DNA from: Polynucleobacter sp. SHI8
GTDB lineage: Bacteria > Pseudomonadota > Gammaproteobacteria > Burkholderiales > Burkholderiaceae
Assembly (NCBI RefSeq): GCF_027944005.1
Contig: NZ_AP027204.1
Coordinates: 2,425,249 to 2,457,248, forward strand
Reading direction: 5' to 3'
DNA: 32,000 nucleotides
Shown: piece after piece, positions 1-32,000 of the stretch
Layout: each line of letters opens with the position of its first letter
How positions within the stretch are numbered: position 1 is the stretch's first letter
Program-made: the position numbers and the translations under genes
The notes under the pieces: generated by a model
What the model was told of the DNA's origin: nothing
The model's input: only the letters and a program-made list of their open reading frames with translations
Databases searched by the model: none

Positions 1-175
1 GATCTAAAACTATATCTCCAGGTTTAGAGAAAGTTTCAATCAAATGGTGAGCTAATGATGGTTTCATCTTAGCCTGATATGAACATACGGAGTGCAGAGG
101 ACTTCCCCAATTTCGTTTAGTGAATGGAAACGATTGATGAGGTAAGTTTTCTTTAAATGATGCCCATGCTTCCAT
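1..175 (-). CDS. DNA methyltransferase, N-terminal part only (continues past the left edge of the window)
   Basis: Not in the ORF track because it is truncated and under 60 aa. My translation from the ATG at 175..173 is MEAWASFKENLPHQSFPFTKRNWGSPLHSVCSYQAKMKPSLAHHLIETFSKPGDIVLD... This is the typical lead-in to AdoMet motif I (VLDPFxGxGT) of N6A/N4C methyltransferases. The ATG lies 2 nt after the TAG of the upstream methyltransferase gene. Confidence 0.5.
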   Translation of the reverse strand, partial: MEAWASFKENLPHQSFPFTKRNWGSPLHSVCSYQAKMKPSLAHHLIETFSKPGDIVLD

Positions 176-177
176 TA

Positions 178-1491
178 CTATTTTACTTTCTTTAAAATTA
201 TTAGCGATTGAGATAACTTGGACTTGTCTTTTGAAAGTCTCGTTCGTAAATGTACTGTTTCAAGGTGAGCTAGACCAAGATCAATTCCGATATTTGCGAG
301 AATGTCATGTGTAGGTACATGAACGCCGCCATAGCGGCTATCGCCAATATCGATGCATATCGCACTGCCAATATTGCAGTTTTTTGCTAATCCCAAAATA
401 ACTTGTGTCATATCCTCAAAATAACCAGCTACCATTCGAGGAATCCTTGAATCGTATGCATTTTCTTGCAACTCTCCGACTAAATTTTTTACCGATTCAT
501 TTATATTTATACGACCTTGGCTTTTTCCAACATCATTTATTCCAGATGTAATTGCTTGATCTCTAAAAGACCTTAGCGTGCTTTCTCCAACCAAAAACTT
601 AGCATACCAAAGTTCCAATTTTGTATTTCTAAAATAGTTGGTTCCGTTCAAATAAGGTGGACTGGTAATGACACCATCGGCATGGAAATTCTTACCGGTA
701 ATTAGACTTTTTGCATTCGGTGAAAGTAAGCTACTTTTGCCAATTAAATCTGGAGAATTGAAACAATCATTTGAGATTACGAGAAGGTGCTTTGCAACTT
801 CATCGAGTAAATTTGGAACACCTTTTGCTAATTCTTTTTCCGTCTTGTATCTGACATCTCCTGCGCGCTTTAAAAGAGAGCAGGAGATTATCTTTGACAT
901 TACGGATACCGTTAAACATTCACCTAATATTGGCGATGTTTCCAATAAGTTGTCATTCAACGTTCTTAATTTCAACAAATCACTAAAAGTATTTTCGTCA
1001 AAAAAAACACTCTCACCAAAATTATCCTTGTAACTTTTTTCTAAAACACTATTTTTCTTTGAAGATTTAATCTGTGTTGATAAATTCTGACTTAGCTCAT
1101 TCAAGTCATTTGCTAATTTTTCTTTGTCATATTTTTTCAAATTTCCAAATTTCATTTTGGCTGAAATAATGAGGCGCATTGCTGGATTTACCTCACAATA
1201 TCCGCATTCAATATTCATGCCAGAAAGAACGACTGGTGCAGTTCCCGTTCCAGCGAATGGTTCAATTATTCGCTTTGCATTTGGCATAAATTCAGAAAGA
1301 ATGTGTTTCACAAATTCTGATGAAAATCCCTCCAGATAAGGATACCAATCGTGAAATGGTTCCCCTTTCCCACCACGGTGTGTTGTATGAATTGGGGCAA
1401 TGATCTTTTCACCTGAATTATCATCAATTAGTGATAATTGATTTCCGAGTAGTGCTTTTTTCAAGTGATTACCTTTCTTTTCGAGACTCAA
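178..1491 (-). CDS. N6-adenine/N4-cytosine DNA methyltransferase. Motif I comes first, then a long variable region, then motif IV.
   Basis: 437-aa ORF. Motif I is IIEPFAGTGTAPV and catalytic motif IV is VITSPPYLNGTNYF (SPPY). About 200 aa separate them, which is candidate target-recognition-domain spacing. Confidence 0.8.
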   Translation of the reverse strand: MSLEKKGNHLKKALLGNQLSLIDDNSGEKIIAPIHTTHRGGKGEPFHDWYPYLEGFSSEFVKHILSEFMPNAKRIIEPFAGTGTAPVVLSGMNIECGYCEVNPAMRLIISAKMKFGNLKKYDKEKLANDLNELSQNLSTQIKSSKKNSVLEKSYKDNFGESVFFDENTFSDLLKLRTLNDNLLETSPILGECLTVSVMSKIISCSLLKRAGDVRYKTEKELAKGVPNLLDEVAKHLLVISNDCFNSPDLIGKSSLLSPNAKSLITGKNFHADGVITSPPYLNGTNYFRNTKLELWYAKFLVGESTLRSFRDQAITSGINDVGKSQGRININESVKNLVGELQENAYDSRIPRMVAGYFEDMTQVILGLAKNCNIGSAICIDIGDSRYGGVHVPTHDILANIGIDLGLAHLETVHLRTRLSKDKSKLSQSLIILKKVK

Positions 1492-1499
1492 ATTTGTTG

Positions 1500-1709
1500 C
1501 TATTTATTAGAATTGGAATGGGTTTCAAAATCAATGACGTCGTCAGACTTGTCTGAATAAGATTTTTTTGAATAATATTCAGATATTAGAATTTCAATCA
1601 TATTCGCCATACTTCGTCGTTCATTTTTTGCAATGACTCGAAGTGCAAATTTGACTTGTCTAGAAACTCGTAAATTTAATGTTTCGGTTTTATTTTCAAT
1701 CTGAGTCAT
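1500..1709 (-). CDS. Ribbon-helix-helix (CopG/Arc-like) DNA-binding protein, probable regulator of the downstream methyltransferase genes
   Basis: 69 aa. LNLRVSRQVKFALRVIAKNERRSMANMIEILISEYY fits the beta-strand, helix, helix RHH pattern. It sits 8 nt upstream of the methyltransferase start on the same strand. A perfect palindrome lies 33 nt upstream of its ATG. Confidence 0.6.
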   Translation of the reverse strand: MTQIENKTETLNLRVSRQVKFALRVIAKNERRSMANMIEILISEYYSKKSYSDKSDDVIDFETHSNSNK

Positions 1710-1741
1710 TTTTGGTATAACTTAAAGTTAGCATAACAAAC

Positions 1742-1768
1742 ATTGTGCGTTACATTGTAACGCACAAT
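1742..1768. promoter_or_regulatory. Perfect 13-bp inverted repeat with a 1-nt spacer; candidate operator
   Basis: ATTGTGCGTTACA-T-TGTAACGCACAAT read directly from the sequence. It lies just upstream of the RHH gene start at 1709 (minus strand). Confidence 0.55.
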
Positions 1769-2134
1769 TGTATTTTGAAGTGTCGATTGCCTTCAATCTT
1801 TCCAGATAATTATTTAGTACGGCTCTGCAATTGCCCGTCAATTTATCTGCACCACCTTTTCCCCATCTCGCTAAAAACGCCAAGATTTGCATGTCTGCGA
1901 ATCAATACAAGCATTCCCCTTCGGGATTTTCTGCAATCGGTTCTATCTTCGTTGCGACTGCGATTTTGACAAATTGCTTGCATTGCTTCTTGTGCAGCCA
2001 TGCCATTCGTAGCTTAGGCGAAACGACTCAAAAATGATGCAGATAAACGAGTTGTGAAGTCTGCAAAAACAGAGCAAGTCAAAATCAACTTCAGGCTCAA
2101 CCAGCCTAAAAACGATACGAAAGCAGAGAACATC

Positions 2135-2641
2135 ATGAGCACATTTTTCGCACAGCCTTATAGCTTGGACGCAGTTGGTTTTTACTTTGATACTTTGGAT
2201 GCATACACCGAGAAATCAGAAAATATGCTGGACACCTTCGGCAATCCTATAGAAGAGTTTGAAATTCAATTCATAGATGGTGAGGACTGCGAGTTATTTT
2301 CGGCTTGTAGGATTAACCAGGCCAATTTAAACCTATGGTTTGAAACTATTGCCGATTTAGCCGAGCATGAAAAAACAGCTTTGTATTACTTGTGCAGTGT
2401 TTCAAGCTATAACTTGGAAACTGCTTTGGATAAGTTGGAAGAAGTGAATTTGTCCGAAGGTAATTTGAAAGACGTAGCTGAAATTCTCTTTGACGAATTT
2501 TACCTAAACGATGTACCCGAATCAGTGCGTGCTTATATTGATTATGAAAAATATGCGCGGGATTGTGAAATAGGTGGTGACTTATACGAGTTTGATTTTA
2601 ACGGCACAACCTGGACATGCACAAACGCATCAGGCGTATAA
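2135..2641 (+). CDS. ardA: ArdA-like antirestriction protein (acidic DNA-mimic family)
   Basis: The ORF track starts at GTG 2054. The ATG at 2135 (MSTFFAQPY...) is more plausible. The protein is strongly acidic. Its C-terminal YIDYEKYARDCEIGGDLYEF resembles the conserved ArdA C-terminal block YIDYxAYGRDL as I remember it from Tn916 Orf18. Confidence 0.55.
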   Translation: MSTFFAQPYSLDAVGFYFDTLDAYTEKSENMLDTFGNPIEEFEIQFIDGEDCELFSACRINQANLNLWFETIADLAEHEKTALYYLCSVSSYNLETALDKLEEVNLSEGNLKDVAEILFDEFYLNDVPESVRAYIDYEKYARDCEIGGDLYEFDFNGTTWTCTNASGV

Positions 2642-2646
2642 AAAAA

Positions 2647-2668
2647 GCCTACTGCACCAGCGGTAGGC
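2647..2668 (+). terminator. Hairpin downstream of the ardA-like gene
   Basis: GCCTAC-tgcaccagcg-GTAGGC starts 6 nt after the stop codon. The downstream U-tract is weak (AATATATTTA). Confidence 0.3.
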
Positions 2669-2697
2669 AATATATTTACCACCTAAAAAATGAGTCG

Positions 2698-2728
2698 AAA
2701 ATCGTACAAAAAATCGGCTTAAAAATCG
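2698..2728 (+). repeat. Three phased direct repeats of AAAATCG with exact 12-bp periodicity; iteron-like
   Basis: AAAATCG occurs at 2698, 2710 and 2722, about 100 bp upstream of the replicase gene. Confidence 0.5.
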
Positions 2729-2738
2729 CGGTAAATTG

Positions 2739-2758
2739 ATCAGAAATATATTTCTGAT
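2739..2758. promoter_or_regulatory. 20-bp perfect palindrome upstream of the replicase gene
   Basis: ATCAGAAATA|TATTTCTGAT read directly from the sequence. It lies between the iteron-like repeats and the rep start at 2830. Confidence 0.45.
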
Positions 2759-2829
2759 TATGTAGAAAATAGACTTGACTTGTCCCTCCGAATTTTGTTT
2801 GTTGGTAGTAACAACAACAAAAAGAACGG

Positions 2830-3789
2830 ATGAGCCAACAACTAGAAGATTTTTATTCTCACCTAAATGAAGCAGTCATGACCACCAATGATTTTTCGGA
2901 AGGTATCAAATTTCGTAAGCGCGAAAAGGTCGATCAGTTTTCCTATTGCGGACTGAATCAAATGTATAAGCATTACCTTAGCTTCGACTTGGATATTCCT
3001 GGTTCAGCATATCGTTTTGATGATTTGAATTTGCCGACACCAACCATTATTACAATTAATCCGACGAATGCTCATTGCCATTATCTGTACCACTTAAAAA
3101 CGCCCGTTGCATACCATAACAATAGCCGTACAGGTCCTCAGGATTATTTTGAAGCTATTCAAAAAGAAATGGAAAATCGCCTTCGAGCCGATACCGCCTA
3201 CAATCATACGATTACCAAGAATCCATTAAACGACCGCTGGCGTGTGCAAACATTTCCGACTAGCTATGACCTATCCGATTTTTTAGAATATATTGACCTT
3301 CCTAAAAGGGGAACAGTTCGCAAACTACCTGATAATTTAATGATCAAAGGTCGTAATGATGAGTTGTTCCATACCTTGCGTTTATGGGCATATATTGCGG
3401 TGCATAACTTTGCCGATGGTGATCGCTGGGATATGGAGGTATTTGCTGAAGCAATGGAAATCAACAGTTTATTTGATAAGCCGTTGCCGATGTCTGAAAT
3501 TAAAAGCACTGCAAAATCGGTTTCCCGTGGGGTTTGGCGATACCGTCATCAGTTAGGCAACCATACGCCCAAAGTGCTCAAATTTACCGATGAAACAGCC
3601 ACACAACGCATGAGTTTGGGAGCTGAATACACCAATGCTATTCGTGTAAAAAAAACGCTAGAAACCTTACAAAAAGCAAAAAATGAATTGCAGATGATGG
3701 GGAACTCTAAGATCAGTATTTCAAGGTTGGTAGAACATACAGGAATGAATATCAAGACTGTTCGCAAGTACTTTCCACAACTGTATTAA
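2830..3789 (+). CDS. Plasmid/phage-type replication initiator (replicase/primase-like, with a C-terminal HTH)
   Basis: 319 aa. The block LSFDLDIPG...PTPTIITINPTNAHCHYLYHLKTPV resembles the conserved core of the plasmid 'Replicase' family. ELFHTLRLWAY resembles a PriCT-1-type segment. The C-terminal ISRLVEHTGMNIKTVRKYF looks like an HTH. Confidence 0.5.
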   Translation: MSQQLEDFYSHLNEAVMTTNDFSEGIKFRKREKVDQFSYCGLNQMYKHYLSFDLDIPGSAYRFDDLNLPTPTIITINPTNAHCHYLYHLKTPVAYHNNSRTGPQDYFEAIQKEMENRLRADTAYNHTITKNPLNDRWRVQTFPTSYDLSDFLEYIDLPKRGTVRKLPDNLMIKGRNDELFHTLRLWAYIAVHNFADGDRWDMEVFAEAMEINSLFDKPLPMSEIKSTAKSVSRGVWRYRHQLGNHTPKVLKFTDETATQRMSLGAEYTNAIRVKKTLETLQKAKNELQMMGNSKISISRLVEHTGMNIKTVRKYFPQLY

Positions 3790-4064
3790 TAAAAAATTTT
3801 TGTTGACCGTTACGCCCTACCATCAGGTAATTAGCCCAGATAGCTTGACCCGCCAGAGCGCATCGAACCATAGGAAAGATCCGCAATCAGCAAATATAGA
3901 GAAATAGCCCGTGGGCTACCAAGAAATGTAATGCGGTACATGAATAAGACGGAATAGAAAGATAATAAACAAGAGAAATAAAATGGAAAATGGCCAACCC
4001 AACGATTGACCATTTTATTTTTGAACCACATTTCATTTAATCAGATGCCACTCTTTTTGAAAAA

Positions 4065-4355
4065 TCACTCGCAATTGATTTCATCAATTAAGTCGTCGAT
4101 GGCATAAGGTACTCCACCGGAGGAGCCGAAAAATTCTTCCATTTCTTCCTCACTGAAACCAAATGCTGAGATTAGCAATTGCTCTGAAATAAATTGGTTA
4201 ATATTGTTGGTAAACAATTCCATCAAATCTGAAAAGTTCATCGTATCATCAAACGAATCATAGGCATTTGAAAATGCATTGTCTGCAATTTTGGCTAAAA
4301 ATTTCGTGGTAATACTTGGAATAATTTGTGCTTCAATAAATTCTGCTGAGTTCAT
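4065..4355 (-). CDS. Small, highly acidic hypothetical protein; candidate anti-defence or DNA-mimic protein
   Basis: 96 aa, rich in D/E/F (EEEMEEFF, IDDLIDEI). It lies 32 nt downstream of the ParB-methylase gene on the same strand. Confidence 0.5.
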   Translation of the reverse strand: MNSAEFIEAQIIPSITTKFLAKIADNAFSNAYDSFDDTMNFSDLMELFTNNINQFISEQLLISAFGFSEEEMEEFFGSSGGVPYAIDDLIDEINCE

Positions 4356-4387
4356 TTTTTTTCTCCTAAGTTATTTTGAATAATTGT

Positions 4388-5638
4388 TTATGCTGCTTGT
4401 TTTTCTGAAAAATAGACATCGTCATTTTCAGCATTAATCATTTGCATTACTGGGCTTAAAATTTGATCGTCAGTGATGCATTCATTGCCGAAGCCATTCC
4501 AGTTTTTTCGTGGAATTCCGCGACAAAATAATTCAATTTTGTTTGATAATTCAGGGTACATACTCTCAATCATCTCGTAGCAATAATCAGGTTTACGACT
4601 GTGCTCACGACGACGGAATGTAAATACTGATCCTGGTCGTGCGGTTGGAGGTACTTCTGGCAATTTACCGCGAGTCGCAATTAATAAAATTTCATGCTGC
4701 ACTCGCACATAACAGCCTTGCCCAGCGGACATTTTGTCCCAAATGGATTGGGTCTTATAGGTAAATCCCCATGCATCAATCACTGCCAATGCTTCACGAA
4801 TTAGGGATGCAGAGCACCACAAAAACAAAACGGCATCTTCGGCTGCAATGTCATTGACAGGCATCGCACAAATATCTTCCAAAGTCATCGTTGGATATCC
4901 AACTGCGACCTCACCCATGTAATCCCATGGTGGATCAGCCAAAATCACGTTATATGGTCCTGCACGTGGATCAAGTGGTTTATTGTTAGCCCGCTTTGCT
5001 TCGATTTCTTCCAAAATCTGAGAACGACGAGCTTCAGTTTTTGCTTTGCGAAGTGCTTTTGCTTTTTCCAAAATTTCCTTCTCTGAAAGTTCAAGCACTT
5101 TGTTTTGAGCGTGTTCAGGCAATGTCGCAATGACGGCAGCATTACTGACATTCAATTGACCATCATCAACAGCTTTAATTAATTCGGCTGAGCCAAGATT
5201 CAATACCGATTTAGCCCGTTGCAATGAATCAACGGATACCTTCAAATCCAATGCAGCCTGTTTTTGAGATACTGTACCTGGTGTGTATTGATTGCCACCG
5301 ATGTATGAATTTGCCATACGAGCTGCAATCATTGCTCGTTGTCCTTCTTCAAGATGGCGACGGTGAAAGTTAAGACTGTTAAGAAGCCGCTCAATTGGTT
5401 CATTTGTTTCAGGTAGCTCACATAAAATTGGCGTGATCCCTAACTCTCGGCATGCACGATAGCGAGCGCGACCATCTAACAAGTAGCCGTTTTGTACGAT
5501 AATTGGCACTTGCTGACCATTGATGCGGATATCTTCTTTTAATTTCAAAAAAGCATCCGTGGTCATTTCTGGGAATAAATATGCTGCTTCATGGATTTTC
5601 ATGGCAGGTTGAATTACTGTGGTTTTGATTGTGTTCAT
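4388..5638 (-). CDS. ParB-like N-terminal domain fused to an MT-A70-family adenine methyltransferase
   Basis: The N-terminus has VPIIVQNGYLLDGRARYRACRELGI (ParB/Srx-type). The C-terminus has VILADPPWDY (the DPPW catalytic motif of MT-A70 family enzymes). Confidence 0.8.
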   Translation of the reverse strand: MNTIKTTVIQPAMKIHEAAYLFPEMTTDAFLKLKEDIRINGQQVPIIVQNGYLLDGRARYRACRELGITPILCELPETNEPIERLLNSLNFHRRHLEEGQRAMIAARMANSYIGGNQYTPGTVSQKQAALDLKVSVDSLQRAKSVLNLGSAELIKAVDDGQLNVSNAAVIATLPEHAQNKVLELSEKEILEKAKALRKAKTEARRSQILEEIEAKRANNKPLDPRAGPYNVILADPPWDYMGEVAVGYPTMTLEDICAMPVNDIAAEDAVLFLWCSASLIREALAVIDAWGFTYKTQSIWDKMSAGQGCYVRVQHEILLIATRGKLPEVPPTARPGSVFTFRRREHSRKPDYCYEMIESMYPELSNKIELFCRGIPRKNWNGFGNECITDDQILSPVMQMINAENDDVYFSEKQAA

Positions 5639-5785
5639 AAATTCTCCGTAAGTTAGGTTTAATTTTTATCTCGTCAGCGCTGATTCGATAGTGTGATTAA
5701 AACATTTACGGAAATTTTTAATAATTGGCTGGATTTTTGCATTTTCCAGCCACCCCTTGACATTTTTAATGTGTGAGACCAAGGA

Positions 5786-6658
5786 ATGGCAGATAAAAAA
5801 AGTGATAAAAAAAGCACTAAAGATAGTAAGTTGACCGTTTTTAATTCGATGCGAGCCGCTGCTTGGGTAAATGATCTCAAGCGTAGAACTGAGGTTGAGA
5901 GTGATAAGGCGTTACTAAAAGCCATTCCAACCATCCAAGATTTGGAAGTTCGGTTTGGACGATACTTATCAGGTATCCATCTTCCCTCTGGAATGATTAG
6001 AAATGCTATTCATGCCTATGCGCCTGTAAAGAAATCACGCTTCGTCTTTGAATTCGGTCCTGAAGATCAAGGGGAGTTCGTATCGCTTTGGATGCTTTTT
6101 CAGGATCGCTATGACGAATTTTGGACGATCATTGAAGATGTCATTCCCCGATTGCCAACAGATCGGGAAGAAGGGCATTATGGACGGATTGATCGCATTG
6201 CAGCCATTTTCTGTGCAACTGATACTTGGGCGGATATTCGCGTTAAACGAGCCTATTCGTTTGAAATGAATAATCCAGTTCAAGTCTATATGAATGAATT
6301 TCAGGTGATGCCTGAATTGCGATTTTTGGCAGCAGTGATCGCTATTTGGCGATTGAGCATGTTAGTGCGGGAAGGGGAGGAAGCGACTGAATATTTGTTA
6401 CATTGCTTATTGACTGGTCCTTATGTGCAGGTTTTAGAAAAACATGGAATTTATGAACATGTTTGCTTTCTGGTTCACGCGTTCGCGGTAAGACATTACT
6501 TGATGCAGGGGCAGACGAGCCTTGCAGCGAAAATTTTTTCTGACATATATCAACCGACACAAAAACGCATGGAAATTCAAAAAAGTGAAAAAAGTAGCGA
6601 TCTACCAGACTCTACAAAGGCTGTTTTTTCGTTTTGGAATTCTTCGGTGCTAAAGTAG
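5786..6658 (+). CDS. Hypothetical protein
   Basis: 290-aa ORF with a Lys-rich N-terminus. It is transcribed divergently from the ParB-methylase gene. I recognised no motif. Confidence 0.55.
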   Translation: MADKKSDKKSTKDSKLTVFNSMRAAAWVNDLKRRTEVESDKALLKAIPTIQDLEVRFGRYLSGIHLPSGMIRNAIHAYAPVKKSRFVFEFGPEDQGEFVSLWMLFQDRYDEFWTIIEDVIPRLPTDREEGHYGRIDRIAAIFCATDTWADIRVKRAYSFEMNNPVQVYMNEFQVMPELRFLAAVIAIWRLSMLVREGEEATEYLLHCLLTGPYVQVLEKHGIYEHVCFLVHAFAVRHYLMQGQTSLAAKIFSDIYQPTQKRMEIQKSEKSSDLPDSTKAVFSFWNSSVLK

Positions 6659-7790
6659 TTTTCAATTTTTTTTGAAGTTCATATTTTTCAATGAGATTTT
6701 TGAATATGCTTTGACCATGCCCGTGTTTTTCTTCAACGGCATTTGCAATTTGTCGTGCAGTCATTTGATGATTATTTGGCTTGTCAACACTGATGCCCAA
6801 ATCAAGTACGCAAGTGAGTAGACACCCATAGCTGACTGTGCATTGCTCATAAGGACGGATCTGGTAAATTTCGCCTTTGGTATCTGCTAACAGATGAGAA
6901 CTATTGCCGTGAAATAATTCCTGTCTTTGATCGTCGTAGATATGGCATAGTTGATTTAAATTGACACCGTATTCTTCGGTCAGCTCAAAGGCATAAATCA
7001 ACGCATTTTCTTTCAATGAGCAGAAGTCATTTTCTACTAACTGCTGCCAAAACCATTGTGTGATATTGAAGCCCTTGCGAATTAGTTCATGCTCTAGTTC
7101 ATCTGCGATATCTTTGGCTAATTCTTCACTATGCAAAAGTGCCGACCTGAAAAATTGCAACAGCACTTCTGGTATGGCAACGTCTTTCCACTTCTCATAA
7201 ATTTCTCTTGCTTTAATAATAGAGTCAGCAATTGCAATGCTGAAATTGCCATGTGCAATGAGTGACTCATTGATTGTTGAAATAGTCTCTTTTGTCATGT
7301 CGGATGGGTGAAATGACAAGGTAGGAATTTCGACCAATGAATACTGTGAAGGCTCACATTCCTCCTTTACAGACTTGAAAAATCCAACCAATTGATCGTC
7401 TACCTTCATGACAGGAATTTGCATTTTCCATATTTCGGCAATGTCACCAAATTGAACATCAGAATTTTGATTCGCAGTGACGGATGCAGAAAACATAGGC
7501 ACGATATGGGAAATAATCCATTCGTATAAAGTACCCAGATGATATTTTATGGAAGCAGGGTGAGAGCCTTGAATTCGCCACTGTTCAATCGTTGCCACTG
7601 GTTCCCCTAACCAATCTGCCAATGCTGTTTCGTTCGTTAGTCGTGCCGATAGTGAAGTCGATGACTTTGGAGAAGATTTCCGTATCACTACTGGGGACAG
7701 CATCTCGAAAGTTGCACCTAGGTGCGCCATACTGAGCTGGGTATCTGGCGATAATTGCTTGAGCTTGAGTAAAAATTCTAGTGGCGTCAT
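6612..7790 (-). CDS. Hypothetical protein with an N-terminal excisionase/AlpA-like HTH segment
   Basis: 392 aa. LTNETALADWLGEPVATIEQWRIQGSHP resembles MerR/AlpA-type HTH_17 segments. It lies directly downstream of the integrase on the same strand. The rest of the protein is unrecognised. Confidence 0.55.
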   Translation of the reverse strand: MTPLEFLLKLKQLSPDTQLSMAHLGATFEMLSPVVIRKSSPKSSTSLSARLTNETALADWLGEPVATIEQWRIQGSHPASIKYHLGTLYEWIISHIVPMFSASVTANQNSDVQFGDIAEIWKMQIPVMKVDDQLVGFFKSVKEECEPSQYSLVEIPTLSFHPSDMTKETISTINESLIAHGNFSIAIADSIIKAREIYEKWKDVAIPEVLLQFFRSALLHSEELAKDIADELEHELIRKGFNITQWFWQQLVENDFCSLKENALIYAFELTEEYGVNLNQLCHIYDDQRQELFHGNSSHLLADTKGEIYQIRPYEQCTVSYGCLLTCVLDLGISVDKPNNHQMTARQIANAVEEKHGHGQSIFKNLIEKYELQKKLKTTLAPKNSKTKKQPL

Positions 7791-7873
7791 AGTAAATTTA
7801 AGTGTGCTTACCGCTTTGGCGGTAAGCTGTAATGTAAAGGTATTAGTGTTCTTTTGCCGATGGATAGATCATT

Positions 7874-9487
7874 TTAAGGAACCATATTTTTTACTAGCCA
7901 TTCATTCCACCAGCCTTTTCGATATCTCAAAGTATCAAAATGAATGAATGGAAAATCTAAAGCCGTGAATGCATCCCTTGCTTGGACATCCGCAGTCGCT
8001 TTACTGCGGTAGTGTTTCGCTTTAATGCCGACTGGTGCATGACCTGTCCACTGGTCAGCACGAACAGCATCAAGATCACTTGTGCCTAATGCGTCAGCCA
8101 CCGTGTCACGGAAACTATGCAGAACCTTAGTGCGTGGAATATGTACGCCGATTTTTTGGAGATAGTTATTCACGTCCCTAGATAAATTGCGTTCTCGTTT
8201 TTCTCTGGAATCCATGGGCAGATTTGGGAAAAGCCGCGTAGCACCCAATAATCGCAAGTCAGCGAGATAATCATCAAGACCAATTTCCCATAATATTGGA
8301 TGCAGCGGTATGGTTCTTTTTGACTGTGCATTTTTGAGTCGCTTAGTTTCTATCTTGTGCGCAATTGAGTCAGGCTTCTTTCTGGGGCGATGTTTAATTG
8401 AAATACTGCGAATACCATTTTCAATAATGATGTCATCTAGATCAAGGCAAGCAATTTCGTTTGCACGAGCACCCGTAAATAAGAGCAGTAAAGGACCCCA
8501 AAACTGATGTGGTCGTTTTGCCTTCATAAAGTTCGCACTATCAAAAATCTTAATCAGTTCTTCTTGCTGAAACGCTTCTGCACCGCCATCAATTTCGCCA
8601 TCAGAGTGGCGGACTGAATCTTCAAATGGATTTGGTTCAAAACAACGTCCAGCTTTAATCGCCCATGAAAAAAATCCAGATACATTGGTTAAGTGGTCGT
8701 TGCATGTTCTAGCTGAAATAGTGTCAGGAGCAGTATCGTTGCCATTCGCATCGAGCATGGTTGGTGGATTGAGCAAAATTTCAGATGCCGTGCCGATTTT
8801 AATATTTCGTTTTTTGGCATGCAGTGGAATATGCGAAAGTGCCTCATTGAAGTCCATGCATTCCCGCCGAGTGAGTTCATGTACCATGCGATGATTGCCA
8901 CCCATTAGAATTCCAAATAATTCCAGGCTTTCTGTGTAGGATTTTTTCGTAGCGGCAGCAATGCCTTTTTTGGAAAGCAAATAGGAATCAAAGGCATCTT
9001 TCAATGTGCTTGGCTTTGTTGGAAGGGAGGGCGCAAATTGAGTAATTTCGGCTTTTAATTTCTTAGCTTCTATTTTGAGTGCTTCAGTTGGTAGCGGAGC
9101 TGGTTGTTCACCACGACTGGCATGCAAGAAGAGGGCGAAGTTTTTTAGTTCTTCTTGGGCGACCTGAGGATTATCGCTCGTCTGAATACGAGCAGCAGAA
9201 ATACTGCCATCTTTCCCGATAGTGAGTCCTTCCACTATCAGTTTTTTAATGCTTTCCGGGTCAAGGCTATCTGGATCAATCGTCATAAGTCGCGCCAATC
9301 TGGTAATCAATGGTAGCATTGTGCCAGAAAGTTGGTAGCCCGTAAGCTTTGCGGTTTTGGGGCAACGGGTAAGCAGGGAGCGATTAAGTTCTGGCTTACC
9401 TAGAATGGTAGCGAGAATTTTTGGAAAAACGATTCGGAAATAAAAAACGCCGTGTCGAGAACGGCGTAGGTGTGAAGCTAATTTCAT
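7874..9487 (-). CDS. int: Tyrosine site-specific integrase
   Basis: Catalytic residues are in order: GARANEI (Arg), HSFRDT (HxxR), GHAPVGIKAKHY (His...Tyr). The N-terminal RRSRHGVFYFR is typical of this integrase class. I prefer the ATG at 9487, preceded by GAGGTG, over the ORF-track start at 9529. Confidence 0.85.
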   Translation of the reverse strand: MKLASHLRRSRHGVFYFRIVFPKILATILGKPELNRSLLTRCPKTAKLTGYQLSGTMLPLITRLARLMTIDPDSLDPESIKKLIVEGLTIGKDGSISAARIQTSDNPQVAQEELKNFALFLHASRGEQPAPLPTEALKIEAKKLKAEITQFAPSLPTKPSTLKDAFDSYLLSKKGIAAATKKSYTESLELFGILMGGNHRMVHELTRRECMDFNEALSHIPLHAKKRNIKIGTASEILLNPPTMLDANGNDTAPDTISARTCNDHLTNVSGFFSWAIKAGRCFEPNPFEDSVRHSDGEIDGGAEAFQQEELIKIFDSANFMKAKRPHQFWGPLLLLFTGARANEIACLDLDDIIIENGIRSISIKHRPRKKPDSIAHKIETKRLKNAQSKRTIPLHPILWEIGLDDYLADLRLLGATRLFPNLPMDSREKRERNLSRDVNNYLQKIGVHIPRTKVLHSFRDTVADALGTSDLDAVRADQWTGHAPVGIKAKHYRSKATADVQARDAFTALDFPFIHFDTLRYRKGWWNEWLVKNMVP

Positions 9488-9577
9488 TGGTATCACCTCA
9501 ATGTGAGGTGGAACACCTGTTTGGAGCACCTGATATTTTGAAGCTTATAAACTTCAATCAGATCAACAACTTAAAAT

Positions 9578-9624
9578 CTTGGTGGCCCGGGGCGGAATCG
9601 AACCACCGACACAAGGATTTTCAA
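9578..9624 (-). repeat. tRNA-Phe(GAA) 3' half, copy 1; att-type repeat, not an intact tRNA
   Basis: The minus strand reads TTGAAAA-TCCTT-GTGTC-GGTGG-TTCGATT-CCGCC-CCGGGCC-A-CCA. That is anticodon loop (GAA), 3' anticodon stem, variable loop, T arm, acceptor 3' strand and CCA. It is near-identical in layout to E. coli tRNA-Phe. No matching 5' half (GGCCCGG..., D arm) follows. It is 47/47 identical to 17538..17584. Confidence 0.7.
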
Positions 9625-9814
9625 ATATCCTCCGATAGACCGCTTTCGCTTTGATTTCAAGGGCTTGAGTCACCAGCCCCGACTTGTCTAAAAATTGTGC
9701 GTCCTTGTGCCGGTCAAATTTGGCAATGAAATCAGAATCTTGCGAGGGGCTATTTTTCCGTGTGTACAGATTGTGTCGCCATACCCTACCAGTCAATCAC
9801 CATAGTGTCTATGA

Positions 9815-9833
9815 ATGTCGTTTAAAACGACAT
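9815..9833. repeat. REP-like palindrome (TGTCG variant)
   Basis: ATGTCGTTT-A-AAACGACAT, 14 nt downstream of the HD-GYP gene stop. Confidence 0.7.
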
Positions 9834-9847
9834 TTCAACTGGCGTCC

Positions 9848-10894
9848 TTAAATTAGCGGTGGGAATGTATACCCATCAACTTTAAATACTTTTAAGCAAG
9901 CGTTAACGACATCAGTATCAAATAGCTTGTCACTACCCATAGCGATTTCTTCTAATGCGGCATCTATACCTTTACCTTTTCTGTAAGGGCGATCAGATGA
10001 CATTGCCTCTACTGTGTCTGCCACACCCAGAATACGAGCCTCCTCACAGACAATATCGCCTTTAATTGCGTTGGGGTAGCCACTGCCATCCAAACGCTCA
10101 TGATGCTGAAGAACTGCTTGAGCAATATTCCAAGGAAAGTGAATATGTTTGAGCATGTCATAGCCAGCTTGAACATGATTCCTAAGCATGGCGACCTCAA
10201 AGTTGCTTAGGGCGATGGGCTTTGTGAGAATTTCTGCGGGAATAGTAATTTTGCCAATATCGTGAACTAAGGCGGCCATACGAATACCTTCAATGGTATG
10301 TATGGGCAAATTCATTTCCGTGGCAATTGCCACAGCCAAATTTGCCACGCGCTTTTGATGTCCGCCCGTATATGGATCGCGAGCAACAATGACATTGGCT
10401 AAAGTGTCAACCATTTCGTTCATAGAAATGTTGACTGAGTGCTGATACTCGAGCAACTCCTTTTCTAGCTTTTTTCTATCTGAGATGTCGCGAATATTAC
10501 ATTGAATAACGCGGTCGCCATTGACGCCATAGGCATTGCTGATAAACTTTACATTAATAATCTCTTCATCTTTTCGTTTTAATGGGAGATCTTCATAGCG
10601 TATGTAGCCCTTGTCTTTGAGCACGGTAAAGGCTGTTAAAGCCGCGGCTTTATCTACCATCGCGCCAATTTCCCACAACTCTTTACCGATGAGCTCATCT
10701 CTTGTAAAGCCCAGTAGGTTAGTAATGAATGGATTAGCGTCTTGAATGACTCCCGTTTGAAAATCAAGTATCAAGATACCATCTTGAGCGGTCTCAAATA
10801 ATCGCCTATAGCGTAGCTCTGATTGTTTGGCTAACTGTTCTTTGTTTAAATCGTTTGTCATCAATATATTTGGTGAAATCAATAAATCCACCAT
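9848..10894 (-). CDS. PAS-domain HD-GYP c-di-GMP phosphodiesterase
   Basis: The N-terminal [16 protein letters not shown]...ANPF is PAS-like. The C-terminal half has HDIGK and [11 protein letters not shown] (HD-GYP signature). Confidence 0.8.
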
Positions 10895-10997
10895 CCTCTT
10901 GATTTCAGTGTATACCCATTAATTCTGATGGTTATAGACTTTTAGTCTATTTAAGAGCTTAATTGAATCAATCTATCTTTTAGATGCGAGGAATATT

Positions 10998-11849
10998 TTG
11001 TACATAGCAATTAGCCTTTACAGCTTGTCTTTACTTTGCCAGGTTCTCGCATCATTAATTAGTCTTTCGTTATTTCGATATTCAGCAAAAGTATATCGTT
11101 TTCCTTGGCTTTTACTCGCTATAGGCTTGGCAATGATGATTGGGCGAAGAATGAATCCCATTCTTCATATATTCGAAACCGATCATTATGATTTAATAGA
11201 CGCCCTCTTATCTCTACTAATTTCTGGTTTTTTATTACTTGGAGTGCTTGGTCTTAGAAAATTACTCCTCAAGTCTGACGATAAACAACTGACACTTGAA
11301 ACTCTTGCTCAATTTGACCCCCTCACCAACAGCTTAAGTCGCACTGAAATTCTTTATCGAGCCTCTGAAGAAATTGATCGATCACGCAGAAATAAACATT
11401 CCTTTGCGCTTTTAGAAATGGACATTGACCATTTTAAAAATGTAAACGATCAGCTTGGTCATCATGTTGGCGATGAAGTCTTAATTAATTTTGTAAGACA
11501 CTCCCAAGAAGCCCTTCGCTCTATCGATTCAGTTGGACGAATTGGTGGAGAAGAATTTCTAATTCTTTTGCCAGAAACAGAAGCCGAGGGAGCCGCTCAA
11601 ATTGCCGAGCGTTTGCGTAAACATATTGCTAACGCAATAAATGATACGAGCGCCCCAATACCAGTAAAAATCACCATTAGTATTGGGGTGACGATTTTTG
11701 AGCCAAATGAAAACCCTAGAATTGCGCGTGGAATAGTGCTCAATGAACTCATGAATAAGGCTGACTTAGCAATGTATCAAGCTAAAAATGAAGGGCGAAA
11801 TCGTATTGCCTTTTGGAGCGCCTCTACCCCCCCCCTTAAGAGGGCATGA
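10998..11849 (+). CDS. Membrane-anchored GGDEF diguanylate cyclase
   Basis: The N-terminal ~95 aa are hydrophobic. The active site is RIGGEEFLILL (GGEEF). NEGRNR lies near the C-terminus. The TTG start is preceded by GAGGAA. Confidence 0.8.
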   Translation: MYIAISLYSLSLLCQVLASLISLSLFRYSAKVYRFPWLLLAIGLAMMIGRRMNPILHIFETDHYDLIDALLSLLISGFLLLGVLGLRKLLLKSDDKQLTLETLAQFDPLTNSLSRTEILYRASEEIDRSRRNKHSFALLEMDIDHFKNVNDQLGHHVGDEVLINFVRHSQEALRSIDSVGRIGGEEFLILLPETEAEGAAQIAERLRKHIANAINDTSAPIPVKITISIGVTIFEPNENPRIARGIVLNELMNKADLAMYQAKNEGRNRIAFWSASTPPLKRA

Positions 11850-11851
11850 TA

Positions 11852-12796
11852 TTAAAAAGGAATGATTAATTCTTCCATCACATAGCGATAAAAGTAATTG
11901 GGCCCTAAAAACCCAGCAGACTTGCCATAACCAGCACGAGTCGTAAAGTAATAGTCATTTGATGCTACCGGACTGGTTGCCGCGAACTCATAAAGTTGTG
12001 TAGTGGTACTTGGATCTTGATTGACTGTTTGCCGCCCAACACCTGCTGTGCCACTGAGCATCCACCCCGCCATTCTTTTTCTTGCCCCAAACGCAATCAT
12101 CGTTTCGTTATAGGTTGATGGGTTGAAATAGTTATTAGCAACATTGGTATTGGTATCCCTAAATTGGCGATAACGCAGTTGCGCCGTTAGCCCGTAGTCT
12201 GGCACTAGGTCGTAAATGAGCTTTGCCCTCACTATTGGCCTTGTATTAGTGTCAGAAAAATACATATTGGCACCCATCAATATCGCAGTTAAACGCTCAA
12301 GAACCTGTTGCTCAAGAACCACTCCTCCAAGCGTGTAATAGATTCCATTGTTTAAGGAGTTTTGCGTCTCCACTCTATCTCGATTAACAATCACTTCAGC
12401 TTTTGTAGAGTCTGTTACGCGAAATCCATAGTTACTATCAGTGGTAACTAATTGATGCCCATTCTCAGTGTTGTAACCAATATTGAGGTTATAGCCTAGA
12501 GCTGTTCGCGGATTAATTGCCTTTGTCATTAGTGTATATTGCTCACCTGTTGAGCTCCAGCCGCCTTGCGTAAAGTAATTGTGCTGATAGGTAATGCCTG
12601 TATATTTTTCACCATGCTCGTACAAAGGTAGGTAGCCTGCCTTGTATTTGTATGTAGAAAACCCTTCGCTATCGGAGCTGAAATACACATTCGGCACTGA
12701 AATAGCCTGCTTTGTTTGCTCTGTCTCTTCTTCGGCATTCGCATGAGAAGTAAACAGTATGGAGATCATTAGAAAAATCTGAACTATTCTTTTCAT
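11852..12796 (-). CDS. Outer-membrane beta-barrel protein, candidate exopolysaccharide porin
   Basis: The signal peptide is MKRIVQIFLMISILFTSHANA. The sequence is rich in alternating aromatic and polar residues. The C-terminus is ...LIIPF (terminal Phe). Its ATG at 12796 overlaps the TGA of the upstream GT2 gene (ATGA). Confidence 0.65.
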   Translation of the reverse strand: MKRIVQIFLMISILFTSHANAEEETEQTKQAISVPNVYFSSDSEGFSTYKYKAGYLPLYEHGEKYTGITYQHNYFTQGGWSSTGEQYTLMTKAINPRTALGYNLNIGYNTENGHQLVTTDSNYGFRVTDSTKAEVIVNRDRVETQNSLNNGIYYTLGGVVLEQQVLERLTAILMGANMYFSDTNTRPIVRAKLIYDLVPDYGLTAQLRYRQFRDTNTNVANNYFNPSTYNETMIAFGARKRMAGWMLSGTAGVGRQTVNQDPSTTTQLYEFAATSPVASNDYYFTTRAGYGKSAGFLGPNYFYRYVMEELIIPF

Positions 12797-14124
12797 TTCG
12801 TTCCCCAAGATTTACGAAGATTAAACAGCTCAGAAAAATATCCATAAACACAAGCGGGCTGAAGCACTAAGCCATAGGCAAAAACATAGGATAAGAAGCC
12901 CAACATATTTGCCCGGACCGTTAAATGCTTAGCATTAAACATCGCCTTGCCCTTTAAATACATTTGCCAATTGAGTAAAAAAGCCATCGGCAATAGTGAT
13001 AGCGTCATGGGGCTTGCTATCCAATAGATGCCAAAACAAGCCAGGATTAGTCCAGGGATAAATCCAAAAGTAAAAGCAATATCCATTAGTGGAAACAATG
13101 CATTCCACCAAATGTATAGTGTTGAATATCTTGGCTTAACAAGAATCGTGGGGTTGTCCTTAAAAGCTTCTATCAATCCCCGTGACCAACGCCTTCTTTG
13201 GTGTATGAATTTACTTAAAGTATTGGGGCAATCCGTAAAAGCCAAAGCATCCTCAGCATGTCCCACTCTATAGCCTGCTGACAAAATTCTCCAAGTCAGT
13301 ACGATATCTTCACCGACCATCTCTGGCCAACCGCCCAATTCCAAAACTGTTTTACGGTCATACAAAGAGAATGCGCCTTGGGCAACTAAAGTACCTTGAA
13401 ATAAAGACTGAATTCGCTTGATAGTCGCAATACCTAAAAAGTAATCCCACTCCTGCGCCTTGGTAACCCAGTTTTCTCTTGAGTTGCGAATGAGAATTTC
13501 TCCAGCAACTGCTTTGGTATTGATTGGATCGGAGAGGTATCGACCAACTAAGTGACGGACGCCATCTTTCAATATATAGCTATCAGCATCGATTGAAATA
13601 ATAATATCCGTCGTACATTTTGCCAAACCATGATTGAGAGCGGACGCTTTGCCACCGTTACGCCCTAAGTCAATGAGCTCTAAATTGGGATGAGCAAACT
13701 GTAATGCTTTAACAGAATCGACAGTCTTATCACTAGAGCCATCATTAATCACAATGATGCGAATATCTGCTGGGTAATCCTGTAGAAAAATTCCTGACAG
13801 AGTTGAAGCTATTGATGCCCCCTCGTTATAGGCGGCGATTAATATAGTGACCGGAGGGTAATGCTGATCAAGTATCACTTTTGGGCGGCGATCTAGTAGA
13901 AGAGCCATGGCCACAAAAGCATTCATATAGCCTGGAACAATAGCTACAAATGTAATGACGAAATAAGCGAGGAATGTTCCTATTTCATTGCTCAGGTCTG
14001 AATACCAGGGATGGGAATACCAAAAAGAAAATCCCATCCAACTTAAGGAAAATAGTAGTGAAACGATAAATTTTCCTTTTACTGAAAAATACAAAGGATT
14101 CCACCAAAATTTATAATTGTTCAT
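12793..14124 (-). CDS. Processive family-2 glycosyltransferase (PgaC/IcaA/cellulose-synthase-like polysaccharide synthase)
   Basis: Motifs are NDGSSDKT, SIDADS and QRRRWSRG (QxxRW), with flanking transmembrane segments. I prefer the ATG at 14124, preceded by GGGGAG, over the TTG at 14136. Confidence 0.8.
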   Translation of the reverse strand: MNNYKFWWNPLYFSVKGKFIVSLLFSLSWMGFSFWYSHPWYSDLSNEIGTFLAYFVITFVAIVPGYMNAFVAMALLLDRRPKVILDQHYPPVTILIAAYNEGASIASTLSGIFLQDYPADIRIIVINDGSSDKTVDSVKALQFAHPNLELIDLGRNGGKASALNHGLAKCTTDIIISIDADSYILKDGVRHLVGRYLSDPINTKAVAGEILIRNSRENWVTKAQEWDYFLGIATIKRIQSLFQGTLVAQGAFSLYDRKTVLELGGWPEMVGEDIVLTWRILSAGYRVGHAEDALAFTDCPNTLSKFIHQRRRWSRGLIEAFKDNPTILVKPRYSTLYIWWNALFPLMDIAFTFGFIPGLILACFGIYWIASPMTLSLLPMAFLLNWQMYLKGKAMFNAKHLTVRANMLGFLSYVFAYGLVLQPACVYGYFSELFNLRKSWGTK

Positions 14125-14147
14125 AATACTCCCCAATGGGATTGTTT

Positions 14148-14211
14148 TGTCGTTTTAAACGACATTGACTGACACAGGGATGTTTAATTGACATGTCCTT
14201 TAAAAGGACAT
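14148..14211. repeat. Pair of REP-like palindromes (TGTCG type followed by TGTCC type)
   Basis: TGTCGTTTTAAACGACA at 14148..14164 and ATGTCCTTTAAAAGGACAT at 14193..14211. The whole ~65-bp unit is repeated at 17386..17448. Confidence 0.7.
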
Positions 14212-14328
14212 TTGATGAACCAGACACCCAGCCGAGAAACAGAGTAGTGGAATCCTGAATGACGGATTAAATCTATTGGATTTGACTAAACACGCTATGC
14301 ACAAGGTCTAAGCACCATTGAGCACTCG

Positions 14329-14357
14329 AAATAAAAATAGCCCAACAAGTGGGCTAT
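14329..14357 (-). terminator. Intrinsic-terminator-like hairpin with a U-tract on the minus strand
   Basis: ATAGCCCA-acaag-TGGGCTAT (8-bp stem) is followed on the minus strand by TTTTATTT. Confidence 0.45.
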
Positions 14358-14476
14358 TGTGTACTACCCGAGACATAGTTTACGTTTTATACCGGACACA
14401 TACTTTACAGTTTTTGGCATAGGAGGGACCACTCTATGCCGTGGAATGAAAGTACTGGATATATGTAACCATGTAA

Positions 14477-14511
14477 TCGGTACCGGATGTAAACCATGTG
14501 TCCGGTACGGA
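14477..14511. repeat. Conserved hairpin/tandem-repeat block just 3' of tRNA-Phe fragment copy 2
   Basis: TCGGTACCGGATGTAAACCATGTGTCCGGTACGGA is identical to 17494..17528. It has an 8-bp inverted repeat, GTACCGGA/TCCGGTAC. A degenerate tandem copy of the GTAAACCATGTG segment lies immediately to its left. Confidence 0.6.
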
Positions 14512-14520
14512 CCTTTGAAT

Positions 14521-14548
14521 CTTGGTGGCCCGGGGCGGAATCGACCAG
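14521..14548 (-). repeat. tRNA-Phe 3' fragment, copy 2 (T loop to CCA only)
   Basis: CTTGGTGGCCCGGGGCGGAATCGA matches copies 1 and 3 for 24 nt and then diverges inside the T loop. Confidence 0.6.
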
Positions 14549-14608
14549 GGCCTAGGATGCTTGATCCTGCTTTAGACTATCCAATAACCGCTTCTTCATA
14601 AGGCTCAA

Positions 14609-14959
14609 ATGACTTGGATCATTACCAAATATCTCCTAACCGCAGGAATGGTTGTATTCATCTCAGAGGTTGCCAAGCGTAGCGATAGACTGGGTGGCTT
14701 TATTGCGGCATTGCCCATAATGACTCTTTTAACTCTTGTGTGGCTGTATGTAGAAAACCAGCCCGAAGAGAAAATTGCTAATCACGCCTATTACACCTTC
14801 TGGTATGTGATTCCAACATTGCCGATGCTCTTGCTTTTCTCTTACTTACTGCCAAGGCTGGGGTTCTGGATAACTATGGGAGCTTGCGTAGTGGCAACTG
14901 TTATCTGCTTTGGCTTGTTTGCCTTGGTAATGAAGGGCTTTGGGGTTCAACTATTGTGA
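14609..14959 (+). CDS. Small integral membrane protein (DUF3147-like; tentative)
   Basis: 116 aa with four hydrophobic segments. The family assignment rests only on remembered resemblance. Confidence 0.5.
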   Translation: MTWIITKYLLTAGMVVFISEVAKRSDRLGGFIAALPIMTLLTLVWLYVENQPEEKIANHAYYTFWYVIPTLPMLLLFSYLLPRLGFWITMGACVVATVICFGLFALVMKGFGVQLL

Positions 14960-14988
14960 TGAGCGTCGCTTACGACTTCTTTATATAC

Positions 14989-15012
14989 ATATATACGTAC
15001 AAACGTATATAT
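14989..15012. repeat. TA-rich inverted repeat inside an alternating purine/pyrimidine tract
   Basis: ATATATACGT-acaa-ACGTATATAT. A related tract, CATATATGCGTATATACACATATATA, lies at about 15051..15076 between convergent genes. Confidence 0.5.
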
Positions 15013-15080
15013 TTCATCCAACAATAGGTTTAGCCATTACTTTAAATAGCCATATATGCGTATATACACATATATAAGAT

Positions 15081-15095
15081 GTCCTTTTAAAGGAC
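15081..15095. repeat. REP-like palindrome
   Basis: GTCCTTTTAAAGGAC. Confidence 0.65.
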
Positions 15096-15171
15096 GTTTC
15101 AGTAAGAGTCTATTTAATCGACGCTTAGGTTAAGGGATGGCGAGAGCCAACTTCAGAGCTCTCGCATACCT

Positions 15172-15702
15172 TCAAAGTCCTTTTTTCTCAAACCAGCGAA
15201 ACAGTCCCAAAGTAATGAGAGCAAATATCACAGCAATAACCCATTGATTAACACCAATAGTCGCAGGTAATCCAATCTTTCCTAAGTCGGCCCAAGCAAG
15301 CACCGTTGATTTAAAGAATGGATACATTTGGGCATAAATTCCTGCGCCTACAACCATACCAATAACTCCAAAGATTGCAGTCCAGCGACCTTCACCTACT
15401 GCGCCCACTGAGGTACCGGGACAATATCCCAAGACTGCCCAACCTACCCCAAACAATGCGCCACCTACCAAAATGCCACCAACATTCATTGCTTTAAGGC
15501 TCAATGTAATAAGCCCCATCTCATGCAAAGCTAAAACACCAAACATACCCACAACAATGGCTGAGAGCATGAACTTAAATATGGTCATGTCTTTTAATAG
15601 CAATGCGGCAACTTGCTTGTCATAACGCAAGACACGCCCTTTTTGTAATAAGAAACCAAAGATAACGCCAGTTGCTAATCCTAATAGATGATCTATAGAC
15701 AT
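15172..15702 (-). CDS. YeeE/YedE-family sulfur-compound transporter, C-terminal-type half
   Basis: 176 aa and multi-transmembrane, with the conserved GYCPGTS cysteine motif. It lies 2 nt downstream of its partner gene. Confidence 0.7.
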   Translation of the reverse strand: MSIDHLLGLATGVIFGFLLQKGRVLRYDKQVAALLLKDMTIFKFMLSAIVVGMFGVLALHEMGLITLSLKAMNVGGILVGGALFGVGWAVLGYCPGTSVGAVGEGRWTAIFGVIGMVVGAGIYAQMYPFFKSTVLAWADLGKIGLPATIGVNQWVIAVIFALITLGLFRWFEKKGL

Positions 15703-15704
15703 GA

Positions 15705-16259
15705 TTAGCTTGCCTTTCTGTACATGAAGTTTGCGACGATGACGCCAAAACCAAAGAACATGGCTAATGCGACAAAAGAACTTACTGATAACTGCATCAT
15801 GCCGCTCAGTCCATGTCCACTAGGACAACCATCTGCTAAGCGAGCGCCAATCATTGCTACGATACCGCCCACAAAAGCATATACAGACCGTTTTGGTACT
15901 GAAGATCCAAAACGTTTTTCCCATAATGGTGGCAGGCTTTCTAACTTAAAACTGCCATCCATTTTTGAGGAGAGCAATGCGCCAAAGAAGATGCCAATCA
16001 CCATGAGAAATTGCCAATCAATGACAACTTTTTCTTTTGCGTAATAAACATTTTGTGCAACATAACTAGGGTCTACCACTTGAACTGCTAGACCTGCTGC
16101 GCGAACAAAAGTAGTTGATGCTCCTAAGTAGGTGGACTTGCCCATATAAACGGTAGTCAGATAGACAGAAACGATAGCCAGTACTCCAACTAAGGCTCCT
16201 GCCAAATAGGGACTCCACCCTTTAGAGCTAGATGCTCTAGTTTGTTCTGGATTAATCAT
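15705..16259 (-). CDS. YeeE/YedE-family sulfur-compound transporter, N-terminal-type half
   Basis: 184 aa and multi-transmembrane, with the ADGCPSGHG cysteine motif. Confidence 0.7.
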   Translation of the reverse strand: MINPEQTRASSSKGWSPYLAGALVGVLAIVSVYLTTVYMGKSTYLGASTTFVRAAGLAVQVVDPSYVAQNVYYAKEKVVIDWQFLMVIGIFFGALLSSKMDGSFKLESLPPLWEKRFGSSVPKRSVYAFVGGIVAMIGARLADGCPSGHGLSGMMQLSVSSFVALAMFFGFGVIVANFMYRKAS

Positions 16260-16304
16260 CGTAAATCCTTATCAGTGATTTGCTTGTTAGCTGTTGGCAA
16301 AAGA

Positions 16305-16517
16305 TTACTTAGAACAACTGCCAGTGCCACAGCCAGCGCCACAAGAATTGATTCCCAAGATTGGATACAGTGGGCAGAACTTAAATAAGCCGGTTGCCAA
16401 AGGAACAATGCCAATCCAGCCCCATACGCCAACCACATTGCTTGCGGCTAAACCAACTAAGATCAGTCCAACAGAGATGCGTAGTACGCGATCGATACGG
16501 CCAACATTACATTTCAT
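16305..16517 (-). CDS. DUF2892/YgaP-C-like small membrane protein with a Cys-rich tail
   Basis: MKCNVGRIDRVLRISVG...GLFKFCPLYPILGINSC matches the DUF2892 pattern (D.R...G...CP.Y..LG). It has an extra C-terminal GAGCGTGSCSK. Confidence 0.65.
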   Translation of the reverse strand: MKCNVGRIDRVLRISVGLILVGLAASNVVGVWGWIGIVPLATGLFKFCPLYPILGINSCGAGCGTGSCSK

Positions 16518-16582
16518 ATAACCCCCACATAGATAAGATTTGTTGATACTGATTGAGTCTATGCCTATCTGGGGGGAGGCTT

Positions 16583-16596
16583 TTGATCTAGATCAT
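16583..16596. promoter_or_regulatory. FNR/CRP-type box TTGAT-N4-ATCAt
   Basis: TTGATCTAGATCAT has a 12-bp perfect palindromic core, TGATCTAGATCA. It is centred about 72 nt upstream of the DUF2892 start and just downstream of the Crp/Fnr gene. Confidence 0.55.
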
Positions 16597-16613
16597 TAAA
16601 TGCGATAAAAAGA

Positions 16614-17330
16614 CTAAATTCCCTTTTCAGAGAAGTTACGCAATGTGTCGATATTGGGAATTTGTACAGAAAGACGGGTAATGTTGCTAATTAAGCCTTG
16701 ATCAGCCATGGATGCCAAAGCCCTGCTAATCGTCTCAAATTTGACATCCATCATCAAGCCCATGTCTTCGCGCTTAAACAGCGGCGCAATGGCAAAGGAT
16801 CCCGATTGTTTAGCTAACTTTAAAAGGAAGCGGGCAAGACGCACCTCTATTCTTCCGGTATTAATCTCCGAGAACCATGATTCTGATTGGGATAATGCTT
16901 CGCCCCATTTCTTAACAATTTGACGATGAAGTCTTGGAGACTCCTCGCCTAAAGAAGAAATAATTGATTTAGGGATTTTGCATAAATGAACATTTGTAAG
17001 GGCAACTGCAGAATGCTCATAACGCTCGCCCAATAAAGCCTCCATGCCAAATAGATTTCCTGGCATTACTATTCTAATAATTCTGCTAGAGCCATCTGGG
17101 TTGACATGCAGTAACTTGATATAACCCTCTCGAAGGGTATATAGATCTTGTGCAGTATCTCCTTGGGCATAAATGCTGGAGTAAGCTTCAAAGCTCAAAT
17201 CATCTATCGGACTATGAATCTTTGCAAAGTCTTCTTCATTAAGTTCAGCAAATAATGCAGAACTCTTAATAGAGCATGCCTCACAATTACTATTGCCATT
17301 CCATGCACTTTTGATTTCTATGGTCTTCAT
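16614..17330 (-). CDS. Crp/Fnr-family transcription regulator
   Basis: 238 aa. It has a cNMP-binding-like beta-roll (YTLREGYIKLL...IIRIVMPGNLFG) and a C-terminal HTH (DMGLMMDVKFETISRALASM). The N-terminal CEAC plus a later Cys hints at an FNR-like cluster, which is unproven. Confidence 0.75.
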   Translation of the reverse strand: MKTIEIKSAWNGNSNCEACSIKSSALFAELNEEDFAKIHSPIDDLSFEAYSSIYAQGDTAQDLYTLREGYIKLLHVNPDGSSRIIRIVMPGNLFGMEALLGERYEHSAVALTNVHLCKIPKSIISSLGEESPRLHRQIVKKWGEALSQSESWFSEINTGRIEVRLARFLLKLAKQSGSFAIAPLFKREDMGLMMDVKFETISRALASMADQGLISNITRLSVQIPNIDTLRNFSEKGI

Positions 17331-17385
17331 TGGCTTTATTAAGTGGGCATTTAGACTCGAATATTAAGAGCCTATTTTACAGTTT

Positions 17386-17448
17386 TGTCGTTTAAAACGA
17401 CATCGACTGACACAAGGATGATTAATTGCTTTGTCCTTTTAAAGGACA
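17386..17448. repeat. Pair of REP-like palindromes; duplicate of the 14148..14211 unit
   Basis: TGTCGTTTAAAACGACA at 17386..17402 and TGTCCTTTTAAAGGACA at 17432..17448. The spacer GACTGACACAAGGATGATTAATTG is nearly identical to the spacer of the other unit. Confidence 0.7.
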
Positions 17449-17493
17449 GTTCATGATGGGGGGATGTGATTGGTAAGGGTGTAAACTATGTGG

Positions 17494-17528
17494 TCGGTAC
17501 CGGATGTAAACCATGTGTCCGGTACGGA
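17494..17528. repeat. Conserved hairpin block just 3' of tRNA-Phe fragment copy 3
   Basis: Identical 35-mer to 14477..14511. Confidence 0.6.
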
Positions 17529-17537
17529 ACAAGAATT

Positions 17538-17584
17538 CTTGGTGGCCCGGGGCGGAATCGAACCACCGACACAAGGATTTTCAA
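17538..17584 (-). repeat. tRNA-Phe(GAA) 3' half, copy 3; att-type repeat, not an intact tRNA
   Basis: 47/47 identical to 9578..9624. The sequence where the 5' half should be (GGAGAG...) cannot pair with the TCCTT anticodon stem. No GGCCCGG acceptor strand is present. Confidence 0.7.
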
Positions 17585-17804
17585 CTCTCCGATAGACCGT
17601 ACTTTCGCTTTCTGCCCTACAAGGTTAACCCCACCCGAGTCTAACTTTGTGCACAAAACTTTTATGGGGTGATCTAAGAGACTGAATTGGTTAAGTTATT
17701 TTGACCCACGCAAGGATAGCGAGAGGGTTTAGTGGCGTGACGGGGATTCGACTGGCACGAGGATGACGACTCCTTGCGTTAATCGGGGTACCCCACGCAT
17801 GAAG

Positions 17805-17821
17805 TGTCCTTTAAAAGGACA
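17805..17821. repeat. REP-like palindrome
   Basis: TGTCCTTTAAAAGGACA, 4 nt downstream of the stop of the 121-aa gene. Confidence 0.7.
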
Positions 17822-17824
17822 GCT

Positions 17825-18190
17825 TTACTTACATGGATACTCTTTTCTAAGAGCATCTGCTACGACAATTCCAACAGGAAACTTATCGAGATTTGCTGAT
17901 GAATTCTTTAGAAACTTTTCAAAAACTGAGTTAGTTATCTCACCAGTCAAGCGTAAATTATTAGGCGGACACAAAAGAGGTTTGTTCCCCAATGTTTGAG
18001 TACCAAAAACGGATGCAAAAAATACACCTTGCCCTATTCCGCCAACATAAGTGGTGACGTATTCTCTAGATACTTCACTCTTATTTTTCAACTCTAAGTA
18101 TCGACCAACCGTAAGCCCCTCGTCAGCAATCGCTGAATTTGAAAATAGTGCCCACAGTATGGAGACTGAATAAAAGAATTTCATTCTCAT
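17825..18190 (-). CDS. Secreted small protein, possibly a Rap1a/Tai4-like periplasmic immunity fold (tentative)
   Basis: The signal peptide is MKFFYSVSILWALFSNSAIA. The pattern LLCPPNNLRLTGEITNSVFEKFLKN...PVGIVVADALRKEYPC resembles the C..P...t..q....yl...P......a..AL...YPC pattern I associate with Rap1a-type proteins. Confidence 0.5.
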   Translation of the reverse strand: MRMKFFYSVSILWALFSNSAIADEGLTVGRYLELKNKSEVSREYVTTYVGGIGQGVFFASVFGTQTLGNKPLLCPPNNLRLTGEITNSVFEKFLKNSSANLDKFPVGIVVADALRKEYPCK

Positions 18191-18199
18191 TTAAAAGGG

Positions 18200-18997
18200 C
18201 TAAATCTTTGCTTTTTTTCTAAGTTCATCATCTTTTCTTCTTGCCTCATCTTCTTGATTTTTAATATTATCAACCTTCGCGCCCAAAAGCTCTTTGGCCC
18301 GCTCTAAGGTCGCAACTTTATCTTTTGAGGCCGAGCATGATACAAGTGCAATAAAAGTACTGAGCGCGTAATATGGCTTTCCATCTGGGTAGTCAAAAAA
18401 CATAATGTCTAAATTATGTCTGTTTATGCTTAGCTTATAAACCGAGCGACCATTGAACGTGTAGCTTGTAATAGGCTCAAAATCATAATACTCACCATCT
18501 TCCTTAATTTTTTTTAGTTCGATTGCTTTAGTTTCGGATGGATTTTTACCGCCATCGGTAATTAAAGAAGCTCGATCATTTACTGAAATAACAATATATT
18601 TTTCTCCAGCAAATTTACAGTTCAAAGCAAAATCAATTGATGAGGCACGATACTCCCTAGGGTTATCAATATTTTTTAAATTGGCCTGTCGTTTTTCTTC
18701 ATAAGATTCCCATCCCGCATTTTTTGCCTCTGCCTCTAACTTGTTTTGCGCCTCATCATATTCTTGTTTTGTTTTATAGCCCTGATCTTGATACAGCTTC
18801 ATTTCCTGTGCACTACTAAATCCAGAAATATTTACTTCATAAGCTTCTTTCGTCTGGAATCCTTTAGCTTGTATTTCTTTCATCTCAGGAACATTGGCGA
18901 AGCCTAACTTTTCAGCATCCTGTTGACTCGGTCCACAAGCAGTCAAAAGTATTGCGGCTGTTAAGCTGACGAAGAGAATTTGAATGGTTTTGAACAC
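18200..18997 (-). CDS. Lipoprotein of unknown function
   Basis: The lipobox is LLTAC. There is an internal duplicated motif, EMKEIQAKGFQTKEAYE / EMKLYQDQGYKTKQEYDE. The C-terminal tail is Lys/Glu-rich. The GTG start is preceded by GGAGAC. Confidence 0.65.
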   Translation of the reverse strand: MFKTIQILFVSLTAAILLTACGPSQQDAEKLGFANVPEMKEIQAKGFQTKEAYEVNISGFSSAQEMKLYQDQGYKTKQEYDEAQNKLEAEAKNAGWESYEEKRQANLKNIDNPREYRASSIDFALNCKFAGEKYIVISVNDRASLITDGGKNPSETKAIELKKIKEDGEYYDFEPITSYTFNGRSVYKLSINRHNLDIMFFDYPDGKPYYALSTFIALVSCSASKDKVATLERAKELLGAKVDNIKNQEDEARRKDDELRKKAKI

Positions 18998-19238
18998 GCT
19001 GGTCTCCGATTTAGGAATTCATAATAAATTCTATATTAATCTGAATGTATCAAAGCTATACCCCTCATTGCCGTGAATACAAAAATCAATTAAACCCAAA
19101 AGATTGCTAGAAAACGCCTGAATTCATGCCAAATCGCCTGATTTTCAAAATAAGAATTATTACGAATACGAGGTGGGGTTAGATTTAATCGCCAGGGGCC
19201 GAGATCTCCACTGGCCTTGAAAATTGCGCGGTAAATTT

Positions 19239-19409
19239 TTAGGGCTTACTACTGATCGGCTTGATAGCCTGTTGATGATGCTGGCGATCCTTTTCCAGCT
19301 TTAATCGTTGTTTAGCGGAATCCACATTTCGCTTGAGAGAAGCTACTCTTGCCTGCGCAGGCGAAAGGGGCTTAATTGGTTTGATGGTTTTGATTTCATA
19401 AAATCGCAT
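19239..19409 (-). CDS. Possible small ORF (56 aa), hypothetical
   Basis: Not in the ORF track because it is under 60 aa. My translation is MRFYEIKTIKPIKPLSPAQARVASLKRNVDSAKQRLKLEKDRQHHQQAIKPISSKP*. I saw no clear Shine-Dalgarno sequence. Confidence 0.25.
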   Translation of the reverse strand: MRFYEIKTIKPIKPLSPAQARVASLKRNVDSAKQRLKLEKDRQHHQQAIKPISSKP

Positions 19410-19419
19410 ATCAATATTT

Positions 19420-19665
19420 ATTTAGGCGCCCCTCGGGTCTCTTAAATCATGTCGCATTCGGCTCTTTGCCAGCTGGCTCGCCTCTGCGATGGGGGCTTCA
19501 GCCCACCCATCTTTTCCAAAACGTGCACCACGTGGTGCTGGAAAATGATGGTCGTCTCTGTCCTAAAGCGCACCAGCTGGTGCAGGACATTCGTCTTAGG
19601 CTTTGCTGGGTCGTTGGGATCAGCTAATCCCAACTATGGGGCTACCTTGCGGTGCGCCCCATATA
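19420..19665. other. GC-rich cluster of consecutive palindromes/hairpins; candidate structured ncRNA or protein-binding/recombination region
   Basis: Perfect palindromes are GCCAGCTGGC (19468..19477), GCACCACGTGGTGC (19525..19538) and GCACCAGCTGGTGC (19570..19583). There are also GGGCTTCAGCCC, TTGGGATCAGCTAATCCCAA and GGGGCTACCTTGCGGTGCGCCCC hairpins. The ORFs predicted here overlap on both strands. Confidence 0.45.
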
Positions 19666-19669
19666 TAAA

Positions 19670-19686
19670 TGTCCATTAAAAGGACA
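19670..19686. repeat. REP-like palindrome (one mismatch)
   Basis: TGTCCATTAAAAGGACA, 6 nt downstream of the stop of the 145-aa gene. Confidence 0.6.
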
Positions 19687-19691
19687 AAGCA

Positions 19692-20129
19692 TCAACGGCC
19701 AAAGCCTGCACGTACAGCGCCACTGGCCGCTTCAATCTGGGCATCTAACTCCCCAGCTTCTACGGCGACCTTAATAATCTCCAGCGCTTTAATTAGCTCA
19801 TCTGCAGAATTTACTTCCACAGCAGTCTTGCCTTTAGCAAATTCAATGATCTTTGCGCCATAGCGGATGTTTAGGCAAACCTTGCCATCCATAGCTACGA
19901 ACCACCACTGACGAATACGCTTTTCATGTTCAATGGTTTTACGTGCACCAGTAATGTCTTTAACTGTTTTGAATTTTTTAACAGTAAATGTGCCGCCTTC
20001 TTTGCTGGCTTTAGCTAACTGGATCTGCTCCCAGACTTTGTTAGCTAATTTATTACGACGATGCAGTACTGGCGGAATTGCTGTTGGCTTTTTTGAATTA
20101 ACCATTTTTAAACTGTTTAATGTGCTCAT
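19692..20129 (-). CDS. Hypothetical protein (145 aa)
   Basis: Clean ORF with a good Shine-Dalgarno sequence (AGGAGAA) 5-6 nt upstream of the ATG. The block KRIRQWWFVAMDGKVCLNIRYGAKIIEFAKGKTAVEV...AVEAGELDAQIE looks conserved. I cannot name the family with confidence. Confidence 0.6.
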   Translation of the reverse strand: MSTLNSLKMVNSKKPTAIPPVLHRRNKLANKVWEQIQLAKASKEGGTFTVKKFKTVKDITGARKTIEHEKRIRQWWFVAMDGKVCLNIRYGAKIIEFAKGKTAVEVNSADELIKALEIIKVAVEAGELDAQIEAASGAVRAGFGR

Positions 20130-20160
20130 CTTTTTCTCCTATAAGTTAATGGGCACACTT

Positions 20161-20200
20161 AATTTATTGTCAGAGTTTTTAGATGGACAACCTCTTTTTG
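20161..20200 (-). promoter_or_regulatory. Predicted promoter of the 145-aa gene; paralogous to the integrase promoter at 26433..26472
   Basis: On the minus strand, -35 is TTGTCC (20190..20185), the spacer is 18 nt and -10 is TAAATT (20166..20161). 30 of 37 aligned positions match 26436..26472. Both blocks lie the same 35 nt from their start codon. Confidence 0.5.
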
Positions 20201-20612
20201 CCAAAAGCCACAAAGATCTAATGATTTGAGCCAGATCTGCTCTCCTTTTATTAGGTTTCACTAAATAGTTATGACGACAAAGCAGAAGAACGCTTTGTAT
20301 GCCATCACTTATTACTACTGAAATGAGTTGCGACACTCGGTCAATATGTCGCCCAATATCAACTGGACATCGGTGTCGCAGGGACGGAAATTCTGAAGCA
20401 GTAGCAGAGACTTGTATTCACTATCCTTTACAGGACGCCATTAGCCTTGCTGACTAATATGAATCAAGTATATGAATTAGCACAAAGATCGTAGAACATA
20501 GTTTTACGGATCACGAGAAAGCCCTGCTTACACAGCAACTTTCAAACAAGACAAAGGTAGCCACTTATTGCTTTTGTCATTGTTGCGTTTCAAGCCGCAC
20601 GTAAAAGGAGAC

Positions 20613-20795
20613 AGCGAAACCGCCCTTACCAATTTGGTTGTGCCTATAGTGGTGTAGTAAAGAACTCAGCGAAAGTCCTTTTCTATTACTGAGCCTGTTG
20701 CTTAAGGCTCAGTGTAGGTTGAATCTAGCGAAAGTTCATCAAACAACATCAAATCAAAATCAGAAAAGAAGAAATGTGATGAGCGACAAGCGAAA
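20613..20795 (+). repeat. Four dispersed AGCGAAA motifs with 55-62 nt spacing inside a 480-bp ORF-free tract
   Basis: ACAGCGAAAC (motif at 20613), TCAGCGAAAG (20668), CTAGCGAAAG (20727), CAAGCGAAAT (20789). AAAGCGAAAG also occurs on the minus strand in the arms next to tRNA-Phe copies 1 and 3. Confidence 0.45.
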
Positions 20796-20816
20796 TCACA
20801 GGAGAACGTAGTTCGC

Positions 20817-21455
20817 CTATCTATCTACTTCAATAAATTCAATATTTCTTCCTGATGTTGAATTAAATTCTTCAATACAAGTTTCTCTTAAATCCTCAAT
20901 TCGCTCATCCATTTCTTGGAACGACATGATGTCATCCCTGCTTAAATCAGTTTCTTCTTCTAATACATCATCAATATCATCGATATCACATGACCAGCTA
21001 TAGCTTAATTCTTCTTCCTCTTTGTGCTCAATGAATCCAAGTAATTCGTCAAAACAGACAATTCTTGTACCAATTAAATAGGGGTTATTGTCCTTATAAT
21101 CCATCTGAACTACAACATCGGGATCTATGATTGAAGCGTACTTAGCAATATGATCTTGTAACTTTTCAGGGGCGATATTTTTACTTTCAAACTCAAGCTT
21201 ATGGGTTGAACCAAAATACCAGCAACCATGAGCTCCAAGTAATTCACCACCATCAAATTCATCGCATTTACTCATGCCATAAAGTATTCTTGTGACAGCA
21301 GAATATCTCTCCGCATTTTTATCAAACGAGTATGTTCCAGAACTATCTGTATTTTTATCGAAATCATTCTTAAATCTTCGGATAATTTCTTTTTCTAATT
21401 CACGAATTTTTTCATTGCCATAAAAAGTAAACGTGCTTTCTACAGGTGTAGACAT
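20817..21455 (-). CDS. Hypothetical protein with an extremely acidic C-terminal third
   Basis: 212 aa. The C-terminus is SCDIDDIDDVLEEETDLSRDDIMSFQEMDERIEDLRETCIEEF. I recognised no catalytic motif. Confidence 0.6.
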   Translation of the reverse strand: MSTPVESTFTFYGNEKIRELEKEIIRRFKNDFDKNTDSSGTYSFDKNAERYSAVTRILYGMSKCDEFDGGELLGAHGCWYFGSTHKLEFESKNIAPEKLQDHIAKYASIIDPDVVVQMDYKDNNPYLIGTRIVCFDELLGFIEHKEEEELSYSWSCDIDDIDDVLEEETDLSRDDIMSFQEMDERIEDLRETCIEEFNSTSGRNIEFIEVDR

Positions 21456-21774
21456 TTTTCACCTCAAATTAAATTTGTTTAAGTAACTATAGCTAATTTT
21501 TATAACAACAGAATAGTTTTAAGCAGAAATCTTTCAAGCTCGCTGGCTTGGGTAGCTGAGCCAAAATTTAAAACGCTTGAAGGTTATTTTAAAAGGTCAT
21601 CAAAATATCGTGGCTAAAATGCCACGATAAATATAAGAGAAGTAGAGAACTCTTATATTTTTGCGTAACCCATTGATAAAAAAGCGATTCTTTTTACACC
21701 ATTTTCGGTTGCCCAAACCGAATCTAAGAAAACATACTGTAACTCTTTATTTAATACATTTTAGGGAGAAACAG

Positions 21775-22341
21775 ATGTCACAAGCTAGAGTTTTAAATCC
21801 ACAAGAACTTCGCAGAGTTTTAGATCACGTTGCTACACGCAGGCACTCAGCACGTAATCGCGCTATGTTGCTACTTACGCACTACGCGGGTATGCGAGTA
21901 GCTGAAGTAGCCGCGCTACGCATAAACGACGTTTTAAACAGCGACAGCACGATTAAGGGTGAAGTACGCTTGATGCCCGATCAAACCAAGGGCAAACACG
22001 CCCGTACTGTTTACTTAAATGAACGCATGCAAAAGGAGCTGGCGCAGTACATCAAAGTACTCAAAATTAAAGATCCAACAAAACCCTTGTTTTACACACA
22101 GAAGCAAGCAGGGTTTTCAGCCAACTCACTTACCCAGTACTTCTTTTATCTTTATCGTGCAGTTGGATTGGAAGGTGCCAGTAGCCATAGCGGTAGACGC
22201 ACATTCTTAACTGGGCTTGCCAATAAAGGCACAGCAATTCATATATTGAAGTCTCTTGCAGGACATAGAAACATCAGTACTACTGCAACTTATCTCTATA
22301 GCAGTCCAGATCAGCTTAAGGCCGCTGTTGAATTGATCTAA
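21775..22341 (+). CDS. Small tyrosine recombinase (catalytic domain only, about 189 aa)
   Basis: The ATG at 21775 is preceded by AGGGAGA. Catalytic residues are GMRVAEV (Arg), TKGKHARTV (Lys), HSGRRT (HxxR), GHRNISTTATYLY (His...Tyr). There is no N-terminal core-binding domain. The ORF-track TTG start at 21661 is unlikely. Confidence 0.75.
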   Translation: MSQARVLNPQELRRVLDHVATRRHSARNRAMLLLTHYAGMRVAEVAALRINDVLNSDSTIKGEVRLMPDQTKGKHARTVYLNERMQKELAQYIKVLKIKDPTKPLFYTQKQAGFSANSLTQYFFYLYRAVGLEGASSHSGRRTFLTGLANKGTAIHILKSLAGHRNISTTATYLYSSPDQLKAAVELI

Positions 22342-22680
22342 TTACTTGGAGAAGTCAGTAAACACTTCTCCAGTGTATTTGTCGTGCACTCTTGTTTTCT
22401 TAAGGTTGACTGTAAAAGCCAAACCTCTTGTTGCAAGCCTGTGACCAAACCACTTACAAAGCACTTCAACTCGCGTGGATCTGTTCTTGCCATCAAGAAT
22501 GAGCACTTGATCACCCAGCAGGAAGGTGCCACTTAATATTGACCCTCTGTACTTGGCATCAGTAATCTCTATTACACGAGCATTTTTTACCTTTACAGGC
22601 TTTATTGGTTTAGCTAACTTTGTTGTATGAGGAATGTCACTTTGCTCATCCCACACTGGTGCTTTGTAATAGAAATCCAT
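22342..22680 (-). CDS. Hypothetical protein (112 aa)
   Basis: Its ORF end directly abuts the recombinase ORF end (22341/22342, convergent). I recognised no motif. Confidence 0.45.
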   Translation of the reverse strand: MDFYYKAPVWDEQSDIPHTTKLAKPIKPVKVKNARVIEITDAKYRGSILSGTFLLGDQVLILDGKNRSTRVEVLCKWFGHRLATRGLAFTVNLKKTRVHDKYTGEVFTDFSK

Positions 22681-22725
22681 ATAACCCTCATATTTGCTTA
22701 TAAGTTGTTATTAGGATATCAAATT

Positions 22726-22742
22726 TGTCCTTTGAAAGGACA
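22726..22742. repeat. REP-like palindrome
   Basis: TGTCCTTTGAAAGGACA, between the 242-aa and 112-aa genes. Confidence 0.65.
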
Positions 22743-22744
22743 TT

Positions 22745-23473
22745 TCACACAACTGGAAACTGCCCAATTGCGGCATTATCAATTCGTGTTTTTGCTTGCT
22801 TGATATATCGTCCAACCGTTGCGGCCAAACGATTACGCTTAACGAGCCTATCTGCGTAATCGTCTTTAGGATTGGGCATAGAGTCTTTATCTAGCAACCC
22901 CATCTCTGCACCAATTTCCCACAGCTTTAATTTATTAGCGCCTAATCTTGTTTCCATATAGCGGTCATAGACTTGTAGGCACAGTCTTAAGTTGGCAATC
23001 GTATAAGTACCGTTTAACGGATATTTGGCTGTTGTCTTACTAACAGCTTTGGATGGCCGCCCCTTCTTTCTGCCGTGACGCCCCATCAGCAACTCATTGA
23101 AATACTTCTTAAGCGACTTCTTATCGTAAGTGAGTGGCACTTGCAAAAAGATAAAGTCATCTTTGCTCCACTGGTCGGGCACTTCATCTTTGACATCTAT
23201 CTCTTTAAATTTATAGATAGATATTTGCTCTGCAAATAATTCAACCCCTTTGGCTCGCCACCAAACCCTAAATTCATCATCGCGCACATCACCAAAGTCT
23301 GCATATAACTTAGCGCACTTTCCCTTGCCGCCTTTTTCACAAGTAGCTAAGTAGTCTTTGTTGCGCCGTAAGTAAGCCCACCACCAGTAATAAGGACTTT
23401 GCTCTTGCCTAGACAAGGGCTGTCTATTGTTTTTAGTGCCAAAGGTTGGGTACGGCTCAAAAAACTTCACCAT
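22745..23473 (-). CDS. Mobile-element-associated protein with a W-x-(F/Y)-LRRN motif (DUF6499/DUF2285-like; tentative)
   Basis: SPYYWWWAYLRRNKDY resembles the AWEFLRRNP motif of regulator-like proteins found on integrative elements. Confidence 0.5.
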   Translation of the reverse strand: MVKFFEPYPTFGTKNNRQPLSRQEQSPYYWWWAYLRRNKDYLATCEKGGKGKCAKLYADFGDVRDDEFRVWWRAKGVELFAEQISIYKFKEIDVKDEVPDQWSKDDFIFLQVPLTYDKKSLKKYFNELLMGRHGRKKGRPSKAVSKTTAKYPLNGTYTIANLRLCLQVYDRYMETRLGANKLKLWEIGAEMGLLDKDSMPNPKDDYADRLVKRNRLAATVGRYIKQAKTRIDNAAIGQFPVV

Positions 23474-23609
23474 TTTCTTAACATTCTAAATAGATCAATA
23501 TTGTATGGGTTAGAGAATTTTAACCCAAAAGAATAAAGTTATTTCATGGCCAAGCGGTTAAATTTCTTAACAAGCAGTCATATTTCTTAATACAGAAAGA
23601 GAGTTAAAA

Positions 23610-24392
23610 ATGAACACATTATTAAACGCAGTAGATACAACCCCTGTTACAACAAACGTCCTTTTAAAGGACACAAGCAAAGTAGCTAACGTTGCTGTTG
23701 GCACTACCGTTGCCCTTACTAATATGGAAGCAAATCGTATTAACTGGGAACAAGGTGCCTACAGAACAAGTAATCAAGCCTTATATGCAGTATTGGGCGA
23801 TTGCCTGGCTTTTTGTGGTGACATGACACTTCCAGAAGCTAAACAACGTAGCGAATCTTTAGAGTCTTTCTATAAAGAGCGTGGCTACACCTATAAAAAG
23901 GATCTGCCCTTAGCGACACGTGTTGTACGTGCAGTTTTTGGATCAAGAGATCGTCGTCGTATTAGCACCTACTCTTTGGTTATTCGTCAGGCAATGAAAG
24001 AGAAGGTTTTGATAGCTGACTTTTCAGCATGGGTGGAAGAGCGTGGTGGCGTTCAAGAGATCAGTCTTGGCAAAAGTGCTACTTACATCAAGCCTGCTGA
24101 TAAAGCTGAAATGGCTAAAAACAATCTAAAAGGCAAAACACCGATTGGCTATGCCAAGTCTGAATTGCTCTCACATGTTGCTGATGCTCAGTACCTAGGT
24201 GATATGTGCGTACTTTTAGCAGAGCAACAGGCTGACGGCAGTTTTGGTGTCTATGCAGTTTTGCGTCAAGATGGACTGATTAAGTCTGCCTTTACCTCTT
24301 TGTATGCAGTTGGTAAAGAGCTTGAGGATAAAGCCAAGGCTGAGATCAAAGCGGCAAATGATGCAGATGGCGCCATTGCTAAATCTGCTTAA
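23610..24392 (+). CDS. Hypothetical protein (260 aa)
   Basis: Clean ORF followed 18 nt later by the ATPase gene. A REP-like palindrome lies inside codons 17-21, so a later start such as Met39 is possible. Confidence 0.55.
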   Translation: MNTLLNAVDTTPVTTNVLLKDTSKVANVAVGTTVALTNMEANRINWEQGAYRTSNQALYAVLGDCLAFCGDMTLPEAKQRSESLESFYKERGYTYKKDLPLATRVVRAVFGSRDRRRISTYSLVIRQAMKEKVLIADFSAWVEERGGVQEISLGKSATYIKPADKAEMAKNNLKGKTPIGYAKSELLSHVADAQYLGDMCVLLAEQQADGSFGVYAVLRQDGLIKSAFTSLYAVGKELEDKAKAEIKAANDADGAIAKSA

Positions 24393-24410
24393 TTAATCAA
24401 GGGGAATGTT

Positions 24411-25130
24411 ATGGGCATTCCCCATTCATATTTGAAAGGAATACAAATGTTAACGAAAGGAAATAATCATGCGCCTCAAACGATTGATGACATCATCTTT
24501 GGAAACGATGAATCTAAATTGCGGATTGAAGATATTGTCTCGGGTGCCGACGCATTACCTCACTGCGGCAAATCAGCCATTCTTTTATACGGAGTCTTCG
24601 GAACAGGCAAAACAACGCTCGCTAAGATGCTACCTAACCACATTGAATACGGCAAAACCAAAGAAGAGTTAGTCTGGCCAGAAGAGTTCATTGCTTGTCA
24701 GCAAGGCTTTAATGGCCCTCAGGTTATGGCAAAGATTGATGCAATCTTGACTAAAAGCTCTTTTAACGTAAGTGGGCTTCACTACATCATTCTTGATGAG
24801 GTGGACAACTTAACTAAGCAGGCTCAGCAAAGTTTGAAGTCAGCATTGAATACGACTCGCGGCGTATTCATATTGACGACAAACAATGTATCGCTACTAG
24901 ATAAGGGCATGCTAGATCGTTGCGTCTTAGTTGAAATGAATGCGGCACATCCAAATGCTTACTTGGATATTGCCAAATCTATTGCTGATGAAGCTGGGGT
25001 CACCTTATCTAATGATGAGTTACTGACAACCATTCAAGCCGCCAATGGATCATTTAGAAACTTGTTTCATAACGTGGGGCGCTTGGCTAGGCGCAAAGGT
25101 CAACAGCCACCTCCTAATATAATTTATTAA
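24411..25130 (+). CDS. AAA+ ATPase, clamp-loader (RFC/DnaX)-like module
   Basis: QTIDDIIFGN is RFC-box-II-like. Walker A is GVFGTGKTT, Walker B is IILDEVD and sensor-1 is FILTTNN. An alternative start at 24447 is also preceded by GAAAGGA. Confidence 0.7.
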   Translation: MGIPHSYLKGIQMLTKGNNHAPQTIDDIIFGNDESKLRIEDIVSGADALPHCGKSAILLYGVFGTGKTTLAKMLPNHIEYGKTKEELVWPEEFIACQQGFNGPQVMAKIDAILTKSSFNVSGLHYIILDEVDNLTKQAQQSLKSALNTTRGVFILTTNNVSLLDKGMLDRCVLVEMNAAHPNAYLDIAKSIADEAGVTLSNDELLTTIQAANGSFRNLFHNVGRLARRKGQQPPPNIIY

Positions 25131-26401
25131 GCCAGCCTATCTGCCGCCATCGTTGCCGTCAATTTGCTGTAATGACGATCAATCATGGCGGCACTATTGC
25201 CCATCTGCTTAGACAGCGTATGAATATCAGTCTTATTCTCCAATAGCTCCAAAGTAGCGTAGGTATGTCTAAGTGAATAGAGTGTTCGCATCTGCCCATC
25301 GTGACTTAATCCCAAACCACTATCTCGCATCAATCGCTTAAAAGCACCGTCAATCCGCATGGGCTGATGACCGTTGGCAAATACGAAGATCAGCTCAGGG
25401 CAACGCGTCTCAAATAGTCGATCAAAGGGAATATCCCACACAGCCCGTTGTCTGCTGTGTAATCGTTTAAGCACATTAACTGCCTTGTGTTTAGCAATCA
25501 GCCAGCGGCCACCAGTCTTGCCATCCACCCATATACGAAGGTACTTCTTATCCCCTTGCGTGTGCCACTCAATATTGTTCCAGCAGATATTCAGTGCCTC
25601 AGTGCCATGCCGCATACCTGTGTATAAAAGCATCTCAATATAGTCACGCAGTAAGGGTCTAGTCTCATGCTCAATCTCTAGTCTGCCTTGCTTGATCCAT
25701 GGCTCCATAAACTCCAACAAGCGATCAATCTCTTCGCGAGTAAATGCTGGGCGGGTTTTACCTTTTTGCCCTCTTGCTGTTAGCTTGGGAATAGCTACTC
25801 GTTCACTGATCCAGCCTTTGCTAATGGCTACCAGCTGTAACTTGGTCCACGCACTGGCAAAGTTCATCAAGGTGCTGGCTCTGGGCACCTTGTTCATCTG
25901 CCTATTACGCCAAACCTCAAACTCATGCACGTCGGTATAAGTTATTTCTTCTAGTCTTTTGTCACCAAAGTAAGGTAGAAAGTATTTCTCAATACAGGTG
26001 ATGTAGCTACCGTACACACTCTTGCCTATACCCACATCCAAGTCCTGCCGCATTGAGTAGAGAGTGGCGTGTGCAATTTCTGCAAACGTGGGCGACTTTT
26101 GTGCAAGCCCCAGTCTTTGGCGAAATCTGGTTTCATCGTAAAGATCGCAAGCCATTCGTACTGCGTGTTCAATACTGGCTTGGCGGGTGGTCTGACGATG
26201 CCATGAGCCATCTTGCAGTCTAAAGCGACAATGCCAAAGTGGACTTCCGGGTCTGCGATGAATAACGACTTCGCCATCACGCAAGTAAAGCTCTGTGGGC
26301 TCGGCGTATTTGAGCTGGCTTAAGGCTGTGGGTTGGGATTCGTGCTGGGGCGAGGAGATTACTTCCAGATGACTTTCAGGTACTTTAATTACCTTGGTCA
26401 C
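25127..26401 (-). CDS. int: Tyrosine site-specific integrase
   Basis: Catalytic residues are YTGMRHGTEAL (Arg), LYSLRHTYAT (HxxR), GNSAAMIDRHYSK (Tyr). The GTG start is uncertain. The 3' end overlaps the ATPase gene by 4 nt (convergent). Confidence 0.85.
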   Translation of the reverse strand: MTKVIKVPESHLEVISSPQHESQPTALSQLKYAEPTELYLRDGEVVIHRRPGSPLWHCRFRLQDGSWHRQTTRQASIEHAVRMACDLYDETRFRQRLGLAQKSPTFAEIAHATLYSMRQDLDVGIGKSVYGSYITCIEKYFLPYFGDKRLEEITYTDVHEFEVWRNRQMNKVPRASTLMNFASAWTKLQLVAISKGWISERVAIPKLTARGQKGKTRPAFTREEIDRLLEFMEPWIKQGRLEIEHETRPLLRDYIEMLLYTGMRHGTEALNICWNNIEWHTQGDKKYLRIWVDGKTGGRWLIAKHKAVNVLKRLHSRQRAVWDIPFDRLFETRCPELIFVFANGHQPMRIDGAFKRLMRDSGLGLSHDGQMRTLYSLRHTYATLELLENKTDIHTLSKQMGNSAAMIDRHYSKLTATMAADRLA

Positions 26402-26432
26402 TTTTTGGGCAGATTGCTGTTGTCATACAGCT

Positions 26433-26472
26433 ATTTTATTTTCAGAGTTTTGCTTTGGACAACCTCTTCATG
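26433..26472 (-). promoter_or_regulatory. Predicted integrase promoter; paralogue of 20161..20200
   Basis: On the minus strand, -35 is TTGTCC (26462..26457), the spacer is 18 nt and -10 is TAAAAT (26438..26433). Confidence 0.45.
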
Positions 26473-26476
26473 AAAT

Positions 26477-26491
26477 GTCCTTTTAAAGGAC
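26477..26491. repeat. REP-like palindrome
   Basis: GTCCTTTTAAAGGAC, 3 nt downstream of the last gene of the hxs-linked operon. Confidence 0.65.
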
Positions 26492-26493
26492 GC

Positions 26494-26757
26494 TTATTGA
26501 TTAGCAGATCCAAAAAATCCCATTACACCCATAACAAACCCGATGTAATAAAAAAGCCCTGTATTTGGTTGTCCAATAATGTAAACATCATCCAGAAAAA
26601 GCCAGCCCAAGAAGGAAAAAATTACGATGTAGCCATGCCATAGACCCGATAAAAATCCATATGGATCGCCTATTTCTTCAGGGGCGTAGTGATGTGCGCA
26701 TCCAGTTAGTACAAGACTAATAAGGACTATATAAAAAATAGGTTTTAAATATCTCAT
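26494..26757 (-). CDS. Small lipoprotein/membrane protein
   Basis: 87 aa. The lipobox is LVLTGC, followed by two hydrophobic segments. Its start directly abuts the stop of the peroxidase-like gene. Confidence 0.6.
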   Translation of the reverse strand: MRYLKPIFYIVLISLVLTGCAHHYAPEEIGDPYGFLSGLWHGYIVIFSFLGWLFLDDVYIIGQPNTGLFYYIGFVMGVMGFFGSANQ

Positions 26758-27987
26758 CTAAAAAGATAATGTCTTTAAGAAAGCAGTTAGTTGACTTACC
26801 TCTTCTGGGGTTAGATAGTTAACTCTAGTTGTGCTGTCGCTGAATGTAAGTCTTTTAGATAGCTCATATCTATCAAACTGACTTAGCTTGTCTGTTTGCA
26901 CCAAAGACAAAGGGTCATAGTGAGCAATAATTGCTTCTTGAATTGTTGCTACAGATCCAGAATGCCCATATGGCGCGGTCTTTTCTACGTTGTACAGTGG
27001 CGCAGTTCGAAATTTATATAAGTCTTTTGGATTAAATGTCGCGTTATATCTCCCGTAGTCAACTCCAAAACCATTCTTACCAAATCCAAGCTGTGGAAAC
27101 GGTACCGTATAAAACTTGAAATCGCTAAAGTGGGGTCCGTTGTGGCATGTAGAGCAGGCACCTTTGCCATAAAACACTCTGGCACCCTTCAATTCAGGCT
27201 GAGTAAGATCTTCTTTGCCTTGAACAAATCTCTCTAATTTTGTTTGCTTAAGTCTGAATTCGTTGCGAATAAAGGCCGCTATGGCCCTTGCAAAATCAAT
27301 GTACTCTAGCTGGTCAACATTTTTATTAAGTACTTTGGCTAAATTTTGACTTGCTTCTGGCTCAATTTTTATAAGTCTTTGAGATATTGCCTTGTACACT
27401 TCTTTGGATTTATCTACTGACTCGGTTTTGTGATTTTTGACAAACTGATCCTCATCAAGCATCTCTCTAATTTCCACAACCGGTAAATGTATTGCCGTTA
27501 CCAAAGCATCATTAGTAGGCCCCTGCGAACCAAATTGACTAAGCGGCTTTTTCAAAGAAAAGTCCACCCTACCATCCCAGAAAAATACATCAAAACCTTT
27601 GGCACCTCTGCCCCAAAAAGCCAAGGTATTTCTTGGTAGTTGCTTTGCTCCATTAAGCAATCTATCGGGCCCAACCATTGTCTTTCCATCGCCGCCCCCA
27701 ATAGCCGCCGCGTTGGGTATTCCGTCTGCAGAGCCAAATTTGTCTTGATGGCAGGTTCTGCATGAGATATTGCCATTAAGACTTAGCCCCTTATTGCTCT
27801 CAAAAAATTTAACCCCCAATGGTGATAATTTTTCATCGGAATTTCTATATAGCTCGTCTGCGGGCTTAAAGCCAGATTCAATTATTTGGCGCTTAATTAT
27901 TTTTGTTTCAGCATTTTCAATGGCGCTAACATGCTGAGTTAGCACCATCAATGAAAACAGGAGTATTTTATTAATAACGAATTTCAT
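26758..27987 (-). CDS. Di-haem cytochrome c peroxidase / MauG-family protein (periplasmic)
   Basis: The signal peptide is MKFVINKILLFSLMVLTQHVSA. There are two CxxCH haem motifs, CRTCH and CSTCH, at the spacing typical of the CCP/MauG family. Confidence 0.8.
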   Translation of the reverse strand: MKFVINKILLFSLMVLTQHVSAIENAETKIIKRQIIESGFKPADELYRNSDEKLSPLGVKFFESNKGLSLNGNISCRTCHQDKFGSADGIPNAAAIGGGDGKTMVGPDRLLNGAKQLPRNTLAFWGRGAKGFDVFFWDGRVDFSLKKPLSQFGSQGPTNDALVTAIHLPVVEIREMLDEDQFVKNHKTESVDKSKEVYKAISQRLIKIEPEASQNLAKVLNKNVDQLEYIDFARAIAAFIRNEFRLKQTKLERFVQGKEDLTQPELKGARVFYGKGACSTCHNGPHFSDFKFYTVPFPQLGFGKNGFGVDYGRYNATFNPKDLYKFRTAPLYNVEKTAPYGHSGSVATIQEAIIAHYDPLSLVQTDKLSQFDRYELSKRLTFSDSTTRVNYLTPEEVSQLTAFLKTLSF

Positions 27988-28354
27988 GAGTTTTTACAAA
28001 ATTTCTAACATCATTTGATTTTTCTTCAATTACCTCAATACCAATCATTGCAAGACTTTCTTCATTGACACCCAAAATCATCATCTTTTTTCTGAGCTTG
28101 TCATAGTCATCGCAAGTCAACAAACCTACCTCGGCGGAATGTAACTGCCTAATAGACTCTTCAGATTTATCAACATTCACTTTATTTTTTGCAATTAAGT
28201 GATCACGCATAACATTGTCGCAAGCAAATACTAACTTTTTATAGTCTTCCTTATAGATAACCTCAGCCAAATAAGGTGCGGCCATATATTTTGTAGCGAG
28301 CGCAATACAGCTTATAGAGGCAAATACATTCAGAACAATAAGTATTTTTTTCAT
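27971..28354 (-). CDS. Membrane-anchored hypothetical protein
   Basis: I prefer the start MKKILIVLNVFASISCIALA at 28354, one nt after the upstream TGA, over the ORF-track start at 28390. Its 3' end overlaps the peroxidase-like gene by 17 nt. Confidence 0.55.
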   Translation of the reverse strand: MKKILIVLNVFASISCIALATKYMAAPYLAEVIYKEDYKKLVFACDNVMRDHLIAKNKVNVDKSEESIRQLHSAEVGLLTCDDYDKLRKKMMILGVNEESLAMIGIEVIEEKSNDVRNFVKTHEIRY

Positions 28355-28355
28355 T

Positions 28356-28763
28356 TCAACATCCCAAATTTCTTTTAGTCTGCTCATCAATTTGACCAGT
28401 CACCGGAATACTTTTACTCTCCTGAAATTTAATAATTGCCTCAATGTACTTGGCATTAAAAGAAGAATCTAAATCATCAATTGGGTAGCCCAAATCTTTT
28501 AACTTCACTAGGCATTTATCAGAATTAATACCACTTGCAATTTGCCTTTTCTTATTCTCCTGCGCCTCGGTAACTGCTGGCGTGGCAGGTAAAACAAAGG
28601 ATCTTGGTGTGCTTTGTTCATTTCTATCAACATCAACCTCATCTTCATCCTCGTAAACAAGGTGTTGCCTTGTATAAATTTTGTACGAAGAAGAAAGTCC
28701 AACAACTAGAAAAATAATAGTTAACACCGTTATGGCTGTTGTCGATTTCTTTGAAAGTTCCAT
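28356..28763 (-). CDS. Membrane-anchored protein with a C-terminal peptidoglycan-binding (PG_binding_1-like) domain
   Basis: The N-terminal transmembrane segment is AITVLTIIFLVVGL. The C-terminal LKDLGYPIDDLDSSFNAKYIEAIIKFQESKSIPVTGQIDEQTKRNLG fits the LGY...DG.F...T..A...FQ....L..TG..D..T pattern. The gene starts 2 nt after the hxsC stop. Confidence 0.65.
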   Translation of the reverse strand: MELSKKSTTAITVLTIIFLVVGLSSSYKIYTRQHLVYEDEDEVDVDRNEQSTPRSFVLPATPAVTEAQENKKRQIASGINSDKCLVKLKDLGYPIDDLDSSFNAKYIEAIIKFQESKSIPVTGQIDEQTKRNLGC

Positions 28764-28765
28764 AC

Positions 28766-29911
28766 TTATTCTTTAAATGCTCTGATGTGGTCGCTATACC
28801 TATACTTTTTTGAAGATGAAAAGAAGCCGCCACATTCACTTCTTTTTACACAGGAATCGCACTCTTCAACATATTCATTTTTCCAATCACTAATTGATTT
28901 AACGTAATTGGATTTAATATCTTGATTCACCACGCAGAGCTGATGGTTATAGATGGATGTTCTTATTCCGTATGAATTTAGAATTCCTAAAGCCCTACTT
29001 AATGTATCTTTGTACTCATATGGATCTATCCATAATTTATCTAAGTTTGCTCGTGTAAAGCCCATCATTTCCAAGCCCATCAATGCAACATGGTCAACAA
29101 AAATAAGATTTCTAGCAATGAACTCACATGTCTGCACTAAACGATCAATTGTTTGCTTATGGATTACTACCCTAATTTCTACCTTTTGATTGAATCTTTT
29201 TAAATTCAAAATGCCTTGCATGGTTTCATCAAATGCGCCATTGGCTTGAACCACATAATCATGTCTTGCAGGATCATCTGAATATATTGGAATGCCCAAA
29301 AGACAATCGTGGTGATTTACATCGGCATAACGCTTAGCAAATGAGCTATCTTTAAATGTTCTTCCGTTGGTTAAAACATCAATTGCGGTATTTGGTAGTG
29401 CCTTTTTTGTTTTTGTAATCAGCTCAATAAACTGGTCGCCATATAAGGTAGGTTCTCCACCTGTATATCCAATGTTCGCAGTGTCCTTTGGGATTAAATC
29501 AAGCGCCTCAATTGCCTCTTCCATTAGCCACGAGTCATCATGATCTTTTGGTGGTTGAGAGCACATCAAACAATAATGATTACATCGCTCGGTCAGTAAA
29601 AACGTATTGTTAGGGCTTTTCTTTCTAAATATGATGCCGATACGACCAGATGGTGAGATGCGGGCTATATCGCCCTCATCTATGTAGTTCATTTCCTCGG
29701 GTAGCTCTAGATGATTTACCTGACCCAAGTCTTTTGTAGCATCAAAAGTCAAATACGCCCCAAAGCCCTCGGGAGCCGAGCCATTTTCAATTATTAAAGC
29801 CTTATCTTGGCGCTCGCCGATTGGTATCTGAGAATTTTTAGTCAGCGTAAATAATCGACTCCTATCAAGAGTGAAATTTTCGACGACGCCTCGACCGTAT
29901 AACTTAAGCAT
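28766..29911 (-). CDS. hxsC: Radical SAM maturase, HxsC type (His-Xaa-Ser system)
   Basis: The CxxxCxxC motif is ERCNHYCLMCSQ. It is the second rSAM gene, overlapping hxsB by 8 nt. The operon order of precursor, HxsD, rSAM, rSAM matches the described Hxs system. Confidence 0.7.
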   Translation of the reverse strand: MLKLYGRGVVENFTLDRSRLFTLTKNSQIPIGERQDKALIIENGSAPEGFGAYLTFDATKDLGQVNHLELPEEMNYIDEGDIARISPSGRIGIIFRKKSPNNTFLLTERCNHYCLMCSQPPKDHDDSWLMEEAIEALDLIPKDTANIGYTGGEPTLYGDQFIELITKTKKALPNTAIDVLTNGRTFKDSSFAKRYADVNHHDCLLGIPIYSDDPARHDYVVQANGAFDETMQGILNLKRFNQKVEIRVVIHKQTIDRLVQTCEFIARNLIFVDHVALMGLEMMGFTRANLDKLWIDPYEYKDTLSRALGILNSYGIRTSIYNHQLCVVNQDIKSNYVKSISDWKNEYVEECDSCVKRSECGGFFSSSKKYRYSDHIRAFKE

Positions 29912-31361
29912 TTGGTTGAGCCCAATCGGTGAATAACTGTTTCACAAACGAGTCTTCTTCCATTCGTTTAATCAAATATTTGAAGATCTTCATGTTTCTA
30001 TTACAGAATTCAGAGTCTGGCTTTCTACCGACAAAGTCTTTGTATATGCCGTAGTGAAATACCGGATCGGCCCCGCAATAACTTTCAAATGCACAATCTG
30101 TACACATTGGTACGCTATATGCAAAGGATTCTTCTATTGGATCTAGTAAAGCATCGCTGAGAAATATTTGCTCATAGGTATCTTTTAAAACGTGCCCAAT
30201 TTGAAATTTATTCTCACCCATCTCAGCAAGCATTCTGCTCTCATCAGATGCAAACACTTTGCCATCGTAGTTATAGACTACTGCCCCAATTCCAATTCCT
30301 GCTGGGCTCATTAAGTCTACATAACCAGGCTCTGTGCTTGTAAGCATTTTGGAGAGAATGGTTGCCGCATAAAACTCTCTAAATTCTTTGCCTCTGCGGT
30401 TTAACTCAATGATGTACTCAAGACCTTCTACAAAAAATTCGTGCCATTTTTCTGCATCATAGGCGGCATATGTTTTTGTTTTAAGAGCAAAACCGTATGG
30501 TGACAAAGGTCTTAGAAAAATCCCTCCAAACTCTCTTTCAACATATTCATCAATAATTTCTTTAACTCTCCCAAGACTTGCTTTAGTTGTAGTCATGAGC
30601 GCAGAAACAGAATATTTTCCTAAATATCTTCTTGTGGATGCAATTCCCTCAATTGCTTTTTCATAACTATTGCTACCTTTGCGTGGTCTATTGTGGTTAT
30701 GAAGATCTTTAGGCCCATCTAGAGAAGTAGAAATTTGAATTTTGTGTTGTTTACAAAATTCCAATACCTGATCATTAATTAACGCTAAATTTGTTGCTAT
30801 AACGTAGCCAATATTCTTGGTGCCCCTGAGACTTTCTGCACGCTCAACAATATATTTTATGAGAGGAAAATTTAATAACGGCTCGCCACCTTGAAATTCA
30901 ATTTTGATGTTTTGAGCCGGTGCCTTCAAAGCTAAGTCCAACGACTTATCTGCAACCTCTTTGGACATATCAAATGCTACTTTATCGTCCGAAGCTCTTG
31001 AAACCTGACAATACGGGCAACTATGCTCACATCGTAAAGAAACTACAAATATATGTAAGCCAGTGAATTCACTAAGGTTGCTATATTTCGTTCTTAACTT
31101 GATTGCCAATAAATCTTTAGCAATGCTTGTTTTGTCATCCACTAAAAAGTGTCTTGCTCTTAAATTGATATAGTCTGGATCTGATGAGGTTAATTGGTGT
31201 TTAACCAATTTCGATAACTTATCACGCGGAAGAGTCAGATACTCTCCAGCCATATTAGTAACTACATAGCTCTGATCATCTAGAGCCTCAAACCTAAGTG
31301 GAAGAAGCTCATAAGAATGAGTTTTGTTTTTATAGAATTCTATCGGCTGAAACTTACTCAT
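29904..31361 (-). CDS. hxsB: Radical SAM/SPASM maturase, HxsB type (His-Xaa-Ser system)
   Basis: The CxxxCxxC motif is LRCEHSCPYCQ. The C-terminal Cys-rich SPASM-like region is PMCTDCAFESYCGADP...FCNRN. Confidence 0.75.
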   Translation of the reverse strand: MSKFQPIEFYKNKTHSYELLPLRFEALDDQSYVVTNMAGEYLTLPRDKLSKLVKHQLTSSDPDYINLRARHFLVDDKTSIAKDLLAIKLRTKYSNLSEFTGLHIFVVSLRCEHSCPYCQVSRASDDKVAFDMSKEVADKSLDLALKAPAQNIKIEFQGGEPLLNFPLIKYIVERAESLRGTKNIGYVIATNLALINDQVLEFCKQHKIQISTSLDGPKDLHNHNRPRKGSNSYEKAIEGIASTRRYLGKYSVSALMTTTKASLGRVKEIIDEYVEREFGGIFLRPLSPYGFALKTKTYAAYDAEKWHEFFVEGLEYIIELNRRGKEFREFYAATILSKMLTSTEPGYVDLMSPAGIGIGAVVYNYDGKVFASDESRMLAEMGENKFQIGHVLKDTYEQIFLSDALLDPIEESFAYSVPMCTDCAFESYCGADPVFHYGIYKDFVGRKPDSEFCNRNMKIFKYLIKRMEEDSFVKQLFTDWAQPNA

Positions 31362-31653
31362 CCTTTATCAGCCCTGCCTTCGAGAAGGTGTGGGCAAGAA
31401 TGAGGTTTCTTACGCCTTCAGTTTCTCTCTTGATTGATTCCCGAAGATCTTGATCTAATACTTCTTTTTTAAATTCATCGACAAGTCTTGCCGCTTGAGC
31501 ATCAGTTGATTTATCTGGGAACTTTATGAAACATGAATATGAAGTCCCGTTTTCTGAAATTACCGCCGAAAACTTATCGATAAATCTATAAGCGGCTTTT
31601 TTAATTGCTTCTGCAGAATAAATTGCTTTATCAAAGAAAACTTGCAATTCCAT
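31354..31653 (-). CDS. hxsD: His-Xaa-Ser system protein HxsD
   Basis: 99 aa. VLDQDLRE matches the LLNDYxLRE signature that names the HxsD family. The gene overlaps hxsB by 8 nt. Confidence 0.65.
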   Translation of the reverse strand: MELQVFFDKAIYSAEAIKKAAYRFIDKFSAVISENGTSYSCFIKFPDKSTDAQAARLVDEFKKEVLDQDLRESIKRETEGVRNLILAHTFSKAGLIKDE

Positions 31654-31697
31654 TAGATTGCCCCATGGTCTTTAAATGCCCCAGAGGGCCAATCCAA

Positions 31698-32000
31698 TTA
31701 AATGGTTTCTGTTCTTGGGTCTTCTGAGTGACCAGAACGATGTGAACGATGGGAGGAATGAGAGGAATGAGAGTAGTGATCTGCGAAAATAACCCCAGAT
31801 TCGCTCTTTTTCATCAATAAACGATGCATTTCATCATTCTTTTGATAATCCACAACATGGGTAGTAACCCCATCTAGCTTGTTCACAGCCTTTAAATCAT
31901 CAGAAGCTGATTTTTGATCTTGTTTCTCAGTTACAGGAGCAGAAATAGCATTTGCGTGTGAGCTAAACAATGATGCTGTTGCAACACCCACAGGAATCAG
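31698..32000 (-). CDS. hxsA: His-Xaa-Ser repeat precursor protein HxsA (N-terminus outside the window)
   Basis: The C-terminus is HYS-HSS-HSS-HRS-HRS-G-HS followed by EDPRTETI. The reading frame stays open to position 32000 (...LIPVGVATASLFSSHANA|ISAP), which looks like a Sec signal peptide with an A-x-A cleavage site. Confidence 0.75.
   Translation of the reverse strand: MIPVGVATASLFSSHANAISAPVTEKQDQKSASDDLKAVNKLDGVTTHVVDYQKNDEMHRLLMKKSESGVIFADHYSHSSHSSHRSHRSGHSEDPRTETI

Follow-up and report, generated by a model that had tools for sequence, protein, structure and literature searches.

The question raised by this locus is whether the four envelope genes that follow the maturase gene hxsC belong to a His-Xaa-Ser (HXS) system, and what they would contribute to it. 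The window, i.e., the whole 32,000-nucleotide stretch of Polynucleobacter sp. SHI8 DNA that was analysed, carries its hxs genes on the minus strand. In particular, hxsD (31354..31653) scored 73.5 bits with TIGR03976 against a cut-off of 50 (PF27806 in the gene table of locus L046) and overlaps by 8 nt the gene of the radical SAM (rSAM)/SPASM maturase HxsB (29904..31361; TIGR03978, 599 bits against 370), which in turn overlaps by 8 nt the gene of the radical SAM maturase HxsC (28766..29911; TIGR03977, 413 bits against 268). Upstream of hxsD we found hxsA2 (31698..32000; NF038296, 63.1 bits against 48), whose secreted product has the C-terminal His-Xaa-Ser repeats HYSHSSHSSHRSHRSGHS. The hxsA2 start codon lies approximately 15 nt past the window end; the full ORF was read at positions 2111-2428 of L046, where the 105-residue protein begins with the signal peptide MKKKFLIPVGVATASLFSSHANA followed by IS. 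The signal peptide anticipated in the preliminary description was borne out, but only via this sequence outside the window. HxsA2 lacked the peptidoglycan (PG)-binding domain that is present on the repeat protein HxsA of E. coli, and this domain was found on a separate 135-residue protein. The features by which an HXS system is recognized, namely paired adjacent HxsB and HxsC, HxsD and a secreted His-Xaa-Ser-repeat protein, were all present in the window.

Downstream of hxsC, four minus-strand ORFs were confirmed with the junctions given in the preliminary description (2 nt, 1 nt, a 17-nt overlap and 0 nt). The hxsC stop codon (TAA, 28766-28768) is separated by 2 nt from the start of the 135-aa ORF (ATG, 28763), and the stop codon of the latter (TGA, 28356-28358) by 1 nt from the start of the 127-aa gene (ATG, 28354). 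The 127-aa gene stops (TAA, 27971-27973) within the 409-aa ORF (ATG, 27987), giving the 17-nt overlap, and the stop codon of the 409-aa ORF (TAG, 26758-26760) directly adjoins the start of the 87-aa ORF (ATG, 26757). Between hxsC and the 135-aa gene, a scan of the minus strand revealed no terminator-like site and no promoter-like site above chance, with 10 promoter-like matches observed where 16.4 were expected.

The distribution of the downstream genes was surveyed from several sides. When loci were sampled through the di-haem protein encoded by the 409-aa ORF, each being required to have a full-length orthologue and no less than 3.5 kb of upstream sequence, hxsC and the TIGR03982 gene were adjacent in 38 of 38 loci from at least 8 phyla; the taxa included Pseudomonadota, Bacteroidota, Nitrospirota, Binatia, Eremiobacterota, Verrucomicrobiota and Acidobacteriota. 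With the 135-aa protein as the starting point, every context read had the order A2-D-B-C-PG-TIGR03982-MauG-like. Among the 37 loci sampled through HxsC, the full trio of PG-binding, TIGR03982 and MauG-like genes was present in 8 and none of the trio in 29, which marks the trio as an accessory module that only some HXS systems possess. It is inherited as one unit and always adjoins hxsBC. The non-chance adjacency to hxs claimed earlier consequently holds for three of the four genes, which accompany hxsBC in at least 8 phyla. The eight-gene architecture was not supported: a conserved trio exists in a subset of systems, but most loci sampled through HxsC lack it, and the lipoprotein gene is attached to hxs in only a few Polynucleobacter loci. 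The association is also not new, contrary to what had been proposed. NCBIfam lists the 409-aa protein under TIGR03981 as 'His-Xaa-Ser system-associated MauG-like protein' and its 127-aa neighbour as 'TIGR03982 family His-Xaa-Ser system protein', Pfam uses such names too, and RefSeq plasmids already bear the TIGR03981 and TIGR03982 HXS names; the link of the trio to hxs is real, and family curators recorded the gene association years ago. PADLOC 2023 contained no model for the operon proteins beyond a generic rSAM similarity to pVip.

The first member of the trio, PG135 (28356..28763, minus strand), is a membrane-anchored periplasmic protein with a hydrophobic anchor at its N-terminus and a PG_binding_1 domain (PF01471, 30.5 bits against 23), as had been described. 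TIGR03979 showed no match to the 135-aa protein at E<=0.01. The PG135 gene nonetheless occupies the slot of canonical HxsA (TIGR03979) in other di-haem-gene loci: canonical HxsA was found at this position in the alphaproteobacterial, Nitrospirales, Binatia and Vicinamibacterales di-haem loci and in the annotated plasmids. PG135 is an HxsA relative that has lost the His-Xaa-Ser repeats, a point that appears to be new. Between its membrane anchor and its PG-binding domain, the alignment of PG135 orthologues (A5) revealed the motif RNEQSTPRSFVLPATPAV (residues 47-64; 28572..28625, minus strand), in which R47, N48, S51, T52, P53, L58, P59 and P62 were invariant in 16 orthologues. As raw locus counts uncorrected for shared ancestry, 43 of the 49 di-haem-gene loci had the strict form RNExSTPxSxLPxxPA, the other 6 having a degenerate one, whereas it was found in 0 of the 34 loci that lack the di-haem gene, the latter including the very similar HxsA proteins of Mesorhizobium, Agrobacterium, Sinorhizobium and Klebsiella. 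This confinement of the motif to loci that also have the di-haem gene seems to be new. HxsA2 showed no difference that depended on whether the locus has the di-haem gene. The orthologue alignment contained no conserved Trp or Tyr in RNExSTPxSxLPxxPA; the residues acted on by MauG and by MbnH are Trp or Tyr.

The second member (27971..28354, minus strand) belongs to TIGR03982/PF27798, 'His-Xaa-Ser system protein' (TIGR03982, 106 bits against 40; PF27798 in the gene tables). A single N-terminal transmembrane helix, in keeping with the second transmembrane-anchored protein that had been claimed, is followed by a periplasmic helical bundle with the invariant cysteines C45 and C81 (alignment A4). 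The same alignment backed the start at ATG 28354, which gives 127 aa; the longest ORF, from TTG 28390, would give 139 aa. An AF2 model with a pLDDT of 88.8 was all helical, and a Foldseek search with this model against the PDB gave no meaningful match (best E 0.66). The 17-nt overlap between the TIGR03982 and di-haem genes recurs in many phyla. Additionally, the two genes are fused at L008:11305-12942, and second tandem TIGR03982/MauG-like pairs were present in L009, L038, L041 and L141.

The third member (26758..27987, minus strand) encodes a secreted di-haem c-type protein of 409 aa that scored 342 bits with TIGR03981, marginally above the cut-off of 340, and 59.4 bits with CCP_MauG (Pfam superfamily PF03150). 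A Polynucleobacter sp. SHI8 protein of identical sequence (100%) has the same MauG-like name in UniRef. As first described, it is a secreted protein with two CxxCH sites: a Sec-type signal peptide ends in HVSA ahead of IE, and both haem-binding motifs, C76-R-T-C-H80 (27748..27762) and C278-S-T-C-H282 (27142..27156, both on the minus strand), were read from the sequence and were invariant in 59 of 59 relatives. H282 corresponds to His201 of the P. aeruginosa CCP structure 1eb7 in an alignment by offset. The features of the superfamily's peroxidatic domain are kept in the first CxxCH domain: P169 and E175 were invariant among the 59 relatives, and W137 was found in 57 of them. The AF2 model of this protein was poor (pLDDT 54, from a 22-sequence alignment), and the haem-ligand assignments rest on sequence alignments.

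These alignments suggested an unusual ligand for the second haem. The candidate sixth ligand, His356 (codon 26920..26922, minus strand), was His in 58 of 59 relatives and aligned gap-free with the Met of CCP proteins (2c1u, 'KIMG'; 3o5c, 'NTMAD'; 1eb7, residue 275 by offset), as well as with a Tyr of MbnH (6e1c). The six-coordinate haem of MauG has Tyr-His ligation (PMC6405878), and its Tyr is placed at the position of His356 by inference. Judged by alignment, then, the protein has His356 where Tyr-His ligation of the MauG kind calls for Tyr, and His replaces the Met of the Met-His ligation of bCCP. A near-invariant His at the peroxidase Met-ligand or MbnH Tyr position within a 'MauG-like' family appears to be new. 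Scores with the characterized families were far below their cut-offs, amounting to 49.9 bits against 443.85 for the MauG equivalog TIGR03791, 15.2 against 150 for the CCP family NF040606, and 80.7 against 362.85 for the MbnH family TIGR04039. Among the operon genes and those window ORFs that were scanned with Pfam, a part of all ORFs, none matched mau-type families. The failed MauG, MbnH and CCP cut-offs and the His at the Met/Tyr position leave the MauG-type oxidative chemistry of the preliminary description not established.

We compared the window with the systems that it most resembles. HXS is an anti-phage system, and a block of phage DNA entry has been demonstrated for the four-gene HXS of E. 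coli only (Li et al., Nat Commun 2026, PMC13128918); its HxsA matures in the cytoplasm before acting in the periplasm as a PG-anchored effector that requires its PG-binding domain (PMC13128918). The window shares with the E. coli hxsD-hxsB-hxsC-hxsA system the HxsB, HxsC and HxsD orthologues, a secreted protein in which His-Xaa-Ser is repeated five to six times, a PG_binding_1 domain of the kind needed in the periplasm and a mobile genomic context. In contrast, the order in the window is A2-D-B-C, the repeats (HxsA2) and the PG domain (the 135-aa protein) are on separate proteins, and three further conserved periplasmic or membrane genes, including that of the di-haem enzyme, are present. A published survey found more than 99.8% four-gene HXS systems, and the E. 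coli system works without a haem protein (PMC13128918). Closer in gene content were the PGAP-annotated hxsB-hxsC-hxsA-TIGR03982-'MauG-like' loci on a Tritonibacter scottomollicae plasmid (NZ_CP136707.1) and a Thioclava plasmid (NZ_CP149519.1), in which the TIGR03982 and TIGR03981 genes directly follow the PG-binding gene with the same overlapping junctions and an RN..STP..LP motif lies upstream of the PG-binding domain. They differ in that a single canonical HxsA (TIGR03979) bears the repeats, the motif and the PG domain, no hxsD or hxsA2 is annotated, and HxsC is only 26-33% identical to that of the window.

The di-haem protein resembles MauG, which acts on preMADH in tryptophan tryptophylquinone biogenesis, in being a periplasmic di-haem c-type protein of PF03150 whose gene stands beside that of a possible target protein, and in retaining the Trp between the haems (W137). 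It differs from MauG in having His, not Tyr, at the sixth-ligand position, an insertion of approximately 60 residues in the N-terminal domain and no mau genes nearby. The best single-sequence PDB match was MbnH (6e1c, E 1.5e-17), a di-haem enzyme that acts on its partner protein MbnP by modifying it, and with which it shares the arrangement of an enzyme and an adjacent small partner. MbnH genes are found in methanobactin operons; here, the partner is the helical TIGR03982 protein, which is unrelated to MbnP, and neither a TonB-dependent transporter nor a copper context was present.

The last gene of the transcription unit (26494..26757, minus strand) encodes a lipoprotein-type membrane protein of 87 aa with the motifs GFxSGLWHG and PNTG (alignment A3). 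Its LTGC sequence (residues 17-20) follows an h-region and conforms to the lipobox [LVI][ASTVI][GAS]C, and the Cys was invariant in 22 of 22 family members, so that the small lipoprotein claimed earlier was upheld, its lipidation being predicted. The ORF is uncalled in L046 and is not on record; a reading of it as not being a gene was ruled out, because its family has 578 representatives at E<=1e-3 and the copy in L139, which is 83% identical and has the same 0-nt junction, shows an excess of synonymous codon differences (30, against 15 non-synonymous). A palindromic hairpin, GTCCTTTAAAAGGAC (26477..26491), begins 2 nt past the stop of the 87-aa gene, recurs after this gene in L139 and L049, and is likely the end of the transcription unit. 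The 87-aa gene was absent from all other surveyed loci, its attachment to hxs being seen in some Polynucleobacter loci only, and it is best explained as a lineage-specific co-transcribed addition and not as a core part.

The locus adjoins a tyrosine integrase amid other mobile-element genes, and no tRNA gene that could mark an integration site was found in the window. In L046 the hxs cluster is flanked by a 68-nt direct repeat (71% identical). These repeats were rejected as att sites, because their core is a palindromic element with 11 copies in the window, and because the segment that they bound does not include the integrase.

The reading that we favour, with a confidence only slightly better than even for the whole, is that the window carries an HxsA2-type HXS system, hxsA2-hxsD-hxsB-hxsC, with a conserved three-gene periplasmic module fused at its 3' end, and that this trio is the periplasmic arm of an HXS-type defence. 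By analogy with E. coli HXS, the cytoplasmic stage would be the maturation of the secreted HxS-repeat protein by HxsB, HxsC and HxsD. On the periplasmic side, the TIGR03982/di-haem pair would dock on, or oxidatively modify, the motif-bearing wall-anchored protein, and this step may lead to the assembly or activation of a wall-associated barrier to phage DNA entry. Repeats, motif and PG domain would thereby be united on a single HxsA in canonical di-haem loci and divided between HxsA2 and the 135-aa protein in the window. Counting against this reading are the predominance of four-gene systems in the published survey, the working of the E. coli system without a haem protein, the lack of a conserved Trp or Tyr in the motif and the lack of a PADLOC 2023 model for these proteins. 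The division into cytoplasmic rSAM steps and a periplasmic stage, put forward in the preliminary description, fits the predicted topologies and the work on E. coli HxsA (PMC13128918). Of the products suggested there, a wall-associated factor is the only one that fits; a cofactor or metallophore is now unlikely because HXS is an anti-phage system with a wall-anchored periplasmic HxS-repeat effector.

Several other explanations were weighed against this reading. That four unrelated envelope genes came to follow hxsC by chance, for example with a periplasmic peroxidase serving H2O2 detoxification, would suit the many hxs loci sampled through HxsC that lack the trio (29 of 37) and the Phaeobacter plasmids on which a 30%-identical relative sits among sugar-metabolism genes. 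We nevertheless consider it very improbable, and for the trio it is refuted by the locus survey: the adjacency was constant across the loci sampled from the di-haem side, the trio occurs all or none with conserved overlapping junctions, and the curated family names already register its association with HXS. The 87-aa lipoprotein is a more evenly balanced case. There is a real possibility, somewhat short of even, that it is cargo of the integrating element, such as a superinfection-exclusion-type lipoprotein, and not an Hxs component. Its gene is missing from every di-haem-gene locus beyond a few of Polynucleobacter, relatives elsewhere have an integrase and a Toprim primase as neighbours in L133 or belong to a phage-like small-gene cluster with an HNH nuclease, and in the window it lies between the di-haem gene and the integrase. 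On the other hand, the gene in L139 and L140 keeps its junction with the di-haem gene at the same high identity, while the integrase there is only 42% identical and is separated from the lipoprotein gene by another gene; the hairpin, moreover, comes after the lipoprotein gene and not after the di-haem gene.

Two further alternatives concern what the trio does. HxsA2 might be a RiPP precursor that is rSAM-modified and then oxidized by the MauG-like enzyme to a small His-rich cofactor or metallophore, a peptide natural-product route to which the SPASM-type HxsB, closest to RiPP maturases, the short and His-rich HxsA2 and the resemblance of the di-haem protein to MbnH (6e1c) all point. This is improbable, given that the E. 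coli product is a periplasm-retained, PG-binding-dependent protein effector that blocks phage DNA entry (PMC13128918), that no exporter, TonB receptor, leader protease or metal-uptake gene was conserved over the 38 and 37 loci, that a PG-binding domain is always part of the module and that the surroundings are mobile and defence-island-like. Less improbable, but still unlikely, is a structural or regulatory trio that does not itself modify the effector, in which the PG protein and TIGR03982 would tether the effector at the inner membrane and wall and the di-haem protein would gate the system as a redox or peroxide sensor or electron-transfer partner. A His at the sixth-ligand position predicts, by inference, a His/His haem typical of electron transfer and not of MauG-type bis-Fe(IV) chemistry, the motif is free of oxidizable aromatic residues, and TIGR03982 amounts to a simple membrane-anchored helical bundle; however, the peroxidatic-domain features are kept in the first CxxCH domain, and no sensor output domain or regulator was conserved in the loci. 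Returning to the periplasmic-arm reading, we propose as a tentative extension, and with less confidence than the reading itself, that the TIGR03981 enzymes are a third CCP/MauG ligand class (His/His and not Met/His or Tyr/His) that may carry out a new, TIGR03982-guided periplasmic modification of RNExSTPxSxLPxxPA on a wall-anchored HxsA-type protein, for example by cross-linking it to the cell wall or to the HxS-repeat protein matured by the rSAM enzymes.

HXS was recognized as an envelope-level defence against phage DNA only in 2026 (PMC13128918), and its chemistry includes a +8 Da change and an unusual mode of export. The locus represents a widespread HXS subtype in which a periplasmic di-haem enzyme is dedicated to the system and is accompanied by a membrane partner and by a diagnostic motif that resembles a substrate. 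This subtype offers handles on the modified residue, on the oxidant of the enzyme and on whether repeats and wall anchor work on separate proteins, and it draws attention to a clade of 'MauG-like' enzymes with a predicted haem ligation unlike that of both characterized classes. If the proposed modification is true, it would constitute a second, haem-dependent maturation step for an anti-phage barrier.

In the window, the hxs genes were located on the minus strand as hxsA2 (31698 to beyond 32000; NF038296), hxsD (31354-31653; TIGR03976), hxsB (29904-31361; TIGR03978, 599 bits) and hxsC (28766-29911; TIGR03977, 413 bits). The preliminary description placed four tightly spaced ORFs after hxsC, and these were confirmed; its interpretation was only partly supported. 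The junctions were 2 nt between hxsC and the gene for a 135-aa protein, 1 nt between this gene and the next (127 aa, with ATG 28354 as the start), a 17-nt overlap with the 409-aa di-haem gene and 0 nt between the latter and the 87-aa gene. ATG 28354 agreed with the homologues of the 127-aa protein (n = 21, 127-133 aa). A sequence scan from hxsC to the 135-aa gene revealed no terminator-like sites and no promoter-like sites above chance, and a palindromic hairpin was found at 26477-26491, 3' of the 87-aa gene. The signal peptide suspected for HxsA was also evident; on a contig extending past the window, the full HxsA2 comprised 105 aa with a Sec signal peptide and C-terminal HxS repeats. These repeats were at the extreme C-terminus in all HxsA2 proteins, the window's copy adding the tail GHSEDPRTETI, and some HxsA2-type loci contained two hxsA2 copies, tandem or flanking (L005, L006, L054-L056, L060, L086).

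The 135-aa protein consisted of an N-terminal anchor followed by a PG_binding_1 domain. The 127-aa protein matched TIGR03982/PF27798 'His-Xaa-Ser system protein' (106 bits), and the 409-aa protein, which is identical to one of Polynucleobacter sp. SHI8, scored 342 bits with TIGR03981 'His-Xaa-Ser system-associated MauG-like protein' (cut-off 340). Curators have thus already given Hxs-derived family names to two of these four genes, and PGAP annotation on Tritonibacter and Thioclava plasmids records hxsB-hxsC-hxsA-TIGR03982-MauG-like. The gene association, previously believed to be undescribed, was thus curated beforehand. The new points are the split HxsA, the di-haem-linked motif and the His356 signature.

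Gene neighbourhoods were sampled from three sides. In the di-haem-side sample (genome collection, 45 loci), loci were counted if the orthologue was full-length with 3.5 kb or more of upstream sequence, and hxsC and TIGR03982 lay beside the di-haem gene in 38/38 qualifying loci; the exceptions were truncated contigs, L042 with a fragment of only 160 aa, and the outgroup L045 (30% identical). Taxa in this sample included Beta- and Alphaproteobacteria, Flavobacteriales, Nitrospirota, Binatia, Eremiobacterota, Limisphaerales and Vicinamibacterales. In the HxsC-side sample (metagenomes, 80 loci, 37 with 2.2 kb or more of sequence 3' of hxsC), the PG-binding, TIGR03982 and di-haem genes were all present in 8 of the 37 loci, and none of the three was found in 29, where the neighbours were heterogeneous. 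Sampling from the 135-aa protein revealed an identical seven-gene order in every context read. On these counts, the trio is an all-or-none accessory module, confined to hxs loci and present in only some of them; the expected co-occurrence held when viewed from the di-haem gene and failed in most loci viewed from HxsC. Upon clustering by HxsC identity, module-bearing loci were concentrated in one sub-clade of the HxsA2-type lineage and also occurred in two deeper lineages using canonical HxsA. The 17-nt overlap between the TIGR03982 and di-haem genes was found repeatedly across phyla.

Additionally, several loci contained a second, more divergent TIGR03982-like and MauG-like pair directly 3' of the first (L008:11305-12942, fused as a single 545-aa protein; L009:11218-11577 and downstream; L038:11260-13037; L041:6589-8345; L141:9126-10900). 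In an Eremiobacterota MAG (L044:6100-11200), hxsB, hxsC and the di-haem gene were in many short ORFs, and in L007:6527-9132 hxsB and hxsC were each in two pieces; these represent either decayed systems or assembly frameshifts.

Canonical HxsA (TIGR03979) sits between hxsC and TIGR03982 in other di-haem loci (alphaproteobacterial, Nitrospirales, Binatia and Vicinamibacterales), where it comprises a signal peptide, HxS repeats, a linker and a PG-binding domain. In the window's clade, the repeat-less 135-aa protein occupies this position, and the upstream HxsA2 provides the repeats. The 135-aa protein is an HxsA relative without repeats, and it forms with HxsA2 a fission of the HxsA domains (signal peptide, repeats and PG domain), all three of which are needed by E. 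coli HxsA (PMC13128918). The most conserved stretch of the 135-aa family was not the PG domain but the linker RNE(R/Q)STPRSF(V/I)LPATPA, which was also found within the HxsA proteins of di-haem loci. The strict pattern RN..ST[PS].{2,4}[VIL]LP was present in 43 of the 49 loci with a di-haem gene, in one ORF each and always in the gene upstream of TIGR03982; in the remaining six it was degenerate (STPPxxxLPxSPA). It was found in none of the 34 loci lacking a di-haem gene, with every reading frame considered, including the otherwise closely similar HxsA of Mesorhizobium, Agrobacterium, Sinorhizobium and Klebsiella (Fisher's exact p = 1.7e-17, phylogeny not corrected for). We infer that the motif may be the element by which the TIGR03982/di-haem pair engages the wall-anchored protein. 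A third arrangement was observed in L012, L014, L016 and L018 (about 5600-11200), with hxsA-hxsC-hxsB on one strand and PG-protein-TIGR03982-MauG-like divergent on the other; the RNExSTP motif was on the separate PG protein and absent from the full HxsA.

Both CxxCH motifs of the di-haem protein were invariant among 59 relatives, and the Trp of FFWDG was retained in 57. The protein scored far below the cut-offs of the MauG (49.9 against 443.85), MbnH (80.7 against 362.85) and bCCP (15.2 against 150) models. Haem ligation is Met-His in bCCPs and Tyr-His in MauG (PMC6405878). In ungapped alignments, His356 was opposite the Met of CCPs 2c1u ('KIMG') and 3o5c ('NTMAD') and a Tyr of MbnH 6e1c; in P. 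aeruginosa CCP 1eb7, by offset, His356 fell on Met275 and H282 on His201. His356 was kept in 58/59 relatives, among them second paralogues and a relative from Phaeobacter encoded outside hxs; the sole exception was the outgroup L045, with Tyr. From these alignments to CCPs and MbnH, the TIGR03981 family looks like a distinct His/His ligand class. The MauG-type chemistry initially proposed remains hypothetical, 'MauG-like' being a name rather than a demonstrated mechanism.

No curated family matched the 87-aa protein, which is one of a large group of small lipoproteins (578 representatives at E<=1e-3); their lipobox Cys was invariant, and GFxxGxWHG and PNTG were shared motifs. Its gene was 3' of the di-haem gene in 0/45 genome loci and present in only L049 and L050 among the 80 metagenome loci; the suggested eight-gene hxs architecture was not borne out. 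In Polynucleobacter sp. 39-45-136 (L139/L140), it lay directly 3' of the di-haem gene (TAAATG) and was followed by the same hairpin; identity to the window was 83% for the 87-aa protein, 71% for the di-haem protein and 42% for a nearby integrase, and codon differences in the 87-aa gene were synonymous in 30 cases and non-synonymous in 15. Judged from these comparisons, the ORF is a real, constrained and lineage-specific gene, probably co-transcribed. One relative was less than 500 nt from a phage-type integrase, upstream of a Toprim primase (L133:227-2226), and another (JGI contig) was in a phage-like cluster where an HNH nuclease accompanied other small genes, which suggests that mobile elements carry the family. 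For this gene, a role in Hxs and a mobile-element origin, possibly exclusion-type, are equally likely. About 130 nt past the window end (L046:1829-1998), a 49-aa hydrophobic ORF was observed upstream of hxsA2; over 68 nt, its tail and hairpin shared 71% identity with the 3' end and hairpin of the 87-aa gene, which may reflect the remains of a related gene or only the repeated hairpin.

A tyrosine integrase adjoins the hxs locus. The three tyrosine integrases (7874-9529, 21661-22341 and 25127-26401), together with an ArdA anti-restriction protein, a replicase/PriCT primase and an MT-A70 methyltransferase (2054-2641, 2830-3789 and 4388-5638), make the 32-kb region look like stacked integrative elements; no tRNA genes were found within it. 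The island between integrases contained a Rap1a-type immunity protein, a type linked to type VI secretion, and a DUF6641 protein (17825-18190 and 19692-20129). Plasmid hxs examples were surrounded by toxin-antitoxin and DUF3800 genes. The window's 424-aa integrase had a close homologue directly 3' of the di-haem gene at L049:7522-8796, L050:7494-8666 and L052:3393-4664, the last with HxsC only 63% identical and the 87-aa gene absent; one family of integrative elements may carry the hxs cluster at its integrase end. The palindromic 15-mer GTCCTTTAAAAGGAC or its variant GTCGTTTAAAACGAC occurred at 11 window sites against 0.12 expected (9817, 14149, 14195, 15081, 17387, 17433, 17806, 19671, 22727, 23658 and 26477), nearly all just past gene ends, and also 3' of the 87-aa gene in L139 and L049. 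It could be an element specific to this genome, either terminator-like or of the REP/uptake type.

A 2026 study demonstrated that the four-gene E. coli HXS stops phage DNA entry, with HxsA matured by HxsB, HxsC and HxsD and requiring the periplasm and peptidoglycan binding (PMC13128918). Haem proteins are not mentioned in that paper, which gives four-gene systems as >99.8% in a mainly enterobacterial data set (PMC13128918). The cofactor or metallophore product proposed earlier is unlikely because transporter, receptor and protease genes were not conserved in the loci, and HXS is now known as anti-phage. The di-haem enzyme could modify the motif-bearing protein, could cross-link the split effector or could have a role limited to electron transfer or sensing. 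The best reading of the window locus is an HXS-type defence with an additional periplasmic arm.

What the first reader, a model, noticed from the sequence alone, without database searches (positions are those of the whole stretch)
28766..32000. His-Xaa-Ser (Hxs) radical-SAM peptide-maturation cluster: hxsA-hxsD-hxsB-hxsC
A precursor ends in tandem His-Xaa-Ser triplets (HYSHSSHSSHRSHRSGHS). It is followed by a small protein with the HxsD signature (VLDQDLRE) and by two radical SAM enzymes (CEHSCPYC with a SPASM-like Cys cluster, and CNHYCLMC). Overlapping stop/start codons link hxsD, hxsB and hxsC; hxsA precedes hxsD after a 44-nt gap. As far as I know this system has been defined only by comparative genomics (NCBIfam/TIGRFAMs HxsA-D; from memory, accessions in the TIGR03976-TIGR03979 range, to be verified). 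No chemistry, product or physiological role has been demonstrated. The precursor tail has no Cys, so the two rSAM enzymes cannot be doing sactipeptide- or ranthipeptide-type thioether chemistry. Whatever they do to His or Ser would be new chemistry.
Basis: partly seen in the sequence, partly recalled or inferred. Interest (0 to 1): 0.85.

Follow-up and report, generated by a model that had tools for sequence, protein, structure and literature searches.

The report
Seven-gene HXS anti-phage operon variant
This is a real His-Xaa-Ser (HXS) radical-SAM operon on a Polynucleobacter genomic island, a kind of system shown in 2026 to block phage DNA entry in E. coli, here in a rarer, already catalogued but untested seven-gene form that separates the repeat peptide from its cell-wall anchor and adds a di-haem enzyme pair.

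Summary
On the minus strand, four tightly coupled genes score above NCBIfam's curated cut-offs: HxsA2 (not HxsA), HxsD, HxsB and HxsC. Five tandem HxS triplets occur once in the window and never in 200 shuffles.

- The operon has seven genes, not four. It continues to 26758 with a membrane-anchored peptidoglycan-binding protein, a TIGR03982-family protein and a "MauG-like" di-haem protein. The same order holds in eight independent loci.
- The claim that no role is known is outdated. Li et al. (Nat Commun 2026) showed that E. coli HXS blocks phage DNA entry and that HxsA carries a +8 Da modification. The structure of that modification is still unsolved.
- The locus is Polynucleobacter sp. SHI8/SHI2, and RefSeq already names the genes.

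This variant differs from the studied system. HxsB is 30% identical. The gene order is A2-D-B-C rather than D-B-C-A. The repeat peptide and the wall-binding domain are separate proteins. The di-haem protein has an invariant His where MauG has Tyr.

Most likely it is an island-borne envelope defence system. It is a new member of a known kind, of moderate interest.

The parts
31698..32000 (-). hxsA2: His-Xaa-Ser repeat precursor. Full length is 105 aa; the first 5 codons lie beyond the window end, so the gene would span 31698..32015. Layout: N-terminal Sec-type signal peptide, variable spacer, conserved pre-repeat motif, C-terminal HxS repeats.
   Evidence: NF038296 HxsA2 71.3 bits vs cut-off 48. 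Full-length P0065, named 'His-Xaa-Ser repeat protein'. Family alignment A1. N-terminal hydrophobic segment, KD15 1.64.
31734..31778 (-). Five tandem HxS triplets (HYS HSS HSS HRS HRS), followed by GHSEDPRTETI. This is the presumed core modified by HxsB/HxsC.
   Evidence: Six-frame regex scan: unique in the window, and 0 of 200 shuffles gave 3 or more tandem triplets. The repeats plus the preceding motif align to residues 39-74 of Klebsiella HxsA (hhalign prob 92%, E 6e-7).
31654..31697 (-). 44-nt hxsA2-hxsD spacer. A possible hairpin overlaps the hxsD start codon. Support is weak.
   Evidence: MFE -21 kcal/mol, z = -1.72, 14 of 200 shuffles fold as well. Not significant.
31354..31653 (-). hxsD: small cytoplasmic partner protein. 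In E. coli it forms a complex with HxsC.
   Evidence: TIGR03976 73.5 bits vs 50. VLDQDLRE motif conserved across loci. HxsC-HxsD pull-down reported in PMC13128918.
29904..31361 (-). hxsB: radical SAM maturase with a C-terminal SPASM-like Cys cluster.
   Evidence: TIGR03978 599.4 bits vs 370. C111/C115/C118 and C420/C423/C429/C453 are invariant in 9 of 9 sequences including Klebsiella. 30% identity to Klebsiella HxsB.
28766..29911 (-). hxsC: second radical SAM maturase.
   Evidence: TIGR03977 412.6 bits vs 267.9. C110/C114/C117 and C326/C351/C354/C360 are invariant in 8 of 8 sequences.
28356..28763 (-). PGB: 135-aa protein. Layout: N-terminal membrane anchor, acidic run (net -7 over residues 36-50), invariant linker motif RNE-STPRSF-LP-TP-V, C-terminal PG_binding_1 domain with two invariant Cys. 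It occupies the position that hxsA holds in the E. coli-type operon.
   Evidence: Pfam PG_binding_1 30.5 bits vs 23. Invariant motif in 29 of 29 homologs. Hydropathy and charge. AF2 model places the motif in a non-helical, low-confidence linker. Found in the same position in 8 other loci.
27971..28354 (-). TIGR03982-family His-Xaa-Ser system protein, 127 aa from the ATG at 28354. Membrane-anchored and all-helical, with two invariant Cys. No structural relative found.
   Evidence: TIGR03982 106.1 bits vs 40. RefSeq 127-aa form. AF2 pLDDT 87.9. Foldseek against PDB, best E 0.95. Only 67 representative clusters among 1.84 billion.
26758..27987 (-). His-Xaa-Ser system-associated 'MauG-like' di-haem cytochrome c peroxidase-family protein. 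It has a signal peptide and two CXXCH motifs (CRTCH 76-80, CSTCH 278-282). An invariant His356 sits at the position of the sixth haem ligand.
   Evidence: TIGR03981 342 bits vs 340, a marginal pass; TIGR03791 MauG only 49.9 vs 443.85. Pfam CCP_MauG. His356 aligns with Tyr of 6E1C and with Met of peroxidase 3O5C. The His is invariant in 7 of 7 family members.
26473..26491 (.). Palindrome ATGTCCTTTTAAAGGAC, 267 nt downstream of the last operon gene. It is one of eight copies in the island and may be a terminator or an operator.
   Evidence: the repeat finder families D2-D4. Also scored as terminator-like on the + strand.
25127..26401 (-). Tyrosine recombinase/integrase directly downstream. This is island context, not part of the system.
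   Evidence: NCBIfam recombinase hit. 668-member cluster named 'integrase' in Polynucleobacter.

Best explanation
The region is a single seven-gene operon (hxsA2-hxsD-hxsB-hxsC-PGB-TIGR03982-diheme, 32015..26758, minus strand). It encodes the HxsA2 subtype of the His-Xaa-Ser system and is carried on an integrase-rich island of Polynucleobacter sp. SHI8/SHI2.

Proposed mechanism, by analogy with E. coli HXS:
1. In the cytoplasm, the two radical SAM enzymes HxsB and HxsC, with HxsD bound to HxsC, recognise the conserved pre-repeat motif of the 105-aa HxsA2 precursor. They install a covalent modification in its C-terminal HxS repeats, most likely at the last conserved S-H-R-S repeat.
2. HxsA2 is exported through its N-terminal signal peptide.
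3. In the periplasm it works with a separately encoded, inner-membrane-anchored peptidoglycan-binding protein. That protein supplies in trans the wall tether that is fused to HxsA in E. coli.
4. A membrane-anchored helical protein (TIGR03982) and a di-haem peroxidase-family enzyme act as a two-gene periplasmic module that adds an oxidative or redox step.
5. The assembled envelope effector interferes with entry of foreign (phage) DNA.

Shown here: gene identities, operon structure, conserved synteny, catalytic Cys and haem motifs, envelope versus cytoplasmic topology, island context.

Shown elsewhere, for the 30%-identical E. coli system only: anti-phage function, periplasmic effector, +8 Da modification, HxsC-HxsD complex.

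Inferred: everything about function in this variant, the in-trans anchoring, and the role of the di-haem/TIGR03982 pair.
For: Identity: four core proteins and two accessory proteins pass curated NCBIfam cut-offs. The identical sequences are named this way in RefSeq.

Single operon: junctions are 8-nt overlap, 8-nt overlap, 2-nt gap, 1-nt gap and 17-nt overlap. There is no excess of internal promoters or terminators.

Conserved seven-gene order: found in L001, L006-L009 and L011-L013, although HxsA2 identity falls to 30-50% and PGB identity to 33-39%.

Homology to the characterised effector: the HxsA2 profile aligns with HxsA residues 39-74 (prob 92%). Both HxsA and PGB hit Pfam PG_binding_1 above threshold. 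PGB sits where hxsA sits in the D-B-C-A operon.

Catalytic residues: these are invariant even when compared with Klebsiella.

Topology: hydrophobic N-termini occur only on HxsA2, PGB, TIGR03982 and the di-haem protein.

Two-gene module: the TIGR03982 and di-haem genes are duplicated together in L001 and L011.

Mobile or defence-island context: integrases in the window; integrase/AlpA/primase, R-M, ArdcN and AAA_25 genes beside other loci.

Function of the kind: PMC13128918.
Against: - No experiment exists for this subtype.
- Its HxsB, HxsC and HxsD are only 30%, 33% and 22% identical to the Klebsiella/E. coli-type proteins.
- The gene order differs from the 99.6% D-B-C-A pattern.
- The mature HxsA2 here is near neutral (net -2, pI 6.5; the tail has net 0 plus 6 His). 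This fits the proposed electrostatic DNA-binding model less well.
- PGB and the HxsA C-terminus are not significantly similar pairwise. 'Split effector' is therefore a domain-content and position argument, not demonstrated orthology.
- A four-gene A2-type locus without the trio exists (Mesorhizobium).
- PADLOC 2023 has no model for the system, and no known defence system flanks it in this window.
- No relative was found on viral contigs.
Confidence: 0.6

Rival explanations
1. Metal-handling peptide system. The His-rich, rSAM-modified HxsA2 is a periplasmic metal-binding peptide (Cu, Ni or Zn). The MbnH/MauG-family di-haem enzyme matures it or a partner protein, as MbnH does for MbnP in copper homeostasis.
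For: The tail has 6 His in 18 residues. The second-best NCBIfam hit of the di-haem protein is 'MbnH family di-heme enzyme' (E 1e-22). The best PDB sequence match is the MauG-family 'di-heme enzyme' 6E1C. The precursor is near neutral rather than polycationic.
Against: No metal transporter, TonB receptor, regulator or MbnP-like gene lies in any of the nine loci. The context is consistently a mobile island. A peptidoglycan-binding partner is not expected for a metallophore. The homologous E. coli system has a demonstrated anti-phage phenotype.
Confidence: 0.12
2. Classical RiPP natural product. HxsA2 is a leader-core precursor. Its modified C-terminal HxS core is released and acts as a diffusible antimicrobial or signalling peptide.
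For: HxsB is related to SPASM peptide maturases such as PapB, CcpM, SCIFF and QhpD. The conserved motif immediately N-terminal to the repeats looks like a recognition sequence. A precursor gene placed first, followed by a possible hairpin, is typical of RiPP clusters (weak).
Against: No leader peptidase, ABC exporter or immunity gene is present in any locus. The N-terminus is a Sec-type signal peptide, not a RiPP leader. Four of the seven products are envelope proteins, including a wall anchor. In E. coli the product is a ~170-aa periplasmic protein, not a released peptide.
Confidence: 0.1
3. Entry exclusion or envelope function serving the mobile element itself. The system would block competing conjugative DNA or other elements, or remodel the wall during transfer, rather than defend against phage.
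For: All loci sit next to integrases, AlpA, primase/AAA_25 or ArdcN genes of integrative elements or on conjugative plasmids. The window holds three tRNA-fragment att-like repeats and three recombinases. The E. coli authors say effects on plasmids and other mobile elements are untested.
Against: There is no direct evidence. The E. coli system restricts 110 of 113 phages. 77% of E. coli operons lie outside predicted prophages. This rival is close to the best explanation, since both block entry of foreign DNA.
Confidence: 0.1

Closest known systems
E. coli/Klebsiella HXS anti-phage system, hxsD-hxsB-hxsC-hxsA (Li et al., Nat Commun 2026;17:3910, PMC13128918)
   Same: - Two paired radical SAM enzymes with the same invariant CX3CX2C and four C-terminal Cys each.
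- An HxsD partner.
- A signal-peptide-bearing protein with about five tandem HxS repeats, preceded by a homologous E-H-x-L...A-[GD]-H motif and ending in S-H-R-S.
- A PG_binding_1 domain encoded in the operon.
- Carriage on mobile DNA.
   Different: - Only 30%, 33% and 22% identity for HxsB, HxsC and HxsD.
- The precursor gene is first (A2-D-B-C), not last.
- The repeats lie at the extreme C-terminus of a 105-aa protein with no S-rich linker and no PG-binding domain.
- The PG-binding domain is on a separate membrane-anchored protein with its own invariant motif.
- Two extra genes are present (TIGR03982 and a di-haem enzyme).
- The mature precursor is near neutral.
- The function is untested.
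NCBIfam/TIGRFAMs comparative-genomics definition of the His-Xaa-Ser system (Haft & Basu 2011, as cited in PMC9062424; models TIGR03976-03978, TIGR03981, TIGR03982, NF038296 HxsA2)
   Same: This locus is exactly what those models were built to recognise. Six of the seven proteins pass their cut-offs, and RefSeq already applies the names.
   Different: There is nothing structural. The PG-binding protein has no dedicated Hxs model and is named only generically. The models carry no functional information.
MauG / BthA (and MbnH) di-haem enzymes of the bCCP_MauG superfamily
   Same: Periplasmic, two CXXCH c-type haems, CCP_MauG fold. Encoded next to a presumed protein or peptide substrate, so a role in post-translational oxidation is plausible.
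   Different: The sixth ligand of the six-coordinate haem is Tyr in MauG/BthA and Met in peroxidases (PMC6405878). This family has an invariant His at the aligned position. The MauG Y294H and BthA Y463H mutants lose the bis-Fe(IV) state. MauG-type long-range radical chemistry should therefore not be assumed here.
SPASM/twitch radical SAM peptide maturases (PapB, SCIFF maturase, anSME, QhpD/PeaB)
   Same: HxsB shares the rSAM core and a C-terminal CX2CX5C...C cluster. It gives partial hits to these families (E 1e-31 to 1e-13).
   Different: All those hits fall far below the family cut-offs. The substrate core has no Cys, so thioether chemistry is excluded. Two paralogous rSAM enzymes are both required in E. 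coli.

Membership tests
HxsA2 (NCBIfam NF038296) | Whole-protein score at or above the curated cut-off of 48 bits | tested here: met
   71.3 bits, E 1e-19, even with 5 N-terminal residues missing.
HxsA2 (NCBIfam NF038296) | Small (~95-105 aa) protein with an N-terminal signal peptide and tandem His-Xaa-Ser repeats at the C-terminus, encoded next to hxsD/B/C | tested here: met
   Alignment A1 of 17 members. Five tandem HxS triplets. Adjacent to hxsD. The signal peptide is inferred from sequence and hydropathy only.
HxsA proper (TIGR03979; E. coli-type effector) | Match to the HxsA model, and fusion of the HxS repeats to a C-terminal peptidoglycan-binding domain in one ~210-aa protein | tested here: not met
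   No TIGR03979 hit at E<=0.01. HxsA2 has no PG-binding domain. Only the repeat region aligns with HxsA 39-74.
HxsD (TIGR03976) | Score at or above 50 bits; LL(N/D)xxLRE-type motif | tested here: met
   73.5 bits. VLDQDLRE is present and conserved.
HxsB (TIGR03978) | Score at or above 370 bits; CX3CX2C rSAM motif plus a C-terminal Cys cluster | tested here: met
   599.4 bits over the full model. C111/115/118 and C420/423/429/453 are invariant in 9 of 9 sequences.
HxsC (TIGR03977) | Score at or above 267.9 bits; CX3CX2C rSAM motif; gene adjacent to hxsB | tested here: met
   412.6 bits. C110/114/117 and C326/351/354/360 are invariant in 8 of 8 sequences. 8-nt overlap with hxsB.
TIGR03982 family His-Xaa-Ser system protein | Score at or above 40 bits; encoded within an Hxs cluster | tested here: met
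   106.1 bits. Same position in 8 other loci.
TIGR03981 His-Xaa-Ser system-associated MauG-like protein | Score at or above 340 bits; two CXXCH haem motifs; Hxs neighbourhood | tested here: met
   342 bits, a marginal pass. CRTCH and CSTCH are invariant. RefSeq applies this name.
MauG sensu stricto (TIGR03791; TTQ biosynthesis) | Score at or above 443.85 bits; Tyr-His ligation of the six-coordinate haem (Tyr294) | tested here: not met
   49.9 bits. The aligned ligand position holds an invariant His356, not Tyr. The importance of the ligand comes from PMC6405878. This rests on alignment only, not on a structure.
HXS anti-phage defence system (Li et al. 2026) | [quoted passage not shown] | tested here: not met
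   Homologues of D, B and C are present. The order here is A2-D-B-C plus three more genes.
HXS anti-phage defence system (Li et al. 2026) | Terminal S-H-R-S-S motif that carries the +8 Da modification | tested here: inconclusive
   The window has ...SHRSHRSGHS, and the family consensus ends in SHRSG[R/Y]. S-H-R-S is conserved but the fifth residue is Gly. The modification itself cannot be tested in silico.
HXS anti-phage defence system (Li et al. 2026) | Protection against phage by blocking DNA entry; periplasmic processed effector | not testable with these tools
   Requires phage challenge and cell fractionation. PADLOC-DB 2023 holds no HXS model, giving only weak pVip cross-hits of the rSAM cores.

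The most novel reading that the evidence does not exclude
The seven-gene HxsA2-type operon is a mechanistically distinct HXS subtype in which the effector is assembled in trans in the periplasm. After cytoplasmic rSAM modification and export, the di-haem (predicted bis-His) enzyme and its TIGR03982 partner oxidatively couple or dock the modified HxS tail onto the invariant RNE-STPRSF-LP-TP-V linker motif of the inner-membrane-anchored peptidoglycan-binding protein. This builds a membrane-to-wall tether at the site where foreign DNA crosses. It would be a two-compartment (radical SAM, then haem) maturation pathway for a defence protein.
Probability: 0.15. Interest if true: 0.7.

Novelty: new member of a known kind. 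Interest (0 to 1): 0.4.

Why it matters
HXS is the first defence system reported to act at phage DNA entry, and the first with an rSAM-modified protein effector. Its chemistry is unsolved, partly because E. coli HxsA is insoluble and could not be reconstituted.

The HxsA2 subtype offers a small, 82-residue mature substrate with the repeats at its very C-terminus. That may make it more tractable for solving the +8 Da chemistry.

The subtype also shows that the repeat module and the wall anchor can be separated. It adds a conserved haem-enzyme module that published work does not mention. The paper's HxsA-based census (>99.8% four-gene systems) therefore probably under-counts the diversity of HXS.

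For genome annotation the locus is routine, because PGAP already names it.

Tried and rejected
- Pairwise BLASTP of Klebsiella HxsA against the PGB protein and against HxsA2 gave no significant alignment. The profile comparison of PGB with the HxsA C-terminus aligned in register but was not significant (E 0.057, prob 1%). I therefore claim only shared Pfam domain and shared position, not orthology.
- The AF2 model of the TIGR03982 protein was confident, but Foldseek against PDB found nothing (best E 0.95). No function could be inferred.
- The AF2 model of PGB was only moderate (pLDDT 70) and was not searched.
- I first recalled 6E1C as BthA. The BthA paper does not contain that code, and a search for '6E1C' found nothing. 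I cite it only by its deposited name, 'Di-heme enzyme'.
- The Haft & Basu 2011 paper could not be fetched under the PMC id I remembered.
- The genome-contig scan did not return the source genome. The origin came from the exact-sequence look-up instead.
- A cluster look-up of accessory homologues gave no organism names.
- The viral-contig scan found no relatives.
- PADLOC gave no hits for the neighbouring genes.
- The 392-aa ORF upstream of hxsA2 in L010 and the 392-aa ORF at 6612..7790 are unrelated.
- The A2-D intergenic hairpin is not statistically supported.

Full report
**1. Observation**

The ORF list and sequence show four co-directional genes on the minus strand.
- A repeat protein at 31698..32000, ending ...ADHYSHSSHSSHRSHRSGHSEDPRTETI.
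- A 99-aa protein at 31354..31653, containing KKEVLDQDLRE.
- A 485-aa radical SAM protein at 29904..31361, with CEHSCPYC.
- A 381-aa radical SAM protein at 28766..29911, with CNHYCLMC.

The five tandem HxS triplets (31734..31778) are the only run of three or more in any frame of the window. No such run arose in 200 shuffled windows.

Against NCBIfam, all four proteins exceed the curated cut-offs:
- HxsA2 NF038296: 71.3 vs 48
- HxsD TIGR03976: 73.5 vs 50
- HxsB TIGR03978: 599.4 vs 370
- HxsC TIGR03977: 412.6 vs 267.9

The precursor matches HxsA2, not HxsA; there is no TIGR03979 hit. The window edge removes only its first five residues. The full protein (P0065) is 105 aa, MKKKFLIPVGVATASLFSSHANA|ISAP....

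**2. The operon is larger than reported**

Three more genes follow hxsC with a 2-nt gap, a 1-nt gap and a 17-nt overlap.
- A 135-aa protein with a Pfam PG_binding_1 domain (28356..28763; 30.5 bits vs 23).
- A TIGR03982-family 'His-Xaa-Ser system protein' (27971..28354; 106 bits vs 40).
- A TIGR03981 'His-Xaa-Ser system-associated MauG-like protein' (26758..27987; 342 bits vs 340, a marginal pass).

No excess of internal promoter-like or terminator-like sites lies on the coding strand. A 356-nt gap then separates the operon from a tyrosine recombinase gene.

**3. Origin and prior annotation**

Exact-sequence look-up identifies the proteins as those of Polynucleobacter sp. SHI8/SHI2 (BDW12334-12339, WP_281970424-429; 2.49-Mb genome). 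RefSeq already names them as follows:
- HxsD
- HxsB
- HxsC
- peptidoglycan-binding domain-containing protein
- TIGR03982 family His-Xaa-Ser system protein
- His-Xaa-Ser system-associated MauG-like protein

An Rfam 'Polynucleobacter-1' sRNA at 20325..20469 agrees with this origin.

**4. What is known about the kind**

A full-text search found one experimental study (PMC13128918, Nat Commun 2026). It reports the following for E. coli hxsD-hxsB-hxsC-hxsA.
- The system restricts 110 of 113 coliphages without abortive infection or loss of adsorption.
- T7 escape mutants map to the ejectosome proteins gp15 and gp16, and phage DNA entry is blocked.
- All four genes and the rSAM active sites are required.
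- HxsA (214 aa) has a signal peptide, five HxS repeats near residues 48-78, and a C-terminal peptidoglycan-binding domain. It is N-terminally processed and periplasmic.
- HxsA carries a +8.0 Da ('+C/-4H-type') modification within the last repeat, SHRSS.
- HxsC binds HxsD.
- Periplasmic HxsA binds DNA.

The authors could not reconstitute the chemistry. They state that 99.6% of systems have the order D-B-C-A and that more than 99.8% have four proteins. The paper never mentions HxsA2, MauG or haem. No held paper mentions HxsA2, TIGR03981 or TIGR03982. The statement that the chemistry is new remains open.

**5. How this locus differs from the studied system**

The window's HxsB is 30% identical to the Klebsiella/E. 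coli-type HxsB, HxsC is 33% identical and HxsD 22%. It groups instead with proteins that are 55-76% identical, from freshwater MAGs, a Mesorhizobium plasmid and Pseudomonas avellanae.

I fetched neighbourhoods of divergent HxsA2 and PGB homologues and scored them by phmmer with the seven window proteins. All seven genes occur in the same order in eight independent loci: L001, L006, L007, L008, L009, L011, L012 and L013. This holds even where PGB identity falls to 33-39% and HxsA2 identity to 30-50%. Every locus encodes a precursor ending in three to six HxS repeats followed by S-G-[R/Y/N]. A Mesorhizobium plasmid has only A2-D-B-C. The trio is therefore characteristic of one clade, not of every A2 system.

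The families are small:
- HxsA2: 24 clusters
- PGB: 54 clusters
- TIGR03982: 62 clusters at 90% identity, and only 67 representative clusters at 50% identity among 1.84 billion proteins

**6. Anatomy of the parts**

*HxsA2.* It has a signal peptide, a variable ~30-aa spacer, a conserved motif Y-KG-E-H-L-MKKS-SG---A-H, and then the repeats. A profile comparison aligns this motif plus the repeats with residues 39-74 of Klebsiella HxsA (EHDLVIAPLNTEVPFYIAGHRSHSSHRSHSSHRSSS). Probability is 92% and E is 6e-7. The score is helped by the repeats themselves.

*PGB.* It has an N-terminal hydrophobic anchor (KD15 2.64) and an acidic run (net -7 over 15 residues). An invariant motif R-N-E-x-S-T-P-R-S-F-x-L-P-x-T-P-x-V is present in 29 of 29 homologues and is more conserved than the domain itself. 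A C-terminal PG_binding_1 domain with two invariant Cys completes the protein. In the AF2 model the motif lies in a non-helical, low-confidence linker, which suits a docking or processing motif.

Canonical HxsA also hits PG_binding_1 (25.5 bits), and hxsA occupies the slot after hxsC. The A2-type therefore looks like HxsA split into a repeat peptide and a wall anchor. Pairwise similarity between PGB and the HxsA C-terminus is not significant, so this is an argument from domain content and position only.

*HxsB and HxsC.* Each keeps CX3CX2C plus four invariant C-terminal Cys (CX2CX5C and one more), even when compared with Klebsiella. This implies one auxiliary cluster each; that step is an inference.

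*TIGR03982.* The model is confident (pLDDT 88). It is a long N-terminal helix plus a four-helix bundle with two invariant Cys. It has no structural relative in PDB.

*The di-haem protein.* It has a signal peptide and two invariant CXXCH motifs. HMMER alignments place an invariant His356 (EAIIAH[Y/F/T]DPL) at the position of the Tyr of the MauG-family entry 6E1C (DIYSEGG). The same His aligns with the Met of peroxidase 3O5C (EAVNTMAD). MauG and BthA use Tyr-His ligation, peroxidases use Met-His, and Tyr-to-His mutants lose the bis-Fe(IV) state (PMC6405878). The 'MauG-like' name should therefore not be read as MauG-like chemistry. A bis-His six-coordinate haem is predicted, from alignment only.

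*The two-gene module.* The TIGR03982 and di-haem genes are duplicated together, as a diverged second pair, in L001 and L011. This marks them as a functional pair.

**7. Topology and context**

Only HxsA2, PGB, TIGR03982 and the di-haem protein have hydrophobic N-termini. The system thus has three cytoplasmic maturation proteins and four envelope proteins.

The window is island-like. It holds three recombinase genes (7874..9529, 21661..22341, 25127..26401). It has three direct copies of a tRNA-3'-half-like sequence but no intact tRNA. Many of its ORFs have no family match. Other loci lie beside integrase/AlpA/primase modules, an R-M pair, ArdcN, or AAA_25 genes. A Legionella preprint also places HxsC/B/D on a strain-specific accessory island. 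This fits a mobile defence cargo. However, PADLOC 2023 finds no known system nearby, and no relative lies on IMG/VR contigs.

**8. Mechanism and rivals**

Best-supported reading (confidence about 0.6): this is an HXS-type envelope defence system. HxsB, HxsC and HxsD modify the C-terminal repeats of HxsA2 in the cytoplasm. HxsA2 is exported. The separately encoded, membrane-anchored PG-binding protein provides the wall tether. The TIGR03982/di-haem pair adds a periplasmic redox or oxidative step.

One caution applies. The mature HxsA2 here is near neutral (net -2, pI 6.5, 8 His). The simple polycation-binds-DNA model proposed for E. coli fits less well. His protonation, the modification itself, or the acidic PGB linker may matter.

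Three rivals are less likely, for the reasons given in their entries:
- a metal-binding peptide system, with MbnH-like hits and a His-rich tail but no transport or regulatory genes;
- a released RiPP, with no protease or exporter and a Sec signal peptide;
- an entry-exclusion function serving the mobile element.

**9. Verdict**

The locus is a new member of a known, database-catalogued kind. Its subtype differs in architecture from the only characterised HXS system and has never been tested.

Interest is moderate (0.4). This is not a discovery of a new system. It is a potentially more tractable substrate for the unsolved +8 Da chemistry, and a pointer to an unstudied haem-dependent branch of HXS.

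Noticed in passing
window 9574-9630, 14467-14544, 17484-17590: Three direct copies of a 50-78-nt sequence. Its reverse complement is the 3' half of a tRNA (T-arm GGTTCGATTCC, acceptor stem, CCA), yet ARAGORN finds no intact tRNA in the window. One copy abuts the integrase at 7874..9529. These look like att-type remnants of several elements integrated in tandem at one tRNA gene.
   Followed up: partly
window 14191, 15077, 17429, 17802, 19667, 22723, 23654, 26473 (19-nt each); variant at 9816, 14148, 17386: Eight intergenic copies of the palindrome (A)TGTCCTTT(T/A)AAAGGAC(A), plus three copies of the variant TGTCGTTTAAAACGACA. One copy lies between the Hxs operon and the downstream integrase. 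They may be terminator hairpins, a REP-like element, or the operator of an island regulator.
   Followed up: no
window 20325-20469 (+): Rfam RF01718 'Polynucleobacter-1' sRNA motif, 83.4 bits against a gathering score of 37, inside the island.
   Followed up: no
L001 508..2284 and L011 11126..12900: A second, highly diverged TIGR03982-like plus MauG-like gene pair (18-32% identity to the first pair) sits next to the seven-gene operon in two unrelated loci. The second di-haem protein also shows a weak RoxA-like cytochrome c hit.
   Followed up: partly
window 23610-25130 (+): A 260-aa protein with no family match, followed by a 239-aa AAA+ ATPase (RFC/clamp-loader-like, with weak PADLOC TRIP13/IetA hits), sits between two recombinase genes. 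This may be an uncharacterised island or defence module.
   Followed up: no
window 9848-14136: c-di-GMP signalling and exopolysaccharide genes. They comprise a PAS/HD-GYP-type phosphodiesterase (9848..10894), a GGDEF diguanylate cyclase (10998..11849) and a PgaC/IcaA-like glycosyltransferase (12793..14136). All lie between att-like repeats.
   Followed up: no
L013 2535..3710: hxsC is split into two ORFs (159 + 225 aa) in this metagenomic locus. This is either a frameshifted pseudogene or an assembly error.
   Followed up: no
L001 and L002 (record titles): The closest HxsB relatives (73-76% identity) are on contigs binned as Flavobacteriales and Methylophilaceae MAGs, although the window is Polynucleobacter (Burkholderiales). 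This reflects either horizontal transfer among freshwater bacteria or mis-binning of short island contigs.
   Followed up: no
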